Assembly (NCBI GenBank): GCA_002010065.2 | Contig: MTMD02000002.1 | Coordinates: 288,001 to 352,000, forward strand | Reading direction: 5' to 3' | From: Candidatus Pyrohabitans jungbluthii | GTDB lineage: Archaea; Hydrothermarchaeota; Hydrothermarchaeia; Hydrothermarchaeales; BMS3B | DNA length: 64,000 bases | Shown here: in pieces, positions 1 to 64,000 of the stretch | How positions within the stretch are numbered: the first letter of the stretch is position 1 | Layout: every line of letters begins with the position of its first letter | Notes under the pieces: model-generated | Databases searched by the model: none | What the model was told of the DNA's origin: nothing | The model's input: the letters and a program-made list of their open reading frames with translations, nothing else | Position numbers and translations under genes: made by a program

Positions 1-249
1 GTCGGCCTTCTCCAGCACCTGCACCACCGCAGCTGGTATGTCCTGAATTTGAGGCGAGAAGCTGGACATACACCCAACGAAGTAGATTACCTCCGCCCGC
101 TTCCTGAACAGCCTTTTTGGAGGAGAGGGCATGAATTCAGCCCACATCGCGCGTTCGCTGTTTGGAAAGTTCGCCACGTTCTTGTTGTTCGCTATTGCCT
201 CGCGTATAAGCTCGAGGCTCTTCGGGTAGGCAACGCTAGGCTTTGGCAT
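1..249 (-). CDS. HdrD/GlpC-like CCG-domain Fe-S oxidoreductase, N-terminal part (runs off the window)
   Basis: Manual translation MPKPSVAYPKSLELIREAIANNKNVANFPNSERAMW...EVIYFVGCMSSFSPQIQDIPAAVVQVLEKAD; closely paralogous to the CCG region of 292..2331. Confidence 0.8.
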   Translation of the reverse strand, partial: MPKPSVAYPKSLELIREAIANNKNVANFPNSERAMWAEFMPSPPKRLFRKRAEVIYFVGCMSSFSPQIQDIPAAVVQVLEKAD

Positions 250-291
250 TACAAGCACCAGAGTAAGTGAGCAGTTTCACAAGGGCAAAGG

Positions 292-2331
292 CTACTCCAT
301 CGACTCCAGCACCAGCTCGGCGATGTCCTTAACCTCGTAGCGCTTGCCCTCATGCTTTTCAGCGGCTGACTTAATAACACGCTTGCACTGCTGGCACGCT
401 GTAGCGATGGTGTCTATGCCCACTTCATCAGCCTCGTGGATAATCTGCATTGACACCTTCTCAGTAATCTTCGGGTTGGCTATCTCCACGTCGCCACCGC
501 CACCGCAGCACAGCGCAAATTCGCGGTTGTTTGGAAATTCTCTGAACTCAACACCCGGTAGCGCATTTATTACCTCTCGGGGCTCATCGAAGACGCGGGA
601 GTTTCTGCCAAGGTCGCAGGGGTCATGGTAGGCGACGCTGAGGTTGAGGGGCTTCTTCAGCTTTAGTTTGCCTTCCTGAATCAGCCTGGCGATAAATTGC
701 GAGTGGTGCAGAAGCTCTACGCCCTCTATCTTCGGATACTCATGCGCAAATGTGTGGTAACAGCTTGGGCAGGAGAAGACGACGGTTTTCGCTCCTTTGG
801 CTTTTATCGCCTCGATGTTGTGCCTGATGTGCTCCTCTACCTCTTCCTTCATGCCCAGGATCATCAACGGGTAGCCGCAGCAGTACTCCTGCTCGCCCAG
901 GATGGTGAAGTCCACGCCCGCCTTCTCCAGCACCTGCACGAACGCCGCTGGTATATCCTGCACCTGCGGGGAGAAGCTCCCCACGCAGCCCACGAAGTAT
1001 ACCACCTCAGCTTTATCCTTCTGGTAATAATCCTCAGGCGGCTGGGGTATGAAGAAGTCTATCCACATCGCTCTATCGCTGTTGGGGAAGTTTGCCACGT
1101 TCTTCTCATTCACCACCGCTTCGCGAACCATATGGAACTTCTTTGGCAGAAGCCCACGGTGGTAGAGGTTGGCTCTAACGGCGATGCCCAGCTCACGGGT
1201 GTTTATGAACACTGGGCAAGCTTCGGCGCAGCGCGCGCAGAGGAGGCAGTTGTACACCTCGCTTTCAGACATGGCTTTGCCTTCTTTCTTCGCCCACAGC
1301 TTATCTGCGAAGTGCTCTGCCTTAATCTCCTGCTTTACGTGGGAGTTAATCGCGGCATAGCTCAGGTAGGTCTCCAGTTCAGGATCCGCTTTCGTTGCCT
1401 CGTAAACCTGGCAGTTGAAGGTGCATATCTGGCACTTGACGCATGCATCGAGCTGAATGAGCTGGCGGGAGGTGAAGTCTATCTCTGCTGGCTTGCCCTC
1501 AACGCCATGGTAGTCGTAGGGGAAGGCGTTGATAAGCATAACAAAAGGCGAGGTGAAAATATGCCACAGCTTCTTGTTGTAGGGGATACTGGCGAAGAGC
1601 GAAGTCAGAAGAAGCGCGGAGAGGACCCAGAGACCATCGTTAAACCCGCCAAGGAAGGGCAGGGCTTTGCTCAAGCCGTAGGCTATGAACCAGTGACGTG
1701 CGATTTCATCGGGCACATTATAAGCCTGAAGTGCCGCCGCCTCGCCGAGGAATCGGAAGATGAACCATCCGCCGAGGTTAATCACCGCAAGCTTGTCCAC
1801 CAGCGTTGTCTTTATCGGAAAAGCTTTCGCAACGAAGCGGCGGTATATCGCTATGAACTCACCCAGAAGCACCATCCCACCAAAGATTTCGTTAAGCAAT
1901 GCGTAAGTGGCATCTATAGCCTGGAAATTCGCCGGGTTGACCGTCGCAAGATAGTAGTAGTCCACGAAGGGCGCGAAGAAGAAGAGCAGAACCTCAGAAT
2001 AGCCATGAAGCTGCTCCACCCGCGTTGAACCCTTGATGTGATTTACTAAGATTATGCCCACGTAGCCGAAGATTATCAGAACCTTCATCAGCCAGCGCAG
2101 CTTGTCCTGCCTAAAAAGCCTGCGCTGCAGGAAGACCTCCATCACAAGCCGCTCTATTAGCGTAACAATATTCCGGCTGAAGATGTTGCGCACCGCCCAC
2201 TTAACACTTCCAGTGAGGGAATGCCTGCCCTTGAGCCAGAGCGCTATGTTCCACGCCACGCCTATGAGCATTATCGCCGTGCCTATGATGAAGAGCACCA
2301 CGAAGAGGGGTAGTCCACCGAGCATTATCAT
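292..2331 (-). CDS. Membrane-bound heterodisulfide-reductase-like fusion (NarI/HdrE-like membrane domain, 2x[4Fe-4S], CCG domains)
   Basis: Hydrophobic N-terminal half; CVKCQICTFNC and CLLCARCAEACP; YFVGC, CCG, CPSC, YHDPCDLGR, CCGGGG, ACQQC. Confidence 0.85.
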   Translation of the reverse strand: MIMLGGLPLFVVLFIIGTAIMLIGVAWNIALWLKGRHSLTGSVKWAVRNIFSRNIVTLIERLVMEVFLQRRLFRQDKLRWLMKVLIIFGYVGIILVNHIKGSTRVEQLHGYSEVLLFFFAPFVDYYYLATVNPANFQAIDATYALLNEIFGGMVLLGEFIAIYRRFVAKAFPIKTTLVDKLAVINLGGWFIFRFLGEAAALQAYNVPDEIARHWFIAYGLSKALPFLGGFNDGLWVLSALLLTSLFASIPYNKKLWHIFTSPFVMLINAFPYDYHGVEGKPAEIDFTSRQLIQLDACVKCQICTFNCQVYEATKADPELETYLSYAAINSHVKQEIKAEHFADKLWAKKEGKAMSESEVYNCLLCARCAEACPVFINTRELGIAVRANLYHRGLLPKKFHMVREAVVNEKNVANFPNSDRAMWIDFFIPQPPEDYYQKDKAEVVYFVGCVGSFSPQVQDIPAAFVQVLEKAGVDFTILGEQEYCCGYPLMILGMKEEVEEHIRHNIEAIKAKGAKTVVFSCPSCYHTFAHEYPKIEGVELLHHSQFIARLIQEGKLKLKKPLNLSVAYHDPCDLGRNSRVFDEPREVINALPGVEFREFPNNREFALCCGGGGDVEIANPKITEKVSMQIIHEADEVGIDTIATACQQCKRVIKSAAEKHEGKRYEVKDIAELVLESME

Positions 2332-2483
2332 AGTGCCACCACCTTAAGCTGGGTAATTCTAAGTGATTGTGATAACCTTTATAAAATTTGCTATTATTAA
2401 TTATGATAGATTTTAGTTGAAAGCAGTTAAATTATTTTGACACCTAACCAAAACATATATATCCTTCCTTCGCGGAAAGGTAT

Positions 2484-2840
2484 ATGGGGATTAAAATGCC
2501 AAAGATGAGGTTTCTTGTGATTCAAAAACCAAAGGATGAGGTGGTGGGAACGACCCCGCCAGGGGAGATGATAGAGCACGTGCTGAGGCACATAGAGTAC
2601 TTCCGCGAGCTAAAGGAGAAGGGCATAGTTATTGAAGAGGGAGCCTTCGCAGGTGTCAGGGGAGGCTTTGGAATCTTTGAGGTGGAGAGCCTGGAGGAGC
2701 TGAACAGCATACTCAACCACGCGCCGGCGATGCCGTATATGCACACTGAGATTTATCCCCTCGTGAGCCGCGATACCCGCGTTAAGCAGCTTGAGGAGCA
2801 GCTCCGAAAGCTGAGGCAGAAGCTGGAGGTGTACGCGTAG
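2484..2840 (+). CDS. Muconolactone-isomerase/YCII-like dimeric alpha-beta barrel protein
   Basis: GGFGIFEVESLEEL...P...EIYPL pattern; start could be 2496 or 2505. Confidence 0.5.
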   Translation: MGIKMPKMRFLVIQKPKDEVVGTTPPGEMIEHVLRHIEYFRELKEKGIVIEEGAFAGVRGGFGIFEVESLEELNSILNHAPAMPYMHTEIYPLVSRDTRVKQLEEQLRKLRQKLEVYA

Positions 2841-2889
2841 CTTTTCAACTTTTTTCTTGTCACCCACGCCTTTTAAATCAGGTGATATA

Positions 2890-3495
2890 TTGAGGATAAG
2901 GTACTGTGCTTTCTGCGGTAGCAGGCTTAGGGATAACTCCAGATTCTGCCCCTCCTGCGGCGCTGACATGGCGCCCTTCTATGCGCTGGTAGATGCGAGT
3001 AGCTTTGCCGGCGAACTTAAGCGGATGATGAGTGAGATTATAGATGCCAACGCTAAGGCTTTAGAAGAGCTTGCGAGGCAGATGGAGCGCGGCGAAGGCG
3101 GTGTGTTCTTCTCTGTGGAGATGCAGGGGGGGAAGCCACCAATTATCCGCACCGGCAAGCCAGAGGATTTGAAGAAGATACTCAACGAGATCCCTCTGCC
3201 AGATTTTGTGAAGGAGATGTTCAGCTCCGGCGAAAGCTACGAGGCGGAGTTTAAGGAAGCCAGGGTGGAGAGGCGCCAGTACGCGAGGGGTGAGGTTATC
3301 CTGGTGGAGATGCCGGGCATCGCAAGCATAGACGACGTTGAGGTGGTGAAGAAGCAGAGCAACTTGGAAATTGCGGGCAAAGCAGGGAGAGTGGTGTACT
3401 TCGCCCAGGTTCCCCTGGAGGAGAACTCCACCGTCGTAGAGACATCGCTCAGCGACGGCGTGCTCAGGGTTGTGGTGGATAGAAGCAGACCTTGA
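2890..3495 (+). CDS. Zinc-ribbon protein with C-terminal Hsp20-like domain
   Basis: CAFCG...FCPSCG; C-terminal VEMPGI...DGVLRV; TTG start after GGTGA. Confidence 0.6.
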   Translation: MRIRYCAFCGSRLRDNSRFCPSCGADMAPFYALVDASSFAGELKRMMSEIIDANAKALEELARQMERGEGGVFFSVEMQGGKPPIIRTGKPEDLKKILNEIPLPDFVKEMFSSGESYEAEFKEARVERRQYARGEVILVEMPGIASIDDVEVVKKQSNLEIAGKAGRVVYFAQVPLEENSTVVETSLSDGVLRVVVDRSRP

Positions 3496-3496
3496 A

Positions 3497-4738
3497 TTAA
3501 GCTTTAAACCAATCAGATACTTTCTCTTGTGGAAAGAAATTATCTCCTGAAACAATAATGTGTAGTCTTGTATATACACCTCTCGGGACAGATAGAGCCC
3601 CAATACTATTTAATCTTTCACTTGGTTTCAAATTATAAGTTTTTTCTCTAGTCTGGGAATACACTTTGCCTTCTTCTGTTGTATCGAATCCTGCCCAAAT
3701 TTTCAGATTTTCAGCAGTTGCAGAACCTTCATTCTTAACGGTTATATTTATCTCGTAAGTAACATAAAATGGGCTTGAATTAACACTTCTAGATGTAAAT
3801 TCTACGGTTATAATAGGCTTTGGAATAAAGTGCCTTAATATTGCCTCAGTTCCTGTATATTCATCTGGTATCTCGCCGATCTCCCAACCTTCTCCTGTGG
3901 TTTCTATGTAGCAAAAACTATTACCATTACTATCCTCATAAGTGCCTTCTTCGCATTTAACCCCAACTGCCATATGGTTTGGGAATTCCAGCAAAACAGC
4001 ATCATACCCTAATTCATTAATTAAAACAGCTGTCAAAATTGATAAATCTTCACAGTCACCACCTTTGTCTACTAATGTTTCTATCGGGTATCTGGGATAT
4101 TCATCGAAAGGTGTTGTGATGTTATCAGATGTATAAGGCAAACTTTGGACAAAACTAATAACAAAATTTACAGTTTCATATTCATCAAATCCGTTTCTTT
4201 TTGAGACGTTTTTAAACAAATTTGCAAGTTGTGAGATTAGTCTATCGTCATAGGGGTCAGTAGCATAAATTGAATAATCTCCCGTCGGTGGACGTGGCTT
4301 ATTTTTATAATACTCATATAGTGTTTTAGGAAATATTAGGTTCCAGGCATATTGATTTCCTTTGAAATTCCATTTATATTCTCTTAGAATGTAATTTTGT
4401 GTCTCATTTGGTGGAATACAAAATAGCTCTTCTACCCTTGAAGCACACTGATAGTTAGTAGAAACATCGCAATAGTATATTGTTCTACTTTGCTTGAAAT
4501 TTGTACAATTGTTCCATGAAGATGGTTCTGGGCACTGAGGACAAAATTTTACATCCGTTTCTTTTACACTAAAATCTGCGTTATCTGTTGGGATAAATGT
4601 GTATGTAAGAAACCCTAAAAATAATAAGAAGTTGAATTCATAAATAAGAAATTTCACAAGATAATCGTTAATCTTGTTGGATCCATTAGAAATGGATTTA
4701 TTTAGGTTAGAGATCCTGGTGAGAATGTTAAATATCAA
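3497..4738 (-). CDS. Membrane-anchored transglutaminase-like (Cys-His) protein with Ig/CARDB-like C-terminus, in low-GC DNA
   Basis: PIETLVDKGGDCED...NHMAVG...YIETT; VKNEGSATA; sequence visibly AT-rich; start uncertain. Confidence 0.7.
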   Translation of the reverse strand: MIFNILTRISNLNKSISNGSNKINDYLVKFLIYEFNFLLFLGFLTYTFIPTDNADFSVKETDVKFCPQCPEPSSWNNCTNFKQSRTIYYCDVSTNYQCASRVEELFCIPPNETQNYILREYKWNFKGNQYAWNLIFPKTLYEYYKNKPRPPTGDYSIYATDPYDDRLISQLANLFKNVSKRNGFDEYETVNFVISFVQSLPYTSDNITTPFDEYPRYPIETLVDKGGDCEDLSILTAVLINELGYDAVLLEFPNHMAVGVKCEEGTYEDSNGNSFCYIETTGEGWEIGEIPDEYTGTEAILRHFIPKPIITVEFTSRSVNSSPFYVTYEINITVKNEGSATAENLKIWAGFDTTEEGKVYSQTREKTYNLKPSERLNSIGALSVPRGVYTRLHIIVSGDNFFPQEKVSDWFKA

Positions 4739-4970
4739 ATCGGGCCCCCCAAATCATACAATTAATGTTTTATTTGTTCTATTTAAAATATAACTTTTAC
4801 AATGCGATGCGACATCCGAAAAATAAGTTATATCTGCTGATGACGGCAAATAGCTAAATTTTCACCTAAATTTTTATATTTCATGAAATGAGAGCAATGT
4901 GAAAATTTTAAAAAGAGACAATTAAACAATTTGCTGAATAAACGCCTATATCCTTTTTGCTTTTTTGGTA

Positions 4971-5903
4971 TCAAAAATTATACTTGTGCACACAATCCTC
5001 GGCTCTTATTCTGTCGTAATCGCGAGCCATCGCAGGCGTTAGCCAGGGCTTTACGCTTTTCATGGCGTAGCGTATGTCCTCCATGGTTACAATTACGCCG
5101 TCGCCTGAGGCGCGCTGAATCGCCATAAGCTTGGCTTTGCGCGCCAGGCTCTCCAAGTCCCAGCCCACGTAGTACTCCGTCTCTTCTGCAAGCTTCTCCA
5201 GGCTTACATCCTCAGCAAGGGCGACGCCAGAGAAGTAGTACTTCAGTATTGCTAGGCGGTCTTCATAGCTCGGGCGGGGCACGTATATCTTCCTGCCCAG
5301 CATTGAGGTGCGCGTAAACGCCTGGTCAAGCACGTCTATACGGTAGCAGCTCGCCGCGACAAAAATCTCGGGGTCGTACGCGACGCTCGCAATTTCCTCA
5401 TGCACAGCGCGGTGCACTTCCGGCGTTCCGAGCTTATCAGGCTTTCCGTAGGTTGAGCCGTCGCTCCACTCATAGTTAGCGTCCCTGCGGGGAGCTAACC
5501 AGTCCAGGTCCATAAGGTGCACCAGCACCGGCTTATGCTCCCGCGCCCACTCGAAGGCTCTGCGGATAACCTCCTCCTGTGCGGTGCATTCGCGACCTCG
5601 TATGATTAGGTAATTAACACCAGCCTCTTTAGCGCTGGCCTCTATAAGGTGCCCTCTGCCTGTGCCCAGAGGTCCCCACACTATAACGCCAGTGGGAGGC
5701 TGGATTCCTGCCTTTTTCAGAGCTTCGCCGTACTTAAGCGGCGTAACCACAATATCGCGGAACCTCTCCTTTACCTCATCGTAGCCCGCGATCTGCTCAA
5801 AGCTGAAGCGTGGCTCGAGAACATCGAGGTAAACCTCAAAATACTCCTCGATGCTTTTTTTAGAAGAGCCCTCAATATCCTCGTAGCTCATCCGCTTGGT
5901 CAT
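4971..5903 (-). CDS. Cdc48/FtsH-clade AAA+ domain protein with degenerate Walker motifs
   Basis: FEQIAGYDEVK, GVIVWGPLGTGRG, LMDLDWLAPRR, lid GWDLESLARKA. Confidence 0.8.
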   Translation of the reverse strand: MTKRMSYEDIEGSSKKSIEEYFEVYLDVLEPRFSFEQIAGYDEVKERFRDIVVTPLKYGEALKKAGIQPPTGVIVWGPLGTGRGHLIEASAKEAGVNYLIIRGRECTAQEEVIRRAFEWAREHKPVLVHLMDLDWLAPRRDANYEWSDGSTYGKPDKLGTPEVHRAVHEEIASVAYDPEIFVAASCYRIDVLDQAFTRTSMLGRKIYVPRPSYEDRLAILKYYFSGVALAEDVSLEKLAEETEYYVGWDLESLARKAKLMAIQRASGDGVIVTMEDIRYAMKSVKPWLTPAMARDYDRIRAEDCVHKYNF

Positions 5904-5912
5904 GTTCTCCCC

Positions 5913-6782
5913 CTAATACATGTAGCGGTGCTTGCACTCCTCTTTATAAATATCGTCATAGCGGCGCAGCATCTCCGGCGTAAGCTCAGGGGTTATGCGC
6001 TCAAGTGCTTGCAAAAAATGCCTGAGCTTAACGCTGCTGAAGTTGTTTTTCTCCTCCTTTATTGCCATGAGCGTCGCCTGCCTTGGCAAGGAAAACAGCT
6101 GGGAAGGCGTGTGGTAGGCTGTTGCTTCAGCGAGCTTCTCCAGCGAGACGTCCTCGCCTAAGGGCACGTCGCTGAGCACCCTCTTGAGAATCTCAAGCCT
6201 GTCCTCAAACGCTGCGGGGGGCACGTATATCTTGCGGTCTATCCTGCCGTTGCGCAGCAGCGCCGGGTCGAGAATATCCACACGGGAGCTTGATACGAGT
6301 ATCTTAACGTCGTCGCGGTCGGCAAGCTCATCCACGCACTTAAAAAGCAAACGCGTCGCCTCGCGAGAGGCGAACACAGGTGGAGGAGGCAGAAGTGCTG
6401 ACTCAGCCTCGCGGCGCGGCGCTAAAATTTCCACCTCGCTTATGAACACCAAGCTTGGCGCCAGTTCGCGAGCAGCGTCGAAGAGGTGCTCAATGCTGTG
6501 CTCCTCCTCCACTAGGTTCTTCGCCTGCGCCGATAATAGCGTTACGCCCGCCTCCTTGGCGCTCGCCTCGGCAAATGTAGCAAAGCTGTTGGGTGGACCC
6601 CACATGAGTATGCCCCTCGGAGGGCGAAGACCGGCTTGTTTAAACGTCTCCGGGTGCTTCAGCGGGAGCACCACCATCTCCTCGAGGCGCTCCTTCACCT
6701 CCCAGAAGCCAGCTATTTCTTCAAAGCCAACCTCAGGCTCCTTAACCTTGAAGTACTGCCCTGGCTCAAGAACCTCGCACAT
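5913..6782 (-). CDS. Cdc48/FtsH-clade AAA+ domain protein with degenerate Walker motifs
   Basis: GILMWGPPNSFAT, FISEVEILAPRR, LDPALLRNGRIDRKIYV. Confidence 0.8.
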   Translation of the reverse strand: MCEVLEPGQYFKVKEPEVGFEEIAGFWEVKERLEEMVVLPLKHPETFKQAGLRPPRGILMWGPPNSFATFAEASAKEAGVTLLSAQAKNLVEEEHSIEHLFDAARELAPSLVFISEVEILAPRREAESALLPPPPVFASREATRLLFKCVDELADRDDVKILVSSSRVDILDPALLRNGRIDRKIYVPPAAFEDRLEILKRVLSDVPLGEDVSLEKLAEATAYHTPSQLFSLPRQATLMAIKEEKNNFSSVKLRHFLQALERITPELTPEMLRRYDDIYKEECKHRYMY

Positions 6783-6783
6783 G

Positions 6784-7854
6784 TTACCTTGCTCCCATCT
6801 TCTTTCCTGCGTTAACCATAACCTTAAGGTTTTCTATGGGCGTGCCCGCGTGCAAGCCACAGCTGGAGGAGACTATGTAACCCTCGCTGCCCGCGCTGGT
6901 TATGCATTTCTCAACATTACCCTCGATCTCGGCGCGGGTGCCTCGATAGATGGTGTCCACAGAGACGTTTCCGAATAGCGCTACGCGGTTACCAACACGG
7001 CGCTTGGCATCGCGCAGGTCAACGCTCTCGTCAACGCTCAAGCAAGAGGCCCCTGTTTTTGCAAGGTCTTCCAGTATTGGTGTGGTGTCACCGCAGATGT
7101 GGATTATAACTTCGCCTCCATACTTGCGCAGCGCAGAGCAAACCTTCTTCTCGTAGGGGTAGGCGAACTCGCGGTAGTGCACAGGCGATATTACCTGGGC
7201 CGCAGCGCTCGGGTCTTCCATCATTATCCCGTGCGTGCCCAAGTCGATCTGTCTCTTACCTATCTCAATCGCCACCTCAGTCATAAACTCAAGCAAGCGG
7301 TGAACCTCTCTAGGCTGGGTTATCATGTCCAGCATGAAGTTCTCCATGCCGCGCATCCACTCTGCGGCGTAGTGAAAGGGCGCTGGAACCTTGCTGCATA
7401 TGTAGACTTCGCCCTTTGTCTTTTCGAGCAAAGCCTTAAGCGGCTCCCACCTCTCGGGCTTATCCAGGTCTGGCATCTCCAGCTTGTCCAGCTCATCGTA
7501 GCTTTTAAGCGCCGGCTCCTTAACCGCGGGTCCACCCTCCAGGGGTATCTTCAGGGTAGTGCCCAGCTCAGTAGGGAGCACCACAAAGCCATTCTCCACC
7601 CGCATTGCTCGCCTTTCCTCTCTTGTAATCCCCTGGATGGGCTGGTGGTTGAATATCCAGTCGTAGCCATAGAGGCGCCATGCCTTGAGCTGGCCCTTAA
7701 CGTAAAGCTTGTTGTCTGTGACGTACTCCCAGGGTTTAACCCCCAGCACACGGGAAGCGTGGGGCACATTTACCATCGGCGCTACTGGCACGCGGTCAGG
7801 CGTGCCGCGCTGCATGGCTTCGCGGAACCTCTTTAACGAGTTCACGCTTCCCAC
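6784..7854 (-). CDS. MtaA/CmuA (UroD-family) methylcobamide:thiol methyltransferase
   Basis: PDRVPVAP, IHICG zinc motif, SSSCG; start may be GTG at 7845. Confidence 0.85.
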   Translation of the reverse strand: MGSVNSLKRFREAMQRGTPDRVPVAPMVNVPHASRVLGVKPWEYVTDNKLYVKGQLKAWRLYGYDWIFNHQPIQGITREERRAMRVENGFVVLPTELGTTLKIPLEGGPAVKEPALKSYDELDKLEMPDLDKPERWEPLKALLEKTKGEVYICSKVPAPFHYAAEWMRGMENFMLDMITQPREVHRLLEFMTEVAIEIGKRQIDLGTHGIMMEDPSAAAQVISPVHYREFAYPYEKKVCSALRKYGGEVIIHICGDTTPILEDLAKTGASCLSVDESVDLRDAKRRVGNRVALFGNVSVDTIYRGTRAEIEGNVEKCITSAGSEGYIVSSSCGLHAGTPIENLKVMVNAGKKMGAR

Positions 7855-8479
7855 GCTCCTTCATAAGCTTCTCGCACAGCTTAACCGCTTTAGCGGCATC
7901 GCTTGCGTAGCCGTCGGCGCCAATCTCGCGGGCGTAACTTTCGCTCGCCGCCGCGCCGCCTATAATCACGAGCACATCATCGCGCAGTCCTGCCTCTTCC
8001 AGTGCTTCGATGACCTCCCGCATCTTGACTATCGTTGTTGACATCATCGCCGAAAGCCCGAGAATGTCTGGCTTGTACTTGCGTGTCTCCTCAACAAAAA
8101 CCTGCGTCGGCACATCTCTACCGAGATTCTTAACCTCGAAGCCAGCGCCTTCCAGGAACATGGACACGAGGTTCTTGCCTATATCGTGCACATCGCCGGC
8201 GACGGTGCCAATGAGCACCTTACCTTGAACCTCGACTTTATCGTAGTTGAGCAGGGGGCGAATAATGTCCAAACCTCGCTGCATCGCGTGCGCACTGAGC
8301 AGCGTCTCAGGTACATAGTAAACCCTGCGCTCAAAGAGGTCGCTGACCACCTCCATGCCTGAGATCATGTCTTTTAGGATGTCGTTCGCAGCTTCGCCGT
8401 GTTCAAGGGCAGCGTTGACAAGCTCCTCAATTTCGTATATTTTCCCTTCAATTACCGCCTTCTTTATCTCTTCGCCCAT
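7796..8479 (-). CDS. Corrinoid protein (MtaC/MtbC family)
   Basis: GDVHDIGKNLV B12-binding motif, LSAMM, IIGGA, GADGYA. Confidence 0.92.
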   Translation of the reverse strand: MGEEIKKAVIEGKIYEIEELVNAALEHGEAANDILKDMISGMEVVSDLFERRVYYVPETLLSAHAMQRGLDIIRPLLNYDKVEVQGKVLIGTVAGDVHDIGKNLVSMFLEGAGFEVKNLGRDVPTQVFVEETRKYKPDILGLSAMMSTTIVKMREVIEALEEAGLRDDVLVIIGGAAASESYAREIGADGYASDAAKAVKLCEKLMKERGKRELVKEVPRSHAARHA

Positions 8480-8529
8480 GTCGATAACCAGCAGAAAAGC
8501 TAACGTTTGGAATAGCTCTTAAAAGATGT

Positions 8530-8949
8530 TTAAGAAAATTTTAATTGTCTACCTTGCAGGATATGCTCCACCTCCACCCCGCGCTTCTCGAGCTCCTCGG
8601 CTATGAACCTGCGGTGGCAGTAGCGCGGGTTTTCTTCAAGGCACATTATCACCACCCTCCTAAGTCTAGCGCGTTCAATAAGCTCCTTCAGCCCGCGCTT
8701 AAATTCTTCCGTGGCAGTATAAGCGAGGTAGCTTGGTTTGCGGTAACCCCCCAGAGCCTTTAAGTGGTGGTAGGCGATGCCCGCACTTTCAAGGTGTTCC
8801 TTTAACTTCTCCTGCTTGAAATCCTCCTTCTTCGATGTGGGGAAGCTGCGTACATCGATGAGTTCCTCAATCCCGAGGCTTTTTAGGGTGCTGATAAAAT
8901 CGGAGATGCTCATCTTCGCATAGCCTATTGTAAACACCTTCATACTCAT
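8530..8949 (-). CDS. DUF488 family protein
   Basis: FTIGY, LIDVRSFP, MCLE..P..CHR. Confidence 0.85.
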   Translation of the reverse strand: MSMKVFTIGYAKMSISDFISTLKSLGIEELIDVRSFPTSKKEDFKQEKLKEHLESAGIAYHHLKALGGYRKPSYLAYTATEEFKRGLKELIERARLRRVVIMCLEENPRYCHRRFIAEELEKRGVEVEHILQGRQLKFS

Positions 8950-8960
8950 ACTCCGTCACC

Positions 8961-9797
8961 CTATCGCTTCGCGAGACGGGTAACTCCGTCACCCGAAACT
9001 GCGTTCCGGGTAACCCAGCAGCCGTTCAGAAGCATCTCCAGCTTGGGGTGGGTGAATGAAGTGTAGTCCAGAATCAGGAGGTCCTTATTCTCGCCGAGAA
9101 TGGTGTCCACATAGCCGTACCAGTACACAACTATGCCAGGACCAAAGTTTTTTATGTAGTGGGAGAGCTGCTTCCTCATATAGAGCTTGTGCTCTTCCTC
9201 GTCTGCGAAAACTGCCTTGCTTTCCACCCACGCTACGCGCATTCCGAGGATTCTCAAGCCACTGACCAAGAAGTCGGGGGTCTTTGCTCCTGCCATCTTG
9301 ACCATACTGTCCTCGCTTATAAAGGCCGCGCCTCTGCTGCGAAGCCAAGCTTTAATTATCTCCTCTCCCAGCTCTCCGCGAATGCGCTGCCTTTCGTGGG
9401 CTTGCCTGGAGAATACAAAATCCCTAGCCTGAGCATCAGCTAACTCCATATCCAGCCTCTCATTGCCGGAGCCCTCGCCATTGAGGGCAAGCCTCTTCAC
9501 CTTCTTCCTGGAGAAACCCATGGCAGAGAGCAAAAAGCGAGCGATGAGTACGGGTGGGAAGTTCCTCTCTTCGGCGATTTCCACAATGCTCTTGCCAGCC
9601 TCCCACTCTGCAAGAAGCTCCTCTTTACGCTTCTCCAAGAGGTGGTAGCTCTCCTTTACGCTTCTAACAACCTTCAGGTTGAGCACAGCTTCCAGCACAC
9701 CCTCTGGCAGGCGAAGCTTCTTAGCGTAAATGCACGCATCCTCTGGAGAACTTACCAAGGAGTATATATGCCGGTACTCCTCTTTCCTGAGGGGCAT
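8961..9797 (-). CDS. C15orf41/CDIN1 (TPD) family PD-(D/E)XK nuclease-like protein
   Basis: KTPDFL...WVESKAVF...QLSHY..NFGPGIVVYWYGY. Confidence 0.75.
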   Translation of the reverse strand: MPLRKEEYRHIYSLVSSPEDACIYAKKLRLPEGVLEAVLNLKVVRSVKESYHLLEKRKEELLAEWEAGKSIVEIAEERNFPPVLIARFLLSAMGFSRKKVKRLALNGEGSGNERLDMELADAQARDFVFSRQAHERQRIRGELGEEIIKAWLRSRGAAFISEDSMVKMAGAKTPDFLVSGLRILGMRVAWVESKAVFADEEEHKLYMRKQLSHYIKNFGPGIVVYWYGYVDTILGENKDLLILDYTSFTHPKLEMLLNGCWVTRNAVSGDGVTRLAKR

Positions 9798-9859
9798 TTT
9801 TATAACCCCCAAGGTTAACGCTGGAAAAATACAAAAGGCGGGCAGAGGGATAAGAAAAC

Positions 9860-10213
9860 ATGCGCTATTTAATTCACACCTCAAGCGGTGACTTTGTGTG
9901 CAGGGCGAAGCTTGCGGATACCTTCTTCGCCCGTGCTATAGGTTTGATGTTCAGGCGGGATTTAGCTAGAGATGAGGGGCTGCTGATAAAGTTCCCGGGC
10001 TACGCAAAAGGTGCAGCAATCCACTCCTTCTTCATGCGCTTTCCCATAGACCTCTACTTTATTGGCGAGGATATGCGCGTAGTTGAGCACGCGACGCTTA
10101 AGCCGTGGAGCTGGTACAAGCCAAGCAAGGCTTGCACCTATGTGCTTGAGGTAAAAGCGGGGAGCGTCGCTTTAAAGCCAGGGGAGAGGCTGAGGCTCAC
10201 CCCTCTGCCCTGA
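9860..10213 (+). CDS. DUF192 family protein
   Basis: ADTFFARAIGLMFR, IHSFFMRFPID, YVLEVKAG. Confidence 0.85.
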   Translation: MRYLIHTSSGDFVCRAKLADTFFARAIGLMFRRDLARDEGLLIKFPGYAKGAAIHSFFMRFPIDLYFIGEDMRVVEHATLKPWSWYKPSKACTYVLEVKAGSVALKPGERLRLTPLP

Positions 10214-12245
10214 ACCTGCGCAGCAGGAAGGTGTAGAACTCCTCCCCGCTCTTCCTGCTCAGCCTTTCAAGTATGAGCTCTGGCGTGGAGCGCGCGAGCT
10301 TTCCCAGCACTGGGTTGCGGTCGACGATGAGGTTCAGGTTCTCATCTAAGCCCTTAGCCTCAATGCCGTCGATGCGCACGCTGGGCAAGCCCAGGCTGAG
10401 GAGCTCTTCCCCCAGGTGGGTTACAATCGCCACAAGTGTGCCGCTATCGCGGGAGAACCACTCCAGCATGGCTGCGATAATCTTCGCCGCGGCTCCAGGT
10501 TCAGTCACCGCCTCTATCTCGTCGGCCAGAATAAGCCTACGCTCAGCCTTGGAGGCTGCTATCCCCGCGAAGCTCCTGAGAAGCGACTCAAAGGCACCTG
10601 CTCCGCTTTCTCCGCGCCGCTTTGCAAAGAAGTAGAGCTTTTGCAACAGTGGTACCTCGGCACTCTCCGCGAGCACAGGCAAGCCGGACTGAGCCATTAT
10701 CTGCACCTGGGCTATGGTCTCGAGAAGCGTAGTTTTGCCCCCCGAGTTCGCGCCGGTGATAACAGCGATTCTCTTGCTGTTAAAACCAAGCTCATAGCTC
10801 ACCGGCTGGGGTTGAGAGGAGGCGCTAAGCAAAAGGTGGCGCGCATTCACAAAGCGAAGCCTCATGGCTTCGCTCACCTTTGCCTGAGTTGCGGAGTAGC
10901 GCAGACTGAAGCTTCCCAGCGCTAGGAGGTAGTCAAGCTCAAGGGCAAGCTCAACGCTGCGTTTTACGCCTGCTACCTTGCTCGCCAGCTTAACAGCAAG
11001 CTCCCTCTTTGCCGCAAAGCTACGGCGTGAAGCCTCGGCGCTGAGCCACGCTTCCACGTCTGCGCTCCTTTCAGGGTTGAGTTCTATGGGATAGGAGACA
11101 GAAAATAAGCCTGCGAACCTCAGCGCCTCACTGCTTAAGCGGAGCCTCTCCGCAAGCTTCGCCTCGTATTCCTCCGCCACCTCTGCTATAACCTCGCGAA
11201 GCTCCTCCGGCAGGTAGCTTCCGGGCGAGGCGCTTATCCTAGCAAGCAGGTCAAGCATCTCTGCGCCGCGAATTGCCACGCCCCGCTTCTCCACACGGCG
11301 CTCAACCTCGCGGTTTGCCTCTTCCACGCAAGCTTCGCTGAGAAGTGCAAAATTAGCGCTGGCATAGGCGTAGGGGTTCTCATCCTCCTTCAGCCTTTTG
11401 ATCCTCTCTGCGATGCGTGCAAGCTCTTCGCCACTCAGGTGCTCCTTACCTATGAGGCGGAGTCTCTCCTCTCCGACTATAGCGAGCACCTCTGCACAGG
11501 TCTCAATCACACTGAGGTTCTCCTCAAAGAAGGATAGGGTAAGCTCGGGAAGAGCTTCAGGCTCTGAGAAATCTGGGAATACCTCCGCATTGGCAGCACC
11601 GCCCAGCATGGAGGCGTAGCCTTTGCTTCCCTGAATATAGCGCACCAGCTCGAAACTGCGCAGCGCTTCCAGGTCTTCTGGGCTCTCTACCAGGAGTACC
11701 TCTATGATGCCTCTGTACTTAGATGATAGCTCCTGGTAGAGTTCCTCGTCCTCCACTGCGAGCACCTGCGAAGCCACCCTCACGTTTCGAGGGGTTTTCG
11801 GATAGCCCATGCCCTTAAGCAGGCGACGAACCTCGCGAAGCTTCTCTGCGCCCAGCGCCTTCGCAAGCTTTACACCCAGCGCAACGTCGCGACGCAGCAC
11901 CTCCAAGCTATTTTCAGACGCCACAGGGTAGAAAAGCGAGAGCTTCGCCTTAGCGTAGCTCGTGCATGCCTCTTTGCGCAAAGCTTCGAGCACCTGCGCG
12001 TATATCTGCCTAGCCTCCGGGGTGGCTAGTATGTCGGCATACTCCACCCCCGTAACCCTTGAAAAAATCTCTCTTGCTATTTCCACCTGCTTCGCTGGCG
12101 CTACGCTGGAAGAGAAGAGCTCATAGAACCTGAGGGAAGCGAAGGAGCGCAGCGCCCTGGCTTCGCTGCCATAGGCTGAGATAAGCTCGGCCCTTACCTT
12201 CTCTCCCACACCTTTTATATCTCTCAGGCTTGTGAGCATGCTCAC
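10197..12245 (-). CDS. Archaeal MutS-family ATPase with N-terminal HhH
   Basis: IKGVGEK; TGANSGGKTT; GAGAFES; LADEIEAVTEPGAA; IVTH. Confidence 0.85.
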   Translation of the reverse strand: MSMLTSLRDIKGVGEKVRAELISAYGSEARALRSFASLRFYELFSSSVAPAKQVEIAREIFSRVTGVEYADILATPEARQIYAQVLEALRKEACTSYAKAKLSLFYPVASENSLEVLRRDVALGVKLAKALGAEKLREVRRLLKGMGYPKTPRNVRVASQVLAVEDEELYQELSSKYRGIIEVLLVESPEDLEALRSFELVRYIQGSKGYASMLGGAANAEVFPDFSEPEALPELTLSFFEENLSVIETCAEVLAIVGEERLRLIGKEHLSGEELARIAERIKRLKEDENPYAYASANFALLSEACVEEANREVERRVEKRGVAIRGAEMLDLLARISASPGSYLPEELREVIAEVAEEYEAKLAERLRLSSEALRFAGLFSVSYPIELNPERSADVEAWLSAEASRRSFAAKRELAVKLASKVAGVKRSVELALELDYLLALGSFSLRYSATQAKVSEAMRLRFVNARHLLLSASSQPQPVSYELGFNSKRIAVITGANSGGKTTLLETIAQVQIMAQSGLPVLAESAEVPLLQKLYFFAKRRGESGAGAFESLLRSFAGIAASKAERRLILADEIEAVTEPGAAAKIIAAMLEWFSRDSGTLVAIVTHLGEELLSLGLPSVRIDGIEAKGLDENLNLIVDRNPVLGKLARSTPELILERLSRKSGEEFYTFLLRRFRAEG

Positions 12246-13609
12246 CTCTCCCAGGGGAACCTGGGGTCGAGGTACTCAGCTAAGCTGGGCAGCGCCTCTT
12301 CAACCAAGCAATTATCGCCCACCAGCACCTCTGCTCCTGCCTCCAGTGCCCTTGCCACGTGACTGGGCACTCCCCTCTCTCTCAGCTTGCCCGCGTCTAT
12401 GAAATCTTTCAGTAACTCATCAGCGCGAACATGCTTTCGCTTCAGGTACACAACCCACCTGTCGCCGCGAATGAATGGTCTGGAAAGCGTGTTTTCCCCA
12501 CCGACGTACTTCTTCAGGAACCTCGGCTCATGCGGAGAGTTCACCTTTGGACCCAAGTGGAGCTTAACAGCGGGTATCTCTGTGCTCGTGAGCTCAAAGA
12601 ATAGCAGCGTCTTTTCACCCACATGAAAGGCGCTGCCCACGACACCGAAATCCTCATTGCGCAGTACAGCTTCGAAGAAGCGCTGGGCTTTTCTCAGCTG
12701 GGGGTACAGGATGTCGTCCACCACGTGGGGGGTGGGAAAGCTCAGCGCTATAAGCGCAGTCCCTCTCTGCCTGAGCAGCTCTCGCAGCGCCTGCTCGCTA
12801 ACCTCCCTCTCCCGGGGGAAGAAGAACTCCAGCCTCGGGTTTGCCAGGTACTCCTTAGCAGCATAGATAAACTCGCTGAACCTCTGCAGAGAGAGCGCCG
12901 CCGCAACGTTGCGGTTCTCGTCAACGGGATCGAGGAAGATGAGCGGTGAGGAGAACTTCCTTCGCACTGCCTTCTCGTCAACATCGCCGCGAAGCGAGAG
13001 CACTTCTCCTCGCTTAAAGTGCTTCGCGGCTTCAAGCACGCGAATAAAGCTTCCAAACTTTATCACCAGAAGCTCGCACAGATAGCCCGAGAATCCCTCC
13101 ACCTTCGCCTCGGCGCCGTAGCAGCCTATGCCCTTGAGAAACTGCTTTAACAGGCGAACTTCGTTTTCCAGGCCGGATATACGCTTCTTAACATAGTCGT
13201 TGTGGAAAGGCGTTCTATCTACAGCGCTCTTCAGGTAGCTCGTGTCTTTTATAGCATAGCACGGCACAAGCTCAACGTCATAGCCGCGAAACTCTCCCCT
13301 GACATACGGATGCTCCGCATACCTCTTCTCCACCCTCTTCAATACCCGCGAAGCTATGCTCGTGACTATGCGCTCCATCTCTTCCTTGGAGTACTCCTCC
13401 GGGAAGAAAATAAAAACGTCCAGATCCTTCTGATAGCGCAGCCAGGTGCCTCGAGAGGCGGAGCCCAAGAGGCGTGCATAAAGGCGGCGATCGTACTGCG
13501 AGGCTTCAGAGTCTATGCGTGCAACCAGCTCCTTCTCCACCTCTCTTAGCTTAGCCTCCTCCTCCGGGGTGGGCACTATCCTGCTGAGCACCTCCTCAAT
13601 AACCTGCAT
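12242..13609 (-). CDS. cca: CCA-adding enzyme (class I)
   Basis: GSASRGTWL...DLDVF, YAEHPY, SAVDRTPFH, GFSGYLCELL. Confidence 0.95.
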   Translation of the reverse strand: MQVIEEVLSRIVPTPEEEAKLREVEKELVARIDSEASQYDRRLYARLLGSASRGTWLRYQKDLDVFIFFPEEYSKEEMERIVTSIASRVLKRVEKRYAEHPYVRGEFRGYDVELVPCYAIKDTSYLKSAVDRTPFHNDYVKKRISGLENEVRLLKQFLKGIGCYGAEAKVEGFSGYLCELLVIKFGSFIRVLEAAKHFKRGEVLSLRGDVDEKAVRRKFSSPLIFLDPVDENRNVAAALSLQRFSEFIYAAKEYLANPRLEFFFPREREVSEQALRELLRQRGTALIALSFPTPHVVDDILYPQLRKAQRFFEAVLRNEDFGVVGSAFHVGEKTLLFFELTSTEIPAVKLHLGPKVNSPHEPRFLKKYVGGENTLSRPFIRGDRWVVYLKRKHVRADELLKDFIDAGKLRERGVPSHVARALEAGAEVLVGDNCLVEEALPSLAEYLDPRFPWER

Positions 13610-13639
13610 GGGTTAAGATATGCAGAGAAAAATAAAAGG

Positions 13640-14689
13640 TTATTCCCTCTCCTGCCTGTAGAGGTATATGTCCATCTTGGGGTAGGGAATCTCTATTCCC
13701 TCCTCTGCAAAGCGGCGGTAAATTTCGCTGTTCAGATAGTGCACCGCTCTGCCCTTATAGCGGGGCTCAATAACCCAGCAGAGGAGCTCGAACTCTAAAC
13801 CTGAGTCGCCGAATCTGCGGAAGCGCACCCTCGGCGAGGGCTTCTCAACAACGTATTCATTCTTCAGGGCTATCTCCTTAAGGAGTTCCTCCACTCTGTC
13901 AATATCACTCCCGTAGGCGACGCTTATTGGAACGCGCACCCTGAACCGCGGCTGAGGGGCGCTCTCATTTATTATCTTTGAGCTGGCGATTATTGAATTG
14001 GGAATGCTTATCAGCACGTCGTCGCGGGTTTTAATCTTTGTGCTTCTCAGCCCTATCTCCACAACCTCCCCGCGCTCGCCTGAGTCTAGGATTATGTAGT
14101 CCCCGATTTTAAAGGGCTTATCCATAAAGATGCTCACCCCGCCGAAGAAGTTAGCTATGGTGTCCTTCGCTGCAAAGGCGACGGCGAAGCCCGCGATGCC
14201 AGCGGATGCGAGTATTGGGGTTATATCCTTTTCCCATACGGAGAGCAGCACCATCGCAGCGCCGGCGAGAAGCACCGCCTTGGCAATATTCTCCAGCAGG
14301 GGGACAAGTTCCTTCCCCAAGCCTGTGACGTCCACGATACGCACCGCTAAGCCGGTGAAGATAATAGAGATGGAGCGGTATAGTGCGACAACCCAGAGGA
14401 GAACCGCCGCAGATTTTAGCAGGTTTACAGTGTATAACTCAACCTGCGCAGGAGGCTGGAGATAGCGCACCGCCTGCACTGCGCCGAAAAGTACTATGGA
14501 CACGAAAAGGGGGCGGTGTAGTATCTCCACCAGGCGGTCGTCGAAGGTGAAGCGGGTGCGCGCTGTTATTCGCGAAAGTCCGCGGGTGACGAGCAGGTCA
14601 ACGAGCTTCGCCCCCACTATGGAGGCGAGGAGCAGAACCCCTGCGTTGAAGTATTTCGAGGCTGTAAGCTCAAAAAGCGCTGGGTCCAT
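13640..14689 (-). CDS. mscS: Small-conductance mechanosensitive channel
   Basis: FAAKDTIANFFGG, KPFKIGD, GLRST, IPNS, GIEIPYP. Confidence 0.92.
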   Translation of the reverse strand: MDPALFELTASKYFNAGVLLLASIVGAKLVDLLVTRGLSRITARTRFTFDDRLVEILHRPLFVSIVLFGAVQAVRYLQPPAQVELYTVNLLKSAAVLLWVVALYRSISIIFTGLAVRIVDVTGLGKELVPLLENIAKAVLLAGAAMVLLSVWEKDITPILASAGIAGFAVAFAAKDTIANFFGGVSIFMDKPFKIGDYIILDSGERGEVVEIGLRSTKIKTRDDVLISIPNSIIASSKIINESAPQPRFRVRVPISVAYGSDIDRVEELLKEIALKNEYVVEKPSPRVRFRRFGDSGLEFELLCWVIEPRYKGRAVHYLNSEIYRRFAEEGIEIPYPKMDIYLYRQERE

Positions 14690-14733
14690 GAGAAAAAGGT
14701 GGTGGAGGGGGGATATAAAGGTTTGGTGGCTGC

Positions 14734-15534
14734 TTAAACAACCGCCAAAACCCCGGCGAGCACCGCAAGGGCGCCGAAAAACGCGCAGAAGTACTCGAAT
14801 CGCAGCTTCCTCGCAGCGCCCAGCAGGAATCTTATTCCTACCAAGCTTGCGACGAAGGATGAGGCAAAGCCTGCGGTGAGCACTTCTAAGCTCAGTGTTT
14901 CAAACCCTCCGGCAAGCGCGGAAAGCAGGTTTACTCCGGCTATCGCCGGAATAGCCATTAAGAAGGAGAGTCTCAGCGCCTCCTCGCTGCGGAAGCGCAG
15001 CATTAGCAGGGCAGCGACTGTGATACCTGAGCGGGAGATTCCGGGCACCACAGCTATAGCCTGGGCTATGCCGGCGATGAGCATGTCTCTACGCATGGCA
15101 CTCTCCACGCCTTTTGTACCTGTGGCTGGCGAAAAGTGAAGCAGCAAAGCGGTGGCAAGAAGCGCAAAACCTATTATTAAATTAACGCCCTCACCAAGAG
15201 TGGCGAAGCTCTCCCTCGCCATGAAGTACAGGGGTACGCCGACAACGCCTGTGGCAAGGGTGGAGTAAATTAAGAAGATGAGGGTGCCCCTCTCCCTTGA
15301 GCCTGCGCTTCTGGATGTTGCAGAGAGAAGCATGTCTTTGATATCCCTACGAAAGTAAACCAGCACCGCCAGGAGGCTGCCCAGGTGGAGGAAGAAGGCG
15401 ACGTCCAGCGCGGAGAGCGCATCCACGCCGAGCAGGTTCACCATCGCAAGCATTGCCTGACCAGAACTGCTTATGGGCAGCCACTCTGCTATGCCCTGGA
15501 GTATGCCGAGCAGTGCAGCCTGAGCTAAATCCAT
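14734..15534 (-). CDS. uppP: UppP/BacA-family polyprenyl-diphosphate phosphatase
   Basis: QGIAEWLPISSSG and PGISRSGIT motifs. Confidence 0.9.
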   Translation of the reverse strand: MDLAQAALLGILQGIAEWLPISSSGQAMLAMVNLLGVDALSALDVAFFLHLGSLLAVLVYFRRDIKDMLLSATSRSAGSRERGTLIFLIYSTLATGVVGVPLYFMARESFATLGEGVNLIIGFALLATALLLHFSPATGTKGVESAMRRDMLIAGIAQAIAVVPGISRSGITVAALLMLRFRSEEALRLSFLMAIPAIAGVNLLSALAGGFETLSLEVLTAGFASSFVASLVGIRFLLGAARKLRFEYFCAFFGALAVLAGVLAVV

Positions 15535-15570
15535 GCACAGAGCTTGTGGCGATGCTATTAAAAGCTTCTG

Positions 15571-16815
15571 CTAAAACCTGGCGATTCCCCACTTATCGAT
15601 GGCAGCCTTCAGCTCCTCATGCTCCTGTGCGTACTCCTCCAAGGCTATGCCCTGGAGCGTCGCCTCTAACGCTTGACGCATGGCTCGAGCGCCTGCCTCA
15701 GCGCCGAGGGGATGGCCGTAGATTCCGCCACCAGCCAATATCAGCGCATCCTCACCCAGGTAATGAACATTCGCAGGTATCTTGCCGGGATGCTGTCCCC
15801 CAGAGGATACAGGCAGGGCACGCCTCAGCTTTCCCATTTTCTGCTTAAGCACAGCAGCGCTCTCAAGCACAGAGTCTATGTCCTCGTACAGCTTGCCGAG
15901 AATCGCGCCTACGTGCACCTGATCTCCGCCGGCAAGGCGAGCAAGCTTGCTAACCACGACGGTGCTTATTCCGTGCACCTCGCTGCGCGTAAAGGCGGCG
16001 AACATATCGCGGTGGCAGTGCACGGGCACATTTATGCTTGGGTCCTCGCACAGCACGCGCAGCGCCGAGAAGCCCGCGGTGATGAAGTTTAGCATCAGGC
16101 AATTGGCTCCGTTTTCAAGGGCGATGTCGGCGTTATCTAAAATCTTATCAACCTCGTCGGTTACGTTGACCGCATAAAGCGTCTTCTCACCCTTCTCCTC
16201 GTTGGCTTTATCTATAGCCTCCATTGTAACAGAGACGCGCTCCTCTATCGGGGAATATTCAGGGTTTGCGATGAGCTCGTCGTCCTTGATAAAATCGACG
16301 CCCCCTTTCGCAGCGAGATAGCACGCCTCAGCGAACTTCTTTGGCGGCAGGCCAACGCAGGGCTTTACAATTGTGCCTATCAGCGGTCTCCCCTTCACTC
16401 CGAGAAGCTCTTTGCAGCCTGAGATTCCAAACTTGGGCCCGCGAAACTCGCTGAGGTAGCTATCCGGAAACTCCAGGTCGAGTAATTTAATGTTCCTAAA
16501 CTCACCCATCTCGAAGAGGTTGCCCGCCACGGTGGTGAGGAGCATGGGCAGGCATACGCCGAAGTTGCCGTGGGGGAAGGCGATTCTCAGCCTGCCTTTA
16601 TTTAACTCTCCCTCCTTGCCAAGCTTCTCCACCTCCAGCACCTTGGCGCTGTACCTTGCTATTAGATCGTCGCTCTCAAAGCCCACCCTTACCCAGGTGC
16701 CGGTGCTCTGCTCCGCCGCCAGAGCTTCGGCAGCCTTTTCCAAATCCATGGGCGTTTCCAGATAGTAGGTGGCGATGACATAGCTCTCCTCATCTATAGC
16801 CTGAGCGAACCTCAT
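15571..16815 (-). CDS. RuBisCO large-subunit family protein, probably a form IV RuBisCO-like protein
   Basis: AEQSTGTW, GTIVKPCVGL, DFIKDDE, HCHR, GKL, SSGG, GGGIYGHP. Confidence 0.85.
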   Translation of the reverse strand: MRFAQAIDEESYVIATYYLETPMDLEKAAEALAAEQSTGTWVRVGFESDDLIARYSAKVLEVEKLGKEGELNKGRLRIAFPHGNFGVCLPMLLTTVAGNLFEMGEFRNIKLLDLEFPDSYLSEFRGPKFGISGCKELLGVKGRPLIGTIVKPCVGLPPKKFAEACYLAAKGGVDFIKDDELIANPEYSPIEERVSVTMEAIDKANEEKGEKTLYAVNVTDEVDKILDNADIALENGANCLMLNFITAGFSALRVLCEDPSINVPVHCHRDMFAAFTRSEVHGISTVVVSKLARLAGGDQVHVGAILGKLYEDIDSVLESAAVLKQKMGKLRRALPVSSGGQHPGKIPANVHYLGEDALILAGGGIYGHPLGAEAGARAMRQALEATLQGIALEEYAQEHEELKAAIDKWGIARF

Positions 16816-17855
16816 AGCTTTGCCTCCTGCTCTGCAAGTAGCATAGTGGCATCCTTCACTCTTAAATCTTCCCCAGCGAGGGTTTTCAGGTGAAGGTAGC
16901 AGCTTGGGCAGAAGGTGGTGAGAATCTCCACTTTTGCTGCCTTAGCCTCTTCCAGGCGCTTCTTACCCAGGGAAGCACTTAATTCTGGAAAGGCGAGAGG
17001 AAAGCCGCCGCCCGCGCCGCAGCAAAGCGTTTGCTGCTTAGCATGCTTAAGCTCGCGCAGCTCAAGCTGCGGGATAGCTTCAAGAAGCGTGCGAGGCTCC
17101 TGGTAAATATTCGCCCCTCTCGCTAGGTGGCACGGGTCGTGGTATGCCACCCTCGCGGCTAATGGCGATAGGGAGAGCTTCTCCATATTCTTGAGGAGCA
17201 GCCTTGAGAGGTGCACCACCTCCACCTCGGGATAATGCCTGCGAAAGGTATTGTAGCACCCAGGGCAGGTTACTATGAGCTTCTCCACGCCCCGCTCCTC
17301 GAGCTTCGCCCTGTTCTTCGCTATGAAGTCTTCCCAGGCGGAGCCGAAGGTGAGCAGCGGTGCACCGCAGCAGAAATCGCGAAGCACCGCAAAGTCTTCA
17401 TAAATTAATCCGAGAAGCTTAATCGCCGCCTCCTCTATCTCCTTCGCCCTAAACTGGGTGGTGCAGCCAGGGAAGTAGGCTATGCTCGCCTCGCCTTCGC
17501 TAGCGGGCATAACCTCGCCGAAGGGATTGCCCATCTCACGGGTAATCTCCACCTTCCACTCGTGGAGGGGGAGCTCGAGCTTGGAAAAGTAGCGGCGCCT
17601 TGCTTCTTCTATCAGTAAAGAAACCTCCACACCAGCAGGGCATGCTACGCTGCATGCGTCGCAGGTGGTGCACTCGAACACGCGGAGCAACGCTTTCTCG
17701 CTCGCAGGAATCTCTTCCTCAAGCAAAGCGAGCAGAGTCTGAAGCTTGCCCCTCGCCACGCTTCCCTCGTTCTTTGTCTCTTTAAAGACCGGACAGGAAG
17801 CGCGGCAGAAACCGCAGCGCATGCACCGCTTCAGAGCTTGGGCAAAAGAATCCAT
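16812..17855 (-). CDS. HdrD/GlcF-like Fe-S oxidoreductase
   Basis: CMRCGFCRASCP, CTTCDACSVACP, CCG, YHDPCHL, CCGAGG, CPSC. Confidence 0.85.
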   Translation of the reverse strand: MDSFAQALKRCMRCGFCRASCPVFKETKNEGSVARGKLQTLLALLEEEIPASEKALLRVFECTTCDACSVACPAGVEVSLLIEEARRRYFSKLELPLHEWKVEITREMGNPFGEVMPASEGEASIAYFPGCTTQFRAKEIEEAAIKLLGLIYEDFAVLRDFCCGAPLLTFGSAWEDFIAKNRAKLEERGVEKLIVTCPGCYNTFRRHYPEVEVVHLSRLLLKNMEKLSLSPLAARVAYHDPCHLARGANIYQEPRTLLEAIPQLELRELKHAKQQTLCCGAGGGFPLAFPELSASLGKKRLEEAKAAKVEILTTFCPSCYLHLKTLAGEDLRVKDATMLLAEQEAKL

Positions 17856-17893
17856 TACCAGCTAACAAAAAACAGCCGTCAAAAACAAAAATA

Positions 17894-18310
17894 TTAAACC
17901 CCAGCGCTCAGTGGACTGGGGCCAAGCTTCTTAATCCGTGCTATGAACTCCTTCATGGTGTTGGCGAAGCGCTCACCTTCGGCGGCGGAAATCCAGCGAA
18001 GCATCAAGCGCTCGGGCTCAATCCCCAGCTCAGGTAAGAGCTTCTTGAGCATCTCCACGCGCTTCTCCGCTTTCAGGTTCCCCGAGACGTAGTGGCAGTC
18101 CCCTATGTGGCATCCTGCCACTAGCACGCCGTCGGCGCCCTCTGCGAAAGCCTTGAGCACATACGCAGGGTCTAAGCGAGCAGTGCACATCAGGCGAATA
18201 ATGCGCGCGTTAGGCGGGTACTGCAAGCGCGAGGTACCCGCGAGGTCGCCGCCAGCGTAGGAGCACCAGTTGCACATGAAGGCTATGATTTTGGGTTCAA
18301 ACTCTGCCAT
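17894..18310 (-). CDS. mvhD: MvhD/FlpD [2Fe-2S] subunit
   Basis: [32 protein letters not shown]. Confidence 0.93.
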
Positions 18311-18319
18311 TTTTCCACC

Positions 18320-20356
18320 TCAGGCTTCTGCTTTTACCTCTTCCTTCCCGCCTTCCTCGACATCTCCGCGCAGCGCTGCTTCGATCATCGCATATATCTG
18401 CTCGTCGGTGAAGTGGCGCACCTGCATTGCTCCCGTTGGACATGCCGCAGCACAGGCGCCGCAGCCCTTGCAAATCGCCTCATTCACATGAGCCTTTCTA
18501 TCCACCATAGTAATTACACCGAAGTCGCAGGTGCGCTCGCATATCCTGCACCCTATGCAAAGCTCTTTGCGCACGAACGCTACGATGGGCTCAGTCTCCA
18601 CCTCGCCCTTCGCCATGGGTATCGCCGCCCTTGCTGCGGCGGCACTCGCCTGAGCGACGGTATCCGGGATATCCTTGGGTCCCTGGCAGGTTCCGGCAAG
18701 GTATATACCATCGGTTAGCGTGTCCACTGGGCGAAGCTTGGGGTGAGCCTCAGAGAAGAACCCATCAGCGCTTCTACTCAGCCTGAGCAGGCGCTGAATC
18801 TTGTCGCTGTCTCGCGCAGGCTCCATGCCCGCGGCAAGCACCACAAGGTCAAGCTCCACCTCTAAGGGCAAGCCGAGCAGGGTATCTTCCACCCTCACCA
18901 GCAGATTCTTGGTCTTGGGGTCCTCAACTATCTCACCCGGTCTGCCTCGGATGAACTTTATGCCGTACTCCTCCTGCGCCTGTCGGTAGAACTCCTCGTA
19001 GCCCTTGCCGTAGGCGCGAATATCCATGTAGAAGATGTAAACCTCCGCCTCGGGGTGCTTCTCCTTGTACAGGCGGGCGTTCTTTATGGAGTACATGCAG
19101 CACACGCGGGAGCAGTAGGGGTTGCCCACCTTCGCGTCGCGAGAGCCCACGCACAGGATAAAACCTATGCGGTGCGGTTCCTTGCCATCGCTTGGGCGTA
19201 GAAGCTTTCCTCCGGTGGGGCCGCTGGCATTCACCAGGCGCTCAAACTCTAGGCCAGTGATGACATTCTCATAGCGCCCATACCCATATTCCGGCTTTCG
19301 CGTTGCGTCGAACTGGTCGAAGCCTGTGGCGACGATTATAGTGCCAACCTCTAGCTCCAGAATCTCATCCTTCTGGTCGTAGTCTATCGCCTCAGGTCCG
19401 CACACCGCCTCGCACATGCCACAGCCCAAGCAAGCCTCGTCGTCTATGGTGTAAACCAGAGGCACAGCCTGGGGGAAGGGCACGTATATCGCCTTTCTTA
19501 CGCCCAAGCCCTGGTCGAACTCGTTGGGCACCTCAACAGGGCACGCCTCGGCGCACAAGCCGCAGCCGGTGCACTTGTCCTCGAGCACCTGCCTGGCGCG
19601 CTTCCTTATCTTAACCTTAAAGTTTCCTATGTAGCCGTCTACCTCCTCAACCTCAGCGTAGGTGATAATCTCAATATTCTCATGCCTCGCGGCGTCCACC
19701 ATCTTAGGCGTTAAAATACACGCGGAGCAGTCCATGGTGGGGAAGGTCTTGTCCAGCTGAGCCATCTTACCTCCCAGGCTGGGGGTCTTCTCCACCAAGT
19801 AGACCTTAAAGCCCATGTCCGCAAGGTCAAGAGCGCTCTGTATGCCCGCGACGCCGCCGCCAATAACAAGCGCGGCTTTCTCCACCTTTACCTTGGGCTT
19901 CTGCTGAGGCTCAAGGTGGCGCGCTCTCGCTACAGCCATCCTGGTTAAATCCTTAGCCTTCTCAGTCGCCTCCTTGGGCTGCTTCATGTGCACCCAGGAG
20001 TCATGCTCGCGTATGTTAGCCTGCTCAAAAAGGAAGGGGTTAAGCCCAGCCTCTTCTAACGCACGTCTAAAGGTCGGCTCGTGCATTCGCGGCGAGCATG
20101 CAGCGACGACGATTCGATTGAGCTTGTGCTCTTTTATATCATCCTTAATAAGCTGCTGTCCTGGGTCAGAGCACATGTACTTGTAGTCCCTGGCAACCAC
20201 GACATTTTTTAGTTTGCTCGCGTACTCGGCAACGTCCTTGCAGTCTACTACGCCAGCGATGTTTATACCACAGTGACACACATAAACGCCAATCCTCGGC
20301 TCTTCCTTCTCCTCGTTCTTGGTGCCCTTCTCTCCCTTCTCCTTGTCTTCAGCCAT
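18320..20356 (-). CDS. hdrA: Heterodisulfide reductase subunit A
   Basis: [51 protein letters not shown], ferredoxin motifs. Confidence 0.96.
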
Positions 20357-20554
20357 ACTTTATCCTCCTTAACGGGACCTCGCTGGCAAGAGGCAGAGGT
20401 CTGTGGGTAATCCCTTGGTAAGGACTAACCTCTTTAAGACAAATTGTCATTATTTATAATTATTAATAAAGTTTTTGGTGATGGGTCATTTTCGGAAAAC
20501 CTTTATAAAGGGAAAGGGGATAATGAGTAAAGTTGCTTTTATGGAGGTTTAATC

Positions 20555-20701
20555 ATGGCGAGGTTTCCTGAGGCAGAGCGGAGACTTTTCAGGGTAAAGA
20601 TATGCAGAAAGTGCAAGGCGAGAAACGCTTGGCTTGCGCGCAAGTGCAGGAAGTGCGGCTCCAAAGCGCTGCGACCCAAGCGCAAGGAAGCTAAGGGCTG
20701 A
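20555..20701 (+). CDS. rpl40e: 50S ribosomal protein L40e (not in ORF track)
   Basis: [48 protein letters not shown]; GGAGG RBS. Confidence 0.93.
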
Positions 20702-20705
20702 ACCC

Positions 20706-21455
20706 ATGAGGGTGCTTAGCTACATCTCGAAGCTCGTGGCTGAGAGGAAGGCACACTTCACCCTTATCGATCCCGACAAGCAGAGTCCTGAAAAGGCAGG
20801 AGAGATAGCAGCGCTCGCACTCAGCGCGGGAAGCGATGCGATAATGGTTGGCGGAAGCGCGGGCATAGACCAGTATATCCTGGACGAGACGGTGAAGGCG
20901 ATAAAGCAGGAAGCTGGGTCAAAGCCGGTGATACTTTTTCCGGGTGATGTTTCAGGGGTTTCAAGGTACGCTGATGCGATATTCTTCATGAGCCTGCTCA
21001 ACTCCCGAAACCCCTACTACATCACAGGGGCGCAGGCGGTTGGTGCCCTCGCTGTGAAGCGTGCCGGAATTGAGCCCCTGCCCATGGGTTATATTATCGT
21101 CGATCCTGGTGGCGCCGTTGGCTGGGTTGGCGACGCTCGCCCAATCCCGCGCTCAAAGCCAGGGTTAGCTGCGAGCTATGCGCTGGCGGCGCAGTACATG
21201 GGAATGAAGCTTGTATATTTAGAGGCTGGCTCTGGCGCAGAGCACCACGTGCCTGAGGAGATGGTCGTCGCTGTTAAGCGCACTGTGGAGATTCCGGTGA
21301 TCGTCGGTGGTGGAATAAGGAGCGGAGACGATGCCTACCGCGTCGCTAAGGCTGGAGCGGACATAATCGTCACCGGCACAGCCATTGAGAACGCTGGCGA
21401 TGTTGAAGCCAAGGTTAAGGAGTTTGTAGCGGCGATTGCGAGGGCGCAGAGATAG
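20706..21455 (+). CDS. Geranylgeranylglyceryl phosphate synthase
   Basis: [35 protein letters not shown]. Confidence 0.93.
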
Positions 21456-21507
21456 CGTCGCTTTCTGAGGAAGTTTTATATAGCATTTAGATAAACTCTG
21501 CAATGCT

Positions 21508-21768
21508 ATGGATGCACGCGTGGTTTTTGGTGTTGGAGTTGCCCTGATAATATTCGCCATGTACTTCCTGGAGAAGGAGATGAAGAGAGCCGAGATTTTC
21601 TGGCTCTTCTCAGGCTTGGGCGTGCTCTTCGGGATAATATCTGTTTACACTGTGGCTAAGAACAGACCAAACTTCGAGTACTACATCGCCATGGCGGTGC
21701 TTTTTGTGCTCATAGCCGTGCTTTATTTTGAAGATGAAGAGATACCAAAAAAAGCTGAGCAGGGATAG
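21508..21768 (+). CDS. Small three-TM membrane protein
   Basis: Three hydrophobic segments; stop codon abuts the pheS start. Confidence 0.6.
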   Translation: MDARVVFGVGVALIIFAMYFLEKEMKRAEIFWLFSGLGVLFGIISVYTVAKNRPNFEYYIAMAVLFVLIAVLYFEDEEIPKKAEQG

Positions 21769-21769
21769 C

Positions 21770-23263
21770 ATGGAGCTGAGCAACAATGAGAAGCTGGTTT
21801 TAAAGGCTCTGGGAGAGATTGGCAGCGCCTCGCCAGAAGAGATAGCAAAGCATACGGAGCTCAACAACAGCGCAGTTAACCGTGCCCTGTACTGGCTGGT
21901 GCGTAAAGGCTTGGTCGAGGTGAGGGAGCGGGTAGACAGTGTTATAGCTCTTGACGAAGAGGGCAAGCTTTACGTTGCGAAGGGCTTGCCGGAGCGAAGG
22001 GCGCTTGAATATCTGCGCAGCAAAGGCGGCGAGGCTGAAATTTCCGCTCTGAGTGAGGTGCTGGATAAGGGCGAGGTGAATATCGCCTTAGGCTGGCTAA
22101 GGAGGAAGAACTTAGCGAATATCGCCAAGGGAAAGCTGGTGCTCACTGAGAAGGGGAAAAAAGGCGATAAAAGCGAGGATGAAAAGCTTCTGGAGAGGCT
22201 TACCCAGGGCGAGTTTATGCTGAGCCAGCTCTCACAGGATGAACGCCGCGCTCTGGAGCTTCTGAAGGGCAGGCAACGCGTGGTTAAGGTCGAGGAGAAG
22301 AGCTTAAAGGAGGCGAAGCTCACCCCTCGTGGAGAGGAGCTTGTTTCCAGGGGTATAGAGCTTGAGGAGGAGATATCCCAGCTCACCCACGACATTATAA
22401 AGAGGGGAGCCTGGAAGGGCAAAAAACTGCGCCGCTACGACGTTACCCTGCCCGCGCCCGAACTCTTGCCCGCGAAGCTTCACCCCCTCAGGATAATAAT
22501 CGAAGAGATCCGCTCCATCTTCCTGCAGATGGGTTTCAAGGAAATAGCAGGTCCATTGGTGGAGTCGAGCTTCTGGAACTTCGACGCTCTCTTCGTGCCT
22601 CAGGATCACCCCGCTCGCGAAATGCAGGACACCTTCTACCTGGAGGAGCCTTCGCGGGCAAGGTTGCCCGGGAAAGAGACGGTGGAGGCGGTTAAGCTTG
22701 CCCATGAGAACGGCGCTAATACCGGCTCAACCGGATGGCGCTACGCTTGGAGCGAAGAGGTTGCGCGCACCGCCCTGCTGAGAACTCATACCACGGCAAC
22801 CACGATACGCCACTTAGCGGCGACACGGGAGCCGCCCATAAAGGTGTTCTGTGTGGATCGCGTATTTCGCAAGGAGCGCATCACTTTCAAGCACCTGCCG
22901 GAGTTCCACCAGGTTGAAGGCATCGTTGTGGGCGATGTGAGCTTCTCAGACCTTCTTGGCCTGCTCCGTGAGTTTTACCACAAGATGGGCTTCGAGAAGG
23001 TGAGGTTCCGTCCGGGTTACTTCCCGTACACAGAGCCGAGCCTGGAGATTGAGGTGTTCTTCCCCGACAAGGGCAAGTGGCTTGAGCTTGGCGGAGCTGG
23101 CATATTCCGCCCGGAGGTTACTGAGCCTCTCGGGATTCGCCATCCCGTTTTAGCGTGGGGTCTCGGCATAGAGCGCCTTGCAATGCTCCGTCTTGGGTTG
23201 GAGGACATCCGCGAGCTGTACATGAGCGACATCTCCTGGCTTCGCAGAGCAAAGGTGAGGTAG
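21770..23263 (+). CDS. pheS: Phenylalanine-tRNA ligase alpha subunit
   Basis: FWNFDALFVPQDHPAREMQDTF, LRTHTT, EFHQVEG, FPYTEPS, GLGIERL. Confidence 0.97.
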   Translation: MELSNNEKLVLKALGEIGSASPEEIAKHTELNNSAVNRALYWLVRKGLVEVRERVDSVIALDEEGKLYVAKGLPERRALEYLRSKGGEAEISALSEVLDKGEVNIALGWLRRKNLANIAKGKLVLTEKGKKGDKSEDEKLLERLTQGEFMLSQLSQDERRALELLKGRQRVVKVEEKSLKEAKLTPRGEELVSRGIELEEEISQLTHDIIKRGAWKGKKLRRYDVTLPAPELLPAKLHPLRIIIEEIRSIFLQMGFKEIAGPLVESSFWNFDALFVPQDHPAREMQDTFYLEEPSRARLPGKETVEAVKLAHENGANTGSTGWRYAWSEEVARTALLRTHTTATTIRHLAATREPPIKVFCVDRVFRKERITFKHLPEFHQVEGIVVGDVSFSDLLGLLREFYHKMGFEKVRFRPGYFPYTEPSLEIEVFFPDKGKWLELGGAGIFRPEVTEPLGIRHPVLAWGLGIERLAMLRLGLEDIRELYMSDISWLRRAKVR

Positions 23264-24916
23264 ATGCCGGTTATAAAAGTTGACTACGCTGAGCTTAAGC
23301 GCATGCTCAACGCAGAGATGAGCGACGAGGAGCTAATGGAGAAACTCCCCCTCCTGGGCTGCGACATCGAGGGCTTCGACGGTCGCTACCTGTACATAGA
23401 GTACTTCCCCAACCGCCCTGATCTGTACTCCGTCGAAGGTATAGCTCGCGCGTACCGCGCCTTCTTTGGGATAGAGCCCGGGCTCAAGGAGTACAAAGCA
23501 GAGGAGGCAGAGAACTACCTCCTCGTGGATAAGAGCGTCGCCGGGGTGCGCGATTATGTTGTAGCGTGTGAGGTTAAGAATGTGAAGCTCAGCGACGAGC
23601 TAATCGCCGAGCTCATGGAGCTTCAGGAGGACCTCCACTGGGCTCTGGGCAGAGACAGAAAGAAGGTCTCAATAGGTGTGCATGACTCCTCTCGCGTAGC
23701 CCCACCGTACCGCTACACCACTGTGAAGCCTGAGGAGATACGCTTCGTGCCCTTGGGTTATGAGCAGGAGATGACACCAAAGCAGATACTCGAGGAGCAT
23801 CCCAAGGGCGTGGAGTATTCCCACATAATCTCTCGCTACGACCGCTACCCCATAATCTTTGACGCCAACAACAATGTGCTCAGCATGCCGCCGATAATAA
23901 ATGGCGAGCTAACGCGGGTAACCGAGAGCACGAGAGAATTTTTCATCGACGTAACGGGCACAGATTTAAAGCTTATCTCGCAGGCGCTCAACATCCTCGC
24001 CACCGCCTTGGCAGAGCGCGGGTTTACCGTTCGAAAGGTGGAGGTGAGGTATCCTGATAGGACGATTACTACGCCCGACTTTTCCCCTGCGGTTAAAAAA
24101 CTGAGGAGGAGCTATGCAAACCGCATGCTCGGGCTAAACCTCAGCAACGAGGAGATAAAGTCGTGCCTGGAGAGGATGGGCTACGGAGTTAGGGCTGAGG
24201 ACGAGGAGGAGCTTGAAGTTCTTGTCCCGTGCTACAGGTGCGACATCTTCCATGAGATAGACCTGGTGGAGGACGTGGCAATAGGCTACGGCTATGGGAA
24301 CTTCCCTCCCACTTTGCCAGAGGTGCTCACCACCGGAGAAAAGCTGCCCGTGGAGGAGCTTGGAGAGAAGCTGCGCATGCTCATGCTGGGCTACGGCATA
24401 ACTGAGGTCATGAGTTTGATGCTCACCAACGAAAGGGAGAACTTCTTCCATCTTCGTCGCAAAGGCGAGGCGGTGAGGATAAAGAACCCTATAAGCGAGG
24501 AGCACACCATAGTGAGAACCTCGCTTTTGCCCAGCTTGCTGGGCGTGCTGAGGCTGAATAAGCATCGAGAACTTCCGCAGCGCATATTCGAGCTTGGAGA
24601 TGTCGTTCTGCTCGATCCCAGCGCTGAGACGGGCGCCGCAAGAAAGCGCAGGCTCGGTGTGGCGATAATCCATGCGAAGGCGAACTTCACAGAGGTAAGG
24701 GCATTGCTTCAGGGCATCCTCAGAGACCTAGGCATTGAGAGCTACCGGGTTGAGGCGAAGGAAGACCCAGCATTTATCCCGGGCAGGTGCGCCTCTGTGG
24801 TGCTCGGCGGAAAGGAGGTGGCGATTCTCGGGGAGATTCACCCCGAGGTGCTCACAAACTTTGAGCTTGAATATCCTGTTGCAGCTCTTGAGCTGGACGT
24901 TGAGGCTCTCCTTTAG
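23264..24916 (+). CDS. pheT: Phenylalanine-tRNA ligase beta subunit
   Basis: PNRPDLYSVEG, SMPPIIN, DLVEDVAIGYGY, GEIHPEVL. Confidence 0.97.
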   Translation: MPVIKVDYAELKRMLNAEMSDEELMEKLPLLGCDIEGFDGRYLYIEYFPNRPDLYSVEGIARAYRAFFGIEPGLKEYKAEEAENYLLVDKSVAGVRDYVVACEVKNVKLSDELIAELMELQEDLHWALGRDRKKVSIGVHDSSRVAPPYRYTTVKPEEIRFVPLGYEQEMTPKQILEEHPKGVEYSHIISRYDRYPIIFDANNNVLSMPPIINGELTRVTESTREFFIDVTGTDLKLISQALNILATALAERGFTVRKVEVRYPDRTITTPDFSPAVKKLRRSYANRMLGLNLSNEEIKSCLERMGYGVRAEDEEELEVLVPCYRCDIFHEIDLVEDVAIGYGYGNFPPTLPEVLTTGEKLPVEELGEKLRMLMLGYGITEVMSLMLTNERENFFHLRRKGEAVRIKNPISEEHTIVRTSLLPSLLGVLRLNKHRELPQRIFELGDVVLLDPSAETGAARKRRLGVAIIHAKANFTEVRALLQGILRDLGIESYRVEAKEDPAFIPGRCASVVLGGKEVAILGEIHPEVLTNFELEYPVAALELDVEALL

Positions 24917-25911
24917 GGAAAACGACTGTTAAGGACGCCGAGGTTTCTCAGGTCGAAGATGAGCAGGAGATAGCTTAAGATAACCTTGGCATCACCTATG
25001 TGGAAAACGAGCTTGTGGGCAAAATAATATTGCTTCTTTCTGCCGGTGCGAAGCTCAAGGAAAGAGACGAAGTTTCCTGATACGAAGTCCACAAAGCTGG
25101 CAGGGGTTATTTTCACCTCCATGCCAGCGAGAGCGCTGAGCTTTTTTGTGTGCTCCTCAGAGAGGATACTTCCTACCTCCTTGAGAACCTCTTTGTCATC
25201 GCTGTTGGGGAAGTCCGCGTAATCCACCTTCTTGTCAGAGAGTATTTCCACAAAGCGGATGGCATCTTCGATGGGGAATAGCAGGGTGGCGCTTCCGGAA
25301 AGTTCGCCATATAGGCTCGCGTAGGAGCCTACCATAGGTATTCCCTCGCCCGCCACAAGACTCGGAAAGTTTTCTATCTCCTCTATGATGGGTCCCTCTA
25401 TGCTTATCCTTGTGTCTATCCCTGTTATCTTCGTAACAGCATCCGCAAGCTTTGCCACGCTCTCATAGCATATCTTTCTGAAGCTATCTGAAACACTCTG
25501 CCTCACCACAATAGCCCTACCTTTCTCCTTGGATTTGGCTTCCTCTTCCAGGGTTTCAACAGCCTTCTTTACAGCTTCAAGAATCTCCTTGTTTTCGTAT
25601 GGTTTCTGAATGAAGTCACCAGCGCCGTGCTTTAGGCTTGCGATGGCACGTTCCAAGCTGGCGTAGGCAGTCATCATTATGACGTATATGCCCCTGTCCT
25701 GCTCTTTTATCTTCTTTAGAAGCTCTATTCCGTCCATATCAGGCATCATTATGTCCGTTATCACAATCTGGTATCCATTGGCTTTAATTTTTTCAAGGGC
25801 TTCTGCAGCGGAGCTGGCGACGTCCACTCTGTAACCATGTTTTTCCAGAAGCTTATTGAGGCTTAATCTTATGAGCTCTTCGTCGTCCACAACGAGTATC
25901 TTGGGTTCCAT
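24913..25911 (-). CDS. Response regulator: REC domain plus CheC-like domain
   Basis: ILVVDDE, DIMMPDMDG, KPY; C-terminal GELSGSATLLF...LKEVGSIL. Confidence 0.75.
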   Translation of the reverse strand: MEPKILVVDDEELIRLSLNKLLEKHGYRVDVASSAAEALEKIKANGYQIVITDIMMPDMDGIELLKKIKEQDRGIYVIMMTAYASLERAIASLKHGAGDFIQKPYENKEILEAVKKAVETLEEEAKSKEKGRAIVVRQSVSDSFRKICYESVAKLADAVTKITGIDTRISIEGPIIEEIENFPSLVAGEGIPMVGSYASLYGELSGSATLLFPIEDAIRFVEILSDKKVDYADFPNSDDKEVLKEVGSILSEEHTKKLSALAGMEVKITPASFVDFVSGNFVSFLELRTGRKKQYYFAHKLVFHIGDAKVILSYLLLIFDLRNLGVLNSRFP

Positions 25912-26387
25912 TAATTTTGGCCTCCACCCTACAGTGCTTAATGAGTAGTTTTAGGATTATGAATATTATAGCGTTAACCACATATATTAAGGTTAAGTTA
26001 AAAAAGTTTTTAAACTCCTGATAAGGCTATTTTTCTCAAGTAAGCGGCGATTGGTATCTTGCTGATGCTTCCCGGCGCGGTTTGGTGTGTGAAGTTCCAG
26101 GAGATACGCGATGCTTCACCGTGGCATTGCAGAAGAGGAACTGTAGAGGCAGATAGAGCTGGAAATCTTCGATATATTGGAGATAAGGCTTCCCCTTCTG
26201 AAGCAGAGAAAGGTGAAGGAAAGCACAGTGCTGGTGGGCGACGAATACGTGGGCGAGGCAAAGCAGGCGATACCTGCGGGTGTGGCATGCGTGCACTGTA
26301 TCTGGCATAGCTACGCAAAAGAAGACTGCCTGTCCCGAGGATTCTAACCTTTTCAACGGTAGCTTACTTTTTAACTCTGGTGCTCCT

Positions 26388-26816
26388 ATGGCAAGCGAAT
26401 GGGTACGTGTGCAGCGCGAGGATTTTTCCATAGCCGAGGAGATAGCCCGTGTTAAGGCGGTGTCCAAGCGAATTGGTGGAGTGGTGACCTTCTTGGGTAC
26501 TGTGCGCGACTTTTCACGAGGCAAGGAGGTTACAAAGCTGGAGTTTGAGTACTACGAGGGGATGGCGGAGAAGAAGCTGGAGGAGATTCGCCAGCTTGCG
26601 AAGGAGAAGTTCGATGTGATAGAGATAAGCGTGGTGCACCGCTACGGTGAGCTTAACATAGGCGACAATATAGTGCTAGTTATTGCGGCAGCTGAGCACC
26701 GCAGGCAAGCCTTTGACGCCTGCCGCTATGTTATAGATGAGCTTAAGAAGCACGTGCCCATCTGGAAGAAGGAGCACACAAGTGAGGGCGAGGTTTGGAT
26801 TGAAGAGCACCCATGA
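26388..26816 (+). CDS. moaE: Molybdopterin synthase catalytic subunit
   Basis: GGVVTFLGTVR, HRYGEL, HRRQAF, LKKHVPIWKKE. Confidence 0.95.
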   Translation: MASEWVRVQREDFSIAEEIARVKAVSKRIGGVVTFLGTVRDFSRGKEVTKLEFEYYEGMAEKKLEEIRQLAKEKFDVIEISVVHRYGELNIGDNIVLVIAAAEHRRQAFDACRYVIDELKKHVPIWKKEHTSEGEVWIEEHP

Positions 26817-26872
26817 GGTGGCGTCAAGTATAAATAACTGAAAAGGGGAAAATTAACGGAGGAGGCAGTGCA

Positions 26873-27085
26873 ATGGCAGATATAAGGGAGTTTAAGGCTG
26901 ATGTTACAATAAAGATAGACTACGACAAATGCAAGGGACACGGCGAGTGCGTTGATGTGTGTCCTGCTGAGGTTTATGAACTCGTGGATGGCAAGTCCAC
27001 CGCTCCTCGCGTGGCTGACTGCATAGAGTGCTGCGCATGCGTTGAGGCGTGCCCTGAGGGAGCAATAGAGCACAGCTCGTGCTGA
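26873..27085 (+). CDS. Dicluster ferredoxin
   Basis: CKGHGECVDVCP and CIECCACVEACP. Confidence 0.9.
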   Translation: MADIREFKADVTIKIDYDKCKGHGECVDVCPAEVYELVDGKSTAPRVADCIECCACVEACPEGAIEHSSC

Positions 27086-27094
27086 GGTCTCTGC

Positions 27095-27769
27095 GTGAGG
27101 CTTCTCGCCCTGGAGAATGCGGAGGGGGAGCACTTAGGTTGTTTTGAGCAGCTTGCAGAAGCTCGAGGCATAAGCGTTGAGTACCGTCGCCTCTGGCGGG
27201 GCGATGATTTAGAGGACGCCCTTGACTACGACCTAATTGTGATTCTCGGCGGACCCATGAGTGTCAACGATGAGAAGAGCTACCCCTACCTGGCTGAAGA
27301 GAAGGCAATGATAAGGCGCGCTTTAGCTGAGAATAAGCCCCTTCTGGGCATTTGTCTGGGAGCGCAGCTTATTGCTAACGCGCTTGGGGTGAGGGTTTAT
27401 CCTGGCGAGGAGAAGGAGCTTGGCTGGTATCAACTGCAGCTAACCCAGGAAGGCAAGCAAGACGAGGTGTTCTCTGCCTTTCTTTCGCGCCTTGAGGTCT
27501 TTCAGTGGCATGGCGAGACCTTCGACCTTCCCACCGGAGCCACGCTGCTGGCTAGCTCAGAGCTTTACCCGCACCAGGCCTTTCGCGTTGGCAGAAGCTA
27601 CGCTTTGCAGTTTCACTTTGAGGTTACATCGCAGATGGTGCGGGAATGGTCAAGAGAGGTGCCGGATAAGCGAGACGAAATACTCCTTAACCTAGAAGAA
27701 AGAGTGGCAAAGCTAAACCACTGGGCAGAGGTGTTCTTTGACCGCTGGTTACATGTCGCGGGTTTTTAA
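27095..27769 (+). CDS. Type 1 glutamine amidotransferase (GMP-synthase-like)
   Basis: LGGPMS, GICLGAQL, QWHGETF, QFHFE. Confidence 0.9.
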   Translation: MRLLALENAEGEHLGCFEQLAEARGISVEYRRLWRGDDLEDALDYDLIVILGGPMSVNDEKSYPYLAEEKAMIRRALAENKPLLGICLGAQLIANALGVRVYPGEEKELGWYQLQLTQEGKQDEVFSAFLSRLEVFQWHGETFDLPTGATLLASSELYPHQAFRVGRSYALQFHFEVTSQMVREWSREVPDKRDEILLNLEERVAKLNHWAEVFFDRWLHVAGF

Positions 27770-27840
27770 CCATCTTTATTTAACTCATCTCTTGATTTTC
27801 GCAACTTTTATATTATAATTAAAATTAAAATATTTAATTC

Positions 27841-28374
27841 ATGATTCCCATAATCTCTGTGATAGGCAGAAAGAAGGCTGGCAAAACCACAATACTTGAG
27901 CGCCTGATCGCTGCGCTGAAGGCAAAGGGGTATCGCGTCGCCACTGTAAAGCACCACATTCACTACGGCTTCAGCATTGATTCTCCTGGAAAGGACACGT
28001 GGAGGCACGCTGCGGCAGGCGCAGACGTGGTGGCGATTTCTTCACCTGACCGCCTCGTGCTCATGCGCAACACCCCCAAGGAACTCTTTCTCAGGGAGAT
28101 CGTGGAGAGGTACATGAGCGACGTTGACGTGGTGCTCACCGAGGGCTACGCTAGAGCAGAGACGCCAAAGATACTCGTGGCAACCTGTGAAGACGACTTG
28201 AGGCTGTTTACCAGCGCCGCAGGCGGAGAGATAGTAGCGGTGGTGAGCGATTCAGAGGTTAAGGCGAGCTGTGAGGTTTTCGGATTCGACGATGTGGAGA
28301 AACTGGCAAGCTTCATAGAGGAGAGGTTTTTGAGCCATGACCCGCGAGACGGTGCTTACGAAGCGCCAGATTGA
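27841..28374 (+). CDS. mobB: Molybdopterin-guanine dinucleotide biosynthesis protein B
   Basis: GRKKAGKTT, VKH, GKDTWRH, EGY. Confidence 0.9.
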   Translation: MIPIISVIGRKKAGKTTILERLIAALKAKGYRVATVKHHIHYGFSIDSPGKDTWRHAAAGADVVAISSPDRLVLMRNTPKELFLREIVERYMSDVDVVLTEGYARAETPKILVATCEDDLRLFTSAAGGEIVAVVSDSEVKASCEVFGFDDVEKLASFIEERFLSHDPRDGAYEAPD

Positions 28375-28744
28375 GGTGCTAAAGCTCAAGGCACAGGGGC
28401 TCAGCACCTCTGAGATTGCAAGGCGCTTGGGCACCACCGTAGCAAATGTCTCCGCAACTGAGAGGAAGGCGAGGGAGAACATCCAGCGCGCCAAGAATAC
28501 GCTGCAACTGGTGAGGATGCTTGAAGCACCTCTGAGTGTTGTCATCGCCCCAGAAAGCGACCTCAACGATGCTGTTCGCGAGATATACCGCCGAGCTGAC
28601 GAAGCCGGAATCTGGATTTCCCACAGCTTTCCTTCCCTGGCGGCGCTCATCCAGCAGGCGGCTGGGGAGAAGATTCGCGGAAGGCGCGTGCTCTCTGAGA
28701 TAGAGGTGGCGATTACCCGCGAAGGTGAAGTAATGGTGATGTAG
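28337..28744 (+). CDS. tfx: Tfx-family DNA-binding protein
   Basis: LTKRQIEVL...EIARRLGTTVANVS..ERKARENI..AKNTL. Confidence 0.85.
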   Translation: MTRETVLTKRQIEVLKLKAQGLSTSEIARRLGTTVANVSATERKARENIQRAKNTLQLVRMLEAPLSVVIAPESDLNDAVREIYRRADEAGIWISHSFPSLAALIQQAAGEKIRGRRVLSEIEVAITREGEVMVM

Positions 28745-28747
28745 GTG

Positions 28748-29449
28748 CTAGCTCAAGCTGTACATCATCCCAAGAAGCGCAGGCATAGCCGCAGAGGGGG
28801 AGTCCGAGCTTTTAACCCTGCCGTTGCTTAGCACACAAACCCTGTCTGCAAGGATGGCAGCATCTTCATAGTCGTGGGTTACAATTATCGCTGGCACCTG
28901 GAAAGTTTCCAGAATGTTTCTAACCTCCTCTCTAACCTCCTGCTTTGTGCGCTGGTCAAGTGCTGAGAAGGGTTCATCCATAAGCAGGAGCTTAGGTTTC
29001 ACCACCAGCGCTCTGGCAAGAGCAACGCGTTGTTTTTGCCCACCTGAAAGCTCACTAGGCATGTGAGAGCGTAACTCTGCTAAGCCCAGAGTGTGCATCA
29101 TGGCCTCTACCTCTTCGTTCACCTTCGCCTTGCTATAACCCCTCACCTTTAAACCAAAGGCGATGTTCTCGTACACATTGAGGTGAGGGAAAAGCGCCAG
29201 CTCCTGAAAAACAAAGCCAACACTGCGCCTCTGGGGTGGGAGGTTTATTCCGAGTTCTGAGTGAAAAGCTAATGTGTTGCCTATGCGTATGTAGCCCTCG
29301 TCAGGAGTAACAAGCCCGGCGATGGCTTTTAACGCTGTTGTCTTTCCTGAGCCGTTCTCACCAAGAAGAGCGAGAACCTCCCTGCCAAGCTTAAGCTGCA
29401 CATTCAGTTCAAAGCGGGGAAATCTCTTGGTTATGCTGAGGTCAAGCAT
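28748..29449 (-). CDS. modC: Molybdate/tungstate ABC transporter ATPase
   Basis: GENGSGKT, LSGGQKQR, LLMDEPFSALD; operon context. Confidence 0.88.
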   Translation of the reverse strand: MLDLSITKRFPRFELNVQLKLGREVLALLGENGSGKTTALKAIAGLVTPDEGYIRIGNTLAFHSELGINLPPQRRSVGFVFQELALFPHLNVYENIAFGLKVRGYSKAKVNEEVEAMMHTLGLAELRSHMPSELSGGQKQRVALARALVVKPKLLLMDEPFSALDQRTKQEVREEVRNILETFQVPAIIVTHDYEDAAILADRVCVLSNGRVKSSDSPSAAMPALLGMMYSLS

Positions 29450-30224
29450 CCGCATACCTCCTTTTTGGAATTGCCTCAAACGCAAAGAGGATAAGGAAGG
29501 AGATAAGGATGAGCAGGGCAGCGATCACCAGAGCCTTTTCCACGCTCACCTGCAGCGCTGAATACACAGCTAGGGGCATGGTCTGCGTCCTGCCAACGAA
29601 GTTGCCTGCGAACATTATGGTTGCGCCAAACTCGCCCATTGCCCGCGCCCAGCTCATAATAACACCTGCCAGAATAGCGCTCCGCGCTAAGGGCAGAGAG
29701 ACCTTAAGAAAGGTGGTGAACTCACTCGCGCCCAAGGTGTATGACGCTCCCTCAAAAGTTCTGCTAACGCTGGCGAAGCCCGCTCTTGCGGAGCGCACAT
29801 AGAGGGGTAAGGCAACGAAGGTTTGAGCAATTACAACGGCTGCGGTGGTGAAGGGCAAAGCTATGCCTATGCTGGCGAGGTACTTACCTAGGATACCCTC
29901 TCTGCCAAAGGCAGCGAGCAGCGCGATGCCTGCGACGGCTGGCGGTAGAACCATGGGCAGGTTCAGAGCCACCTCCAGAAAGCGGCGCAGCGCAGAGTCG
30001 CTCCTCGCCAAGTGGTAAGCCACGGGTGTGCCGATAATCACAATGAGCAGCGTAGAGAGCGTCGCCGTAAGAAGGCTGAGCTTTACTGCTGCAAGCACCT
30101 CATAGCTGAGCAGCACCTCTGGCGAGGCGTTGCCAGCACTTATGAGCACCGAGGCTACTGGGAGAAGAATGAAGGCAGCCACACCAATGCCTGTGAGGGC
30201 GCGCGTGAGCGCAAAGGCGTTCAT
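29442..30224 (-). CDS. modB: Molybdate ABC transporter permease
   Basis: LPMVLPPAVAG, WARAMGEFGAT, TQTMPL. Confidence 0.92.
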   Translation of the reverse strand: MNAFALTRALTGIGVAAFILLPVASVLISAGNASPEVLLSYEVLAAVKLSLLTATLSTLLIVIIGTPVAYHLARSDSALRRFLEVALNLPMVLPPAVAGIALLAAFGREGILGKYLASIGIALPFTTAAVVIAQTFVALPLYVRSARAGFASVSRTFEGASYTLGASEFTTFLKVSLPLARSAILAGVIMSWARAMGEFGATIMFAGNFVGRTQTMPLAVYSALQVSVEKALVIAALLILISFLILFAFEAIPKRRYADA

Positions 30225-30976
30225 TGCCCCACCTCGAAACCATGTTTTTGCAGAATTTCTCTACCTCTGGAGGAGAGGAGGAAGTTGATAAACTCCTGGG
30301 CTAGCTCTTTATTCTTGGAGTGGGAGAGCACGCCCACGTAGTAGCGCGGAGATACGTTCGCCTCCGGTGGAAGTTCTATTACCCTAACCTTGCCTCTTGC
30401 AGCAAGCGCGTCTGTGGCGTAGACGAAGCCGGCGTCTGCCTCGCCCAGGGCTACCTTAGATAGCACACCTTTAACGCTGTCCTCCTGAGACACAACACGG
30501 GAGAGCACCTCTTCAGCGAAGCCAGCACCGTAGAGCGCTTCTAAATTAAAGAGCGCCTCTATTGCGTATTTACCAGCTGGCACTGCTTCGTTGGCGATGA
30601 CTAACTTTACATCACCGCGAAGGTCTTCCACGTTTTTTATGTTAGCCGGGTTGCTTTCGGGCACAACTATCACAAGCCTGTTTTTTGCAAAGGCGATGCT
30701 CTCATCGACGTAGCCCTGGCGGAGTAGGGCGCACATGTGCTCTTCGTTGGCAGAGGCGAAGATATCCGCATAGGCGCCCTGCTCTATCTGGACGCGGAGC
30801 GTATTTGAGCCCGCAAAGTTGAGCTCCACTTTAATGCCATGCTGTGCTTCAAACTCCTGGGCAAGCTCCTGAAAGGCTTCAGTCAAGCTTGCGGCGGCGA
30901 AGACGGTGATGCCATCTCCGCCAGAGGTGCAGCCCGCTGTGAGGGCTACGAGGAGGAGCACACTAAGAAAGCGCAT
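30221..30976 (-). CDS. modA: Molybdate-binding lipoprotein
   Basis: Lipobox TAGC, VFAAASL, FAGS, VPAGKYA, DAGFVYATD. Confidence 0.92.
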   Translation of the reverse strand: MRFLSVLLLVALTAGCTSGGDGITVFAAASLTEAFQELAQEFEAQHGIKVELNFAGSNTLRVQIEQGAYADIFASANEEHMCALLRQGYVDESIAFAKNRLVIVVPESNPANIKNVEDLRGDVKLVIANEAVPAGKYAIEALFNLEALYGAGFAEEVLSRVVSQEDSVKGVLSKVALGEADAGFVYATDALAARGKVRVIELPPEANVSPRYYVGVLSHSKNKELAQEFINFLLSSRGREILQKHGFEVGQ

Positions 30977-31559
30977 GCTGAGCTATGCGGTAATAGCCAA
31001 CGCCTGCACAGCTTCTGCACACTCGCGTACCGTTCTCGCCAACGCTCAGCGACTCGGGCACAAGCTCACCGCACCGGGAGCAGCGCACTATGGAAGAGTT
31101 CTCAAAGAGGCTGGTAAGCTCAATCTTCACAGGTATAATTTCCAGATACTCCTCGCTGAGCTCTAGAAGCGCACGGGCGAGCTCCTTCTCCTCTTCCCTT
31201 GTGAGCCTTCCTTCGCGGAGCATCCACTTTTTCATGAGCGCTGAGTGCTTCCACGCGTCGCGGCGCAATGCAACGCGGTAGCCCTGCATAGTATCTACCC
31301 TGCCCACTGTCAGCGCCAGCTTGCCATAGTTTTCGATAAAGGCATTGCCATGTCCCAACGTCGCACCCGTCGCCGCCTGCATCCCGTCGGCGAGGCATCG
31401 CGCGGTTTCGCTTATGGCGATAAGCTTCTTGCTCCCTCGCTTAGTATTGAGCTTCTGCAGCGCCAGCGTTGCCATGCGTATTCCCAGCGCTATGCCTGGA
31501 GCAAGGTGACCATGCAGTTTCTCAGCCAGCTCCACCACTTCTTCTTCCCTCAACTCCAT
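30963..31559 (-). CDS. FmdE-family protein with C-terminal zinc finger
   Basis: LHGHLAPGIALGIRM, CLADGMQ, GKLALT, CSRCGE...CRSC. Confidence 0.85.
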   Translation of the reverse strand: MELREEEVVELAEKLHGHLAPGIALGIRMATLALQKLNTKRGSKKLIAISETARCLADGMQAATGATLGHGNAFIENYGKLALTVGRVDTMQGYRVALRRDAWKHSALMKKWMLREGRLTREEEKELARALLELSEEYLEIIPVKIELTSLFENSSIVRCSRCGELVPESLSVGENGTRVCRSCAGVGYYRIAQHALS

Positions 31560-31568
31560 ATCACCACC

Positions 31569-32792
31569 TCATGTAAAGAGATGCACCTTTATCTCCTCTC
31601 CTCGCTTAGTGTCCCGCTCTATTATCGCGTAGCCATCCACCAGAGCACTTCGCAGGTTTGAGGCTATGGCAGAGACGTTGTACTTCTCGCCGCTCTTCAT
31701 CAGGGGCATCTCACTGCCCTCGAAGCCAATCGGCTTGGCATAGCCGTTCTCTAGGTATACAAACACCAGGTTGGCGATGTCTGCGGCGTCGGTGTCCTTG
31801 GTTGAGAGCAGTATATCCTCGGTTATCCTCGCATAGAGGAAGGGCTCCTCACTCTTACCCAGGAAGTACCTGCGCAGGTGAAGCTGCGCCGCAACTAGCG
31901 CACCTGTGGGCTTGCCAGGCAGAGCGAACACGGGCGTATTCTCGACTATGCCCACTGCTATAGGCTTCCCGGGGCGCGTCTTGACCTTGTACAGCACCAC
32001 CTCGCCCAGCTCCTCTATAGCGCGCAACACGTAGTCGCGCCTGCCTACGCTCACACCGCCGCTGGTGACAACGCAGTCGTAGCGCTTCGCTGCGCTGGCA
32101 AGCGCTTGCTTTGTGGCTTCGTAGTCATCCTCAATTGCGCCGAGATAGCTCGTCTCGCATCCCCACTGCTCCAGCAGAGCCATTACCACGAAGGAGTTTA
32201 TGTCGCGGAGCAAGCCCCTGGCAATTTCATTGCCCGTTGCGAGCACAGCTACTCGAGGCTTGCGATACACTTCCACCTCTTCGATGCCCTGGCCTTTTAG
32301 AATTCCAAACTCCTGTGCTCTTATCCTTGTTTTCGCTCTTAGGATAACCTCCCCCTTGCGGTAGTTGCTTCCCTGAGGCACCACCTTGGTCCCCTTCTCA
32401 ATGGGGATACCGTACAGCAATTCGCCCTCAAGGCGGGCATCCTCTAAGCGGAGTACGCAATCTGCACCCGGAGGTAGGAACGCTCCCGTTGCGATGTACA
32501 TCGCCTCGCCTTCGCGAAGCTCAGGTAGAGACTCATAAGCATCGCCAGCGTAGATGCTCCCTACCACGCGCAGAGGATAACGTTCAGCATCTTCGCTACG
32601 CATTGCGTAGCCATCGTAGCTGGCTATGTCGTGGGGTGGTGAGTCCTCTGTGGCGAGGATATCCTTAGCCAGCTCCCGTCCGAGGAGCGAGAGCTCCACC
32701 CTCGCAACTTCCGTCTCGCGATTGAAGTAAAACCCCTCTCTTAGCGTGTGGATAATCTCCCGCGCTCTGCTCAGAGGAACCAGCGTTTCCAC
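31569..32792 (-). CDS. moeA: Molybdopterin molybdotransferase
   Basis: SYDGYA, IATGAFLPPGAD, TGNE, TSGGVSVG, PGKP, LPGKP. Confidence 0.92.
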   Translation of the reverse strand: METLVPLSRAREIIHTLREGFYFNRETEVARVELSLLGRELAKDILATEDSPPHDIASYDGYAMRSEDAERYPLRVVGSIYAGDAYESLPELREGEAMYIATGAFLPPGADCVLRLEDARLEGELLYGIPIEKGTKVVPQGSNYRKGEVILRAKTRIRAQEFGILKGQGIEEVEVYRKPRVAVLATGNEIARGLLRDINSFVVMALLEQWGCETSYLGAIEDDYEATKQALASAAKRYDCVVTSGGVSVGRRDYVLRAIEELGEVVLYKVKTRPGKPIAVGIVENTPVFALPGKPTGALVAAQLHLRRYFLGKSEEPFLYARITEDILLSTKDTDAADIANLVFVYLENGYAKPIGFEGSEMPLMKSGEKYNVSAIASNLRSALVDGYAIIERDTKRGEEIKVHLFT

Positions 32793-33104
32793 CCCTCATC
32801 ACCTAAACGTTTCTATTTAAATTTCTCTAATATTTAAACAAATACAAATATAAAAACCTTTTTAGAAAAAAAATTTTATAATTTAAACCGAAGCAATTTT
32901 AATTTTATAAAAGCTTTATATTAGTAGATTCAATTATTTACTGGTTCAGATATTTTATTATATTTTATATACCGCTTTAGTATATAAGAATGAAAAATCT
33001 TAATTTCTACAATTATTGAAAAATAATTCTAAAAAGGTTTTTATTTTACCACCACACTAAAAAATTAAAATGTATTTTTAATTTAAAATGGGGGGAATGA
33101 TAGA
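32793..33104. promoter_or_regulatory. Very AT-rich divergent promoter region between moeA and the molybdoenzyme operon
   Basis: About 310 bp non-coding with several TTTATA/TATAAA boxes; individual sites not resolved. Confidence 0.55.
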
Positions 33105-35741
33105 ATGAAGATATCTAGGAGGGAATTCTTGAAGAAGTCGAGCCTTATAGCAGGAATGGCTGCTCTTGGCTCGCAGGTGGTTTCGCTGAGCAGTGTAGCC
33201 GCAGAGGCGAGCAAAGCTCAGGGAAAAGTTAAGCAGGTTGCAGCCACAGTAAGCGAAGATGTTCTCATACCCAGCACGGACATAATGTGTGTGAACTTCT
33301 GCGGAATAAGGGTGAGGAGGGTAAACGGCGTAATCCGTGCGATCTACGGCAATCCGGCGAGCCCCTACAACGTTGGACACCTATGTCCCAAGGGGCAGAG
33401 TGGTATTTTTGATGTGTACAATCCATACAGGGTAAAGGCTCCGCTCAAGCGCACAAATCCCAACAAGGACCCGAGGGAGGATCCAAAGTGGAAGGAGATA
33501 AGCTGGGAGGAGGCATTAAACGAGGTTGCAGCAAAACTCAAGGAAGTTAGAGCAAAAGACCCGAGGGGTTTGACATTCTTCTGGGGTCACGGTAAATATC
33601 TGGTGCAGGACAAGTACCTGAAAGCCTTCTGCAAAGCCTTTGGCACGCCAAACAATGTTCACCGCACCACCGTATGCGAAGCTGCTCGCCACGTTGCGGA
33701 TGAGCTCACCTGGGGTGGACATGGATTTCTCCCGGATCTGGAGTACACCCGCTACTACGTGAACATGGGGGCGAACTTCACAGAGGGGGAGCAGTGGGCT
33801 CGCTGGCTGGACAGAACATGCATGGATGCCATAGTTAACAGGGGACTCAAGCTCGTTGTGGTTGAGCCCAGGCTGAGCAATCTCGCAGCGAAAGCTCACG
33901 AATGGATACCAATAAAGCCTGGTACAGACGTGGTATTCCTCTTAGCCATGGCGAAAGAGCTCATACTCAACGGCTACGTGGATAAGGAGTTTCTGATAGA
34001 GTACACAGATGCACCCTTCTTAGTTGGCGAGGATAAGAAGTTCCTGAGAGATGAGAACGGCAATGCTCTAGTGTGGGACAAGAAAGCAAGCCAGGCGGTA
34101 CCCTATGATGATGCCGAAGAGATAGCTCTTGATGCAAAGGTTACAGTAGATGGCAAGGAGTACAGAACCGCCTTCAGGGTGTTCAAGGACTATGTGCTCA
34201 GCCTAAGCCTGAGTGAGGCAGAAGAGATAACAGGCGTGCCCGCAGAGACCATAAGGAAGGTCGCCAAGGAGTTTGGGGAGAACGCCCACATCGGCGCCAC
34301 GGTGGTAATGGACGGCAAGGTGCTGCGCTATCGCCCCGTTGCCATACATACCTTCAGGGGAATGAGCGCAAAGGAGTATGGAAGCCAGCAGTGGAGGGCA
34401 GCCTGGATTGTGCAAATGCTTGTGGGCAACTTAGATGCTGTGGGAGGAATTCGACTATACCATGCAAACCCGGACTACAAGAACATGAAGCCCTCCACGT
34501 GCGAATACCCGCCCAGCAGGGTAGACCTTGCAGGAAGCGTATTCTTCCCACATGCCACGCACAATGTGGCGCAGCAGCCTGCCCTTACGTTTGCGGAGCC
34601 TGAGAAGTACGGCTTGCCCTATAAGCCGGAGATGGCGCTGGTGTATGCCACCAACAGGCTCATCTCCACCTCTGAGGTGGAGAAGCAGATAGAGGGCTTC
34701 AAGAAGGTATACATGGTAAACATAAACCTCGTGCTGGACGAGATTGCCCAGATGTCTGACATAGTACTGCCAAACAAGAGCTACCTCGAGTGCTGGCACT
34801 TCAGCCCAACAAGGTGGACTCCTGACTCGAGCCACAGCGCAATCCGCCAGCCGATTGTAAATGCCTACAACCTGCCCTACCAGGACTTCGACATCCTCTG
34901 GGAACTGGCGAAGAGGGCTGGCTTCTTGGATGAGTACGTGGATGCCATAAACAAGAACTGGAATCTCAAGGACGACAAGAAGTTCGAGAAGGGCAGGGAC
35001 TACGACGCCAAGGAATCGGTGAAGATTATATGGGAGGCAAAGACAGGCAAGCCCCTCGAGTATGCCATAAAACACGGTCTTGTGGCGAAGAAGGTGAGCG
35101 TGGAGGAAAGGTACCTGCATGATGCTGAGAAGTTCAGAGGCAAGGGCAAACCAAAGATGCACTTCTATGCAGAGCAGCTTGTTCATACAAAGGAGAAAGT
35201 CCTCGAAATCGCAAAGAAGGAGCCAAAGGTCAGGAAGGTGTTTGAGGAGTGGTACGGAGAGACCGATCTTGAGAAGCTCCTTGACATAAAGCTTTCGCCA
35301 ATACCCCTGAAGGAGCACGCCTTCCCGGTGCCGCACAAGCAAGCAAAGGACTACCCGCTGTATCTCATAACCTACAAGAGAATGTACAGAAACCAGGCAA
35401 ATCCAGATGCCTTAAACCCGGTTCTCAACGAGGTTGCCCACGACTCCAGCTACAATTACATGCTGATTAACACCGTCAAGGCCAAGGAGCTCGGGATAAA
35501 GGATGGCGACGAAGTATGGATAGAGTCCAGAGTTGGAAAGGTCAAGGCAATAGCAAAGCTTACTGAGGGAATTCGCCCGGACACGGTGGCTGTGAGCTAC
35601 CACTATGGAAGGTTCTCTTCAGCCTTCCCGGAGTATGCCAAGAAGGGCACTGCAATAAACTTCGTTCTGGAACTCCATCCAGACATGATCTCAGGGCACA
35701 ACTCCTTCCTAGACACCAAGGTTAAGGTGTACAAGGCGTGA
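33105..35741 (+). CDS. Tat-exported Mo/W-bisPGD oxidoreductase catalytic subunit (PsrA/ArrA/ArxA-like)
   Basis: SRREFLK Tat motif; DIMCVNFC...LCPKG; FGTPNNVHRTTVCE; C-terminal molybdopterin-binding domain. Confidence 0.88.
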   Translation: MKISRREFLKKSSLIAGMAALGSQVVSLSSVAAEASKAQGKVKQVAATVSEDVLIPSTDIMCVNFCGIRVRRVNGVIRAIYGNPASPYNVGHLCPKGQSGIFDVYNPYRVKAPLKRTNPNKDPREDPKWKEISWEEALNEVAAKLKEVRAKDPRGLTFFWGHGKYLVQDKYLKAFCKAFGTPNNVHRTTVCEAARHVADELTWGGHGFLPDLEYTRYYVNMGANFTEGEQWARWLDRTCMDAIVNRGLKLVVVEPRLSNLAAKAHEWIPIKPGTDVVFLLAMAKELILNGYVDKEFLIEYTDAPFLVGEDKKFLRDENGNALVWDKKASQAVPYDDAEEIALDAKVTVDGKEYRTAFRVFKDYVLSLSLSEAEEITGVPAETIRKVAKEFGENAHIGATVVMDGKVLRYRPVAIHTFRGMSAKEYGSQQWRAAWIVQMLVGNLDAVGGIRLYHANPDYKNMKPSTCEYPPSRVDLAGSVFFPHATHNVAQQPALTFAEPEKYGLPYKPEMALVYATNRLISTSEVEKQIEGFKKVYMVNINLVLDEIAQMSDIVLPNKSYLECWHFSPTRWTPDSSHSAIRQPIVNAYNLPYQDFDILWELAKRAGFLDEYVDAINKNWNLKDDKKFEKGRDYDAKESVKIIWEAKTGKPLEYAIKHGLVAKKVSVEERYLHDAEKFRGKGKPKMHFYAEQLVHTKEKVLEIAKKEPKVRKVFEEWYGETDLEKLLDIKLSPIPLKEHAFPVPHKQAKDYPLYLITYKRMYRNQANPDALNPVLNEVAHDSSYNYMLINTVKAKELGIKDGDEVWIESRVGKVKAIAKLTEGIRPDTVAVSYHYGRFSSAFPEYAKKGTAINFVLELHPDMISGHNSFLDTKVKVYKA

Positions 35742-35755
35742 GGGGGTGAGGGAAG

Positions 35756-36427
35756 ATGGTTAAATATGGTCTTGTCATCGACCTGAAAAAGTGTATAGGC
35801 TGCAGGAGCTGTGTCGCTGCGTGCAAGATCGAGAATATGGTTCAGCCTGGTAATTACTGGAACTTTGTCCTCGAGTACGAGCAGGGCAAGTATCCGAATG
35901 TTCGCAGAGTCTTCGTTCCCATAAATTGCCAGCACTGCGAGAATCCGCCCTGTGTTAAGGCATGCCCGGCAAAGGCGATAAGCAAGAACGAGTATGGCGT
36001 TGTGCTGATAGACTACGACAAGTGCAAGGGCTACAGGTACTGCATCGCCGCATGCCCCTACGGAGTAATCCACTTCATTGACAAGATAAGGTACCTCTAT
36101 CCAGAAGACAATCCCGATAAAGCTCCCACACCGTATGAGCAGATTCCCGCCGAAGCGAGACATCCACTGCACAGAAAGAAGCCTGGCATTGCTGAGAAGT
36201 GTACCCTGTGCTGGCACCGCATTGAGAAGGCCCTGAAAGAAGGGAAGGAGCCGGGAAGCGATTACGACACATCGCCAGCGTGCGTTCCCGTTTGCCCAGC
36301 AGGTGCGAGATATTTCGGCGACCTCGATGATCCGAACAGCGTGGTTTCAAAGCTCATCGCTGCGAGGCGGGCGATCCAGCTCAAGAAGGAGTACGGCACA
36401 AGACCGCAGGTTTACTACCTGGTGTGA
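35756..36427 (+). CDS. Four-cluster Fe-S subunit (PsrB/ArrB/NrfC-like)
   Basis: CIGCRSCVAAC, CQHCENPPCVKAC, CKGYRYCIAACP, CTLC...ACVPVCP. Confidence 0.92.
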   Translation: MVKYGLVIDLKKCIGCRSCVAACKIENMVQPGNYWNFVLEYEQGKYPNVRRVFVPINCQHCENPPCVKACPAKAISKNEYGVVLIDYDKCKGYRYCIAACPYGVIHFIDKIRYLYPEDNPDKAPTPYEQIPAEARHPLHRKKPGIAEKCTLCWHRIEKALKEGKEPGSDYDTSPACVPVCPAGARYFGDLDDPNSVVSKLIAARRAIQLKKEYGTRPQVYYLV

Positions 36428-36437
36428 GGTGATGAAG

Positions 36438-36833
36438 ATGAAGTTTAAGTTTCTGGTGTTCGCTTCCCTTGCTCTTCTCTTCCTCTTTGCAGCGTGCGCC
36501 CAGAAGCCAGAGGTCGAGGAGAAGGTGATTGAGAAAGAAGTGCCTATGAACCTCCCTGATACAGCGAAGAAGATAGCGGCTGGCGAAATTGAAGTTGGTG
36601 AGGAGTTTGGCATGGAGATTGGGCAGCGCTACCATACAATACACGCAGATACCCTCGGCTTAGCCTGCACCACCTGTCACGTTAAGAGCTATGCTGATGA
36701 CTACATCTACCAGAGGAAGTACAAGGTTCCTGTGAGAGGCGCCCCCGGACCTGTGGACAGAGGCGTCTGCCTGGGCTGTCACAAGGAGAATGGACCGGCG
36801 GCGACATCGCTCTATGGCACAGCCAGTGACTGA
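36438..36833 (+). CDS. Diheme c-type cytochrome lipoprotein
   Basis: Signal peptide with FAAC lipobox; CTTCH and CLGCH; start 36432 or 36438. Confidence 0.8.
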   Translation: MKFKFLVFASLALLFLFAACAQKPEVEEKVIEKEVPMNLPDTAKKIAAGEIEVGEEFGMEIGQRYHTIHADTLGLACTTCHVKSYADDYIYQRKYKVPVRGAPGPVDRGVCLGCHKENGPAATSLYGTASD

Positions 36834-36864
36834 CCTCTCTTTTCTTTCTTTTTGAGGTGCTAAT

Positions 36865-37560
36865 ATGGAGCAGCTTAATAAGCTTGCGGAGAACAGGAGC
36901 AGGATTTACGGCTTTCTCTGCGAGTTTTATAACGGGGTGCCCAGAGAGGAGTTCGTGAAGAAGCTTCTTAGTGAGGACTTCCTTAGGGAGTTGAAGAATC
37001 TAGCAACCCTCGCGGAGGGTGAACTCAGAGAGGGTGCAGAACTTTTAGAGCAATTCCTCAGGCTTAACTCTGAAAGAAACATAGAGGAGCTGACAGAGCA
37101 GCTTGCGGTTGAATTCACAAGGCTTTTCAGAGGCATAAAGCCAAAGTACAGTCCCCCACCACCGTATGAGTCTGTGTACAGAGACGAAGGCAGGGTGATG
37201 GGCGCTTCTACGCTTCAAGTGATGAACACTTACCTCGATGCTGGTTTTGCCCTGAACGAGGAATACGGAGGACCCCCGGATTATATAGGCACAGAGCTCA
37301 AGTTTCTTGCGCTTGCGAGCTACCGCGAGGCAGAGAGCTGGGGAAAGGGCGATAGAAGGGAAGCGGAGAGATTGCTTAGGGTACAGCAGCGCTTTATTGA
37401 AGAGCATGCTCTGGCATGGATTCCAAGGTTCTGCGATGTAATACTGCAGGAGGCTGAGAGCGAGTTTTATAAAGGTGTGGCGAAGCTTACTCGCGGGTTT
37501 CTGAGACTGGATGCAGAGCAGATAGCAGAGACCCTAAAGCTTGTGGAGGAAGAAGGATGA
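36865..37560 (+). CDS. TorD/DmsD-family redox enzyme maturation chaperone
   Basis: EFTRLF, PPYESVY, PPDYIGTELKFL, EH...WIPRF. Confidence 0.92.
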   Translation: MEQLNKLAENRSRIYGFLCEFYNGVPREEFVKKLLSEDFLRELKNLATLAEGELREGAELLEQFLRLNSERNIEELTEQLAVEFTRLFRGIKPKYSPPPPYESVYRDEGRVMGASTLQVMNTYLDAGFALNEEYGGPPDYIGTELKFLALASYREAESWGKGDRREAERLLRVQQRFIEEHALAWIPRFCDVILQEAESEFYKGVAKLTRGFLRLDAEQIAETLKLVEEEG

Positions 37561-38141
37561 AGGAGCTCGATTTCGCAATTGCTATTCACGGGCATAAGGC
37601 TCCGGGAATAGTGCTTGGCGTGAGGATGGCAAAGCTTGCGTATGAGCTTCTTGGCAAGCCCAAGCGAGGCAGGGGCTTAACAGGCATCGTGGAAACAAAA
37701 GTCTGTCTTCCCGATGCTCTGATGGCAGTCGCAGGCACGACGCCGGGCAATGGAAACCTCATAATCTATGACCTGGGCAAGCTTGCCCTCTCTCTCACCA
37801 AATATCCCTCAGGAGAGGGATATAGAGTTGCGCTCAGAAGCGAGGCAGCAGGCTTAGACGAAGCACTTGAAAAGTTCATGTACCGCAAGGGTAAGCTCAC
37901 CCACGAGGAAAGAGACAGGGTGGCGGACATATTTTACAGCATGGATGAGAAGTACTTTAAGGTAGAGAAGGTCAAGCTCACCCTGCCTTTAACACCAACA
38001 CGCACACCCATAGCCAAGTGCTCTTCTTGCGGCGAGCTTCAGCCTCAGGGATTTATGCTTAATGGAAGCTGCAGGGTATGCGCGGGCGAGAGCTATTTTG
38101 AAAAGCTGGAGGAGGTGATAACGTATGTTAGGACAGAGTGA
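37557..38141 (+). CDS. FmdE-family protein (second paralog)
   Basis: [33 protein letters not shown]...CRVC. Confidence 0.85.
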
Positions 38142-38271
38142 GCTTCTTATAATCTTGGGCATTGTTGTTCTGCTTTTCGGCGCAAATAAGCTGCCTGAGC
38201 TGGCACGCTCACTTGGCAGAGCCAAGGTGGAGTTTAAGCGTGGCATGGAGGATGAGGGTAGCGAGAAATGA
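38125..38271 (+). CDS. tatA: TatA/E subunit (not in ORF track)
   Basis: [48 protein letters not shown]. Confidence 0.9.
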
Positions 38272-38289
38272 TCGGCTCTGGAGAAGTGG
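38218..38289 (+). repeat. 72-bp repeat, inverted copy at 43263..43334
   Basis: 71 of 72 positions identical by manual comparison; spans the junction of the two tat genes. Confidence 0.85.
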
Positions 38290-38486
38290 TCGTCATAACT
38301 CTTCTCGCCCTCCTCTTCTTTGGCCCTGAAAAGCTTCCTGAGCTGGCAAGAAGTCTTGGAAAGGCGTATGCCGAGTTTAAAAATGCCCAAGAGGAAGTTG
38401 AAAGGCAGATAAATAGGGAAATGCTGGAAGAGAAAAATATAGATATAAAAAAAGATATTGAATTGATAAATGAGGAAGCAGATTAG
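38268..38486 (+). CDS. TatA/B-family subunit
   Basis: [24 protein letters not shown]. Confidence 0.88.
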
Positions 38487-38532
38487 CTATGCTTCTCAAA
38501 AAATTTATAACTATGGCAATAAATGTAAAATT

Positions 38533-39438
38533 ATGCGTTTCCTTATTTTACTAATCCTGCTGCTCTTCTCTGCCTGCACCGCAGAGGAGCAGGCTATCGA
38601 GGTGAACTTCAGCGATGTGGTTGAGATTAGAAATCCGGGAGAAGAAGATAGCGCTGTGGTAATTGGGGTTTCCAACATTCTCTCACCTGTGGAGACGGTA
38701 ACCTACTATGAAGACCTCTTTGACTACCTTTCAAAAAAGCTTGGAAAGAAGGTAAAACTTGTACAGCGCAGCAACTATGCCGAGATGAATGAACTTTTGA
38801 GGCTGGGGAGAGTTGACCTCGCCTTTGTGTGCTCTCGAGCTTATATAGCCGGAGCCATGCAGTTTGGGCTGAAACTCCTCGTGGTGCCTGTGGTTTACGA
38901 TGAAGGACCTGTTTACTACTCCTACATAATAGTGAATAAAGACAGCAACATAAACAGCTTCGTAGAGCTTCGTGGGAAAAGCTTTGCCTTCGCAGACCCT
39001 CTCTCAAACTCAGGGGAGCTTTACCCCAGGTATCTGCTTGCGAAGATGAACGAAACCCCGGACACCTTCTTCTCCCACTACTTCTACACCTACAGCCACG
39101 ACAAGAGCATCGAAGCTGTAGCCTCTGGCATAGTTGACGGCGCTGCAGTGGACAGTCTGATATGGGACTATAAAAATATGACTGAGCCATGGGTAACCTC
39201 CCGCACGAGGATAATCAAGGTTTCTCCACCCTTTGGCATTCCACCTGTCGTGGCAAGTCCATACAGCGATAAGGAACTGGTTGAAGAGATAAGGAACATA
39301 CTCCTGAGTATGCATGAGGATGAGGATGGCAGAAAGATACTAAGGAAGCTCCACATAAAGCGCTTCATACTCCCTGAAAATGCTTCCTACGCCTCCATAG
39401 AAGAGATGCTGCACGTGGTTGAAGGAAATGTTACCTGA
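38533..39438 (+). CDS. PhnD-like oxyanion-binding lipoprotein (AioX/ArrX/ArxX-like)
   Basis: FSAC lipobox; QRSNYAE, DLAFVCSRAY, YYSYIIV, DPLSNSG, SHDKSIEAV, PPFGIPPVV. Confidence 0.8.
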   Translation: MRFLILLILLLFSACTAEEQAIEVNFSDVVEIRNPGEEDSAVVIGVSNILSPVETVTYYEDLFDYLSKKLGKKVKLVQRSNYAEMNELLRLGRVDLAFVCSRAYIAGAMQFGLKLLVVPVVYDEGPVYYSYIIVNKDSNINSFVELRGKSFAFADPLSNSGELYPRYLLAKMNETPDTFFSHYFYTYSHDKSIEAVASGIVDGAAVDSLIWDYKNMTEPWVTSRTRIIKVSPPFGIPPVVASPYSDKELVEEIRNILLSMHEDEDGRKILRKLHIKRFILPENASYASIEEMLHVVEGNVT

Positions 39439-41446
39439 GGTAAAGTTTGGCGTCAGGGCAAAGTTCGTCCTTTCAATAATACTCGCTCTTTTAATTCTTG
39501 GCGCCCTTTCAGCAGTTATAATGCAGACTGTCTTAAAGTCGGTGCTCCTACAGGGGCTCACCAGAGACGGCTTTACCCTTGGTGAAAACCTCGCCACGGC
39601 TATAACAGAGCCCCTTCTGACAGAGGATGTGGTCTCCCTGCATCGCATGCTGAAGGAGTTTAAGTCCAGCCGGGAGGATGTTGCTTACTTATACGTGCTC
39701 AATCAGAATGGCGAAGTTGTGGCGAGCACTTTTGAGGGGGGCTTCCCGAGGGGGCTGCTAAACCTTCGCGGAGCTGGAGTAACGACCATAAAGAATGAAA
39801 GGGGAGAGCACATCCGCGACCTTGCCATACCGGTGCTTGAAGGCAAGGCTGGAGAGCTCCACCTTGGGCTCACAGAAGAGCTTGTCAGAGCAAGAGTTTC
39901 TGAAGCTACGCGAAAGCTGATGCTCGGCATAACTTTGCTTTTGCCAATAGCTGTGCTTGTTGGCTATGCCTTTGGAAACCTTATCACCACGCCTATAAAA
40001 GAGCTGGAGGTAGGAGCGAGAGCCCTGGAGAGGGGAGAGCTTGATTACAGGATAAAGCTTCGAAGCAGAGACGAGTTTTCTGTGCTTGCAGAAGCCTTCA
40101 ACAGCATGGCTTCTGAACTTGAAAAGAACATCCAAGAAATAAAGAGATACTCATGCTCTCTAGAAAAGCTGGTGGAGGAGCGCACCAAGGAGCTTCTCCT
40201 TCTCCAGAGGATTAACAACCTTTTAAATACCGGTGCAAGCCTTGAGGAGATTCTCGATGAGATTACCAAGGGGATAGTGAAGGTCTTCGGCTACGACGCC
40301 TGTGCTGTGCACCTGCTCAAAGGCGAAGATACGCTGGTGTGCAGAAGCTACTACATGGATTCAGCGCTGATAAAAAAGCTTGAAGAACTCACGGGCAAGA
40401 GGACAGACGGGTATGAGATGAAGCTCACGGAGGACAACCCCATAAGCAGGATAGTTTTTGAAAGGGAGCCGTTTTTAACTGACGATGTGGAGAATCTGAT
40501 AAAATACCATACTCAAGATAGAAAGATAAGAGTATTGGCGAAGGTTATAACTAAGCTTGTGCCTGCACGCTTTGGTTTGGGGATCCCCCTGATATCCAGG
40601 GAGAGGGTTGTGGGAGTTATCGGAATAGGGAGCAGAAAACCCCTGGAAGATAGCGATGTGACTAGGCTTATGAACTTCGCCTCCCAGGCGGGCATCGCTG
40701 TGGAGAAGGCTATACTCGAGGAGAGGCTACTTGAATACTCTCGAGAGCTTGAGCGTAAGGTAGAGGAGCGCACAAAACAGCTTCTCCACGCAGAGCGCTT
40801 AGCTACAATAGGTACCCTTGCCTCAGGAGTAGCGCATGAGATAAACAACCCCATAACAAGTATAATGCTTGATGCTGAAAGGATCAGGGACGAGATGCTC
40901 GATGAGAAGGAGGTAAAGGAGATAGCAAAGGGGATAGTAAAACAGGTGGAGAGGATTCAGAGGATAACCCGAAGCCTGCTCATGTTTTCAAGGCATGCGG
41001 AGATGGAGGCAAGGGAGGTTGACCTCAACCAGATTGTGGAGGAGTCTCTGAATGTGCTGAAGCCGAAGCTTAAAAGAGTGACGGTGGAGAAGAGGCTGGA
41101 AAAGCTACCCCACGTGTGGGGCGACCCGGCTCAGCTTCAGCAGGTCTTTGTCAACCTTATTCTCAATGCTGTGCAGGCAATGCCTGATGGCGGCAGGCTA
41201 ACAGTAATAACAAGAAGGGAAGGTAGGGAGGTGGTGGCGGAGGTTAGCGACACAGGTGTGGGCATACCTGAGGAGCACTTAAGCAAGATATTTGACCCCT
41301 TCTTTACGACAAAGAAGGTAGGGGAGGGCACGGGATTAGGGCTGAGTATCTGCTTAGGCATAGTTGAGCGCCACAATGGCAGAATAGAAGTAAAGAGTAA
41401 AGTAGGAGAAGGAACAACATTTACTGTGTGCCTGCCTCTGAGGTGA
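39419..41446 (+). CDS. Membrane sensor histidine kinase (HAMP-GAF-HisKA-HATPase)
   Basis: Two TM segments, DEFSVLAEAFN, GVAHEINNP, QVFVNLILNA, DTGVG, GTGLGL. Confidence 0.93.
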   Translation: MKEMLPEVKFGVRAKFVLSIILALLILGALSAVIMQTVLKSVLLQGLTRDGFTLGENLATAITEPLLTEDVVSLHRMLKEFKSSREDVAYLYVLNQNGEVVASTFEGGFPRGLLNLRGAGVTTIKNERGEHIRDLAIPVLEGKAGELHLGLTEELVRARVSEATRKLMLGITLLLPIAVLVGYAFGNLITTPIKELEVGARALERGELDYRIKLRSRDEFSVLAEAFNSMASELEKNIQEIKRYSCSLEKLVEERTKELLLLQRINNLLNTGASLEEILDEITKGIVKVFGYDACAVHLLKGEDTLVCRSYYMDSALIKKLEELTGKRTDGYEMKLTEDNPISRIVFEREPFLTDDVENLIKYHTQDRKIRVLAKVITKLVPARFGLGIPLISRERVVGVIGIGSRKPLEDSDVTRLMNFASQAGIAVEKAILEERLLEYSRELERKVEERTKQLLHAERLATIGTLASGVAHEINNPITSIMLDAERIRDEMLDEKEVKEIAKGIVKQVERIQRITRSLLMFSRHAEMEAREVDLNQIVEESLNVLKPKLKRVTVEKRLEKLPHVWGDPAQLQQVFVNLILNAVQAMPDGGRLTVITRREGREVVAEVSDTGVGIPEEHLSKIFDPFFTTKKVGEGTGLGLSICLGIVERHNGRIEVKSKVGEGTTFTVCLPLR

Positions 41447-41450
41447 GAGC

Positions 41451-42107
41451 GTGGCGAGAGTTCTTGTGGTTGACGACGACGAAGCTGTGTGTAGAAGTTT
41501 GAAACAGACGCTAACCTCAAACGGCTTCAGTGTGGATGCCACAACTTCACCACAGGAGGCTATTGAACTTCTGCGCGATAACAGCTATGACATTGCAATC
41601 TACGACCTTGTAATGCCCGACATTGACGGCATTGAGCTTCTCAGAGAGACAAAAAAGATAAACTCTGCCCTGCCTGTGGTTATGATAACAGCTTTTGCAA
41701 CAATTGAGAGCGCCGTCGAAGCGATGAAGCGGGGTGCAAGTGACTATATAGAGAAGCCTTTCACCAAGAAGGATATTCTCACAATTGTGAGGCGTGCTTT
41801 AGAAGAGGCCAAGTTCAGAAAGAGCATTTTAGAGCTCTCCACCAGTAGAGAGGTTGAAGAGGTTATAAGCTCCCTCAACTCCCCGCTGAGGAGATTGATA
41901 CTCAGCTACCTTGAGGAGAGGGGGGAGAAGCTCAGCTTCACCCAGCTCCAGCGAGGCGTAGGCGAGCGCGATGCCACAAAGTTCAACTTCCACCTGAGAA
42001 AGCTGAAGGAAGCAGGTCTGGTGGAGCAGGACGAAGATAAGCGATACACACTTACACAGAAGGGCAGGAAGGCTTTGGAGGTAATAAGCAGCCTTGCTGA
42101 GGTGTAG
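41451..42107 (+). CDS. Response regulator: REC plus ArsR-like winged helix
   Basis: VVDDD, DLVMPDIDG, KPF; SPLRRLIL...FNFHLRKLKEAGLV. Confidence 0.88.
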   Translation: MARVLVVDDDEAVCRSLKQTLTSNGFSVDATTSPQEAIELLRDNSYDIAIYDLVMPDIDGIELLRETKKINSALPVVMITAFATIESAVEAMKRGASDYIEKPFTKKDILTIVRRALEEAKFRKSILELSTSREVEEVISSLNSPLRRLILSYLEERGEKLSFTQLQRGVGERDATKFNFHLRKLKEAGLVEQDEDKRYTLTQKGRKALEVISSLAEV

Positions 42108-42143
42108 CTAGCAGGCAGATTTTTATCTCTCCATGCTTTTGAA

Positions 42144-42300
42144 TGGACCCTGATTATGATGTTCAGCCTGAAGGGATACCTTATTGTACAGACCCCGCTG
42201 GATGTCATCCACATCGCCATTCCCCTCCTGTTCTACTTCGTAATTAAATAGGAGCTGACTATTCGAAGACAGTGCCCTGTCTTTCACCACAGCCAGCAAT
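42144..42300 (+). pseudogene. acr3: Decayed fragment of an Acr3-family arsenite efflux gene
   Basis: TLIMMFSLKGYLIVQTPLDVIHIAIPLLFYFVI then stop; GADYSKT; frameshift to ALSFTTASN; matches the Acr3 C-terminal half as recalled. Confidence 0.75.
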
Positions 42301-42364
42301 AAGAGTGTTAAGAAAGGTATTCTACAATCAATTTTTAAAATATTCCATAAGTATCAAAAAAATT

Positions 42365-43015
42365 TTATAATCTCTCCGTCTCCAGTCTCAACAACAGTCT
42401 TTCCACTATTGCCACACCTTCGCTGGTTAGCTGATACTGTCCTGCCCTGTTTTTACTCACTATTCCCGCCTCGCTGAGAACGCGAAGATGAAAGCTCAGT
42501 TTTGATGGGTCGTCCATCTCTATGCTCCTGGCAACCTCAGAAAACCTCCTCGCGCCTGCGTGAAGGAGGTAGAGAGCTATCTTCTTGCGTATCGGGTTTG
42601 AAAGCGCCTTGATTACAGCATCATTAAGCCTCGCCTCAACTTTGCGCTCTAACCTCGCCTCTTCTAAGGTTTTCTTGACGATACTCACCAGCTCGCCTAC
42701 ATTGAAGGGCTTTACAAGAAAGTCACTCGCTCCGAGCTTCATCGCCTCCACCACGTCAGCTATAGAGGGAAAGGCGCTGATTATTATCACCTTGGTCTCC
42801 GGTGAAATCCTCTTTATCTCATCCAGTGCTTCTAGGCCACGGATATCTGGAAGCACCAGGTCGAGGAGCACCAGGTCAGGTTGATTTTCCGTCAGCCTGG
42901 CAATCCCATCGGCGGCGCTCTCCGCGGTCAACACCTCAAAGCCATACCTGCGCAGTGCCTTTTCCAGCACGCTTGTAGTGTGCCTATCGTCATCCACAAT
43001 AAGTATGGTGCTCAT
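42365..43015 (-). CDS. Response regulator: REC plus ArsR-like winged helix
   Basis: IVDDD, DLVLPD, KPF; LSNPIRKKI...LSFHLRVLSEAGIV. Confidence 0.88.
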   Translation of the reverse strand: MSTILIVDDDRHTTSVLEKALRRYGFEVLTAESAADGIARLTENQPDLVLLDLVLPDIRGLEALDEIKRISPETKVIIISAFPSIADVVEAMKLGASDFLVKPFNVGELVSIVKKTLEEARLERKVEARLNDAVIKALSNPIRKKIALYLLHAGARRFSEVARSIEMDDPSKLSFHLRVLSEAGIVSKNRAGQYQLTSEGVAIVERLLLRLETERL

Positions 43016-43284
43016 ATCCCCTTTCCAGTCTTTTCCTTTATTTCATCCAGAATCTGGGCGATTGATTTATTCTCTGTGGATATGCCCAGATTTTCCGCGA
43101 TTTCCGTAAACTCCCTCTTATACACGCTCAGCTCTCCTGTCAGATCCCTCTCCAGCTCTTCCGCTGCTCTTCGATACTCTGCCACTGCCTTGCCCATACT
43201 CCTTGCCAGGTCTGGAAGCTTCTCAGGCCCAAAGAAGAGGAGGGCGAGAAGCGCTATGACAGCCACTTCTCCAGAGCCAATCAT
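43012..43284 (-). CDS. TatA/B-family subunit
   Basis: [25 protein letters not shown]. Confidence 0.88.
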
Positions 43285-43334
43285 TTCTCGCTACCCTCAT
43301 CCTCCATGCCACGCTTAAACTCCACCTTGGCTCT
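43263..43334 (-). repeat. Inverted copy of 38218..38289
   Basis: 71 of 72 positions identical by manual comparison. Confidence 0.85.
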
Positions 43335-43430
43335 ACCAAGGCTGCGGGCAAGCTCAGGCAGCTTATTTGCGCCGAAGAGAAGCACAACTAAAGCAAGCAC
43401 CACCAGAAGTTCTGTGTTCCCTACCAGCAT
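43281..43430 (-). CDS. tatA: TatA/E subunit (not in ORF track)
   Basis: [49 protein letters not shown]. Confidence 0.9.
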
Positions 43431-43581
43431 ACTATCACCTGGTATTTACTTTTGAATCACCTATCCTTAAAACTTTATTTTAAAAGAAATTTTATATAAA
43501 GGAGATTTTATATTAAAAAATAAAAAGTAAAATTTTACTAAAGTTAACAAAGCTTGATACTATAGCATCCAAGAAAGAAAA

Positions 43582-44574
43582 ATGAGCGGAAGGAAAACAT
43601 TGAGATGGGTGGCAATACTTCTGCTGGTTCTCCTCGCAGCATACGTCTCAGGCAAAAATAGCGGGGACATGCCTGAAGTTGAGTTAGAGAAGTCTCATTA
43701 CTACTATGATGTGCTAGTGCATGGGGGTTACCTGTACGCCACCTCCCCCTGGGGCTTGGAGGTGTTCTCTATTGACGGGGGAAAAATTTCCCTCACAGGT
43801 GGTTATGAAACCAAGGGTGAGGCTCAGACGCTTGCTCTCTCCAAGGAAAGACTCTACCTCAGCGATGCCACAGGCAGGCTATATGTGTTCGATGTAAGCA
43901 CGCCCGCACGACCGCGTTTGATAGCTGAGCTAGAGCTGGACAAAATCGCCCAGAGGATTGTAATTTCTGGAGATAGGGCATATCTAGCGTGTGTCTCTTC
44001 TGGGCTGGTAATTCTGGACCTTCAGAACCTTGAAGAGGTTGGATTCTACAAGCCCAAAAACTACAGCTATCCTAAGGGAATATGCCTCCAAGATGGAAAG
44101 CTGTACATCGCAGACTTCACCATGAGGCTTTACGTCGCAGACGTGGTGGACGACTCCCTAATTTTTCTGGCCTCCCACCCAACCAGCAGCGTGGCCCACG
44201 ACGTTCTCGCTTGGGAGAGCTTTGTCTACGTTGCAAGCTCCGACGGGGGCGTGGACGTATTTAAGGTCTCTGGAAAAGAGCTGGAATTGGTACAGAACCA
44301 TCCTCTCCCCGGCTTTGCTCTTCGCCTGGCCAGGTATGGAAATTACCTCCTGGTTACCCTCGCCGATGAAGGTGTGGCTTTGCTCGAGATACAGAAGGAC
44401 GGCAGGCTTGAGCTTGTTGCACAATACGACACCCCTGGCAACGCGTACGGCATAGCTCTTGCCAATGGCTACGCATATGTGGCGGACTATGACGGAGGCA
44501 TAGTGGTGTTTGACCTCTCGCAGCTTCCGGAGCTTGTGCCAGTGGATTTCGCTAGGCCAGAGGTGAGCCCATGA
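43582..44574 (+). CDS. Exported LVIVD-repeat beta-propeller protein
   Basis: N-terminal signal/TM; repeated YxYVA..GL.I.D units; YDTPGNAYGI. Confidence 0.8.
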   Translation: MSGRKTLRWVAILLLVLLAAYVSGKNSGDMPEVELEKSHYYYDVLVHGGYLYATSPWGLEVFSIDGGKISLTGGYETKGEAQTLALSKERLYLSDATGRLYVFDVSTPARPRLIAELELDKIAQRIVISGDRAYLACVSSGLVILDLQNLEEVGFYKPKNYSYPKGICLQDGKLYIADFTMRLYVADVVDDSLIFLASHPTSSVAHDVLAWESFVYVASSDGGVDVFKVSGKELELVQNHPLPGFALRLARYGNYLLVTLADEGVALLEIQKDGRLELVAQYDTPGNAYGIALANGYAYVADYDGGIVVFDLSQLPELVPVDFARPEVSP

Positions 44575-46028
44575 AAGCAAGCGTTAGCACCAAGATGATG
44601 CTCGCCATAGGCTTAATCGTATTTCTCTCCGTAGAGGGCATCTTCTACTACATGAGCGAAAGCCACGAGAGGAGCATGATGGAGCAGCTCCGCCAGCAGG
44701 CGAAGAGCATCGCTGATCAAATACTCCTGATAAGGCTTTGGGCGGCGGAGCATAGAGAGCGCGTTGCGCCTGTGCCCGCGGAGCTCACCTACGAGCTCTC
44801 AGAACTTTCAAATGAACTGTACGACTACAAGATTCAGCTTGTAACCCTAAGACCCAGAGACCCCGAAAACTATCCCTCTGATAATTTTGAGAGAAGGGTG
44901 ATTCAGGAGTTTATACAGGGAAAGAGCAAGGAAGAGTATGCGATAAATGGCGAGTTTTACGAGTATGCTGTACCTCTCTATGTAGAAGAACCCTGCCTTA
45001 AATGCCACATTGACCAGGGCTATCGCGTGGGCGACCTGCGCGGCGCACTGGTGGTAGAGATACCAGTTAGCGAGGTGATGGCATCTCTCGCAAAAACCAG
45101 GAAGGAACTTATTGTCTATGGATTTGTGATTTCTCTCGGCATTATGCTGGCGATTCTGGGTATTATGAGGATAGTGGTCATAAAGCCTTTGAACAAGGTT
45201 AAGGAAGCCGCGATGAAGCTAGCGAAGCGCGACTATTCTGCTCGCGTTGAGGTGAGCAACGACGATGAATTGGGCGAATTAGCGAGGGTTTTCAACAGCA
45301 TGGTGGAGGAGCTCAAGAACAAAGAGGCGCAGGTGATTCAAAGCGAGAAGATGGCGACCGTTGGTAAGCTCGCCGCTGGAATAGCGCATCAGATAAACAA
45401 CCCCCTCGCCAATATAATACTCTACTCCCAGATTCACCGTGAAGAGGTGGACGATGAGGAGACAAAAAAGGTGCTGGAGATAATTGAAGAGGAAGCTTCT
45501 CTCGCCTCAAAGGTTGTACAAGGCCTTCTGGACTTCTCCAGGTATCGGGAATTCAAGCGCGAGGCTGTGCAGATTAACGAGGTTATAAGAAAAATGTTAA
45601 ATATACTTAAACCTCAACTACAGTACAAGAACATTAAGCTGGAACTAAACCTCGACGAGAACTTGCCGGAGATTCAGGGCGATTCAGCAAAACTTCTCGA
45701 CGCCTTCATAAACATTGCCACAAATGCGATAGATGCCATGAAGGAAGGTGGAAGGCTGAGTATACGCACAGGTAAAAGCGATGGAAAAGTGGTGGTGGAA
45801 ATCGCCGACACCGGCATGGGCATACCTGAGGAGCATCTCAGCAAGATATTTGACCCCTTCTTCACCACCAAGGAGGTGGGCAAGGGCACGGGCCTAGGAC
45901 TTTATATTACTTATAGTATAATTAATAAGCATGGTGGCGAGATAGAGGTGGAGAGCAAGGTCGGAAAGGGTACAAAATTTACTATATATCTACCAGGTGA
46001 GGTGAATGCAGGAAATACTTATAGTTGA
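44571..46028 (+). CDS. Sensor histidine kinase with extracytoplasmic c-type heme (DUF3365-like) domain and HAMP
   Basis: [16 protein letters not shown]...[11 protein letters not shown]; [10 protein letters not shown]; GTGLGL. Confidence 0.9.
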
Positions 46029-46659
46029 GGACGACCCCAAACTTAGAGAGGGGCTTAGAATACTCCTGGAAAAGAAGGGGTACTCGCCCAAGATCGCCGA
46101 GGATGGGGTAAAGGCAATAAATATGATTAAAAAGCAGAAATTTGACCTGGTAATCACTGATCTCGTGATGCCAGGCGCTGATGGCATGGAAGTGCTGAGG
46201 AATGTTAAGAAGTACTCCCCCCTCACCAAGGTGATAATAATCACCGCCTTTGGTACCGTCGATAGTGCCGTGCGCGCGATGAAGATGGGGGCGAGCGACT
46301 ATATACTAAAACCCTTTAAGGTGGAAGAGATAAGAAACAAGATTCTGCGTCTGCTGGAAGAGACCCGCATAGAGGAGGAAAGCAGGGAGAAGATGGAGAC
46401 GCAGGAAACCGGCAAGGACGTGCTCAAGTCTCTCTCAAACCCCATAAGGCGCAGGATAATGGAGTACCTCCATGCCAAGGGTAAGGCGAGGTTCACGGAT
46501 ATAATGAACTACCTTGGTATAGATGAGCCAGCTAAACTCGGCTTTCACCTGCGGGTGCTGAAGCAGGCCGGGCTAATAGCGCAGGATGAAAACCGCCACT
46601 ACTATATCTCCGAGGCTGGAAAGCGCGCTTTCATGACACTGCTTTCCCTGGAAGGGTAG
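46006..46659 (+). CDS. Response regulator: REC plus ArsR-like winged helix
   Basis: IVEDD, DLVMPGADG, KPF; LSNPIRRRI...LGFHLRVLKQAGLI. Confidence 0.88.
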   Translation: MQEILIVEDDPKLREGLRILLEKKGYSPKIAEDGVKAINMIKKQKFDLVITDLVMPGADGMEVLRNVKKYSPLTKVIIITAFGTVDSAVRAMKMGASDYILKPFKVEEIRNKILRLLEETRIEEESREKMETQETGKDVLKSLSNPIRRRIMEYLHAKGKARFTDIMNYLGIDEPAKLGFHLRVLKQAGLIAQDENRHYYISEAGKRAFMTLLSLEG

Positions 46660-46733
46660 CATTTAAATAAAATCGTTGAATTCGGATAGAAGGTTAAATT
46701 GATATATTTGAAAGGAGGGGGGCGACTAAAAAT

Positions 46734-46765
46734 TTAGTTTAACTATATGCAGTGATATAAACTAA
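46734..46765. promoter_or_regulatory. Candidate operator palindrome upstream of napA
   Basis: TTAGTTTA-N16-TAAACTAA perfect 8-bp inverted repeat, in AT-rich DNA. Confidence 0.35.
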
Positions 46766-46831
46766 TTTTTAAAAAAAAGATTTTATCATTTTAAAATTTA
46801 GTGAATATCAATGCGAAGCGGAGGTGAAAAT

Positions 46832-49291
46832 ATGGAAATAAGCATGAGCAGGCGCGAGTTTATAAAAGCCTCAGCAGCAACTGCGGCGATGCTTGCCGCT
46901 GGGATGAGTGCCCCAGCGATGGCAGCGCAGGGTGATGGCGAGATAAAGTTTGGCCGCGCTCAGTGTAGATTCTGCGGTACAGGGTGCACAGTACTCGTGG
47001 GCGTGCGCAACGGTAAAGTGGTTGCCGTCAAGGGTGATGCCAACTCGCCCATAAACTTCGGCAGGCTGTGCATGAAGGGCTACTCCCTGCCTCACATAAT
47101 GTACGGAGGCGGCGGCAAAGAGCGCCTGACCAAGCCAATGATCAGACAGCCCGACGGTAGCTTCAAGGAGGTAAGCTGGGACGAAGCTCTGGAGCTGATC
47201 GCAGATACCTTTGCGAAGTACATCAAGGAGTACGGCCCAGACAGCGTTGCCTGGTACGGCTCAGGGCAGAACAACACTCAAGAAGCGTACGCTGCCAACA
47301 AGCTGTTTAAGGGCATAATTGGCACGGCTAACGTTGAAGGTAACCCCAGGCTGTGTATGGCTTCTGCGGTAGGAGGGTACCTCAACACCTTTGGCGCAGA
47401 TGAGCCCGCTGGGAGCTATGACGACATAGACTATGCGGACACCTTCTTCATAATAGGCTCAAACATGGCGGAGCAGCATCCAATGCTCTTCCGCAGGGTT
47501 ATAGACAGGAAGAGCGCCTACCCGGACAGGGTGCGCGTCATTGTAGCAGACCCGCGCACAACACCTACTGCGAGGTACGCTGACCTTCACCTCAAATTCA
47601 AGCCGGGTACAGACATGTACCTGCTCAACGCAATGGCTTATGTTATAATAGAGGAGGACTTAGTTGACTATGAGCACCTGAAGTACTGCACCTTTGCCAA
47701 GGGGCTGGGCAAGGGCGAGGCTCTCGATTTTGATGCCTTCAGGGAGTTTCTGAAGGATTACGCGCCGGAGAAAGTGGAGGAGATAACCGGTGTTCCCGCG
47801 GAGGACATACGCTTAGCTGCGAAGTGGTTCGGGCGCAGAGGTTACTCAACCCTCAGTCTGTGGACCATGGGCTTGAACCAGCGCACTCAGGGCGTGGAGC
47901 TCAACTGCCAGGTGCACAACCTGCATCTGCTTACAGGTAAGATAGGCAAGCCCGGATGCGATTCTCTGAGCTTAACAGGGCAGCCCAACGCCTGCGGTGG
48001 CACTCGAGAGCAGGGCGGCTTAACTCACATCCTGCCGGGTCACCGTAAGGTTGCGAACGAGCAGCACCGCAAGGAGGTTGCTGAGGTCTGGGGCGTGCCC
48101 GTTGAGCAGATGCCCACGAAGCCCACTGGGCCAGCGGTCAACATGTTCATGCGCCTGGAGAAGGGGGAGATCAAGGCGATATGGATAAACACCACAAACC
48201 CGGCGCAGAGTTTGCCCAACGCAGACCGTTACCGTGAGGCAATGCGCAAGGCGTTTACTGTGGTGAGCGACATCTATCCCACGCGAACCACAGAAGTGGC
48301 GACGGTGATTCTGCCCAGCGCCATGTGGGTAGAGAAAGAAGGCATAATGGGTCAAACCGATAGAAGAAGCCAGTTCACGCCCAAGCTGGTTGACCCGCCA
48401 GGCGAGGCAAAGCCCGACTTCTGGCAGATTAACGAGGTCGCCAGACGCATCGCTGAAAAGCTTGGCAGAAAGACGAAGTTTAAAGTGAGAGACAGGAAGG
48501 AGCCAGTTAATGTCATCAAAGAAATAGAGGTCTATGGTCTGGGCTTCTACGATGACCCCAGGGTCCAGGAAGGAGAGATGACACCAGAGGAAGCTGCCTG
48601 GAACGAGTACAGAGTGCTCACAAAGGGTCGGGATGTTGACCTCTATGGCGCAACCTACGAGAAGCTCAAAGCCCACGCTGGCGGCGTACAGTGGCCATGC
48701 CCGAGCACAGAGTTTGACAACCGCGGCAGCAACAAGCGCTACATCTCCCGCGAGTATGCTATAAAGGTCTTCGGAACAGACAAGAAGAGGTATGCCACCG
48801 GCTACGTTACGCTCTACGACCAGCACCTGGAGGAGGAAGGCTACCCAGGACCAATAAACTACTACGGCAAGAAGGGCAAGGCGGTGATTCGCGCTCTAAT
48901 GCCAACTGTCGACTACGAGATGCCCGACAGCAGCTATCCCTTCGTGCTCAACACCGGCAGAGTTATCGAGCACTGGCACACTGGCACGATGACCATGCGT
49001 GTGCGCCTACTGCGTGAGCTTAATCCAGCGGCCTACGTGGAGATTCACCCAAGCGATGCTGAGAAGCTGGGCGTAAAGAGCGGTGAGAATGTGATGCTTA
49101 TCTCACCGCGCGGCAGCATTATACTCCCCGCCTGGGTAACAGAGCGCGCTCAGCCTGGCATGGTGTTCGTGCCCTGGTTCGACGAGACTAAGCTTATCAA
49201 CGACCTCACCGTGGACGTGCCCGAGAGCTGGTCAAAAGCGGCTGAGCCTGACTACAAGGTGTGCAAGATTAAGGTGGTCAAGGCCACCTAA
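46832..49291 (+). CDS. napA: Periplasmic-type nitrate reductase catalytic subunit
   Basis: SRREFIK Tat motif; CRFCGTGC...LCMKG; GSGQ; NPRLCMASAV; WTMGLNQ; SLTGQPNACG; GRVIEHWHTGTMT. Confidence 0.92.
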   Translation: MEISMSRREFIKASAATAAMLAAGMSAPAMAAQGDGEIKFGRAQCRFCGTGCTVLVGVRNGKVVAVKGDANSPINFGRLCMKGYSLPHIMYGGGGKERLTKPMIRQPDGSFKEVSWDEALELIADTFAKYIKEYGPDSVAWYGSGQNNTQEAYAANKLFKGIIGTANVEGNPRLCMASAVGGYLNTFGADEPAGSYDDIDYADTFFIIGSNMAEQHPMLFRRVIDRKSAYPDRVRVIVADPRTTPTARYADLHLKFKPGTDMYLLNAMAYVIIEEDLVDYEHLKYCTFAKGLGKGEALDFDAFREFLKDYAPEKVEEITGVPAEDIRLAAKWFGRRGYSTLSLWTMGLNQRTQGVELNCQVHNLHLLTGKIGKPGCDSLSLTGQPNACGGTREQGGLTHILPGHRKVANEQHRKEVAEVWGVPVEQMPTKPTGPAVNMFMRLEKGEIKAIWINTTNPAQSLPNADRYREAMRKAFTVVSDIYPTRTTEVATVILPSAMWVEKEGIMGQTDRRSQFTPKLVDPPGEAKPDFWQINEVARRIAEKLGRKTKFKVRDRKEPVNVIKEIEVYGLGFYDDPRVQEGEMTPEEAAWNEYRVLTKGRDVDLYGATYEKLKAHAGGVQWPCPSTEFDNRGSNKRYISREYAIKVFGTDKKRYATGYVTLYDQHLEEEGYPGPINYYGKKGKAVIRALMPTVDYEMPDSSYPFVLNTGRVIEHWHTGTMTMRVRLLRELNPAAYVEIHPSDAEKLGVKSGENVMLISPRGSIILPAWVTERAQPGMVFVPWFDETKLINDLTVDVPESWSKAAEPDYKVCKIKVVKAT

Positions 49292-49395
49292 AACCTTTTT
49301 TATTTTTAAAGCAGGTTTTGCTAAATTTTATTTTATAATTAGATTTATAAATTATTGGAGGGTTATACTTAAAATAAAAGTTTTTGGTGTTATAT

Positions 49396-49845
49396 ATGCG
49401 GCTTGCAGTAGTGCTTTTCCTGATAATGCTCATACTCGCAGGGTGTGTTGAGAAGGAAGAGGCAGTTGTAGCTACAGAGAAGAAACCTGCACCGCCGCTG
49501 GTTGAGGAAGCTCCCGAAGCCCCTGAAACCCAACTTCAGAAAGAAAAAGTTGAAAAAAAAGCTGGACTGACAATAGCCGATATTCTAAATAACCCAGCGG
49601 CATACGAAGGCAAGGAGGTAACACTGCGCGGCAGAGCTACGCCTGGCTTAGCCTTTGAATTTGTGGATGAGCAGCCCTATTTGCTGAGCGATGGTACGGG
49701 GGAGATATGGGTGATTACCCGGGCTATGATGCCTATGCAGGGGGCTGAAGTAACGGTGAGAGGCGAGGTGGTGGTACCCTACCAGATTAAGGGCCGCCAC
49801 TACGAGGTTGCGATCATTGAGATTGATAGGGAGGAAGAGTATTGA
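49396..49845 (+). CDS. OB-fold-like lipoprotein of unknown function
   Basis: LAGC lipobox; YEGKEVTLRG...LSDGTGEIWV. Confidence 0.65.
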   Translation: MRLAVVLFLIMLILAGCVEKEEAVVATEKKPAPPLVEEAPEAPETQLQKEKVEKKAGLTIADILNNPAAYEGKEVTLRGRATPGLAFEFVDEQPYLLSDGTGEIWVITRAMMPMQGAEVTVRGEVVVPYQIKGRHYEVAIIEIDREEEY

Positions 49846-50585
49846 GGCTGAGCAGGAGGAGCTTTATAAGGAGCTCTGCGCTGCTGTGGCTTGGCTTTTT
49901 CGGGTTTAAGATGAGAAGAGAGGTGCCTGTCATCCGTCCTCCAGGCGCGACGAGTGATTTTCTTGCACGCTGCATACGCTGCGGTAAGTGCGGCGAAGCC
50001 TGCCCCTATGACTCCATAAAGTTTTTCGACATAAGCGCGGGCGCAAACGTGGCAACGCCCTACATAGACCCCCTTGAGACGCCGTGCTATCTCTGCCTTA
50101 AGCGCACCAGCGAGGGCAAGGACGAGCCCCTCAGCGACTACCTTCTGTGTGGCGAAGCCTGTCCCACGGGCGCACTGAAGAAGATTAAGAACGACAGGGA
50201 TACGCTGCTTTCACTTCCCGATGAGCTGAAGATGGGCATTTCTGTGCTAAACCGCGATATTTGCCTAGCCTGGCAATACGATTCCTGCGGGGAGTGCTAC
50301 TACAACTGCCCTCTACGCGACGACGCCATGCTGGATTACCCGCCAAACGAGGTTATCACAGGTGCAGTAGGGATTCGCCCCTATGTTAATGAGAAGCACT
50401 GCGTGGGCTGCGGAATGTGCAACTACGTGTGCCCCGTGAATGAAAAGATAGCAAAGGCTACGGTAGAGCCTGGAAGGAAGCTTACATACTTCGAGGAGCG
50501 CTACGCTGCCATGGTGAGAAATGTTATAGGCAAAGCAGGACGCGAAGTAAAGCTCCCAGCGGTGCGTGTGGTTAAGAGGGTGTAG
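49842..50585 (+). CDS. napG: NapG/MauM ferredoxin-type protein
   Basis: SRRSFI; IRPPGA; CIRCGKCGEACP; PCYLC; CLAW..CGECYYNCP; CVGCGMCNYVCP. Confidence 0.88.
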   Translation: MRLSRRSFIRSSALLWLGFFGFKMRREVPVIRPPGATSDFLARCIRCGKCGEACPYDSIKFFDISAGANVATPYIDPLETPCYLCLKRTSEGKDEPLSDYLLCGEACPTGALKKIKNDRDTLLSLPDELKMGISVLNRDICLAWQYDSCGECYYNCPLRDDAMLDYPPNEVITGAVGIRPYVNEKHCVGCGMCNYVCPVNEKIAKATVEPGRKLTYFEERYAAMVRNVIGKAGREVKLPAVRVVKRV

Positions 50586-50586
50586 C

Positions 50587-51432
50587 ATGAAGGTAAAGGT
50601 GATAAGGCGGGTGTTTCAGCTTGCTGTGCTTGCCGTGCTCATCGCTGTGCCTATTTACACCCAGAACCCCATAGAGTGGGCGCCCTCGCGCATAGCTCTG
50701 GGAGAGCTTCCTCCCCCCAGGGTTTCTCAGGTGTGGGGTGACACCTGGAGCTTCAGCTTTTACGGCATAAACATAACCCATCCCCTCGCCGCTCTAGAAG
50801 CGATTCTCGCTGCAAAGGTGGTTTACCTCCCCCTTCTAATGGCAACGCTTCTCCCCCTGGCAATAACGCTGCTTCTGGGCAGGGTATTCTGCTCCTGGCT
50901 GTGCCCTGTTGGCTTTCTGCTGGAGCTGAATCAGAGGCTCAGGGGTTTCCTCAGGGAAAAAGGCATCGCAAAGGATGTAAAGCTGCGCGATTACCGATAC
51001 CACTTACTCGGCTTTACCTTAGCGCTTACCTTCTTCTTTGCCACGCCTGTGGTTTCCGCATTTGACCCGCCTCATGTGTTTGGAAGGGAGCTTTTCTATC
51101 TGTTCACTTACCATAGCGTAAGTTTAGGAGGCATAGCCCTGCTAATTGGAATCTTTGCATTCGAAACTCTCGCCTCTGAGCGCGCTTGGTGCCGCTCGTT
51201 CTGCCCAGCGGGAGGCCTTCTTTCTCTTCTCGGAGCGAAAAGGCTTATTAAAATACAGAAAAAAAAGGAGCGCTGCGTGCTCTGCGGGGAATGCAACATT
51301 GCATGCCCCTACAATCTGCGTCCGGTTGAGCTGGGCATAGATAAGGATTTTAATGATAAAACTTGCGATAACTGTGGGCTGTGCAGGGATGCATGCCCTG
51401 CTGGGGCCCTGTACTATACTATAAGGAGGTGA
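50587..51432 (+). CDS. napH: NapH membrane quinol dehydrogenase subunit
   Basis: GRVFCSWLCP, RAWCRSFCP, two C-terminal [4Fe-4S] motifs. Confidence 0.88.
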   Translation: MKVKVIRRVFQLAVLAVLIAVPIYTQNPIEWAPSRIALGELPPPRVSQVWGDTWSFSFYGINITHPLAALEAILAAKVVYLPLLMATLLPLAITLLLGRVFCSWLCPVGFLLELNQRLRGFLREKGIAKDVKLRDYRYHLLGFTLALTFFFATPVVSAFDPPHVFGRELFYLFTYHSVSLGGIALLIGIFAFETLASERAWCRSFCPAGGLLSLLGAKRLIKIQKKKERCVLCGECNIACPYNLRPVELGIDKDFNDKTCDNCGLCRDACPAGALYYTIRR

Positions 51433-51437
51433 AAGAG

Positions 51438-51674
51438 TTGCCAGTATCTGGAGCTGTTGTTGTGCCTGTGCCGGGCAAAGAGAAAGAGGTAGAGAAGAGT
51501 CTCAGAGCTCTGCCCGGCGTGGAGGTTAAAGGCAGGGGAAGCAAAGGTATCGCCGTTGTAATGGAGGGCGAGTCAACAAAGGAGCTGAAGAAGCTATCAG
51601 AGAAGATAGAGAAGTGGGACGACGTTGTGGACTTCCAGCTTGTGTACCTTAACGTGGAGGACGAGGTGGAGTGA
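51438..51674 (+). CDS. napD: NapD chaperone
   Basis: TTG start after GGAGGTGA; PVSGAVV...LPGVEV...IAVVME...LVY. Confidence 0.75.
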   Translation: MPVSGAVVVPVPGKEKEVEKSLRALPGVEVKGRGSKGIAVVMEGESTKELKKLSEKIEKWDDVVDFQLVYLNVEDEVE

Positions 51675-52783
51675 GCAAGCTAGGCTTTGTGGGTACGCCG
51701 TGTCAGATTCAGGGACTGAGAAAGGCCCAGGCTTTGGGTGACCAGCTTAAGCAGAACTGGGCAAATAGGGTAGGCTTTACTGTAGGTCTTTTCTGCATGG
51801 GCAACTGGAGCTACCCCTGTATCAAGGGTTACCTGGAGAAGCACGGGATTGAGCTTGAAAAGGTGAGGAAGGTCGAGATCTCTGGCTACGAGGTTGAGGT
51901 TTCGCTTAATGGCAGCAAGCTTGTGATACCCCTCGCTGGTTTGAGAAAGTACGTCAAGCTTGCGTGTAAACTCTGCTTGGATTTTGCCTCTGAGCTTGCC
52001 GACATAAGCGTGGGCAGTATTGGCTCACCCCGTGGGTGGAGCACAGTAATTGTGCGCTCTAAGCTGGGGGAGGAAGTGGTTACCCGAGCGGAGGCGGCGG
52101 GAGAGATTGAGACTCGCGAAGTTGATGAGGAACAGCTCGCGAAGCTCGCAGAGGTTGCCGGAAAGAAGATTGAAAGGAACACCAGGAGAATTCTAGGCAG
52201 GGCAAGACAGGGCATGTCCATACCCCACTTCAATACGAGGCTTGGCACAAGCCTTGAGGAACTCCTGCCCCTCGCCCAGGGCAAGGGCTTTACTGAGCTC
52301 TGGAATGAGATAGTAGCCACTGGGTTATGCGACGCCTGCGGCGCATGCAGCGCTGCGTGCGAGTATATAGAGATGAGAAACGGCCTGCCGAGACTTAAAA
52401 AGCGCTGCCCACAGGATTGCAACAGGTGCTACCTCGCGTGCACTCGCACCGCACTGCCTGTTAGAGCGCTGGAAAAGAATCTCGACCTTGGAGATACTTA
52501 CAGGCAGTACCTGGGCAAGTACTGGCGCGTGTTGGCGGTGCGCGCCACCAGCGAGGAGCTACTCGCCCGCGCACAGAACGGCGGCGCTGTTACAGCACTG
52601 CTTAAATTTTCTTTAACTAGAGGTTTCATAGATGGGGTGGTGCTCACCTGCAGAGGCGAAGCGTGGGAACCTCGTGCAGTTCTCGCAAGAAGCGGGGCTG
52701 ATATTTCCAACTGTGCCGGTACAGTATACGCTGCCTCAACACCTCTTCCGCTGTTTAGGCGTATTAAACTTATATCAACCTAA
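51671..52783 (+). CDS. FrhB/FdhB/FpoF-family F420-interacting subunit with permuted domain order
   Basis: VGTPCQ, GLFCMGN, CKLCLDF...ADISVGSIG..GW precede CDACGACSAAC and AQNGGAVTALL. Confidence 0.8.
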   Translation: MSKLGFVGTPCQIQGLRKAQALGDQLKQNWANRVGFTVGLFCMGNWSYPCIKGYLEKHGIELEKVRKVEISGYEVEVSLNGSKLVIPLAGLRKYVKLACKLCLDFASELADISVGSIGSPRGWSTVIVRSKLGEEVVTRAEAAGEIETREVDEEQLAKLAEVAGKKIERNTRRILGRARQGMSIPHFNTRLGTSLEELLPLAQGKGFTELWNEIVATGLCDACGACSAACEYIEMRNGLPRLKKRCPQDCNRCYLACTRTALPVRALEKNLDLGDTYRQYLGKYWRVLAVRATSEELLARAQNGGAVTALLKFSLTRGFIDGVVLTCRGEAWEPRAVLARSGADISNCAGTVYAASTPLPLFRRIKLIST

Positions 52784-52872
52784 ACTAAATTTTAATTTTA
52801 AAATCTCTTTTAAACCACTTTTTAAAAAAACCTATTTAACATATGAGGGGAAGGTGATTACCGGGTGAGAAT

Positions 52873-54357
52873 ATGAGAGCAAAATATCTCTTAATTTTCG
52901 CAATAGCTGCAGCAATGGTGCTCAGCACAGTTAATGCACAGGGATTTAAAGAACCTGGTGCACCATGCCTGAGCTGCCACGATACAGTGACTCCTGGCAT
53001 AGTGAAGCAGTGGGAGGAGAGCAAGCACAGCAAAGTCGGGATAAAGTGCTACGTGTGCCACCTCGCTAAAGAGGACGACCCCTCTGGCTTTGAACACATG
53101 GGGTATAGAGTTACCGCCGTTGTGTCGCCACGCTACTGCGAGAGCTGCCATCCCAAGCAGGTAGCCGAGTTTTCAAAGAGCAAGCACGCATGGACAGCGT
53201 TCATAGGACCACTGAAGCCCTGGTACAAAGAGATGGTCAAGCAGGGCAAGGACCCACTGAAAGTGGAGACCGCTTTGGAAGTCAACCCCAGGGACTTCAT
53301 AAGAGACAAGCTCACGCCGCTCTATCCAGACAGCGGTGCCCTGAAGCGCGCGGGCTTGCTGGACTCAAAGGACTACAACCACGAGAACCAGGTGCTGGGC
53401 TGCCTTGAGTGTCACGGCTCCTACATAATAGCCAAGGACGGCAAGATCCTGGATGGCTGGCCCAACAACGGTATAGGCAGGGTTAACCCAGATGGTAGCC
53501 TTGGCTCCTGCACCGCCTGCCACACGAGGCACAGGTTCAGCATAGCAGAGGCGCGCAAACCCGAGACCTGCGGTCAGTGCCACCTCGGCCCAGACCACCC
53601 ACAGATAGAGATATACGAGGAGAGCAAGCACGGCAACATCTATGCGAGCAGCGGTGAGGAGTGGAACTGGGATGTTCCTCCAGGACAGTGGGGTCCGGAG
53701 GATATAGCTGCGCCCACCTGTGCAACCTGCCACATGTCTGGCTTTGGCGGCGTGGTTGAGAGCACCCACGACGTAGGTGCGAGGCTCTACTGGGAGCTCC
53801 AGCCCAAGAAGTCAGTGCCCCAGTGGGACGACCCGAGCTTAGTGCCTCTGGGCAAGCAGAAGCCTGACGAGGAGCAGGCGAAGAAGGGCAGAGCAGAGAT
53901 GAAGAAGGTTTGCAGGGTGTGCCACGCCAGCGACTGGGTTGACGGCTACTTCGAGAGCTTCGACAAGGTAGTCAACGACTACAACAAGGTCTATGACTAC
54001 ACCAAGAAGCTTCTTGACACAGCCTACGAGGAGGGCTTGATAGACAAGTCCAACCCCATCGACGAGATTCCAGAGATAATGTACTACTACATCTGGCACC
54101 ACGACGGTCGCAGGTGGAGGATGGGCGCCAGCATGATGGCACCCGACTGGACCCATTGGAACGGTGCAGTGGACGCGCTACTGGACAAGCTCAACATGAT
54201 GGAAGAATGGATAAAGATGCAGCGAGAGAAGAAGCAGCTCGAGGAGCGCGTTGCTGCACTTGAGCAGAAGAAGGGCGTGTGCGGTCCCACAGCGATTGCT
54301 GCGCTTGCACTGGTGCCAATCGCCGGCTATGCAGTGCTGAGGAGAAGGAAGCTCTAA
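52873..54357 (+). CDS. Octaheme HAO-family cytochrome c with CGP-CTERM-like anchor
   Basis: Eight CxxCH motifs; GPDHPQIEIYEESKHG; APTCATCHM; DWTHWNG; GVCGP-TM-RRRK. Confidence 0.88.
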   Translation: MRAKYLLIFAIAAAMVLSTVNAQGFKEPGAPCLSCHDTVTPGIVKQWEESKHSKVGIKCYVCHLAKEDDPSGFEHMGYRVTAVVSPRYCESCHPKQVAEFSKSKHAWTAFIGPLKPWYKEMVKQGKDPLKVETALEVNPRDFIRDKLTPLYPDSGALKRAGLLDSKDYNHENQVLGCLECHGSYIIAKDGKILDGWPNNGIGRVNPDGSLGSCTACHTRHRFSIAEARKPETCGQCHLGPDHPQIEIYEESKHGNIYASSGEEWNWDVPPGQWGPEDIAAPTCATCHMSGFGGVVESTHDVGARLYWELQPKKSVPQWDDPSLVPLGKQKPDEEQAKKGRAEMKKVCRVCHASDWVDGYFESFDKVVNDYNKVYDYTKKLLDTAYEEGLIDKSNPIDEIPEIMYYYIWHHDGRRWRMGASMMAPDWTHWNGAVDALLDKLNMMEEWIKMQREKKQLEERVAALEQKKGVCGPTAIAALALVPIAGYAVLRRRKL

Positions 54358-54359
54358 GC

Positions 54360-54382
54360 TTCCTGTTCTTTTTCCTTTTTTT
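54360..54382 (+). terminator. Oligo-T terminator-like tract
   Basis: ttcctgttctttttccttttttt directly after the octaheme gene stop. Confidence 0.5.
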
Positions 54383-54432
54383 GAACATGTTCGCACAAAA
54401 TTATTTTATAAGTTTGGGGGTTATTTATTACT

Positions 54433-54552
54433 ATGAAGAAGTGTGAAAACTGTCAGCGGAGCGAGGAGGAAGTCCCTGTCCTCAAGTACTATCATAAGGG
54501 CGATAAGCACTACATTTGCTCGCGCTGCCTGCCAATGCTCATTCATGGTTAG
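54433..54552 (+). CDS. 39-aa CxxC/CxxC metal-binding microprotein (not in ORF track)
   Basis: MKKCENCQRSEEEVPVLKYYHKGDKHYICSRCLPMLIHG; starts about 25 nt after a TTTTATAA box. Confidence 0.65.
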   Translation: MKKCENCQRSEEEVPVLKYYHKGDKHYICSRCLPMLIHG

Positions 54553-54557
54553 GTACT

Positions 54558-55748
54558 ATGATAACACTGATACTGCGCTTTCTTGCAGCGGCGCTTGTGT
54601 ATTTTATTGTAGCGCTACTTCTGGGTATAGCTCAGCTTTTTAATCTTTCTTTCCTTACCCCTGCTCACGTCCACCTTGCCTTTGTGGGCTTTGTTTGCGG
54701 TGTTATCATCGCTACAATGTACCAGCAGGTGCCCACGCTGACCGGAGCGGAGCTTCACAGTAAGCGAGCAGCGCGGGCGAGCTTCTGGTTTTTCAACGCT
54801 GGCATAGTGGTCTTCTCCGTGAGCTACCCAAAGTTCAGACTCCTCGCATCTGCAGGCGCTTTGCTATTGCTCATCGCCTTCTATCTTTTCACCTACAACG
54901 TCATAGCAACTATTTCCAACAGGAAGGGCGAGAGCTACGTATTCAAGTTCTACTCCGCCTCGAGCATTTTCCTGAGCATCGCCTCAACGCTGGGATTTCT
55001 GTTTACAGTCAACCCCTCACTAATAAGCTATCGCCCCACCCATGTTCACCTCGCTTTAGTGGGCGGAGTGGCGCTCATTATCGTGGGCGCAATGTCCTGG
55101 ATGCTCCCCATGGTTGTGGTTAAGGAGATTTACAGCAAACGCTGGATGGACTACGTGTTCTATGCTATTGTGGTCGCATCTCTCGGCTTAGCTTTTGGTC
55201 TCGCACTTTCCAAAACTCTTGCCCTGCTTTCTGGCTTCATTTTGCTGGCTGCTGTCCTGCTCTTCATCTGTGACATGGTGAAGAGCTACACCGCTCCGAC
55301 CAAAACGGCGTTCAAATCCACGCCTGTGGAGGCCAAGTTCTTCTTAGCTGCCCTAGCCTACCTTGCGCTTACACTGCTGCTTGGCTTAGCTCTGGTGCTG
55401 TTCCCCCTAGGCAGAGGCTTTGTGATTGCCCATGCCCATCTCGCCGCCCTTGGTTTTGTGGTTCAGACGGTAATTGGCGGGCTTTACCATGTGATACCTA
55501 CACTTGCATGGACGAAGCTCATAGCCAGCGAGAAGGAACGAGCGCCCTCCTCATTTAAAGAGCTTTTCTCAGCCGAGCGCTCGCGATGGGTTTTCATAGC
55601 TTTTAACGTGGGCACCCTCCTCCTCGCCTCTGGCTTTGCTTTCGCAATCAAAGGCGTAACCTTTTTTGGCGCACTTCTTGTTGCCTTCGCATGCATCGCC
55701 TTCGCAGCTGAGATGCTGGGTGTAATAAGGAGAGCTGGCGCTATTTGA
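54558..55748 (+). CDS. Polytopic membrane protein, NnrS/heme-copper-oxidase-like
   Basis: About 12 TM segments in three repeats, each with HxHL (HVHLAFVG, HVHLALVG, HAHLAALG). Confidence 0.65.
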   Translation: MITLILRFLAAALVYFIVALLLGIAQLFNLSFLTPAHVHLAFVGFVCGVIIATMYQQVPTLTGAELHSKRAARASFWFFNAGIVVFSVSYPKFRLLASAGALLLLIAFYLFTYNVIATISNRKGESYVFKFYSASSIFLSIASTLGFLFTVNPSLISYRPTHVHLALVGGVALIIVGAMSWMLPMVVVKEIYSKRWMDYVFYAIVVASLGLAFGLALSKTLALLSGFILLAAVLLFICDMVKSYTAPTKTAFKSTPVEAKFFLAALAYLALTLLLGLALVLFPLGRGFVIAHAHLAALGFVVQTVIGGLYHVIPTLAWTKLIASEKERAPSSFKELFSAERSRWVFIAFNVGTLLLASGFAFAIKGVTFFGALLVAFACIAFAAEMLGVIRRAGAI

Positions 55749-55921
55749 GCCCGCGGAAGCTAAACAATTTTGGTGAGGATGGTTGATAACCGCCACTTGG
55801 CTGCTGCCAAGCGGCTGGGTGGGTGCAGCGCCCTTATCTGGTACGGAGGGGGTAATAGGGGCGGGGAAGGCGCACCTATATCTCAACTTTCTTATACCAT
55901 GAGTCACCATAGAAGTAGGGT

Positions 55922-56392
55922 ATGAAAATTAAAAAACCTGCCACAGAGAATGAACGCGTTCTCGCAACCTTTTTGCTTGTGTTCATAGTTTATTTTGGGC
56001 TGGACTCTCTCGCGTCGCTTGTATTTACAGAGGAGAGCCTTTCCTTTCTAAGATATCGCCTCACCCTCTCCTTCATTATAGGGATAATCGCAGGCGCGCT
56101 CTTCTACCTGTGGGCAAAGCCCGAGGAGGAAGAAAAGCCTGAGGAAAAGCCAAAGGTGCTGGACAAGAGCTATGCCATACTTGAGCGCGCCCTGAGCGAG
56201 GACGAAGCTTTGCTTCTCGAGATAATCAGAGAGAATGAGGGCATAACTCAGGACTCGCTTCGCTTTCGCACAGGTTTTTCCAAATCAAAGGTAAGCGCGC
56301 TCCTGCTCAACCTGGAGAAGAAGGGGATAATCACCAGGGAGAGGCTGGGAAGAACGTACAAGGTTTTTATTGCAGACTGGATTAAGAAGTGA
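55922..56392 (+). CDS. Membrane-anchored winged-helix regulator
   Basis: Two TM segments then GITQDSL...SKSKVS..L..LEKKGII.RERLGRT. Confidence 0.75.
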   Translation: MKIKKPATENERVLATFLLVFIVYFGLDSLASLVFTEESLSFLRYRLTLSFIIGIIAGALFYLWAKPEEEEKPEEKPKVLDKSYAILERALSEDEALLLEIIRENEGITQDSLRFRTGFSKSKVSALLLNLEKKGIITRERLGRTYKVFIADWIKK

Positions 56393-56394
56393 TG

Positions 56395-57618
56395 CTATTC
56401 TGAAATTGCACTCCTGTGTCTTACTTTTGCCCGATTTATGGCGAGTATCAATCCTCCTGCCATCAACCAGGCGAGGACCAGGCTCAACGCGTCCAGTCTT
56501 ACGCCTGCGAGGGAGAGGACCGGCAAGAACAGACATGCGGCGAAGACGGTCTGCGACAAGCTCTGGGGTTTAAACATCTTTATGTAAGCCATATTCGTGC
56601 TTATCAACATAAGAACGAAGAAGAAGCTGGATATCTGAGCAAGCATCCCCACGCTCGGAAAGCCGAACATAATACCAGCTAAGAGCACGCTCGCTAAGGT
56701 GGTGCTGATCTTGAAGTCAACTAGGGACATCGGCAGAATACCGTCGCCTGCCATGGCACTCATTATGCGCGAGATTACCAGTATCTGTGCATTGATTACC
56801 GACATTGAGCCCAACAGAACCCCAGCAGCAACGATATAGCTGCCCTTTAAACCCAGCAGGTATTGCGCCACCTCCGCCAGAGGAATTAAACTGCCCGCCA
56901 GCTCAGCTGGCTTTTGCGTTGCAAGGGCAACAGTGGTTACAGCAGTGTATACAAAAATCGCAATGAGCAGTGTGGCAAGCATCGCCATGGGTAAAGTTCG
57001 TTTTGGATTTCTAACCTCCCCCGCCATACTACCAACAACCTCAAAGCCGGCGAAAAGGGTAAACGTCAACAGCGAACCTTGGAGCAGCATCTTTGGGGGA
57101 GGAAGCTCTACCTGCTGAGGCAGTACTTTCCCCTGCAGAAATCCGCTCAGAATGACTAGCGACACTATCGATAAGGTCGCGGCGGTGAACACCTTCTGCA
57201 CAAAAACAACCGAACGTATGCCTATTAGGTTAAGTAGGAGGTAGAAACAGATCACCGCTAAGCCTGCCCATAAACGTGAGGTGGGGATGAAAATCCCAAG
57301 ATAGTCCGCAAAGCCTAAGGCGACAAAGGCTCCCGCAGCCGCCGCTGAGAGGCAAAAACTCCAGCCTATGAAGAAGCCTCCTGCAGTGCCGAAGGCACGC
57401 TTGACAAACACATATAGTCCGCCGGTGCTGGGGAAAGTGCTCGCTAGCCTTGCGTGGGCGAGCACCGAAAATAAAAGGCTAAACCCGGTGAAAATGAACG
57501 CCAGAGGGGCGAGAGAGCCAGCAGTCCCTGCCAGCGGCGCGATTACGGTGAAGATTCCAGGACCTATGGTTGCACCTACCCCAATGGCAAGCGCATCGCG
57601 CAGCGTTAGAACCCGCAT
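56395..57618 (-). CDS. APC-family amino acid permease
   Basis: GATIGPGIF, PSTGGLY, FAGFE...GEVRNPKRTLP. Confidence 0.9.
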   Translation of the reverse strand: MRVLTLRDALAIGVGATIGPGIFTVIAPLAGTAGSLAPLAFIFTGFSLLFSVLAHARLASTFPSTGGLYVFVKRAFGTAGGFFIGWSFCLSAAAAGAFVALGFADYLGIFIPTSRLWAGLAVICFYLLLNLIGIRSVVFVQKVFTAATLSIVSLVILSGFLQGKVLPQQVELPPPKMLLQGSLLTFTLFAGFEVVGSMAGEVRNPKRTLPMAMLATLLIAIFVYTAVTTVALATQKPAELAGSLIPLAEVAQYLLGLKGSYIVAAGVLLGSMSVINAQILVISRIMSAMAGDGILPMSLVDFKISTTLASVLLAGIMFGFPSVGMLAQISSFFFVLMLISTNMAYIKMFKPQSLSQTVFAACLFLPVLSLAGVRLDALSLVLAWLMAGGLILAINRAKVRHRSAISE

Positions 57619-57641
57619 GTACTCAGAAATGGCTATTCCTC

Positions 57642-57914
57642 CTATAACCTTTCAATTATCCCCGCCTTCTCCAATCTCTTTCTGTAGTATGCAGCAGAAT
57701 TTTCACTTCTAAACCCCAGGATTTCTTTCAGCTTAGAGTCTTTTAGCCTCCCATCCTTCATCAGAGCAAGAAGCGCCCTAACTTCTTTCTCATTCAGCCG
57801 GGGGCTGAGATCTTTAACAATTCTGTTATTTTGAGTCAATGACGCGCCCTCCCTCTTGAGGATTCTAACCCTACTTGCTAACTTTCCAGCCCCATAATAT
57901 AAATATTCCCTCAC
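57642..57914 (-). pseudogene. Lrp/AsnC-like HTH fragment, probably truncated
   Basis: L..LMKDGR...YYRKRLEKAGII then stop; no effector domain. Confidence 0.45.
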
Positions 57915-57998
57915 TCGAGGGATTATCGACTAAATCCCCTAATATAGACATTTTTGCTTTTTTTCTCTTAGCTTGTGTCAGAGTTGTTACGGGAACTT

Positions 57999-58880
57999 TC
58001 ACCTCTCTGATTCTGCCAAATATACTCCTGCAACTATCAATGCGGCATTGCCTATCATAAACAAGGTTACTTCTTCTTTTAAGAAAAAATATGCGAATAT
58101 TACAGTGAATACAGGAATCAAAAAGATGAAAAAACTCGCTTTAGAAGCGTCCATCCTCTTAAGCGCTTCGAACCAGAACAGGAAGCCGATGACCGTCGGA
58201 ACCACCGCAAGGGCTAGGATGATGCCCCACATATAACTGCTGAGATTTATCAGCGCGTTAATCGGTTCCACGAAGGGTGTGAAGATGAGCAAAAATATGG
58301 AGCCGATAGCAGTGCTCAGGCTGACTATGATGAGCGGCTCTCCATCTCTCAGGCCGATTTTCGAGAGGATTATGTAGAAGGCATAGCATATTGCCGAGAG
58401 AAGCATCAGGAAGTTTCCATACACGTAATCTGTGATTTCCATTAGAGAGGATAAATCGCCGTTAGTGGCGATCATCGCCGCTCCGGTTAAGGCGAGGGCT
58501 ACTCCGCCTGCCTTTCTCATACCCAGACTTTCCTTCAGAAATAATGCAGCCAGTGCTGCTGTGAACACAGGACTAGTGGTTTGTAGGACGCTGGATGCTG
58601 AGGCAGTGGTGTACTGCATCCCCACGTTTTGGAAGATATTCGGCAGAAAAATGCCCACCAGTCCTAAAGCCGAGAGCATCTTCAGATTCTTCCTGAGGTA
58701 AGCGGACACCTCACCTGGTCTATATCTCGAGTAAAGGATCGCCAAGAAGATAATGGAACCTATGAAGAAGCGCAATGCCGCCATGGTTACAGGGGGAATC
58801 TCTTTTAGTCCAACTTTTACAAGGATAAAAGATGAAGCCCAGGCAACTACTGCTGTGAGTATTAAAAGAATTGGCGACAT
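57999..58880 (-). CDS. EamA/DMT-family transporter
   Basis: WASSF...K.GL..IPP...AALRF; two five-TM repeats. Confidence 0.9.
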   Translation of the reverse strand: MSPILLILTAVVAWASSFILVKVGLKEIPPVTMAALRFFIGSIIFLAILYSRYRPGEVSAYLRKNLKMLSALGLVGIFLPNIFQNVGMQYTTASASSVLQTTSPVFTAALAALFLKESLGMRKAGGVALALTGAAMIATNGDLSSLMEITDYVYGNFLMLLSAICYAFYIILSKIGLRDGEPLIIVSLSTAIGSIFLLIFTPFVEPINALINLSSYMWGIILALAVVPTVIGFLFWFEALKRMDASKASFFIFLIPVFTVIFAYFFLKEEVTLFMIGNAALIVAGVYLAESER

Positions 58881-59235
58881 TATTAAGACCCTTATAAGGA
58901 TATTACTTAAGATAGCTCATAACACACCATCTACTGCTTCCCTTACCTGCTAAATTTTACACTATATAAATATTACCTCAAAATAACTCTGACTAAGAAT
59001 TCGCATCCTTACTGCTGTTTTTGCAAAAATACATATTTTTAGTAATAAAATATTTAGATTTTGATTTTATTTTTTTATTATAAAATTACATGCCAAAAAA
59101 TGCATCGTTTTTAAATCATGGACGGTTTTGGACAATTATGTACCCTTCTGTGTAGTTTGTTGTTTTATCTCCTGCATGGTTGTCTCGGCAAATTATACTC
59201 GCCTCTGCGGAAAGGTATATGCCGAGGTGATTGAA

Positions 59236-59637
59236 ATGAAAAAGAGCGCAAAAATTGCAATCGCTGGTTTGGCGGTGCTTCTGCTGGTGGGAGGCGTCGC
59301 CTACGCCCACTGGGGCTTCCCTGGCGGTGGGTACGCAGCCCCAGGGTGGGGCTATGGAATGGGCATGATGGGCCCTGGAATGATGGGGTATGGAGGCTAC
59401 CCTGCCTGGGGCTACGGCTATGGCTTCGGAAAGGAACTAACCGATGAGCAGCGGGCAGAGATACAGGAGAAGATTCAGGAACTTCAGGAGAAAGGAGCCT
59501 ACCCGTGGGAGATTCGCACAGAGGTATTCAAGCTGTTACAGAAGTTCGGCGTGATAGACAATGAGACAACCCCAGTGCCAGGCTATGGATTTGCCCCAGG
59601 CTTCTATGGCTGCCCGATGTGGGGGTACGGCTGGTAA
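59236..59637 (+). CDS. Exported Gly/Tyr/Met/Trp-rich protein
   Basis: GAGGTGA RBS; signal peptide ending AYA; GWGYGMGMMGPGMMG. Confidence 0.65.
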   Translation: MKKSAKIAIAGLAVLLLVGGVAYAHWGFPGGGYAAPGWGYGMGMMGPGMMGYGGYPAWGYGYGFGKELTDEQRAEIQEKIQELQEKGAYPWEIRTEVFKLLQKFGVIDNETTPVPGYGFAPGFYGCPMWGYGW

Positions 59638-59704
59638 CCCCCCACATTTTTCTTATTTAGGAAAGAGTATTAAGTAGGTAGGAGAATATTAGTATGGTGA
59701 CAGG

Positions 59705-60055
59705 GTGATGAAGAAGTACCTCAGCTATATAGCCTTTGCAATTCTAGGACTCCTGTTACTCCTGACAATTCTATATGAGACTGGCTCCCCGTGGGGCGTG
59801 TGCCAGGCGTGGGGCAGCATCATAGCTCCCGGCAGCATGGCGGAGATGCACCGCAGGCACATGTTCGGCTACGGTTTCCGTGGATTTGGGCTCCTATTCT
59901 GGGTGCTCGTCTTCGCATTTATATACCTGCTGATAGCTGGGGACAGAAAGGAAGAGGAGAGCGCTATAGATATACTGAACAAGCGCCTCGCCAGGGGAGA
60001 GATCACAAAGGAAGAGTACATGGAGATGAAGAGGGAGATTCTGGGCAAGGACTAG
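59705..60055 (+). CDS. SHOCT-domain membrane protein
   Basis: AIDILNKRLARGEITKEEY. Confidence 0.8.
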   Translation: MMKKYLSYIAFAILGLLLLLTILYETGSPWGVCQAWGSIIAPGSMAEMHRRHMFGYGFRGFGLLFWVLVFAFIYLLIAGDRKEEESAIDILNKRLARGEITKEEYMEMKREILGKD

Positions 60056-60693
60056 GGCTCAAGTATGCGAACTTCTATGCTCTCATCCTTTTCTGCAACC
60101 AGCTTGCGGAAAAGCTCAGGGTCTGCGCTGGTCTGGGGGATATAGTTGTAATGCATGGGTATGACCACGCTTGGTTTTATAGCCAGCGCTGCTTCTGCAG
60201 CCTCACGCACATCCATGGTGTAGTGCCCACCCGCAGGTAGCAAAGCCACGTCCGCCTTTACGTTGCTCATCTCAGGTATAAAGTCGGTATCGCCCGCATG
60301 GTAAATACGCACGTCATTTATGCTCACCACCACACCTACACCTAAGCCGCGGGGGTGGAAGGGTTTTGCTTTGTTGTACGCCTCCACCGCCTCAACCTTA
60401 ATCTCGCCAATCTCGACGCTGTCTCCAGCCTTAATCACCCTCACATCACCAGAGCAGCGCCTTGCACAGCCCTGCGTTGTGATTATAACCGTCGATGTCT
60501 TCATTATCTTGCCTGCGTTCTCCACGGCGCAGTGGTCGAAGTGCTCGTGAGTCATAACTATTACATCCGCAGCTTCGGCACTGTCTGGTATAACGTATGG
60601 GTCTATGTAGACAATGCCTGCGTTGCCCTTCAGCTTGAAGCTTGCATGCCCGAACCAGGTTATCTCCACCCCTTTAAACTTGGTGGTGTTCAT
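60052..60693 (-). CDS. Metallo-beta-lactamase-fold hydrolase
   Basis: WFGHASF, THEHFDH, YHAGDT, IPMHY. Confidence 0.9.
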   Translation of the reverse strand: MNTTKFKGVEITWFGHASFKLKGNAGIVYIDPYVIPDSAEAADVIVMTHEHFDHCAVENAGKIMKTSTVIITTQGCARRCSGDVRVIKAGDSVEIGEIKVEAVEAYNKAKPFHPRGLGVGVVVSINDVRIYHAGDTDFIPEMSNVKADVALLPAGGHYTMDVREAAEAALAIKPSVVIPMHYNYIPQTSADPELFRKLVAEKDESIEVRILEP

Positions 60694-60803
60694 CCTATCA
60701 CCCCTTAATAAATACTCCGCTGGCGAAGGATAAGTAGTTTTTGTTATACCAGCCAGTGATTTCCAAACTTCAGCTTTATATACATGAAAGCACTAATAAT
60801 ATT

Positions 60804-61352
60804 ATGGAGAGGAGATTAATCAAACTACTGGTCCTCCTAATACTCCCTTTTGGCATAACTTTTTCCTTCTTGATTTTAAACTATGGCGGAAATGTCAGTC
60901 TGGGCCTCGATTACTTTTCTACCTACACCCAGCCATACTACAACATGCGGTTTATGGCAGCCACCGCTGTGGCGATAAGCAATTCCAACGCTGCAATTGA
61001 GAGGCTCAACCTCGCGATTGAGTACATTGAGAAGGGCATGCTAAGCCAGGCTTCACAGGAGGTTGAGGAAGCCGGGGAGTTTATCTCAGCCTTCGAGGAG
61101 GCTCTGCTAAAGGTGGAAGAGGAGATTTACAGCGAGGAGAGCAGGCAGGCGTACAGTTCAATGAGGGTGATGCTTGACGCACAGAAGGAGTGCTACTTGT
61201 ACCTCAAACAGATCCTGAGGAAGGCTCGTACAGGCGAGGATTACTCGGAGGAGATGAGGAGGTACAACCGCGCAGCGATGCGCTACATGGCACATGCAAG
61301 TGTAGTGTTTGAGTTCCAGAAGCACGCCACAGGTGTGGTGGTGGCCAAGTAG
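60804..61352 (+). CDS. Hypothetical membrane-anchored helical protein
   Basis: Open frame with an N-terminal TM segment; no motif recognised. Confidence 0.55.
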   Translation: MERRLIKLLVLLILPFGITFSFLILNYGGNVSLGLDYFSTYTQPYYNMRFMAATAVAISNSNAAIERLNLAIEYIEKGMLSQASQEVEEAGEFISAFEEALLKVEEEIYSEESRQAYSSMRVMLDAQKECYLYLKQILRKARTGEDYSEEMRRYNRAAMRYMAHASVVFEFQKHATGVVVAK

Positions 61353-61361
61353 ACACGGGGT

Positions 61362-62639
61362 CTAAACACCCGCCTTTGCAATAAAGTCCTCAAGCCTCGA
61401 CTGCCTTAAGATGGTGCTCCTCTTCAGGTACTCTCTGAGGGGGATTTTCAGCCTCGCCGCTAGGCTCTCAAGCGCCTCGCCCAGCGTGGTGAAGCGCTCG
61501 TAGGGGTTGCGAAACGCCTGCCTAACGTTTTCGCGCACCTCCCAGACGCCGACGGGCATTATGTAGCCCTCGTATATCTCACGGAAGACCACAACGCCCG
61601 CCTGACGCCGCATCTTTGCCAGAGCTTCGAGCACAGCAAAGCGCGCCGCGTAGTAGCCTCCACCCTCCTGCTCTGCATAGCTGCTGCGCCCGTGGTAGCC
61701 CTCGTGCTCTATATTAATCGCGGGCTTGTCAAGAGCTAGAGTCCAGAGCGTATTCGGCGCCCACGCTTCAAACTGCTCATACTCCCACCTTCTCGGCATT
61801 AGCAGAATCTCGAAGTGGTTGTCTAAGTATGTGTTGTGGTACACACGGTACTCGTTTATTACAGGATAGTTATGAATCTCCCTCATCAGTGCTTTGCCCA
61901 GAAGGTCGTCCACCGCGGTTATGCTCCAGCGCGTTGGCACCAGGCGGCGGCGCTCCTCGTAACCAAGAGCACCTGAGGACAGCACCCTCGTCAAGTAGTA
62001 CACATCATAACCCTCGCGGTAGAGCGTGGTTGCGGCGAAGCTTGCGCTCACCTCATCGCCTGCAAGGGCGTCGACCTTCTTTGGAATCTTCGGGTTCTCA
62101 GCCAGCGTCAGCTTCTTAAGGGGAGCCGTAGGGCCCAGAGGCTGAGTTAAAGGGGAGAAGCTTATCCCATAGCTGGGCCTGCGCTCAAATTGCACCTCTG
62201 TATCCGGGGCATTTACGGAGAGGGCAACCTCCTGGGCTTGTTCCACTATGCGCGAGCGCTCAGCTACGTGGTGCCTCACCTTTGAGCGCACCAGCAGGGA
62301 GCGCATCCTTATAATCTCGTCGAAGTCTAAGCCATACCACCTCGCCGGGTCATCGTATAGCTCGGGGCTCTCCTCGCTTACCGACGTGAGCGGACCCACG
62401 AAGACGTTGGGGTAACCCTTCCAGCCTACGAAGATGCTGGGCGAAGGGCCAAAGAGGCTTTCCTTCAGCTTCCTCTCAATTGGGCTCCTTATCTTAATCC
62501 GTGCCAGCAGCGGGCAGGAAGGGCGACCACACAGCAGCCTGCCCCCCTTGCAGGCTAAGCACAGCTCCCGCGACATTGGTCTAAGCTTGAGTATCGCCTT
62601 GACTATCTCGCAGCTGGGCTTCTTCTCCGCGAGGGGCAT
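61362..62639 (-). CDS. nreA: Archaeal Nre DNA repair protein
   Basis: CLACKG..LCG...CP; RRLVPTRWSITAVD; GVWEVRE; C-terminal PIP box QSRLEDF. Confidence 0.9.
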   Translation of the reverse strand: MPLAEKKPSCEIVKAILKLRPMSRELCLACKGGRLLCGRPSCPLLARIKIRSPIERKLKESLFGPSPSIFVGWKGYPNVFVGPLTSVSEESPELYDDPARWYGLDFDEIIRMRSLLVRSKVRHHVAERSRIVEQAQEVALSVNAPDTEVQFERRPSYGISFSPLTQPLGPTAPLKKLTLAENPKIPKKVDALAGDEVSASFAATTLYREGYDVYYLTRVLSSGALGYEERRRLVPTRWSITAVDDLLGKALMREIHNYPVINEYRVYHNTYLDNHFEILLMPRRWEYEQFEAWAPNTLWTLALDKPAINIEHEGYHGRSSYAEQEGGGYYAARFAVLEALAKMRRQAGVVVFREIYEGYIMPVGVWEVRENVRQAFRNPYERFTTLGEALESLAARLKIPLREYLKRSTILRQSRLEDFIAKAGV

Positions 62640-62670
62640 GGTAATTATATGTGCGTCTAGGTTAAAGAAG

Positions 62671-63039
62671 CTAACTCAAACTTCGAAGCTTCTTCAGCGA
62701 CTCTATGCTCCCCGACTTTTTGTAATATTCCTTCGCCTTCTCGCGGTTGCCCTTTTTAACGTAGAGGTCGCCGAGAAGGTTGTAAACCACCTCGTTCCCA
62801 TAGATGCCCAAGCTTAAGGCGTAGTCAAGCATCTCCTCAGCCCTGCGCAGGTTTCCCTGTCTCATCGCCTCTTCAGCCTGGGTGCAGTAGCTCATCTTCT
62901 TGCCATACTTCTTCTTCAGCCCCTCAAGCTCCTCCCGCGAGGCATGCTTCTTCAATAACTGCGTAACCTCTTCAGCGCTGAGCTTCTCCAGATCTATGCC
63001 GTACTTCTTTAAAAGCTCCTTCTCCTGCTTGGGAGTCAT
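62671..63039 (-). CDS. TPR-containing protein
   Basis: VYNLLGDLYVKKGNREKAKEYYKK. Confidence 0.65.
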   Translation of the reverse strand: MTPKQEKELLKKYGIDLEKLSAEEVTQLLKKHASREELEGLKKKYGKKMSYCTQAEEAMRQGNLRRAEEMLDYALSLGIYGNEVVYNLLGDLYVKKGNREKAKEYYKKSGSIESLKKLRSLS

Positions 63040-63076
63040 GAGAATGCGTGGGCGGCAATGGGATATAAGGCTTGCG

Positions 63077-63508
63077 CTAAAAGTTCCAAAGGTAGGGCTT
63101 CTTCACCCGCTCGCCAGCAAAGGCCACGCCCTCCGCACGAAGCAGCCTTCGCTTGACTTCGCCGCCGTAGGCATAGCCTCCCACGCGAAAGTCGCTCCTC
63201 ACCACGCGGTGACAGGGCACAATGATGGGGAAGGGGTTCTTTGCCATCACATTGCCCACGGCGCGGGCAGCGCCCGGGTAGCCTGCCGCCTTTGCAAGCG
63301 TTGCGTAGGTCGCAACTTTGCCGGGAGGTATCTCCCTCGCCTTTTCCATTACCGCCCTTTCAAAGGGTGTAAAGCCGGAAAGGTCGAGCTTCATGCTTCG
63401 CGGCAGCGCAGGAAGCACTTCTCTTGCTTCTCCGAGGATGGTGATGCGTTTGACAACACCCTGTTCTTGCATTACCTTCACTTTAAAGCCAGCGTAGGAG
63501 TAGAGCAT
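63077..63508 (-). CDS. ogt: Methylated-DNA-protein-cysteine methyltransferase
   Basis: IPPGKVATY, ARAVG, IIVPCHRVV. Confidence 0.93.
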   Translation of the reverse strand: MLYSYAGFKVKVMQEQGVVKRITILGEAREVLPALPRSMKLDLSGFTPFERAVMEKAREIPPGKVATYATLAKAAGYPGAARAVGNVMAKNPFPIIVPCHRVVRSDFRVGGYAYGGEVKRRLLRAEGVAFAGERVKKPYLWNF

Positions 63509-63602
63509 GCAACTGTCTCGCCTTTATATATTTTATTGCTTTCGTTTGCATTCTGAATGAAGGCATCTGTAGAGAATACTCGAGTAATACTGGAGGAATA
63601 CC

Positions 63603-63791
63603 ATGCCAAAGGTAACCGTTGATATACCCCAGGAGCTTTACGATGACATGATGGCGCATGTTGGCAGGGATAAGAAGTTTGTTAACGCGAGCGATGCAAT
63701 ACGCACGGCGATACGAAAAATGCTGGACCAGCTGGACGAAATAGACCGGCGGCGGGGCAGGCTGAAGGAGGTAAAAGAGTGCGAGGAGTAG
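63603..63791 (+). CDS. Ribbon-helix-helix (CopG/Arc) protein
   Basis: KVTVDIP...F.NASDAIRTAIR. Confidence 0.8.
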   Translation: MPKVTVDIPQELYDDMMAHVGRDKKFVNASDAIRTAIRKMLDQLDEIDRRRGRLKEVKECEE

Positions 63792-64000
63792 CGCTGCTCA
63801 GCTCCGGCATGGATTCGGTGGTTGCCACGGCGCTGGCGGTGAGAGAGGGAGAGGTTACGCTTGCGCTAACCTTCGACTACGGGCAGCGCGCAGCAGAGCG
63901 GGAGAAGGAGTACGCCGCCAGGGTGTGCGAGGCTTTGAAGATAGAGCACAGGGTGATTGCCCTGCCATGGCTAAAAGAGATAACCTACACCGCACTTGTC
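63779..64000 (+). CDS. queC: 7-cyano-7-deazaguanine synthase, N-terminal part (runs off the window)
   Basis: Manual translation VALLSSGMDS...ALTFDYGQRAAERE. Confidence 0.85.
   Translation, partial: MRGVALLSSGMDSVVATALAVREGEVTLALTFDYGQRAAEREKEYAARVCEALKIEHRVIALPWLKEITYTALV

Follow-up and report, generated by a model that had tools for sequence, protein, structure and literature searches.

Remodelled AAA proteins encoded with corrinoid and URO-D methyltransferase genes in Candidatus Pyrohabitans jungbluthii and its relatives

Gene content of the locus

The genes considered here lie on the minus strand of a 64,000-nucleotide stretch of DNA (referred to as the window, in whose numbering positions are given unless a contig is named), and a third AAA paralogue is found on another contig of the same genome. 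The features are as follows:

8480..8529, minus strand: 50-nt spacer upstream of CorP with the A/T-rich box TTTTAAGA, from reading of the sequence
7796..8479, minus strand: CorP, MtaC/MtbC-like corrinoid protein, 227 aa (PF02310, 2.4e-28; PF02607, 1.4e-16)
6784..7845, minus strand: UROD1, URO-D/MtaA-like methyltransferase, 353 aa (PF01208, 2.7e-70)
5913..6782, minus strand: AAA1, single-domain classical AAA protein, 289 aa (Pfam AAA, 6.8e-15)
5913..5942, minus strand: C-terminal tail of AAA1, EECKHRYMY, and stop codon
4971..5903, minus strand: AAA2, single-domain AAA paralogue, 310 aa (AAA, 2.8e-11; AAA_lid_3, 8.9e-11)
4971..5000, minus strand: C-terminal tail of AAA2, EDCVHKYNF, and stop codon
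4739..4970, minus strand: A/T-rich spacer with T-runs downstream of AAA2, from reading of the sequence
G000:C10:58733-59611, another contig: AAA3, third AAA paralogue

These four genes are closely packed, as was stated in the preliminary description of this DNA, with which the coordinates of the open reading frames agree. UROD1 and AAA1 are separated by 1 nt and AAA1 and AAA2 by 9 nt, while the overlap of CorP and UROD1 is 59 nt if the longest open reading frame of UROD1 (6784-7854) is used and 50 nt with the GTG start at 7845, which is backed by the alignment of orthologues (353 aa). The A/T-rich box upstream of CorP is a possible archaeal promoter, and the spacer downstream of AAA2, whose GC content is 0.31-0.35 versus about 0.55 in the operon, likely marks the end of the transcription unit.

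CorP contains both the B12-binding and the B12-binding_2 domains and a DxHxxG cobalt-ligand motif (8177-8194), whose residues D96, H98 and G101 are the same in all 11 orthologues compared, as expected for a cognate corrinoid protein; since its score against TIGR02370 (186.2) is below the cut-off (215.3), its subfamily naming is left open. UROD1, whose orthologues begin with MNS, is a clear member of PF01208 and scores 161.8 against TIGR01463 (MtaA/CmuA; cut-off 235.4), its top matches in the PDB being UroD (1j93, 3.8e-20) and MtaA (4ay7, 6.4e-20). Its H-x-C motif (7090-7101) and the cysteine of SSSCG (6856-6870), viz. H249, C251 and C329, do not vary among the 16 sequences compared, and we take these residues to be zinc ligands, as in MtaA. 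The H-x-C...C motif is also invariant in a second URO-D methyltransferase, UROD2. In 5 of 8 related loci UROD2 is the gene immediately upstream of that for the corrinoid protein, and in this genome it adjoins AAA3. In its DxHxxG corrinoid protein and its URO-D-fold enzymes with H-x-C...C this gene set resembles MtaA/MtaC, and a methylcobamide:thiol methyltransferase system with two URO-D proteins is exemplified by MtsA/MtsB. However, it differs from MtaA/MtaC in that all of the curated NCBIfam cut-offs are missed, the solved MtaA is matched only at the value given above, and this genome has no match to McrA or to the ComA family, although the absence of ComA says little, because the control for it also misses in Methanosarcina. 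No AAA partners of MtaA/MtaC-type systems were found described in our literature searches, and the other URO-D and corrinoid clusters of this genome have no AAA partner.

Sequence features and relationships of the AAA proteins

All three AAA paralogues score above the PF00004 cut-off of 21.2 bits (AAA1, 56.1; AAA2, 44.4; AAA3, 80.3) and contain a classical AAA domain, AAA1 and AAA2 being 41% identical (E 9e-71). These are small, soluble-looking proteins, and no longer or fused forms of the family were found. With motif positions in AAA1 and AAA2 set by alignment to the D2 domain of VAT/p97, the loss of the Walker A lysine and the altered Walker B that had been noted in both proteins are indeed seen at the expected AAA positions. 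The Walker A motif of AAA1 is GPPNSFAT (6576-6599), with lysine in 0/9 of the orthologue rows, and its Walker B is FISEVE (6429-6446), with S-E and variable among orthologues. The corresponding motifs of AAA2 are GPLGTGRG (5652-5675), with a change of K to R, and HLMDLD (5502-5519), with M-D. Among the AAA2-type clusters in which the motif can be read, 48 of 50 keep the Walker A lysine, as do 6 of 8 alignment rows, and as judged from these alignments its loss is a peculiarity of the present lineage; the AAA2 orthologues have GK[GAMW], never K[ST]. The P-loop of AAA3 is intact (GPPGGGK[TS] in 10/10 rows), its Walker B has N-E in place of D-E and its sensor-1 residue is Tyr. Hence the Walker A consensus of catalytically competent AAA ATPases, GxxxxGK[ST], is present in AAA3 and absent from AAA1 and AAA2, the Walker B consensus hhhhDE is present in none of the three, and due to the altered Walker B and sensor-1 Tyr of AAA3, ATP hydrolysis is uncertain for every member of the family.

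The SRH arginine fingers that trans-acting ring sites call for are found in AAA1, which keeps both of them (LLRNGRIDRK, 6231-6260; LRNGR in 9/9 rows), whereas the corresponding stretch of AAA2, FTRTSMLGRK (5289-5318), has the first Arg only, the second being absent in 8/8 rows; the statement that one of the two proteins retains this region is thus upheld. The first of these positions is often Lys in AAA3, and the second Arg is kept. Pore loop 1 has been lost by a 5-residue deletion in all 31 rows of the family (at 6495-6524 in AAA1, and at 5571-5600 in AAA2, where RGRECT is conserved), whereas K[WFY]xGE, the pore loop 1 of translocases and unfoldases, is present in 9/9 CDC48/PAN rows. The pore-loop-2 insert is conserved and paralogue-specific, with a length of 7-14 residues in the family, that of AAA2 being listed as 21 residues (5412-5474). 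The related tails reported earlier for AAA1 and AAA2 are present as claimed and belong to a C-terminus, Cys-x-His-x-Tyr-x-Tyr/Phe, whose Cys, His and Tyr residues are kept without exception in AAA1, AAA2 and AAA3. This exact tail is terminal in 59/76 family clusters, its DNA pattern matches 9/38 genomes (reversed control, 0), and in AAA3 it carries an extra Cys (Cys-x-His-Cys). The N-terminal MCE of AAA1 is also conserved. No Fe-S or other redox motif was seen in the AAA proteins.

The nearest relatives by sequence are the D2 domains of CDC48/VAT/p97 (archaeal VAT, 5vc7/5g4f; p97 D2, 3cf0), with E values to VAT of 1.3e-76 for AAA1 and 1.2e-59 for AAA2, and the identity of AAA3 with archaeal CDC48 reaches 48%. 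The AF2 model of AAA1 (pLDDT 92.2, with a mean of 75 over tail residues 281-289) has p97 D2 as its best structural match (3cf0_A, E 3.8e-24, TM 0.79), and in the tree AAA1 is nested within forms having an intact P-loop. On sequence grounds, the family is derived from a CDC48/VAT D2-type domain that was subsequently rebuilt. The classical AAA core, the lid domain and, in AAA1, the SRH arginines are common to both, but the family proteins are single-domain, without an N domain or D1, they have the deleted pore loop 1 and the pore-loop-2 insert, two of the three have degenerate Walker A/B motifs, and the HbYX-like tail of CDC48 is replaced by C-x-H-x-Y-x-[YF]. Assignment of AAA1 and AAA2 to the CDC48 family itself (TIGR01243) was rejected, as they score 173.8 and 153.5 bits versus 802.65 and have only one AAA domain, and so was assignment to PAN (TIGR01242/NF003069; 158 and 126 bits versus 500), whose tail is LYR (in PAN P0104) versus C-x-H-x-Y-x-[YF]; the true PAN of this genome is encoded on contig C14. 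Text searches of the literature found no description of such an AAA family.

Synteny, species distribution and selection

The gene order CorP-UROD1-AAA1-AAA2 is conserved in 8/8 genome loci with an AAA1 orthologue (L009-L016), and in the metagenome loci with upstream sequence (L042-L046), UROD1 lies directly upstream in 5/5, of which L044 and L045 repeat L013 and L014; this linkage comparison covers the family apart from its distant branch P0297-P0302. AAA3 and UROD2 are divergently oriented in this genome, L022 and L009, whereas in L013 and L016 AAA3 and AAA2 are 2-3 kb apart, and in L018, L020 and L021 AAA3 has no linkage to any URO-D gene. Of the 38 genomes of this phylum, the AAA family is present in 10 (all three paralogues together in 9 of them) and UROD1 in 11, including all 10 with the family, but as the genomes compared are relatives these co-occurrences are not independent events. 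The eleventh UROD1 genome, which lacks the family, is 78% complete and has the gene at a contig end. The family is absent from 28/38 genomes, and even within the genus 3 of 5 lack it, which fits an accessory rather than a housekeeping function. The dN/dS values are 0.043 and 0.078 for AAA1, 0.160 and 0.048 for AAA2, and 0.047 and 0.038 for UROD1, so that the AAA1 and AAA2 genes are under strong purifying selection (0.04-0.16).

Synteny with corrinoid genes and non-neutral evolution had both been proposed beforehand as checks, and on both counts the expectation is borne out, the coupling of the family to UROD1 being seen in 10/10 family genomes. As to the further check, whether homologues have intact Walker motifs, the outcome is divided: the Walker A motif is intact in AAA3 and in no AAA1 orthologue (0/9), while the linkage to corrinoid genes holds. 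These results support the view that the AAA pair belongs to a corrinoid/URO-D methyl-transfer cluster and is conserved with it. Orthologues of a class-V PLP enzyme and of an AmmeMemoRadiSam-type radical SAM enzyme are each present in 9/10 family genomes versus 2/28 others, and those of a SAM methyltransferase, accompanied by an FmdE protein, in 7/10 versus 1/28. The class-V PLP gene is a neighbour of AAA3 in this genome and, in G137 and G138, of an AAA2-like gene, an ABC-2 transporter is found near the AAA-family neighbourhoods, and FmdE-domain and zinc-ribbon proteins recur near the family genes. Due to this co-variation, a simple accessory role for the methyltransferase does not explain everything, and the true partner of the family may instead be the class-V PLP enzyme, the radical SAM enzyme or the SAM methyltransferase/FmdE pair.

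Possible functions of the AAA proteins

The AAA proteins may well constitute, in a reading that we favour tentatively, a dedicated hetero-oligomeric, non-threading accessory ring that serves the patchily distributed gene set of two zinc-motif URO-D methyltransferases (UROD1 and UROD2) and the corrinoid protein. AAA1, AAA2 and AAA3 would assemble into this ring, in which nucleotide would be bound by AAA3 and in most lineages also by AAA2, whereas AAA1, without binding nucleotide, would lend its arginine fingers to the site of a neighbour. Such a ring would not thread polypeptides; it would be a platform for docking or assembly that is gated by nucleotide (a scaffold or 'activase') and whose tails and remodelled pore face make contact with the methyltransferase components, while the RACo/RamA reductive activator encoded in the same genomes would stay separate. 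A docking ring is probably formed rather than a protein-unfolding motor, and a heteromer fits the degenerate ATPase sites and the retention of both arginine fingers in AAA1 only. The earlier suggestion of a heteromeric pseudo-ATPase is thus retained in part: since the Walker A motif of AAA3 is intact and the lysine persists in the majority of AAA2 orthologues, the assembly probably binds nucleotide and is not a pure pseudo-ATPase.

Silent AAA rings are known, in which hetero-hexamers mix competent and incompetent sites, and NSF D2, Pex1/Pex6 D1 and p97 D1, which take up nucleotide but hydrolyse little or none of it and have no aromatic pore loops, serve mainly in assembly. However, these stack on an active motor ring of the same polypeptide, whereas the present family has no active threading ring and is partnered with a metabolic methyltransferase set. 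By analogy it may be likened to Rubisco activase and CbbX, dedicated AAA+ accessories that are each encoded next to a single metabolic enzyme and inherited along with it, but these are active ATPases that pull on their substrate via pore loops, whereas in the present family pore loop 1 and most of the canonical catalytic residues are missing.

That these proteins replace the RamA/RACE activators in ATP-dependent reductive reactivation of the corrinoid is a view that is largely refuted already and hardly credible. Neither an MT1-type nor a RACo gene was seen among the open reading frames and Pfam matches of positions 1-14000 of the window, as the preliminary description had observed for the adjacent genes, and like RamA/RACo the family is an accessory tightly tied to a corrinoid protein for which ATP use is expected. 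However, the argument from these absences fails, because UROD2 adjoins the corrinoid gene in 5/8 loci and RACo is present in 9/10 family genomes (the tenth is 62% complete), from which it also follows that the AAA proteins do not replace it. Genes of the MT1 and RACo types are both encoded elsewhere in this genome, the single RACo-type gene (C14:96837-98777), with an N-terminal ferredoxin-like part, lying beside a second corrinoid cluster, and RACo shares the 9-kb locus L048 with an AAA gene and is 3.2 kb from one in G018. Further, RACE proteins have an ASKHA fold with Fe-S clusters, whereas AAA1 and AAA2 have no match to PF14574/PF17651 (the separate RACo gene being PF14574), the AAA proteins show no redox motif, and canonical ATP binding is impossible in two of the three paralogues. 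It is likewise very unlikely that these are general proteostasis factors, viz. cofactors or decoys of CDC48 or the proteasome, placed beside methyltransferase genes by chance; although sequence and fold place them closest to CDC48/VAT/p97 D2 and PAN, the conserved gene order, the perfect coupling with UROD1, the patchy distribution even within the genus, the deleted pore loop 1 and the Tyr at the third-from-last position of the tail, unlike the HbYX of the CDC48/PAN tails compared, all argue otherwise.

Two other explanations centre on the tails, and both appear unlikely. The ring may be a metallochaperone or cofactor loader, whose Cys-His tails bring zinc to the URO-D enzymes or hold the corrinoid or pass it on to its protein, which is consistent with a flexible tail (to judge from its model confidence) whose Cys and His do not vary, the extra Cys of AAA3, the conserved RGRECT-D-H at the AAA2 pore site, the constant neighbours (zinc-motif enzymes and a cobalt protein) and the recurrent FmdE-domain and zinc-ribbon proteins. 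However, a single Cys and His per chain make a weak site, profile searches of the AAA proteins gave no match to a known metallochaperone family, and the other URO-D/corrinoid clusters of the genome manage without an AAA partner. Alternatively, the tails may be substrates or carriers, i.e. Cys/His/Tyr peptides on which the co-inherited corrinoid/URO-D, SAM methyltransferase, radical SAM and class-V PLP enzymes act by methylation, thiolation or cross-linking. The product would be either a thiol or methyl carrier that is part of a protein or a molecule resembling a RiPP or a cofactor. The invariance of the three tail residues, the two contexts in which the PLP gene adjoins an AAA gene, the co-inheritance figures given above and the nearby ABC-2 transporter are in accord with this, as is the fact that MtaA-type URO-D enzymes methylate thiols at a zinc site, the H-x-C...C motif being invariant in UROD1 and UROD2. 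The lack of McrA and ComA matches points the same way, except that for ComA it says little. On the other side, no peptidase, RRE/PqqD-like or leader-recognition gene was seen in the neighbourhoods examined, and a leader needs less than a folded AAA domain of 290 residues that is strongly selected and has arginine fingers. A bolder reading, in which the tails are working chemical groups on a scaffold ring, either as a protein-borne thiol that accepts or relays methyl groups of the corrinoid/URO-D enzymes in place of coenzyme M, in an archaeon without McrA or ComA matches, or as a templated peptide matured by the radical SAM, class-V PLP and SAM methyltransferase enzymes to a new cofactor-like or RiPP-like product, seems rather improbable.

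For corrinoid-dependent methyl transfer, MT1, a corrinoid protein, MT2 and a reductive activator of the RACE type are generally considered sufficient. The results described here delimit, in the Hydrothermarchaeota, an uncultured subsurface phylum, a patchily inherited module of about ten genes, in which a fifth type of component is inherited strictly with one corrinoid system, viz. three remodelled AAA paralogues that lack a pore loop, have lost ATP-site residues to differing degrees and share a new invariant tail. Should the ring turn out to scaffold, gate or chemically serve methyl transfer, it would represent a new accessory class in B12 enzymology and, at the same time, a natural case of an unfoldase domain converted to a non-threading hetero-oligomeric platform.

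Conservation of the corrinoid methyltransferase cluster

The cluster examined here consists of four genes on the minus strand, all of whose assignments are upheld by Pfam:

7796-8479, minus: CorP, a corrinoid protein
6784-7854 (longest ORF; a GTG start at 7845 is backed by orthologues), minus: UROD1, a URO-D/MtaA-like methyltransferase
5913-6782, minus: AAA1, a single-domain AAA protein of 289 aa
4971-5903, minus: AAA2, its paralogue of 310 aa (41% identity)

The gene content and the tight packing given in the preliminary description, viz. one overlap followed by gaps of 1 nt and 9 nt, are borne out by the open reading frames and the Pfam matches. All four proteins fall below every curated NCBIfam cut-off and hence none of them is an orthologue of a named enzyme. 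Directly upstream of CorP are genes for DUF488 and TPD-domain proteins (8530-9884, minus), which occur only in this genome and in JdFR-17 and stand outside the conserved cluster. Immediately downstream of AAA2 is a gene for a 413-aa protein (3497-4738, minus) with a weak transglutaminase-like (DUF553) match; due to its low GC content (31-35% versus about 55% in the flanks), the block formed by this gene and the spacer 4739-4970 looks like recently acquired DNA.

Each of the 8 genome loci that carry an AAA1 orthologue (L009-L016) keeps the order CorP-UROD1-AAA1-AAA2; the contig of L012 breaks off within AAA2. In the metagenome loci, likewise, AAA2 comes after AAA1 in every case where both ends are covered, and L042-L046 have UROD1 upstream (L044 and L045 being duplicates of L013 and L014). 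It was noted previously that no substrate-specific methyltransferase (MT1) adjoins the cluster. However, an MT1 candidate exists, because a second URO-D methyltransferase (UROD2) is found directly upstream of CorP in 5 of these 8 loci; in L009 a single block reads AAA3, UROD2-CorP-UROD1-AAA1-AAA2, where AAA3 is a third member of the AAA family. In the present genome UROD2 has moved to another contig together with AAA3. The dN/dS ratios (Nei-Gojobori) of the window genes against L010 and L042, respectively, were 0.043 and 0.078 for AAA1, 0.160 and 0.048 for AAA2, and 0.047 and 0.038 for UROD1, with a value of 0.159 for CorP (L010 only), and the AAA1 and AAA2 genes are not decaying.

The AAA3 locus and the co-inherited genes

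The genome (1.99 Mb, 99.95% complete) holds AAA3 on contig C10 within the locus L070 (C10:54815-61296), which encodes a radical SAM enzyme, an ABC ATPase, an ABC-2 permease, a class-V PLP enzyme, AAA3, UROD2 and a thioredoxin-like protein. The features located individually are:

C10:54815-55840: AmmeMemoRadiSam-type radical SAM enzyme (241 bits to TIGR04337, whose cut-off is 220)
C10:57527-58663: class-V PLP enzyme
C10:58733-59611: AAA3, with an intact P-loop, GPPGGGKT

AAA3 is divergent from UROD2 and lies directly upstream of the PLP enzyme gene on the same strand; judged from its sequence, this enzyme seems to have no SufS-type catalytic-cysteine loop. Two unrelated loci contain a repeat of the final ~30 nt of AAA3, the part encoding its tail, 730-821 nt further downstream (L016:8616-8644 and 9437-9465; L052:457-489 and 1187-1219). 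The L016 repeats bracket a small HEPN-domain gene cassette, and the arrangement looks as if an insertion had targeted the 3' end of the AAA3 gene and regenerated it.

Occurrence in the phylum Hydrothermarchaeota (all 38 genomes; the 10 genomes with the AAA family; the 28 others)
AAA family (leaving out one 740-aa CDC48 match): 10/38; 10/10; 0/28
UROD1 orthologue: 11/38; 10/10; 1/28
Class-V PLP enzyme: 11/38; 9/10; 2/28
AmmeMemoRadiSam-type radical SAM enzyme: 11/38; 9/10; 2/28
SAM methyltransferase: 8/38; 7/10; 1/28
RACo-type activator: 23/38; 9/10; 14/28

These results show that, among the 38 related genomes, the AAA family is strictly co-inherited with the URO-D/corrinoid methyl-transfer set, although the counts overstate the number of independent events because the genomes are relatives. 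The eleventh genome with UROD1, which has no member of the AAA family, is 78% complete and its UROD1 is at a contig end. Nine of the 10 family genomes have all of AAA1, AAA2 and AAA3. In most cases the radical SAM enzyme is beside the PLP enzyme, and the SAM methyltransferase is accompanied by an FmdE-domain protein and a small zinc-ribbon protein. Orthologues of these genes, as well as of a second radical SAM enzyme, an SsuA-like binding protein and an ABC-2 transporter, recur around the AAA genes (L013, L015, L016, L068, L069 and C10). In several relatives, otherwise full-length matches contain a single in-frame stop (TAA, TAG or TGA); the cases are the PLP-enzyme orthologues of genomes G013, G026 and G031 and the SAM-methyltransferase and RACo orthologues of G018, and the stops could be assembly errors, decay or recoding. 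No earlier description of a link between AAA proteins and corrinoid methyltransferase clusters was found in full-text literature searches, and the passages matching the search in PMC9635834, PMC6946796 and PMC6775978 (two of them genome papers on the phylum) contain none, though their supplementary tables could list the genes.

A rebuilt family of AAA domains

By membership the AAA family consists of classical AAA domains and is not composed of CDC48, PAN or RACE proteins. The homologue search yielded about 76 clusters of 229-301 residues, forming a distinct family above the CDC48/PAN background; the nearest records are MAGs labelled Hydrothermarchaeota, and 'Ca. Pyrohabitans sp. JdFR-17' has the same genes at ~98% identity. 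When longer or fused members of the family were sought, only ordinary two-domain CDC48 proteins (<=48% identity) came up, and look-alikes in the ESM Atlas were generic AAA clusters offering no functional clue. The AF2 model of AAA1 is of high confidence, with a pLDDT of 92.2 (mean of 75 for the last block, residues 281-289), and its top structural match is p97 D2; the family is shown to be a rebuilt derivative of a CDC48-D2-type domain. In a maximum-likelihood tree AAA1 is placed within the forms with an intact P-loop, AAA2 is on a long branch, and genomes G137 and G138, which have two family members, account for a separate clade. A more distant branch, P0297-P0302 (38-43% identity to AAA2), has the Walker A motif GPLGxG[IM]T and the tail DCPHHYxF; one of its members is labelled Firestonebacteria, and when gene context was sought the branch was absent from the genome behind L027 and gave matches in 0 of 99 Firestonebacteria-phylum genomes. 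The AAA1-type proteins P0056 and P0057, one of which is labelled Thermodesulfobacteriota, adjoin a Hydrothermarchaeales AAA1 in the tree, and this nesting is suggestive of a wrongly binned contig or of recent transfer.

The AAA motifs quoted in the preliminary description do lie at the Walker A, Walker B, sensor-1 and arginine-finger positions in an alignment to VAT/p97 D2. In AAA1 the Walker A lysine is present in none of 9 rows and Walker B is variable, and LLRNGR is kept in all 9. In AAA2 Walker A reads GPLGxGK with G, A, M or W as the next residue but never S/T, Walker B is HLMD[IL]D and the second arginine is lost; of the 50 clusters whose motif can be read, only 2 have the K-to-R change of the window AAA2. 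In AAA3 Walker A is intact in 10/10 rows, with N-E at Walker B and Tyr at sensor-1. As read from these motifs, the site defects of the three paralogues are shown to complement one another.

Reductive activation and the possible role of the AAA proteins

The preliminary description could be taken to mean that the AAA proteins stand in for RamA/RACE, the reductive activators of corrinoid proteins. However, the genome has a RACo-type gene:

C14:96837-98777: RACo-type activator, sole copy in this genome

The gene belongs to a classical cluster that also encodes a different corrinoid protein, an MtrH-like protein and further URO-D proteins. This second methyltransferase cluster (C14:85700-99800), in which the RACo has an N-terminal ferredoxin-like part and a CobW-like GTPase is nearby, contains no member of the AAA family. 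Because RACo is present in 9 of the 10 family genomes (the tenth, without a match, is 62% complete), and is locus-linked in L048, which also holds an AAA gene, and in G018, where it is 3.2 kb from UROD1, the AAA proteins do not stand in for RamA/RACE, and replacement of RACE by them is exceedingly improbable. A role as a general proteostasis factor is likewise very hard to credit. Five residues spanning pore loop 1 are missing in 31/31 family rows, whereas K[WFY]xGE is present in 9/9 CDC48/PAN rows, and the pore-loop-2 region of all 31 family rows carries a conserved, paralogue-specific insert of 7-14 residues; polypeptide threading by the usual means is shown, so far as sequence can predict it, not to be possible for the family. 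The tail EECKHRYMY ends 59 of the 76 clusters, related C-x-H tails end 15 and two are truncated, with the Cys, His and Tyr invariant; the family tails lack the HbYX-like endings of the CDC48/PAN tails with which they were compared. H255 was considered as a partner of the tail and dropped, the same His being common in CDC48. It is unlikely that these tails serve the co-inherited methylating, radical SAM and PLP enzymes as substrates or carriers, and there is a similarly small chance that a ring of the AAA proteins is a zinc or corrinoid chaperone.

The reading that we tentatively prefer, giving it not quite an even chance, is that a hetero-oligomeric AAA ring serves as a docking, assembly or gating platform for the methyl-transfer set. 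AAA1, AAA2 and AAA3 would assemble into this ring, in which nucleotide would be bound by AAA3 and usually also by AAA2, arginine fingers would be lent by AAA1, and the tails together with the remodelled pore face would provide the platform. An uncontrolled complex prediction for UROD1, CorP and AAA1 (own alignment per protein) scored 0.00, which counts neither for nor against an interaction. The closest analogues in mode of action are presumably the silent or assembly-only AAA rings and the dedicated enzyme activases. Within the window's own genus only 2 of 5 genomes have the gene set, which is therefore an accessory module of these archaea whose genes are acquired or lost together.

Follow-up and report, generated by a model that had tools for sequence, protein, structure and literature searches.

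Results

Gene cluster and surroundings

The analysed DNA is a window of 64 kb from an uncultured archaeon, and all coordinates below are positions in this window. Ten genes are tightly packed on the forward strand at 33105-42107, coding for a Mo/W-bisPGD subunit (MoA), an Fe-S subunit (FeSB), a dihaem cytochrome c (cytC), TorD, FmdE, two TatA proteins, an oxyanion-binding sensor (X), a histidine kinase (S) and a response regulator (R). They make up a single block read in one direction, since neighbouring genes overlap or lie at most 31 bp apart; only the gap before X may reach 46 bp, should X start at 38533. Each item listed by an earlier sequence-only reading of this DNA was found in its place, and its interpretation as an arsenic redox system of a distinct archaeal clade is partly supported, with three corrections that concern the clade, the meaning of a cysteine in the sensor and the type of regulator. 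The features of the cluster are:

33105-35741, +, MoA, 878 aa, Tat-exported Mo/W-bisPGD catalytic subunit of an unnamed family
35756-36427, +, FeSB, electron-transfer subunit with four Fe-S clusters (ferredoxin models, Fer4_11 among them)
36432-36833, +, cytC, small dihaem cytochrome c (listed ORF 36303-36833, likely start ATG 36432)
36865-37560, +, TorD/DmsD-type Tat proofreading chaperone (Nitrate_red_del, E 1.2e-29)
37557-38141, +, FmdE (PF02663, E 7.6e-28) with Cys-rich C-terminus
38125-38271, +, tatA (TatA_B_E, E 5.1e-15)
38268-38486, +, tatA (TatA_B_E, E 1.4e-16)
38470-39438, +, X, ArrX-type extracytoplasmic oxyanion-binding sensor (Phosphonate-bd, E 2.8e-64)
39419-41446, +, S, membrane histidine kinase (TM, outer domain, TM, HAMP, GAF, HisKA, HATPase)
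41451-42107, +, R, response regulator with REC and archaeal winged helix (DUF7347/ArsR-like)
42117-42254, +, 46-residue remnant of a gene for ACR3-family arsenite efflux (TIGR00832 positions 215-260 of 327)

All ten genes have full-length intact frames. Purifying selection is indicated by four related archaeal loci that have the same gene order at a MoA identity of 76-79%. The sensor module is bracketed by an inverted duplication of tatA-tatA-regulator, in which the inverted copy of the tatA pair lies at 43012-43430.

Genes for the Mo/W cofactor and for oxyanion uptake adjoin the cluster at 26280-32792, and bacterial loci of the MoA family are likewise flanked by cofactor genes:

26280-26816, +, MoaE (Pfam MoaE)
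27841-28374, +, MobB (Pfam MobB)
28748-29485, -, ABC ATPase (ABC_tran)
29442-30224, -, permease (BPD_transp_1)
30221-30976, -, binding protein (SBP_bac_11)
30963-31559, -, FmdE2, second FmdE copy (FmdE)
31569-32792, -, MoeA (MoeA_N and MoCF_biosynth)
32793-33104, no strand, AT-rich promoter region from which moeA (-) and the enzyme operon (+) diverge

The promoter region contains the arms of inverted repeat I1 (32847-32883 and 33011-33047) and two palindromic TAAAAAnnTTTTTA boxes. Both boxes are kept in loci L007 and L081 despite diverged flanking DNA and are candidate regulator sites.

The catalytic subunit and its family

MoA has the twin-arginine signal SRREFLK and the Pfam domains Molybdop_Fe4S4, Molybdopterin and Molydop_binding; Cys191 is the presumed metal ligand. 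Its active-site region reads WGHGKY at residues 160-165 (family motif G161-H-G-K-Y165) and HRTTVCEAARH at residues 186-196 (H186-R-T-T-V-C-E-A-A-R-H196). The GKY and HR..CE..H motifs are invariant across the family, and the catalytic and cluster-binding residues of MoA are preserved. Our alignments agree with the earlier claim that this region fits neither known arsenic signature: MoA has neither the RGRY of ArrA nor the GRGWG of ArxA, its G161-x-G163 spacing being nearer to the latter, and the GHGKY and HR..CE..RH of the family are unlike those of every characterised arsenic enzyme. The arsenate-binding residues of ArrA are not kept (R165 is replaced by His, Y166 by Gly, H189 by Arg, K198 by His and Y210 by Phe), and this loss appears to count against a function with arsenic.

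MoA scored below every NCBIfam cut-off, with PhsA as the top match (274 bits, cut-off 694) and ArrA at 205 (cut-off 1600). The closest solved structure by sequence is ArrA (6cz7, E 4.3e-48), followed by PsrA, and the same order was found when the structure model (pLDDT 86.4) was compared by fold (ArrA E 4.7e-45, TM 0.72/0.77).

In three trees, the MoA family was monophyletic and placed outside ArrA+ArxA and outside PhsA/Psr; MoA was nested in PsrA/PhsA in none of them, such nesting being one of the outcomes that would have spoken against the sequence-only reading. With NapA as outgroup, the MoA family, ArrA/ArxA and Ttr-like proteins formed a clade with a support of 99, with PhsA/Psr apart. 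The MoA family is separate from ArrA, ArxA, AioA and the TtrA-type archaeal arsenate reductase. The position outside ArrA/ArxA, together with PhsA as top NCBIfam match, would also speak against arsenic. The family is well populated, unnamed and mostly bacterial (WOR-3, Kryptonia, Aminicenantes, Thermodesulfobacteriota, Gammaproteobacteria). It is not the archaeal clade first supposed, as the five archaeal copies are nested within it as sister to thermophilic bacterial copies, and the archaeal host acquired it from bacteria. Our literature search found no paper describing the family.

Electron partners and maturation

FeSB lacks a signal peptide and presumably crosses the membrane together with MoA. 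Its best NCBIfam match is ArrB (178.8 bits, cut-off 450), and it is 41% identical to ArxB of Sulfuricella. CytC has two haem-binding motifs (CTTCH and CLGCH) and a signal- or lipobox-like N-terminus. It occurs in 30 of 57 family loci compared with 0 of 101 loci of other molybdoenzymes, a distribution by which it appears to be the family-specific electron partner of MoA. Because two further His and no Met are conserved in the family alignment, besides the two CxxCH and one Tyr, bis-His, low-potential haems are suggested. A soluble c-type cytochrome partner without a quinol-oxidising anchor resembles the wiring of Aio.

TorD is present in 36/57 family loci. The FmdE-like protein is presumed to be a maturation factor of Mo/W enzymes, and L208 and L213, which are canonical arrA clusters, contain FmdE-like genes as well.

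Sensor, kinase and regulator

The likely start of X is 38533, with a lipobox-like LFSAC. Compared with PDB, X scored ArrX (E 9.3e-62, 212 bits) above AioX (E 1.3e-40, 143 bits), while the similarity to PtxB (E 8e-21) and PhnD was far weaker. Residues Y103, C121, Y149, S179, S181, H210 and D228 match all seven pocket residues of AioX, as defined for AioX, ArxX and ArrX by Badilla 2018 (PMC5908839). In that report, AioX and ArxX are arsenite binders, whereas ArrX binds arsenate with a Kd of 1 µM and phosphate with 150 µM; among the ligands tested there, ArrX bound none of the sulfur and selenium oxyanions, nor antimonite, and the X-family proteins solved and assayed there bound no thiosulfate, tetrathionate, sulfate or selenate. 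The ligand choice is, according to the same source, not fixed by the pocket residues alone. The cysteine of LAFVCS (Cys121), previously taken as a pointer to arsenite, loses this meaning, as it is common to AioX, ArxX and ArrX (34/34 rows, in agreement with Badilla 2018, PMC5908839) and X is closest to the arsenate-binding ArrX.

In the sensor tree, X is on the ArrX side (split support 100/100), and the archaeal copies, from the window and three archaeal relatives, fall together with sensors from canonical ArrA clusters of the RGRY type. For the bacterial copies of 8 loci, identity to Sulfuricella ArxX is 55-64%, and the one copy tested scored AioX (196 bits) above ArrX (135 bits). Hence two distinct sensor lineages, ArxX/AioX-side in bacteria and ArrX-side in archaea, are attached to one enzyme family. 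X-like genes occur in 14/57 family loci against 2/101 other molybdoenzyme loci (Fisher p 1.3e-5, the loci not being independent). In 10 bacterial loci X lies directly upstream of MoA, mostly divergently, similar to arxXSR in arx clusters. The pocket is kept in 17/17 copies, one with Glu for the final Asp. No X gene was found in 43/57 family loci, many on short contigs, but with up to 10 kb of flank in the four thermophilic bacterial loci nearest to the archaeal copies (L003-L006). Around 20 ArrX-side sensors from one phylum, a canonical ArrA was found in 2 regions and no molybdoenzyme in 16. We count both results against the arsenic reading.

Kinase S shares 30% identity with ArxS of Sulfuricella across 295 residues. 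The REC domain of R is 38% identical to that of ArxR, but a winged helix takes the place of the sigma-54 AAA+ output of AioR/ArxR. The proposed likeness to AioXSR/ArxXSR thus holds for the presence of binding protein, kinase and regulator and fails for the regulator type.

Arsenic-type neighbours

The acr3 relic that had been claimed downstream of R is supported by the TIGR00832 match (E 9.8e-10, 38.1 bits), with one TAG inside; an intact acr3 was not found in the genome. At the relic's position, L007, L081 and L002 have a distant ACR3/BASS-like gene (51, cut-off 283), giving 3/57 family loci from one lineage against 0/101 others. ArsC-like LMW phosphatase genes occur in 5/57 family loci, from about three lineages, against 0/101, with matches of 65 and 137 bits below the NCBIfam cut-off of 174. 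Among the 158 loci compared, both neighbour types are exclusive to the MoA family. Together with the X-like genes, they provide the co-occurrence with arsenic-type genes for which a neighbourhood survey had been suggested. NapC/CymA-type quinol dehydrogenase genes flank 8/57 family loci, and no homologue was found in this genome. CymA serves Arr in Shewanella (PMC2762525).

Discussion

We tentatively propose that MoA is a soluble, Tat-exported respiratory Mo/W-bisPGD enzyme acting on the arsenate/arsenite couple, here most likely as arsenate reductase. The putative link of MoA to arsenic rests on gene context. Because the cluster appears to be under the control of an arsenate-type sensor, the archaeon probably respires arsenic. 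Arsenate would be bound by the surface-anchored X, and the signal would pass through the membrane kinase to the REC-winged-helix regulator, which would activate the operon at its AT-rich promoter region. TorD, FmdE and products of the neighbouring cofactor genes would load the metal cofactor, and the folded MoA-FeSB pair would be exported with the help of the two TatA proteins. Outside the membrane, cytC, probably bis-His, would take electrons from the cytochrome c network and pass them on, through FeSB with its four clusters, to the metal ligated by Cys191, where a basic pocket (H162, K164, R187, R195, H196) would hold the arsenate that might be reduced to arsenite. The ArrX-type sensor, the bis-His-like cytC and the NapC/CymA neighbours in the family suggest the reductive direction. 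The lack of an intact acr3 and of NapC/CymA in the genome counts against the proposal, as does a cultured WOR-3 isolate, which may or may not have this enzyme and is described as showing no arsenate respiration (PMC12285271). The MoA family might represent a branch of the microbial arsenic cycle that has been overlooked.

We consider it rather unlikely for this locus that the same chemistry runs in reverse, in an anaerobic arsenite oxidase that would join Aio and Arx as the third kind. Electrons from arsenite would pass via cytC to the cytochrome c pool, for example to nitrate/nitrite reductases encoded just downstream, where napA and an octahaem cytochrome gene follow at 4.7-10 kb. The arsenite-type sensors of bacterial members speak for the oxidative direction, at least in some of the family, and the arx-like divergent layout, the ArxA-like glycine spacing, the Aio-like use of cytC without a quinol-oxidising anchor and a multihaem-cytochrome-b fusion in 4 family loci are in line with it, as is the bidirectionality of Arr and Arx reported in vitro (PMC13685797). 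However, the sensors of the window and three archaeal relatives are of the arsenate-binding side, low-potential haems in a cytC without conserved Met would be poor acceptors from the arsenite couple, NapC/CymA genes neighbour the family, and the type of sensor could mean that the enzyme's product, and not its substrate, is the inducer. With a similarly low probability, MoA could be a sulfur or selenium reductase of the Psr/Phs/Srr/Ttr kind (for polysulfide, thiosulfate, tetrathionate, selenite or thioarsenate-free sulfur species), its arsenic-type sensor being re-tuned or loosely linked. PhsA as top match, PsrA as second-best structure, relatives from sulfidic hot habitats, some of them sulfur-metabolising (Caldimicrobium, Chromatiaceae), a TauE/SafE sulfite-exporter-family gene after the operon in 4 bacterial loci, the absence of X from most family loci and a ligand choice beyond the pocket residues would fit. 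Yet the PhsA score is far under its cut-off, MoA stays outside PhsA/Psr in all trees, no NrfD/PsrC anchor is among the ten genes, which are all otherwise assigned, the assayed X-family proteins bound no sulfur oxyanion or selenate among those tested (PMC5908839), and ArsC-like and ACR3-type neighbours occur with this family only.

A different arsenate-like oxyanion (antimonate/antimonite, phosphite, vanadate or tellurate), with a sensor specificity shifted to match, is improbable. The unusual active-site motifs would allow it, ArrX binds phosphate too (PMC5908839), the X family has a relative in PtxB, which binds phosphite, and the ArsC-like gene of L005, read by eye, lies within a pst-type phosphate-transport operon; nevertheless, X is far less similar to PtxB and PhnD than to ArrX, and nothing positive was found for any of these oxyanions. 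It is least probable that the cluster is a recently transferred, decaying island that no longer functions in the archaeon. The acquisition of the family from bacteria, the decay of acr3 to a 46-residue relic and the inverted duplication around the sensor module could be read in this way, but the frames are intact, the catalytic and cluster-binding residues are preserved, the order is shared with four archaeal relatives, and a metagenome contig (L083) matches window positions 41900-43100 with 99.75% identity over 1201 nt.

Gene cluster and its surroundings

Ten co-directional genes are packed on the forward strand (33105-42107), with overlaps or gaps of no more than 31 bp, except for a possible gap of 46 bp before the binding-protein gene X if its start is 38533. 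All components listed in the sequence-only reading were found in place, and the motifs it had quoted are present: WGHGKY at residues 160-165 and HRTTVCEAARH at residues 186-196 of the catalytic subunit MoA, and LAFVCS in X.

Features of the cluster and its upstream neighbours
Upstream of the cluster, other strand: MoeA, second FmdE, molybdate/tungstate-type ABC transporter, MobB, MoaE
33105-35741, +: MoA, Mo/W-bisPGD catalytic subunit, 878 aa; twin-arginine signal SRREFLK at residues 4-10; three Pfam domains of Mo/W-bisPGD enzymes
35756-36427, +: FeSB, four-cluster ferredoxin-type Fe-S subunit
36432 (likely start) to 36833, +: cytC, dihaem cytochrome c with two CxxCH motifs
Directly after cytC, +: TorD, FmdE and two TatA genes
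38470-39438, +: X, PhnD-family binding protein; LAFVCS with Cys121
Between X and R, +: S, membrane histidine kinase, HAMP-GAF-HisKA-HATPase
Up to 42107, +: R (RR1), regulator, REC plus DUF7347/HTH_20, 218 aa

The genes X, S and R are contiguous (38470-42107) and lie downstream of the enzyme genes. The promoter region upstream of MoA carries two conserved palindromic TAAAAAnnTTTTTA boxes, which we infer to be candidate regulator sites. The SSU rRNA of the host genome is archaeal, and no tRNA gene was found within the 64-kb window.

A second tatA-tatA pair lies on the minus strand (43281-43430 and 43012-43284), and RR2 (42365-43015), paralogous to RR1, comes next; the segments 38126-38405 and 43147-43426 form an inverted repeat of 280 nt with 79% complementarity. 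Since the second pair repeats the first inversely, the X-S-R module, an acr3 relic and RR2 sit between inverted tatA pairs, which may be a trace of how the sensor module was inserted. In the related locus L081, this interval contains no X gene, and its sole kinase match is further downstream. A separate respiratory module follows at 43582-54357 (+). Its products are a lipoprotein resembling a beta-propeller, a kinase whose outer domain contains CxxCH, a regulator of REC-wHTH type, NapA (46811-49291), Fe-S proteins like NapG/H and an octahaem cytochrome; apart from NapA, these were identified by eye.

MoA belongs to an unnamed enzyme family

The domains Molybdop_Fe4S4, Molybdopterin and Molydop_binding, all above their gathering scores, place MoA in the Mo/W-bisPGD (DMSO reductase/MopB) superfamily, but it falls below every curated family cut-off. 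The top NCBIfam match, the PsrA/PhsA model NF012032, reaches 274.1 bits against a cut-off of 694 and covers the N-terminal third only; the ArrA equivalog model NF041714 gives 205.3 bits against 1600, TtrA 75 bits in the C-terminal domain and AioA 37 bits. On the same ArrA model, the scores of five orthologues from Campylobacterota are 1069-1097 bits. In a word-indexed search, the best 120 of 1510 matches were 52-89% identical to MoA and all carried generic names; the closest named relatives among the matches listed were Hydrothermarchaeota MAGs. A library clustered at 50% identity held three full-length representatives at least 40% identical to MoA, the others being at most 39% identical. None of the 20 nearest representatives reached any family cut-off in an NCBIfam scan, so that the surrounding tree is uncharted. 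Our literature searches found no paper describing the family. Two papers mention unnamed lineages near Arr/Arx that may or may not correspond to it: Leu et al. 2020 (PMC7327174) a deeply branching group beside ArxA/ArrA (Methanoperedens ASW-3, Acetothermum), and Wells et al. 2023 (PMC10100899) unnamed Cys-ligated lineages.

The active site has a pattern of its own. In an alignment of 29 family members, G163, Y165, R187, E192, H196 and the ligand Cys C191 (29/29) are invariant, and H162, K164, H186, T188 and T189 are at least 90% conserved; all 20 family rows of another alignment carry x-G-K-Y and HR..CE. With active-site residues numbered as in Shewanella ANA-3 (following PMC13685797), the ArrA motif R163-G-R-Y166, present in four ArrA references, aligns to W160-G-H-G163 of MoA and is absent. 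H189 of ArrA is replaced by R187, K198 by H196 and Y210 by F208, and the sole residue kept is the Mo ligand, Cys193 in ArrA and C191 in MoA. The ArxA motif GRGWG (residues 164-168), carried by the ArxA proteins of Sulfuricella denitrificans plasmid pSCD (L170) and Cereibacter azotoformans plasmid pORIO3 (L171), is likewise absent; MoA reads GHGKY there.

Three trees were calculated: FastTree with 137 rows, IQ-TREE in quick mode under LG+G4 with 74 rows, and IQ-TREE in quick mode under LG+C20 with a NapA outgroup and 55 rows. All were built without Pyrobaculum, TtrA, SrdA and SrrA references. A tblastn search against plasmids supplied the named references PhsA and two arx plasmids, and no ArrA. 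A search for ArrA in five of the locus genomes returned nothing at E 1e-50; the five ArrA orthologues from 301 Campylobacterota genomes served as references. The MoA family is monophyletic in all three trees (support 100) and stands outside both the ArrA+ArxA clade (100) and the PhsA clade. In the 55-row tree, the ArrA+ArxA clade (10 rows, 100) excludes the window's clade (10 rows, 100), and the other two trees agree; the Ttr-like enzymes L204 and L212 form a clade of their own in this tree, which contains no Pyrobaculum sequence. Rooted on the long-branched NapA, the MoA family groups with Arr/Arx, Ttr-like and other unnamed lineages (99), and the Phs/Psr-type branch diverges earlier. These deep relations are tentative because the trees are quick searches with SH-aLRT support only.

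Altogether 57 distinct family loci were compared, 6 from species genomes and 51 from metagenome contigs, after L082 was dropped because its contig is that of L004. The family is bacterial with nested archaeal copies. Five archaeal copies, including that of the window, form one clade beside those of WOR-3, Kryptonia and Aminicenantes (100, FastTree), and the distinct archaeal clade proposed in the sequence-only reading was not borne out. By clustering of ORFs, the conserved core MoA-FeSB-cytC-TorD was seen in 51, 37, 33 and 36 of 58 sources, respectively, many contigs ending inside the operon. Among the loci compared, the cytochrome cytC was confined to the family (30 of 57 loci, none of 101 control loci with other molybdoenzymes). 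Besides its two CxxCH motifs, two more His and one Tyr are conserved; because of the two extra His and the absence of a conserved Met, its haems are probably bis-His ligated. Eight family loci contain a NapC/CymA-type (NapC/NirT-family) quinol dehydrogenase, the one tested matching Pfam Cytochrom_NNT at E 4.2e-40.

Other neighbours were seen in parts of the family. In 17 loci (L085-L127, e.g. L127:13291-14898), TorD is followed by the gene of a polyferredoxin (about 535 aa, several 4Fe-4S domains). Its resemblance to ArxB2 is weak (21-29% identity in alignments covering most of ArxB2), and the window has no such gene. In four thermophilic bacterial loci (L003-L006), a conserved secreted protein of about 340 aa with the motif G-Y-M-F-G-D-F/Y-Y is encoded directly upstream of MoA, and after the operon come cofactor genes and the gene of a permease of the TauE/SafE family. 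The 340-aa protein has no Pfam or NCBIfam match and, from its sequence, looks like an outer-membrane anion porin.

Comparison with known systems

Among solved structures, the arsenate reductase ArrA is the best match of MoA in sequence (about 23% identity) and fold. An AlphaFold model of MoA (pLDDT 86.4) matched ArrA best (E 4.7e-45, TM 0.72/0.77), with PsrA second. Like ArrAB, which works with CymA (Shewanella sp. ANA-3, 6cz7; Chrysiogenes arsenatis arrAB-arrXSR), MoA is a Tat-exported subunit with Cys-ligated Mo-bisPGD and an N-terminal 4Fe-4S cluster; together with its four-cluster Fe-S partner it forms a soluble enzyme that lacks a built-in anchor. An X-S-R sensor is common to both systems, the NapC/CymA-type neighbours of the eight family loci recall CymA, and the canonical arrA clusters L208 and L213 have TorD and FmdE-like accessories as in the window. 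In contrast to ArrAB, MoA lacks RGRY, H189, K198 and Y210, scores far below the ArrA cut-off and forms a separate clade in all trees; furthermore, the window's cluster has its own dihaem cytochrome c gene, and the output part of its regulator is an archaeal winged helix, not a sigma-54 AAA+ module.

The arx systems (arxXSR and arxB2ABCD; pSCD, pORIO3 and Alkalilimnicola ehrlichii) belong to the same superfamily and place an XSR module beside the enzyme genes, and FeSB is 41% identical to ArxB. However, MoA is only 25% identical to ArxA, lacks GRGWG and branches outside the ArrA+ArxA clade, and neither an NrfD-type ArxC nor ArxB2 is encoded among the ten cluster genes. PsrABC and PhsABC (Thermus thermophilus, 2vpw; E. 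coli plasmid phsABC, L169) share the superfamily and supply the top NCBIfam and second-best structural matches, but the cluster contains no NrfD-type PsrC/PhsC or cytochrome b anchor gene, and MoA, at 274 against 694 bits, is in a separate clade and about 120 residues longer. An archaeal "alternative" arsenate reductase of the TtrA/SrdA family (Pyrobaculum) is named by Wells et al. 2023 (PMC10100899). Proposed or shown to reduce arsenate, it is, like MoA, archaeal, exported and Cys-ligated, but belongs to a different family: MoA reaches only 75 bits on TtrA and has about 150-200 residues fewer than L204 and L212, the Ttr-like enzymes.

The electron-transfer wiring recalls a more distant enzyme. 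In NapAB-NapC, a soluble molybdoenzyme is combined with a small dihaem cytochrome c and the quinol dehydrogenase NapC. By analogy, MoA would be served by the dihaem cytC, with a NapC/NirT-family tetrahaem dehydrogenase in some family loci. In contrast to NapB, cytC has no NapB-family Pfam match; MoA has an extra four-cluster Fe-S subunit, and NapA is distant enough to be usable as an outgroup.

Sensor X and regulation

Among solved structures, X is closest to ArrX of Chrysiogenes arsenatis (E 9.3e-62, 212 bits), followed by AioX (1.3e-40), PtxB (8e-21) and PhnD (1e-12). An alignment to 8ed5 and 33 relatives shows that X keeps seven of seven pocket residues (Y103, C121, Y149, S179, S181, H210 and D228). 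The corresponding AioX residues are Y88, C106, Y131, S161, S163, H192 and D210, including a Cys absent from PhnD (PMC5908839). X matches the AioX/ArxX/ArrX proteins (6x6b, 6esk, 8ed5) strongly over its full length, and its gene, as in these systems, lies by a molybdoenzyme operon with the genes of a response regulator and a histidine kinase next to it. From these two features, pocket and gene context, X is predicted to be an arsenic-oxyanion sensor of the AioX/ArxX/ArrX kind. In the binding data of Badilla et al. 2018 (PMC5908839), arsenite was the only ligand of AioX and ArxX, the ligands of ArrX were arsenate (1 µM) and phosphate (150 µM), and none of the three bound thiosulfate, tetrathionate, sulfate, selenate, molybdate or antimonite. 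The arsenic link drawn in the sequence-only reading is well supported by context, but the Cys that it had noted is not diagnostic of arsenite. X differs from these proteins in an archaeal lipobox-type anchor (by eye), its kinase has an extra GAF domain, and its regulator is of REC-wHTH type.

The pocket is kept in 17 of 17 X copies, one having Glu for the final Asp. A tree of 34 X domains splits into two sides (100/100). ArxX of Sulfuricella and Cereibacter falls on one side, together with every bacterial copy (13 in all) from MoA family loci; eight bacterial copies are 55-64% identical to Sulfuricella ArxX, and the copy of L127 scores 196 bits with AioX compared with 135 with ArrX. The other side, that of ArrX, holds the four archaeal copies, including that of the window, together with sensors beside canonical RGRY-ArrA genes (L208, L213). 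Ten bacterial loci have X immediately before MoA, mostly in divergent orientation, as in arx clusters. Two observations call for caution: in 20 regions around ArrX-side sensors, only 2 show ArrA, 2 other large molybdoenzymes and 16 none, and no X gene was found in the four thermophilic bacterial loci nearest to the archaeal ones.

X homologues also occur in 24 of 151 genomes of one bacterial phylum (that of L204, L208, L212 and L213). Many are about 570 aa long, with a second half that is also PtxB-like (shown for L208). Two are found beside canonical RGRY-ArrA with TorD and FmdE-like genes (L208, L213) and two beside Ttr-like enzymes of 1026-1072 aa.

The regulator RR1 is not of the AioR/ArxR type: it is a 218-aa protein of REC plus DUF7347/HTH_20, compared with a reference ArxR of 446 aa annotated as sigma-54 dependent. 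Its REC domain is 38% identical to that of ArxR, and an archaeal winged helix stands in place of the sigma-54 module. Sigma-54 is not known from archaea, which fits the winged-helix output of RR1. The archaeal version is an example of how a bacterial three-component sensor can be adapted to archaeal transcription.

The acr3 relic

Directly after the regulator gene, the stretch 42117-42254 matches positions 215-260 of 327 of the ACR3 model TIGR00832 (E 9.8e-10) with one internal stop; this partial match scores 38.1 bits against a cut-off of 282.8, and the stretch reads as a relic, not a gene. The host genome contains no intact acr3. Relatives carry an ACR3/BASS-like gene at the same position, of which the relic might have been a remnant. 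This origin was rejected because the two share no protein or DNA similarity; the relic peptide matches the true ACR3 model instead. Metagenome contig L083 equals 41900-43100 of the window at 99.75% identity over 1201 nt, relic and RR2 included, and the loss of acr3 is therefore common to at least one other assembled copy of the population.

Function and direction of catalysis

Compared with the 101 control loci, the 57 family loci are richer in X-like genes (14 versus 2), ArsC-like genes (5 versus 0) and distant ACR3-like genes (3 versus 0), counts that are inflated by relatedness among loci. The ACR3-like genes reach 51 bits against a cut-off of 283. Among NCBIfam families, the ArsC-like genes fit thioredoxin-type ArsC best, with 65 and 137 bits for two examples against a cut-off of 174. 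The independent recruitment of both arsenic-sensor lineages argues most strongly for a family that acts on the As(V)/As(III) couple. We propose that MoA represents an uncharacterised family that probably performs known chemistry, with novel wiring and a novel active site.

Because the sensor lineages differ, the direction of catalysis may differ between family members. Arsenate reduction is favoured in this archaeon, though on a weak case, because its sensor is of the ArrX type, the haems of cytC are probably bis-His ligated and eight family loci contain a NapC/CymA-type dehydrogenase. The host genome itself has no NapC/CymA homologue by tblastn and lacks an intact acr3, which weakens this case, though 17 of its ORFs contain at least two CxxCH motifs. 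Arsenite oxidation linked to nitrate would also suit the locus, given the Nap and octahaem cytochrome genes just downstream of the cluster. We tentatively sketch a joint reading, which as a whole we consider possible but somewhat short of probable. The MoA family would be a further unnamed arsenic-respiring Mo/W family beside Aio, Arr/Arx and the Ttr-type reductase, with its own dihaem cytochrome c wiring and no quinol-oxidising anchor, present in many uncultured bacterial phyla and passed on to Hydrothermarchaeota by inter-domain transfer. Both directions would occur in nature, the sensor lineage marking the direction (ArxX/AioX-type arsenite, ArrX-type arsenate), and in the archaeon a bacterial X-S-R arsenic sensor would have been fitted to archaeal transcription, a winged helix taking the place of the sigma-54 module.

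Environmental surveys of the arsenic cycle rely on counts of aioA, arrA and arxA and would miss a family that fails those models. The MoA family fails the ArrA and AioA models, although public data contain hundreds of its members at 52-89% identity, and many of these have arsenic-type sensors. If the arsenic reading is true, the arsenate/arsenite couple gains a novel lineage of enzymes whose active site is of a new design, and dissimilatory arsenic metabolism extends to Hydrothermarchaeota, WOR-3, Kryptonia, Aminicenantes and others. One enzyme family with opposite sensor types would then also offer a natural experiment on what sets catalytic direction.

Two further observations concern genes outside the window. 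A giant cytochrome of 3318 residues with 69 CxxCH motifs is encoded in the G000 assembly (contig C2:536644-546597) and followed by smaller multihaem cytochrome genes; it could be part of an electron network serving cytC. A different unnamed molybdoenzyme clade of about 820 aa with the motif W-F-S-E-D-H-S-F (L041, L044, L037, L045, L047 and L057) may be another arsenic-sensor-linked family: in two of its six loci (L041, L044), genes for an X-like sensor, a kinase and a regulator lie close by.

Follow-up and report, generated by a model that had tools for sequence, protein, structure and literature searches.

The gene at 51671..52783 (+ strand) of the window, the whole 64,000-nucleotide stretch of DNA analysed here, encodes a circularly permuted FrhB-family flavo-iron-sulfur protein, P0001, as established from its open reading frame, its Pfam domain order, an AlphaFold2 model and dN/dS. 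The gene lies inside a nap cluster, and the same permuted order recurs in other genomes beside other enzymes. For P0001 itself we lean, a little beyond even weight, toward the reading of a cytoplasmic F420H2-oxidising module that would take the place of NapF and feed NapH, NapG and NapA.

P0001 has 370 residues, starts with GTG and is encoded in an intact frame. The FrhB_FdhB_C domain comes first, at residues 2-153 (51674..52129, +); it contains cysteines 11, 42, 99 and 102 and was located by alignments and by Pfam (E 7.1e-43; score 146.5 bits, with the cut-off at 23.3; positions 2-149 covered in a profile of 150). It is followed by a new connector at residues 154-205 (52130..52285, +), delimited by the AlphaFold2 model and by the alignment gap to 8riu_B. 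The connector lies between the two stretches that match this chain, bridges what used to be the C-terminus and the N-terminus, and is mostly helical in the model, with helices at 153-179, 185-189 and 195-202. A ferredoxin-type 2x[4Fe-4S] insert at about residues 206-270 (52286..52480, +), recognised from cysteine positions and matches to relatives, places the motifs C220/223/226/230 and C246/250/253/257 between both Pfam domains; the insert matches the N-terminal ferredoxin part of canonical relatives as well as FrhG positions 165-222 (NCBIfam). The FrhB_FdhB_N domain, with the motifs QNGGAVT and GTVY, comes last at residues 288-358 (52532..52744, +; Pfam E 6.1e-18; score 65.2 bits, with the cut-off at 22; positions 2-72 covered in a profile of 78). 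Both Pfam matches are far beyond chance and exceed the gathering scores of the FrhB/FdhB superfamily (PF04422 and PF04432), with FrhB_FdhB_C ahead of FrhB_FdhB_N and the usual N-before-C order absent.

The exchange of the two halves was also seen by pairwise alignment. Against the canonical 8riu_B, which also has 370 residues, query residues 208-354 align to chain positions 10-159 and query residues 4-175 to chain positions 178-347, and the halves are swapped against 6qgr_B and 3zfs_C too. Pfam coordinates and the swapped 8riu_B alignment thus agree with the preliminary description, which had stated that the usual order of ferredoxin, FrhB_N and FrhB_C is rearranged; the canonical order, named there as a refutation, is contradicted by the Pfam mapping of the C domain to residues 2-153 and the N domain to 288-358. 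The motifs that it had placed near the start and the end were all found in the translation, GFVGTPCQ at residues 5-12, AQNGGAVTALL at 301-311 and AGTVY at 349-353. Relative to the canonical ferredoxin-N-C module, P0001 is confirmed as an exact circular permutant. Cysteines 11, 42, 99 and 102 each align to a cysteine of 8riu_B and 6qgr_B and are either invariant across 72 permuted sequences or kept in at least 90% of them, and we take them to be the ligands of the FrhB-domain [4Fe-4S] cluster; Q302 and G304 are invariant in all 72. A search of P0001 for a hydrophobic segment or signal found none, and the protein is predicted to be cytoplasmic.

The AlphaFold2 model of P0001 has a mean pLDDT of 94.8 and a pTM of 0.94. 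Its best structural matches in Foldseek are FrhB (4ci0_C, 9r52_B, 6qii_B), 8riu_B, 8rja_E and Fsr, at probability 1.00 and an rmsd of 1.5-2.8 A. These matches span only 175-197 columns, about half of P0001 (TMq 0.41-0.47), as would be expected of an order-dependent aligner faced with a permutant. To the extent that the confidence of the model can be relied on, the two halves would pack as they do in FrhB. The gene is under purifying selection, with dN/dS values of 0.135, 0.166, 0.217 and 0.245 against its orthologues in loci L001-L004.

The permutation is widespread. Among the best 80 of 576 relatives, a sample that makes all locus counts lower bounds, the permuted order was found in at least 71 loci; it was also found in 13 of the 120 cluster representatives listed, the other 107 being canonical, and in 13 of the best 150 representatives from a library of 1.84 billion proteins. 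P0001 aligns colinearly, at 29-83% identity, with the other 11 members of A1 and the other 71 of A2. In at least 42 of the 71 loci, all from Methanobacteriaceae, the permuted gene adjoins pieces of glutamate synthase in split clusters, with all three pieces present in 36; these proteins share 28-35% identity with P0001 over the full length and fall into one clan with it. In at least seven loci, from Hydrothermarchaeota, it lies directly upstream of a four-subunit 2-oxoacid:ferredoxin oxidoreductase (POR). The same permutation had been proposed for a search next to nap genes, and it was found there in at least four of the 71 permuted loci, those of the closest relatives, L001-L004 (53-83% identity), which have the same napA-x-napG-napH-napD cluster; five nap-linked loci are known, the window's included, from a single archaeal lineage. 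The permutation predates the nap association and defines an older and wider family. The view of the permutation as a local event in the nap operon had to be given up, since the same order occurs in at least 71 loci, mostly beside glutamate synthase or 2-oxoacid oxidoreductase.

In a 95-row tree, the nap-linked proteins form one clade of seven rows with a support of 100, and 43 of the 45 permuted rows, P0001 included, fall into one clan with an SH-aLRT of 98. The two permuted rows P0132 and P0156 stand among canonical rows with supports of 88 and 86. In a subset of 46 rows (LG+G4), a constrained tree keeping all 20 permuted rows together beats the free tree with a p-AU of 0.925, a weaker test in that the subset was picked after the first tree had been seen. 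A single origin of the permutation is not rejected by these trees. A second, independent permutation, represented by P0132 and P0156, was considered and not adopted, the constrained 46-row tree having had the higher likelihood. Intermediates of the trimmed tandem duplication that the preliminary description had suggested, or a fusion with NapH, were sought among proteins of 649-2000 residues and none was found, an absence that is weak evidence; the sole protein found in this size range joins a canonical FrhB to an RnfD/NqrB-type domain. More than two matched stretches occurred in none of the best 150 representatives.

The nap cluster was delineated with Pfam and NCBIfam profiles. It is preceded by a histidine kinase with a Tll0287-like sensor domain and a response regulator with an ArsR-type HTH (44571..46659, +; Pfam), probably the regulator pair of the cluster; judged by size and place, ORFs of the same sizes occur at the same position in L002 and L004. 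A NapA-type molybdopterin nitrate reductase with a Tat signal follows at 46811..49291 (+), identified by Pfam domains, TAT_signal and NCBIfam (NapA E 2.7e-202, 674 bits, under the cut-off of 904). Next comes a small exported protein at 49384..49845 (+), recognised from its sequence by a lipoprotein-like leader; it has no CXXCH or haem motif, and in L001-L004 a homologue occupies the corresponding position (E 1e-51 to 1e-89). NapG, an exported poly-ferredoxin with a twin-arginine leader (SRRSF), is encoded at 49842..50585 (+; NCBIfam NapG E 3e-33, below cut-off), and NapH at 50566..51432 (+; NCBIfam NapH E 3.8e-39, below cut-off), its likely start being the ATG at 50587. NapH has four membrane segments as well as two CX3CP motifs, and carries a 2x[4Fe-4S] domain at its C-terminus. 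The CX3CP loops and the C-terminal domain of NapH are rich in lysine and arginine (9 and 15 K+R) and would therefore lie inside, so that the C-terminal 2x[4Fe-4S] domain is predicted to be cytoplasmic. The NapD chaperone is encoded at 51381..51674 (+; Pfam NapD, 53.8 bits with the cut-off at 28). With NapA, NapG, NapH and NapD identified, the placement of the permuted gene inside a nap operon is upheld. Neither NapB, NapC nor NapF was found in the cluster with the Pfam and NCBIfam profiles, and an electron route to NapA is represented by the presence of NapG and NapH. Since the NCBIfam scores of NapA, NapG and NapH all fall below the curated cut-offs, nitrate is a likely substrate, not a certain one.

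The junction of napD with the permuted gene reads ...GAGGTGGAGTGAGC, in which the four letters GTGA contain both the GTG start and the TGA stop. The overlap of four bases with napD reported earlier is thereby verified, the napD ORF ending at 51674. A GGAGG stands 11 bases upstream of the GTG start, and the junction sequence is identical in all four orthologous loci (L001-L004). Translational coupling of the permuted gene to napD is shown by this arrangement.

A complex of NapH (alignment A3) with P0001 (alignment A2) was predicted with a score of 0.75, the best of three controls scoring 0.00; of 157 solved complexes 116 attain this mark, as do 2 of 215 mismatched pairs, which is a rough guide only, own alignments having been used, and the score may partly recall solved complexes of a ferredoxin domain on FrhB (FrhG-FrhB, Fsr, 8RIU) and carries no information on affinity. 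At least 100% of contacts were shared between runs, with a partner pLDDT of at least 82. In the predicted interface, NapH residues 230-238, 245-252 and 271-273 meet P0001 residues 46-57, 93-98, 211-220 and 237-239, the NapH side being the region of the first [4Fe-4S] motif of its C-terminal domain. P0001 may thus dock on the cytoplasmic [4Fe-4S] domain of NapH. The topology fits such docking: the CX3CP loops and the C-terminal domain of NapH would lie inside, NapG has a twin-arginine leader, and P0001 is without signal or membrane segment. A precedent for a cytoplasmic iron-sulfur partner of NapH is found in an excerpt of PMC5928378, according to which NapF depends on NapH's first cysteine motif.

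In the mechanism proposed here, the permuted family would be a plug-in redox module, serving glutamate synthase in Methanobacteriaceae and 2-oxoacid:ferredoxin oxidoreductase in Hydrothermarchaeota, and a duplicate of it would have been recruited to the NapA-x-NapG-NapH-NapD cluster without NapB, NapC and NapF. Hydride would pass from F420H2 to the FAD of the permuted module, and single electrons would then pass to its own [4Fe-4S] cluster and to the two clusters of the ferredoxin insert. From the insert, the electrons would enter the cytoplasmic 2x[4Fe-4S] domain of NapH and move on to the exported NapG and NapA, probably through menaquinone in the membrane part of NapH, with nitrate reduced outside. 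Judged by its sequence, P0001 would bind FAD and exchange hydride with F420, and use of F420 is favoured because the closest solved relatives are proven by assay and the FrhB-cluster cysteines and both ferredoxin motifs are kept. Both the direction and the route of electrons to Nap are drawn here as we infer them. Bacterial NapGH is described as a menaquinol dehydrogenase in the available text of PMC5928378, and so Nap may have no need of a cytoplasmic donor; moreover, passing electrons from a donor in the cytoplasm to an acceptor outside would not in itself conserve energy. The earlier suggestion of a link between F420H2 and nitrate respiration is consistent with the synteny in four of four loci, the napD overlap, the F420-module relatives and the NapH docking, from which we infer the link itself. 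A wider proposal, of a deazaflavin-driven nitrate reductase with a permuted F420H2 oxidase seated on NapH, and of a module that also makes POR and glutamate synthase F420-dependent, is put forward tentatively, at rather less than even weight.

The same docking would fit equally well if P0001 were a NapF-like maturation helper and not a respiratory component, binding NapH and NapA before export and using F420H2 as reductant for insertion of iron-sulfur or molybdenum cofactor or for the cysteines of NapH. This reading, which we regard as unlikely, draws on the position of the permuted gene, translationally coupled behind the gene for the NapA chaperone in a cluster from which napF is absent, and on accounts of NapF as a cytoplasmic poly-[4Fe-4S] protein with NapA interaction and NapH-dependent attachment (PMC10609526 and PMC5928378, each in part). 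However, P0001 has no NapF similarity, the napF model missing it yet weakly matching NapG; its paralogues stand as apparent redox subunits, not chaperones, beside the catalytic enzymes glutamate synthase and POR; and the solved proteins nearest to it serve as catalytic electron modules.

Downstream of the permuted gene lie an octahaem HAO-family cytochrome c with eight CXXCH motifs (52873-54357, +), whose best PDB match is 4qo5_A (E 1.7e-56), and a COX1-like membrane protein with 11 hydrophobic segments (54516-55748, +). The pair follows at gaps of 89 and 158 bases in the window and is syntenic in L002-L004. This neighbourhood, together with the nearness of the cytochrome to 4qo5_A and HAO-family proteins, would allow P0001 to serve the pair, or both branches, in nitrite or hydroxylamine reduction. 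We hold this improbable: the four-base overlap is with napD, whereas the cytochrome gene is 89 bases off; the cytochrome has a signal peptide and would lie outside the membrane; and the NapH docking prediction passed its controls.

A similarly low probability is given to P0001 as a flavo-iron-sulfur relay without F420, working with ferredoxin or another carrier like plant HCAR. The FrhB family does have non-F420 members, and HCAR (5dqr_C) is among the structural matches, but at E 3.3e-4 and 24% identity over 157 columns, while FrhB, 8RIU, 8RJA and Fsr are stronger structurally (E 1e-11 to 6e-9, 30-40% identity) and HCAR is absent from the 15 PDB sequence matches. An assembly chimera or a decaying, non-folding remnant, the other refutation named in advance, can practically be dismissed: nothing was found in its support, and it is contradicted by the permuted order in 71 of 80 independent genome loci (the best 80 of 576 relatives), including those of the cultured strains Methanobacterium oryzae DSM 11106 and Methanobrevibacter curvatus DSM 11111, by dN/dS of 0.13-0.25, and by a pLDDT of 94.8 over an intact frame.

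F420-oxidoreductase modules that turn the ferredoxin-dependent CODH and Fwd into F420-dependent enzymes were shown only recently, as reported in the available part of bioRxiv 10.1101/2024.01.23.576903. The present analysis adds that a circularly permuted version of the module is widespread beside three different enzyme systems, and that one copy is hard-wired, via the overlap with the napD stop, into a Nap operon lacking NapB, NapC and NapF. Among the matches listed, no description of circular permutation in the FrhB family was found in the literature, nor, by title or abstract, any F420-linked Nap. If the F420H2-oxidising mechanism is true, a Nap-type nitrate reductase would for the first time be tied to the F420 pool, and the cytoplasmic iron-sulfur domain of NapH would gain a testable function. 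Under the wider proposal of a deazaflavin-driven nitrate reductase, the cytoplasmic clusters of NapH/NosR-type membrane proteins, long unexplained, would be an entry port for cytoplasmic reductant, and the permuted module would be a general plug-in by which enzymes dependent on ferredoxin or quinol are switched to F420. The permutation also offers a natural test case for the tolerance of a two-domain flavoprotein to re-threading. Source databases label such permuted genes 'F420 hydrogenase beta subunit', an annotation that is corrected here. The genome paper on Hydrothermarchaeota (PMC6775978) reports mtd, mer and frh genes, which speaks for F420 use, and, in the portion available, counts its FrhB-like genes as hydrogenase evidence.

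Comparison with known systems places P0001 apart from FrhB proper and from FpoF/FqoF. No hydrogenase genes (frhA/frhG) were found within the nap cluster by Pfam and NCBIfam. FrhB proper (TIGR03289 / PRK09325) was rejected as an identity for P0001, with 183.1 against 331.5 and 217.1 against 269 bits, each in two stretches. FpoF/FqoF is the F420H2 input subunit of membrane-bound F420H2 dehydrogenase; it belongs to the FrhB family, contains a ferredoxin part, sits peripherally in the cytoplasm and passes F420H2 electrons to the iron-sulfur subunits of a membrane complex. P0001 would resemble it in working mode but is not FpoF/FqoF (95.9 bits for NF040616, cut-off 475, and 98.1 bits for NF006808, cut-off 444); the order of FpoF is canonical, and P0001 has nap neighbours instead of adjacent fpo/fqo genes. 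NapF is like P0001 a cytoplasmic iron-sulfur protein from a nap cluster, and its membrane attachment, which requires NapH (PMC5928378, in part), parallels the predicted NapH docking of P0001; its role is thought to be NapA maturation, according to an excerpt of PMC10609526. NapF is, however, without a flavin or F420 domain and has no sequence relationship to P0001. The identification of P0001 as NapF was rejected, with no napF match at E <=0.001 and two ferredoxin-type motifs against the four tetra-cysteine motifs of NapF.

[quoted passage not shown] It is the FGltS(II)-alpha of Susanti and Mukhopadhyay (2012); Kaster et al. (2011) call it 'subunit 4' (MTH193 / MTBMA_c06440). MTH193 probably belongs to the same permuted family, as matched by the descriptions in these papers and by the context of the loci, and its neighbours and presumed partner differ from those of P0001. 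The available text of these papers (PMC3448663, PMC3087415) treats the protein as a homologue of FdhB or FrhB whose sequence 'departs significantly'; neither 'permut' nor 'rearrang' occurs in PMC3448663, and the F420-dependent glutamate synthase of Methanothermobacter is said in the available part of PMC3087415 to remain to be proven.

The closest solved sequences in the PDB are 8riu_B (E 1.9e-53) and 8rja_E (E 2.1e-45), followed by FrhB and Fsr; for Fsr, the accessible text of PMC10229431 describes the F420 site only as a positively charged cleft. The two closest are the CODH/ACDS zeta subunit (8RIU chain B) and FwdI (8RJA chain E) of Candidatus Ethanoperedens thermophilum, which have the same three parts as P0001 and for which F420 reduction was measured (bioRxiv 10.1101/2024.01.23.576903, in part). 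They are also alike in logic, as far as the available part of that preprint describes them, each being a stand-alone module on an enzyme that without it would rely on ferredoxin or some other carrier. The order of parts is ferredoxin-N-C in Ethanoperedens and C-ferredoxin-N in P0001. The Ethanoperedens partners are soluble C1 enzymes and the reaction is F420 reduction, whereas the partner of P0001 would be a Nap membrane protein and the reaction F420H2 oxidation.

The permuted gene was found, as in the preliminary description, to be an ORF of the plus strand at window 51671-52783, with a GTG start and 370 aa. In Pfam, FrhB_FdhB_C (E 7.1e-43) covers aa 2-153 of the protein with positions 2-149 of its 150-position profile and comes ahead of FrhB_FdhB_N (E 6.1e-18), which covers aa 288-358 with positions 2-72 of 78, with two ferredoxin-type motifs in between (C220/223/226/230 and C246/250/253/257), and these coordinates bear out the domain order claimed earlier. 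The NCBIfam FrhB and FpoF models matched the protein in two stretches apiece, all under the cut-offs. Position 51674 is the last base of the napD ORF, the junction reads GAGGTGGAGTGAGC with GGAGG upstream, and the claimed 4-bp overlap is the GTGA common to the GTG start of the permuted gene and the TGA stop of napD, a junction conserved across the four orthologous nap-linked loci (L001-L004). The protein is predicted to fold: an AlphaFold2 model from an alignment of 72 permuted sequences had a mean pLDDT of 94.8 and a pTM of 0.94, with no segment of pLDDT <50. Foldseek against the PDB returned FrhB (4ci0_C, 9r52_B, 6qii_B), the canonical F420-reductase modules 8riu_B and 8rja_E, and Fsr, each with a probability of 1.00 and an rmsd of 1.5-2.8 A; the matches span only 175-197 columns, with TMq 0.41-0.47, as would be expected of an order-dependent aligner given a permutant. 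The dN/dS of the gene against four orthologues (0.135, 0.166, 0.217 and 0.245) indicates selection at the sequence level.

The query was split into its FrhB_FdhB_C (C), ferredoxin insert (F) and FrhB_FdhB_N (N) parts, and each was compared with the 120 proteins that an initial homologue search had listed; the order among these was C-F-N in 13, the canonical F-N-C in 98 and N-C in 9. The 13 (P0002-P0012, P0053 and P0073) range from 100% down to 29% identity. Canonical relatives equal the permuted protein in overall length (~345-385 aa), as does the best solved-structure match, 8riu_B, with 370 aa. Query 208-354 aligned to 8riu_B 10-159 and query 4-175 to 8riu_B 178-347, so the halves are swapped; the earlier claim of an FrhB-type domain rearrangement is upheld, and these comparisons identify the protein as a true circular permutant. 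Based on the part-wise orders and the swapped alignment, the new ends of the chain lie in the short N-C linker, and the former ends are bridged by ~30-50 residues (aa 154-205).

A search of 1.84 billion library representatives gave 2773 matches at E <=0.001, and the best 150 of these divide into 13 aligned in a single full-length stretch (permuted) and 137 in two stretches. A genome scan gave 576 relatives, of which the best 80 loci were retained. The permuted gene occurs in 71 of these 80 (69 closed C-F-N ORFs, L073 with C and F alone detected, and L001, cut at a contig end) and canonical genes only in 8; L068, with no closed ORF called, is omitted from the counts. The hosts of the best 80 are Hydrothermarchaeota MAGs, which are the closest relatives, and many Methanobacteriaceae, among them Methanobacterium oryzae DSM 11106, Methanobrevibacter curvatus DSM 11111 and MAGs assigned to Methanosphaera stadtmanae. 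The suggested search for the permutation beside nap genes found it in four of the 71 loci (L001-L004, 83-53% identity), with napA, napG, napH and napD upstream. Seven others, from Hydrothermarchaeota (L005, L006, L007, L009, L010, L012 and L014; 35-41% identity), carry, immediately downstream, four genes for a 2-oxoacid:ferredoxin oxidoreductase (POR; gamma, delta, alpha and beta subunits), as at L005:1170-5271, L007:7956-12061 and L014:7998-12084, and L011 has two of the four subunits nearby. Since this second paralogue stands directly upstream of the POR genes, and by analogy with F420-reducing CODH and Fwd, the POR is a candidate F420-coupled enzyme. The paralogue often overlaps the first POR gene. 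At L011:3108-6633, a canonical FrhB-like gene and a permuted one share a strand, and the 1.3 kb that separates them contains an arginase-family gene. In 42 of the 71 loci, all Methanobacteriaceae, the permuted gene is flanked by parts of a split glutamate synthase (amidotransferase, GXGXG/FwdC-like and FMN domains, all three in 36 loci) and sits between the GXGXG and FMN domain genes (L027:6348-10571, L043:4071-8296, L066:1966-6188 and 39 further loci); this gene is probably the 'subunit 4' or FGltS(II)-alpha of the literature. Another 17 of the 71, mostly Methanobrevibacter and several with short flanks, lack nap, POR and glutamate-synthase neighbours; 16 such loci (L013, L016, L018-L023, L025, L029, L030, L034, L035, L039, L048, L062), again mostly Methanobrevibacter, have permuted genes that form a separate subclade. 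The precomputed Pfam list of a further homologue, P0393 (723 aa), gives FrhB N and C domains with PF03116 (RnfD/NqrB family), which would make it another FrhB-type module joined to a membrane redox complex.

A tree of 95 rows was built from 45 permuted and 50 canonical sequences, the latter a subset (every fourth canonical library representative, ten first-search homologues and five from loci), with the C part and the ferredoxin+N part aligned separately and then joined. One clan holds 43 of the 45 permuted rows (SH-aLRT 98) and contains a Methanobacteriaceae group (18 rows, support 100) and a Hydrothermarchaeota-type group (22 rows, support 96), the latter consisting of a nap clade (7 rows, support 100), a POR clade (14 rows, support 94) and P0011. 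The nap-linked copy looks like a duplicate of a Hydrothermarchaeota module that was recruited to nap. There is a slight hint that P0005 and P0008 of the nap clade are near nap genes too, as their longest contigs (207060 and 165632) equal in length those of the NapH relatives P0276 and P0278. The permuted rows P0132 and P0156 were placed among canonical rows with weak support, which points to an artefact of the tree or to the permutation having arisen a second time, independently. Their break point is that of the other permuted proteins. In a 46-row subset, the best tree that kept all 20 permuted rows together beat the free quick tree by 41 log-likelihood units (p-AU 0.925), and therefore a single origin of the permutation is not rejected.

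The nap cluster of the window runs napA, a small exported protein gene, napG, napH, napD and the permuted gene. NapA (826 aa) has a Tat signal, and the NapA model, its best NCBIfam match, gave 674 bits where the cut-off is 904; the small exported protein (49384-49845, 153 aa, lipoprotein-like leader …LILAGC, no haem motif) keeps its position between napA and napG in L001-L004 (E 1e-51 to 1e-89), and NapG has a twin-arginine leader, SRRSF. In NapH, two CX3CP motifs and a C-terminal 2x[4Fe-4S] domain accompany four membrane segments; with K+R counts of 9 in the loop bearing the first CX3CP motif and 15 in the C-terminal domain, both are assigned to the positive, cytoplasmic side, which matches the bacterial topology. 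The closest NapH relatives outside Hydrothermarchaeota (P0279-P0340) are 46-59% identical, and the few named ones come from bacterial MAGs (Nitrospirota, Desulfobacterota), so the cluster may have moved between domains. Directly before napA, at 43582-46659, lie genes for an LVIVD-repeat beta-propeller, a histidine kinase whose sensor domain is Tll0287-like and a response regulator with an ArsR-type HTH; L002 and L004 have ORFs of matching size at the kinase and regulator positions. TatA is at 43012-43284. Besides MoaE, MobB, MoeA and ModABC, a molybdenum island (26280-37560) encodes a second molybdopterin oxidoreductase of 878 aa, PhsA/ArrA-like, that is accompanied by a TorD-type chaperone and an Fe-S subunit with four clusters. 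Redox and methyltransferase genes occupy 292-2331, 6784-8479 and 15571-20356; the window has an HdrA2-like gene with MvhD/VhuD-like and HdrBC/TfrB-like genes beside form III RuBisCO, a second HdrD/TfrB-like fusion, and an MtaA/CmuA-type methyltransferase with its own corrinoid protein.

A complex of NapH (281 aa from ATG 50587; alignment of 75) with the permuted protein (alignment of 72) was predicted with a score of 0.75 (runs 0.74, 0.76 and 0.75) against 0.00 for the best of three controls, contact agreement of at least 100% and partner pLDDT of at least 82. Of 157 solved complexes, 116 reached this mark, as did 2 of 215 mismatched pairs, counts that are rough for custom alignments such as these. 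The predicted interface joins NapH 230-238, 245-252 and 271-273 to FrhB_C 46-57 and 93-98, next to C42/C99/C102, and to ferredoxin insert 211-220 and 237-239; the invariant cysteines of the NapH clusters are 230/233/236/240 and 260/263/266/270. Complexes with a ferredoxin domain on FrhB are already solved (FrhG-FrhB, Fsr, 8RIU), and the docking result may therefore partly reflect likeness to them. No signal or membrane segment was found in the sequence of the permuted protein. Its most likely function is to oxidise F420H2 in the cytoplasm and so feed the NapH-NapG-NapA chain. Electrons would enter at it from F420H2 and pass through NapH and NapG to NapA, crossing the membrane by menaquinone in NapH or another route. 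Such an outward-only path would conserve no energy by itself, which makes redox balancing or a quinone loop plausible. One rival is that the protein serves the downstream pair of octahaem cytochrome c and COX1-like protein (52873-55748), which is syntenic in L002-L004, the contig of L001 stopping within the permuted gene. The cytochrome, with 8 CXXCH motifs, a signal peptide and a C-terminal anchor, best matches 4qo5_A in the PDB (E 1.7e-56) and then HAO-family proteins; its 11-segment membrane neighbour matches the COX1 profile in the C-terminal part only, and the pair may form a branch of the same pathway that acts on nitrite/hydroxylamine or NO.

The permuted family is already annotated in databases and one of its branches is named. 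Kaster et al. 2011 describe MTH193/MTBMA_c06440 as an F420-dependent glutamate synthase, 'to be proven', with an FrhB-like 'subunit 4' (PMC3087415); the name FGltS(II)-alpha is from Susanti and Mukhopadhyay 2012, whose text contains neither 'permut' nor 'rearrang' (PMC3448663). Carr et al. 2019 report NapADGH in Hydrothermarchaeota and count FrhB-like genes among the hydrogenase subunits (PMC6775978), and Kato et al. 2019 only mention Nap and Nor (PMC6759336). The literature searches turned up no account of the permutation, of the three contexts in which it occurs or of an F420-linked Nap; the permuted order of the Methanobacteriaceae 'subunit 4'/FGltS(II)-alpha seems to have gone undescribed. 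Among known systems, 8RIU (zeta subunit of the Ethanoperedens CODH) and 8RJA (FwdI) are, according to the Ethanoperedens preprint, F420-reductase modules with a ferredoxin domain (1-83), by which they are anchored, and a reductase domain (84-349), and their F420 reduction was measured (bioRxiv 10.1101/2024.01.23.576903, with frhB homologues listed in Fig. S15); in Fsr, electrons pass from FAD to cluster 1 of the oxidase domain and on to two ferredoxin clusters (PMC10229431). A second rival would have the permuted protein use a carrier other than F420. NapB, NapC and NapF are absent from the window's nap cluster, and a third rival gives the protein a NapF-like maturation role; as the F420H2-oxidising input module, the permuted protein would itself fill the place that NapF holds in bacteria.
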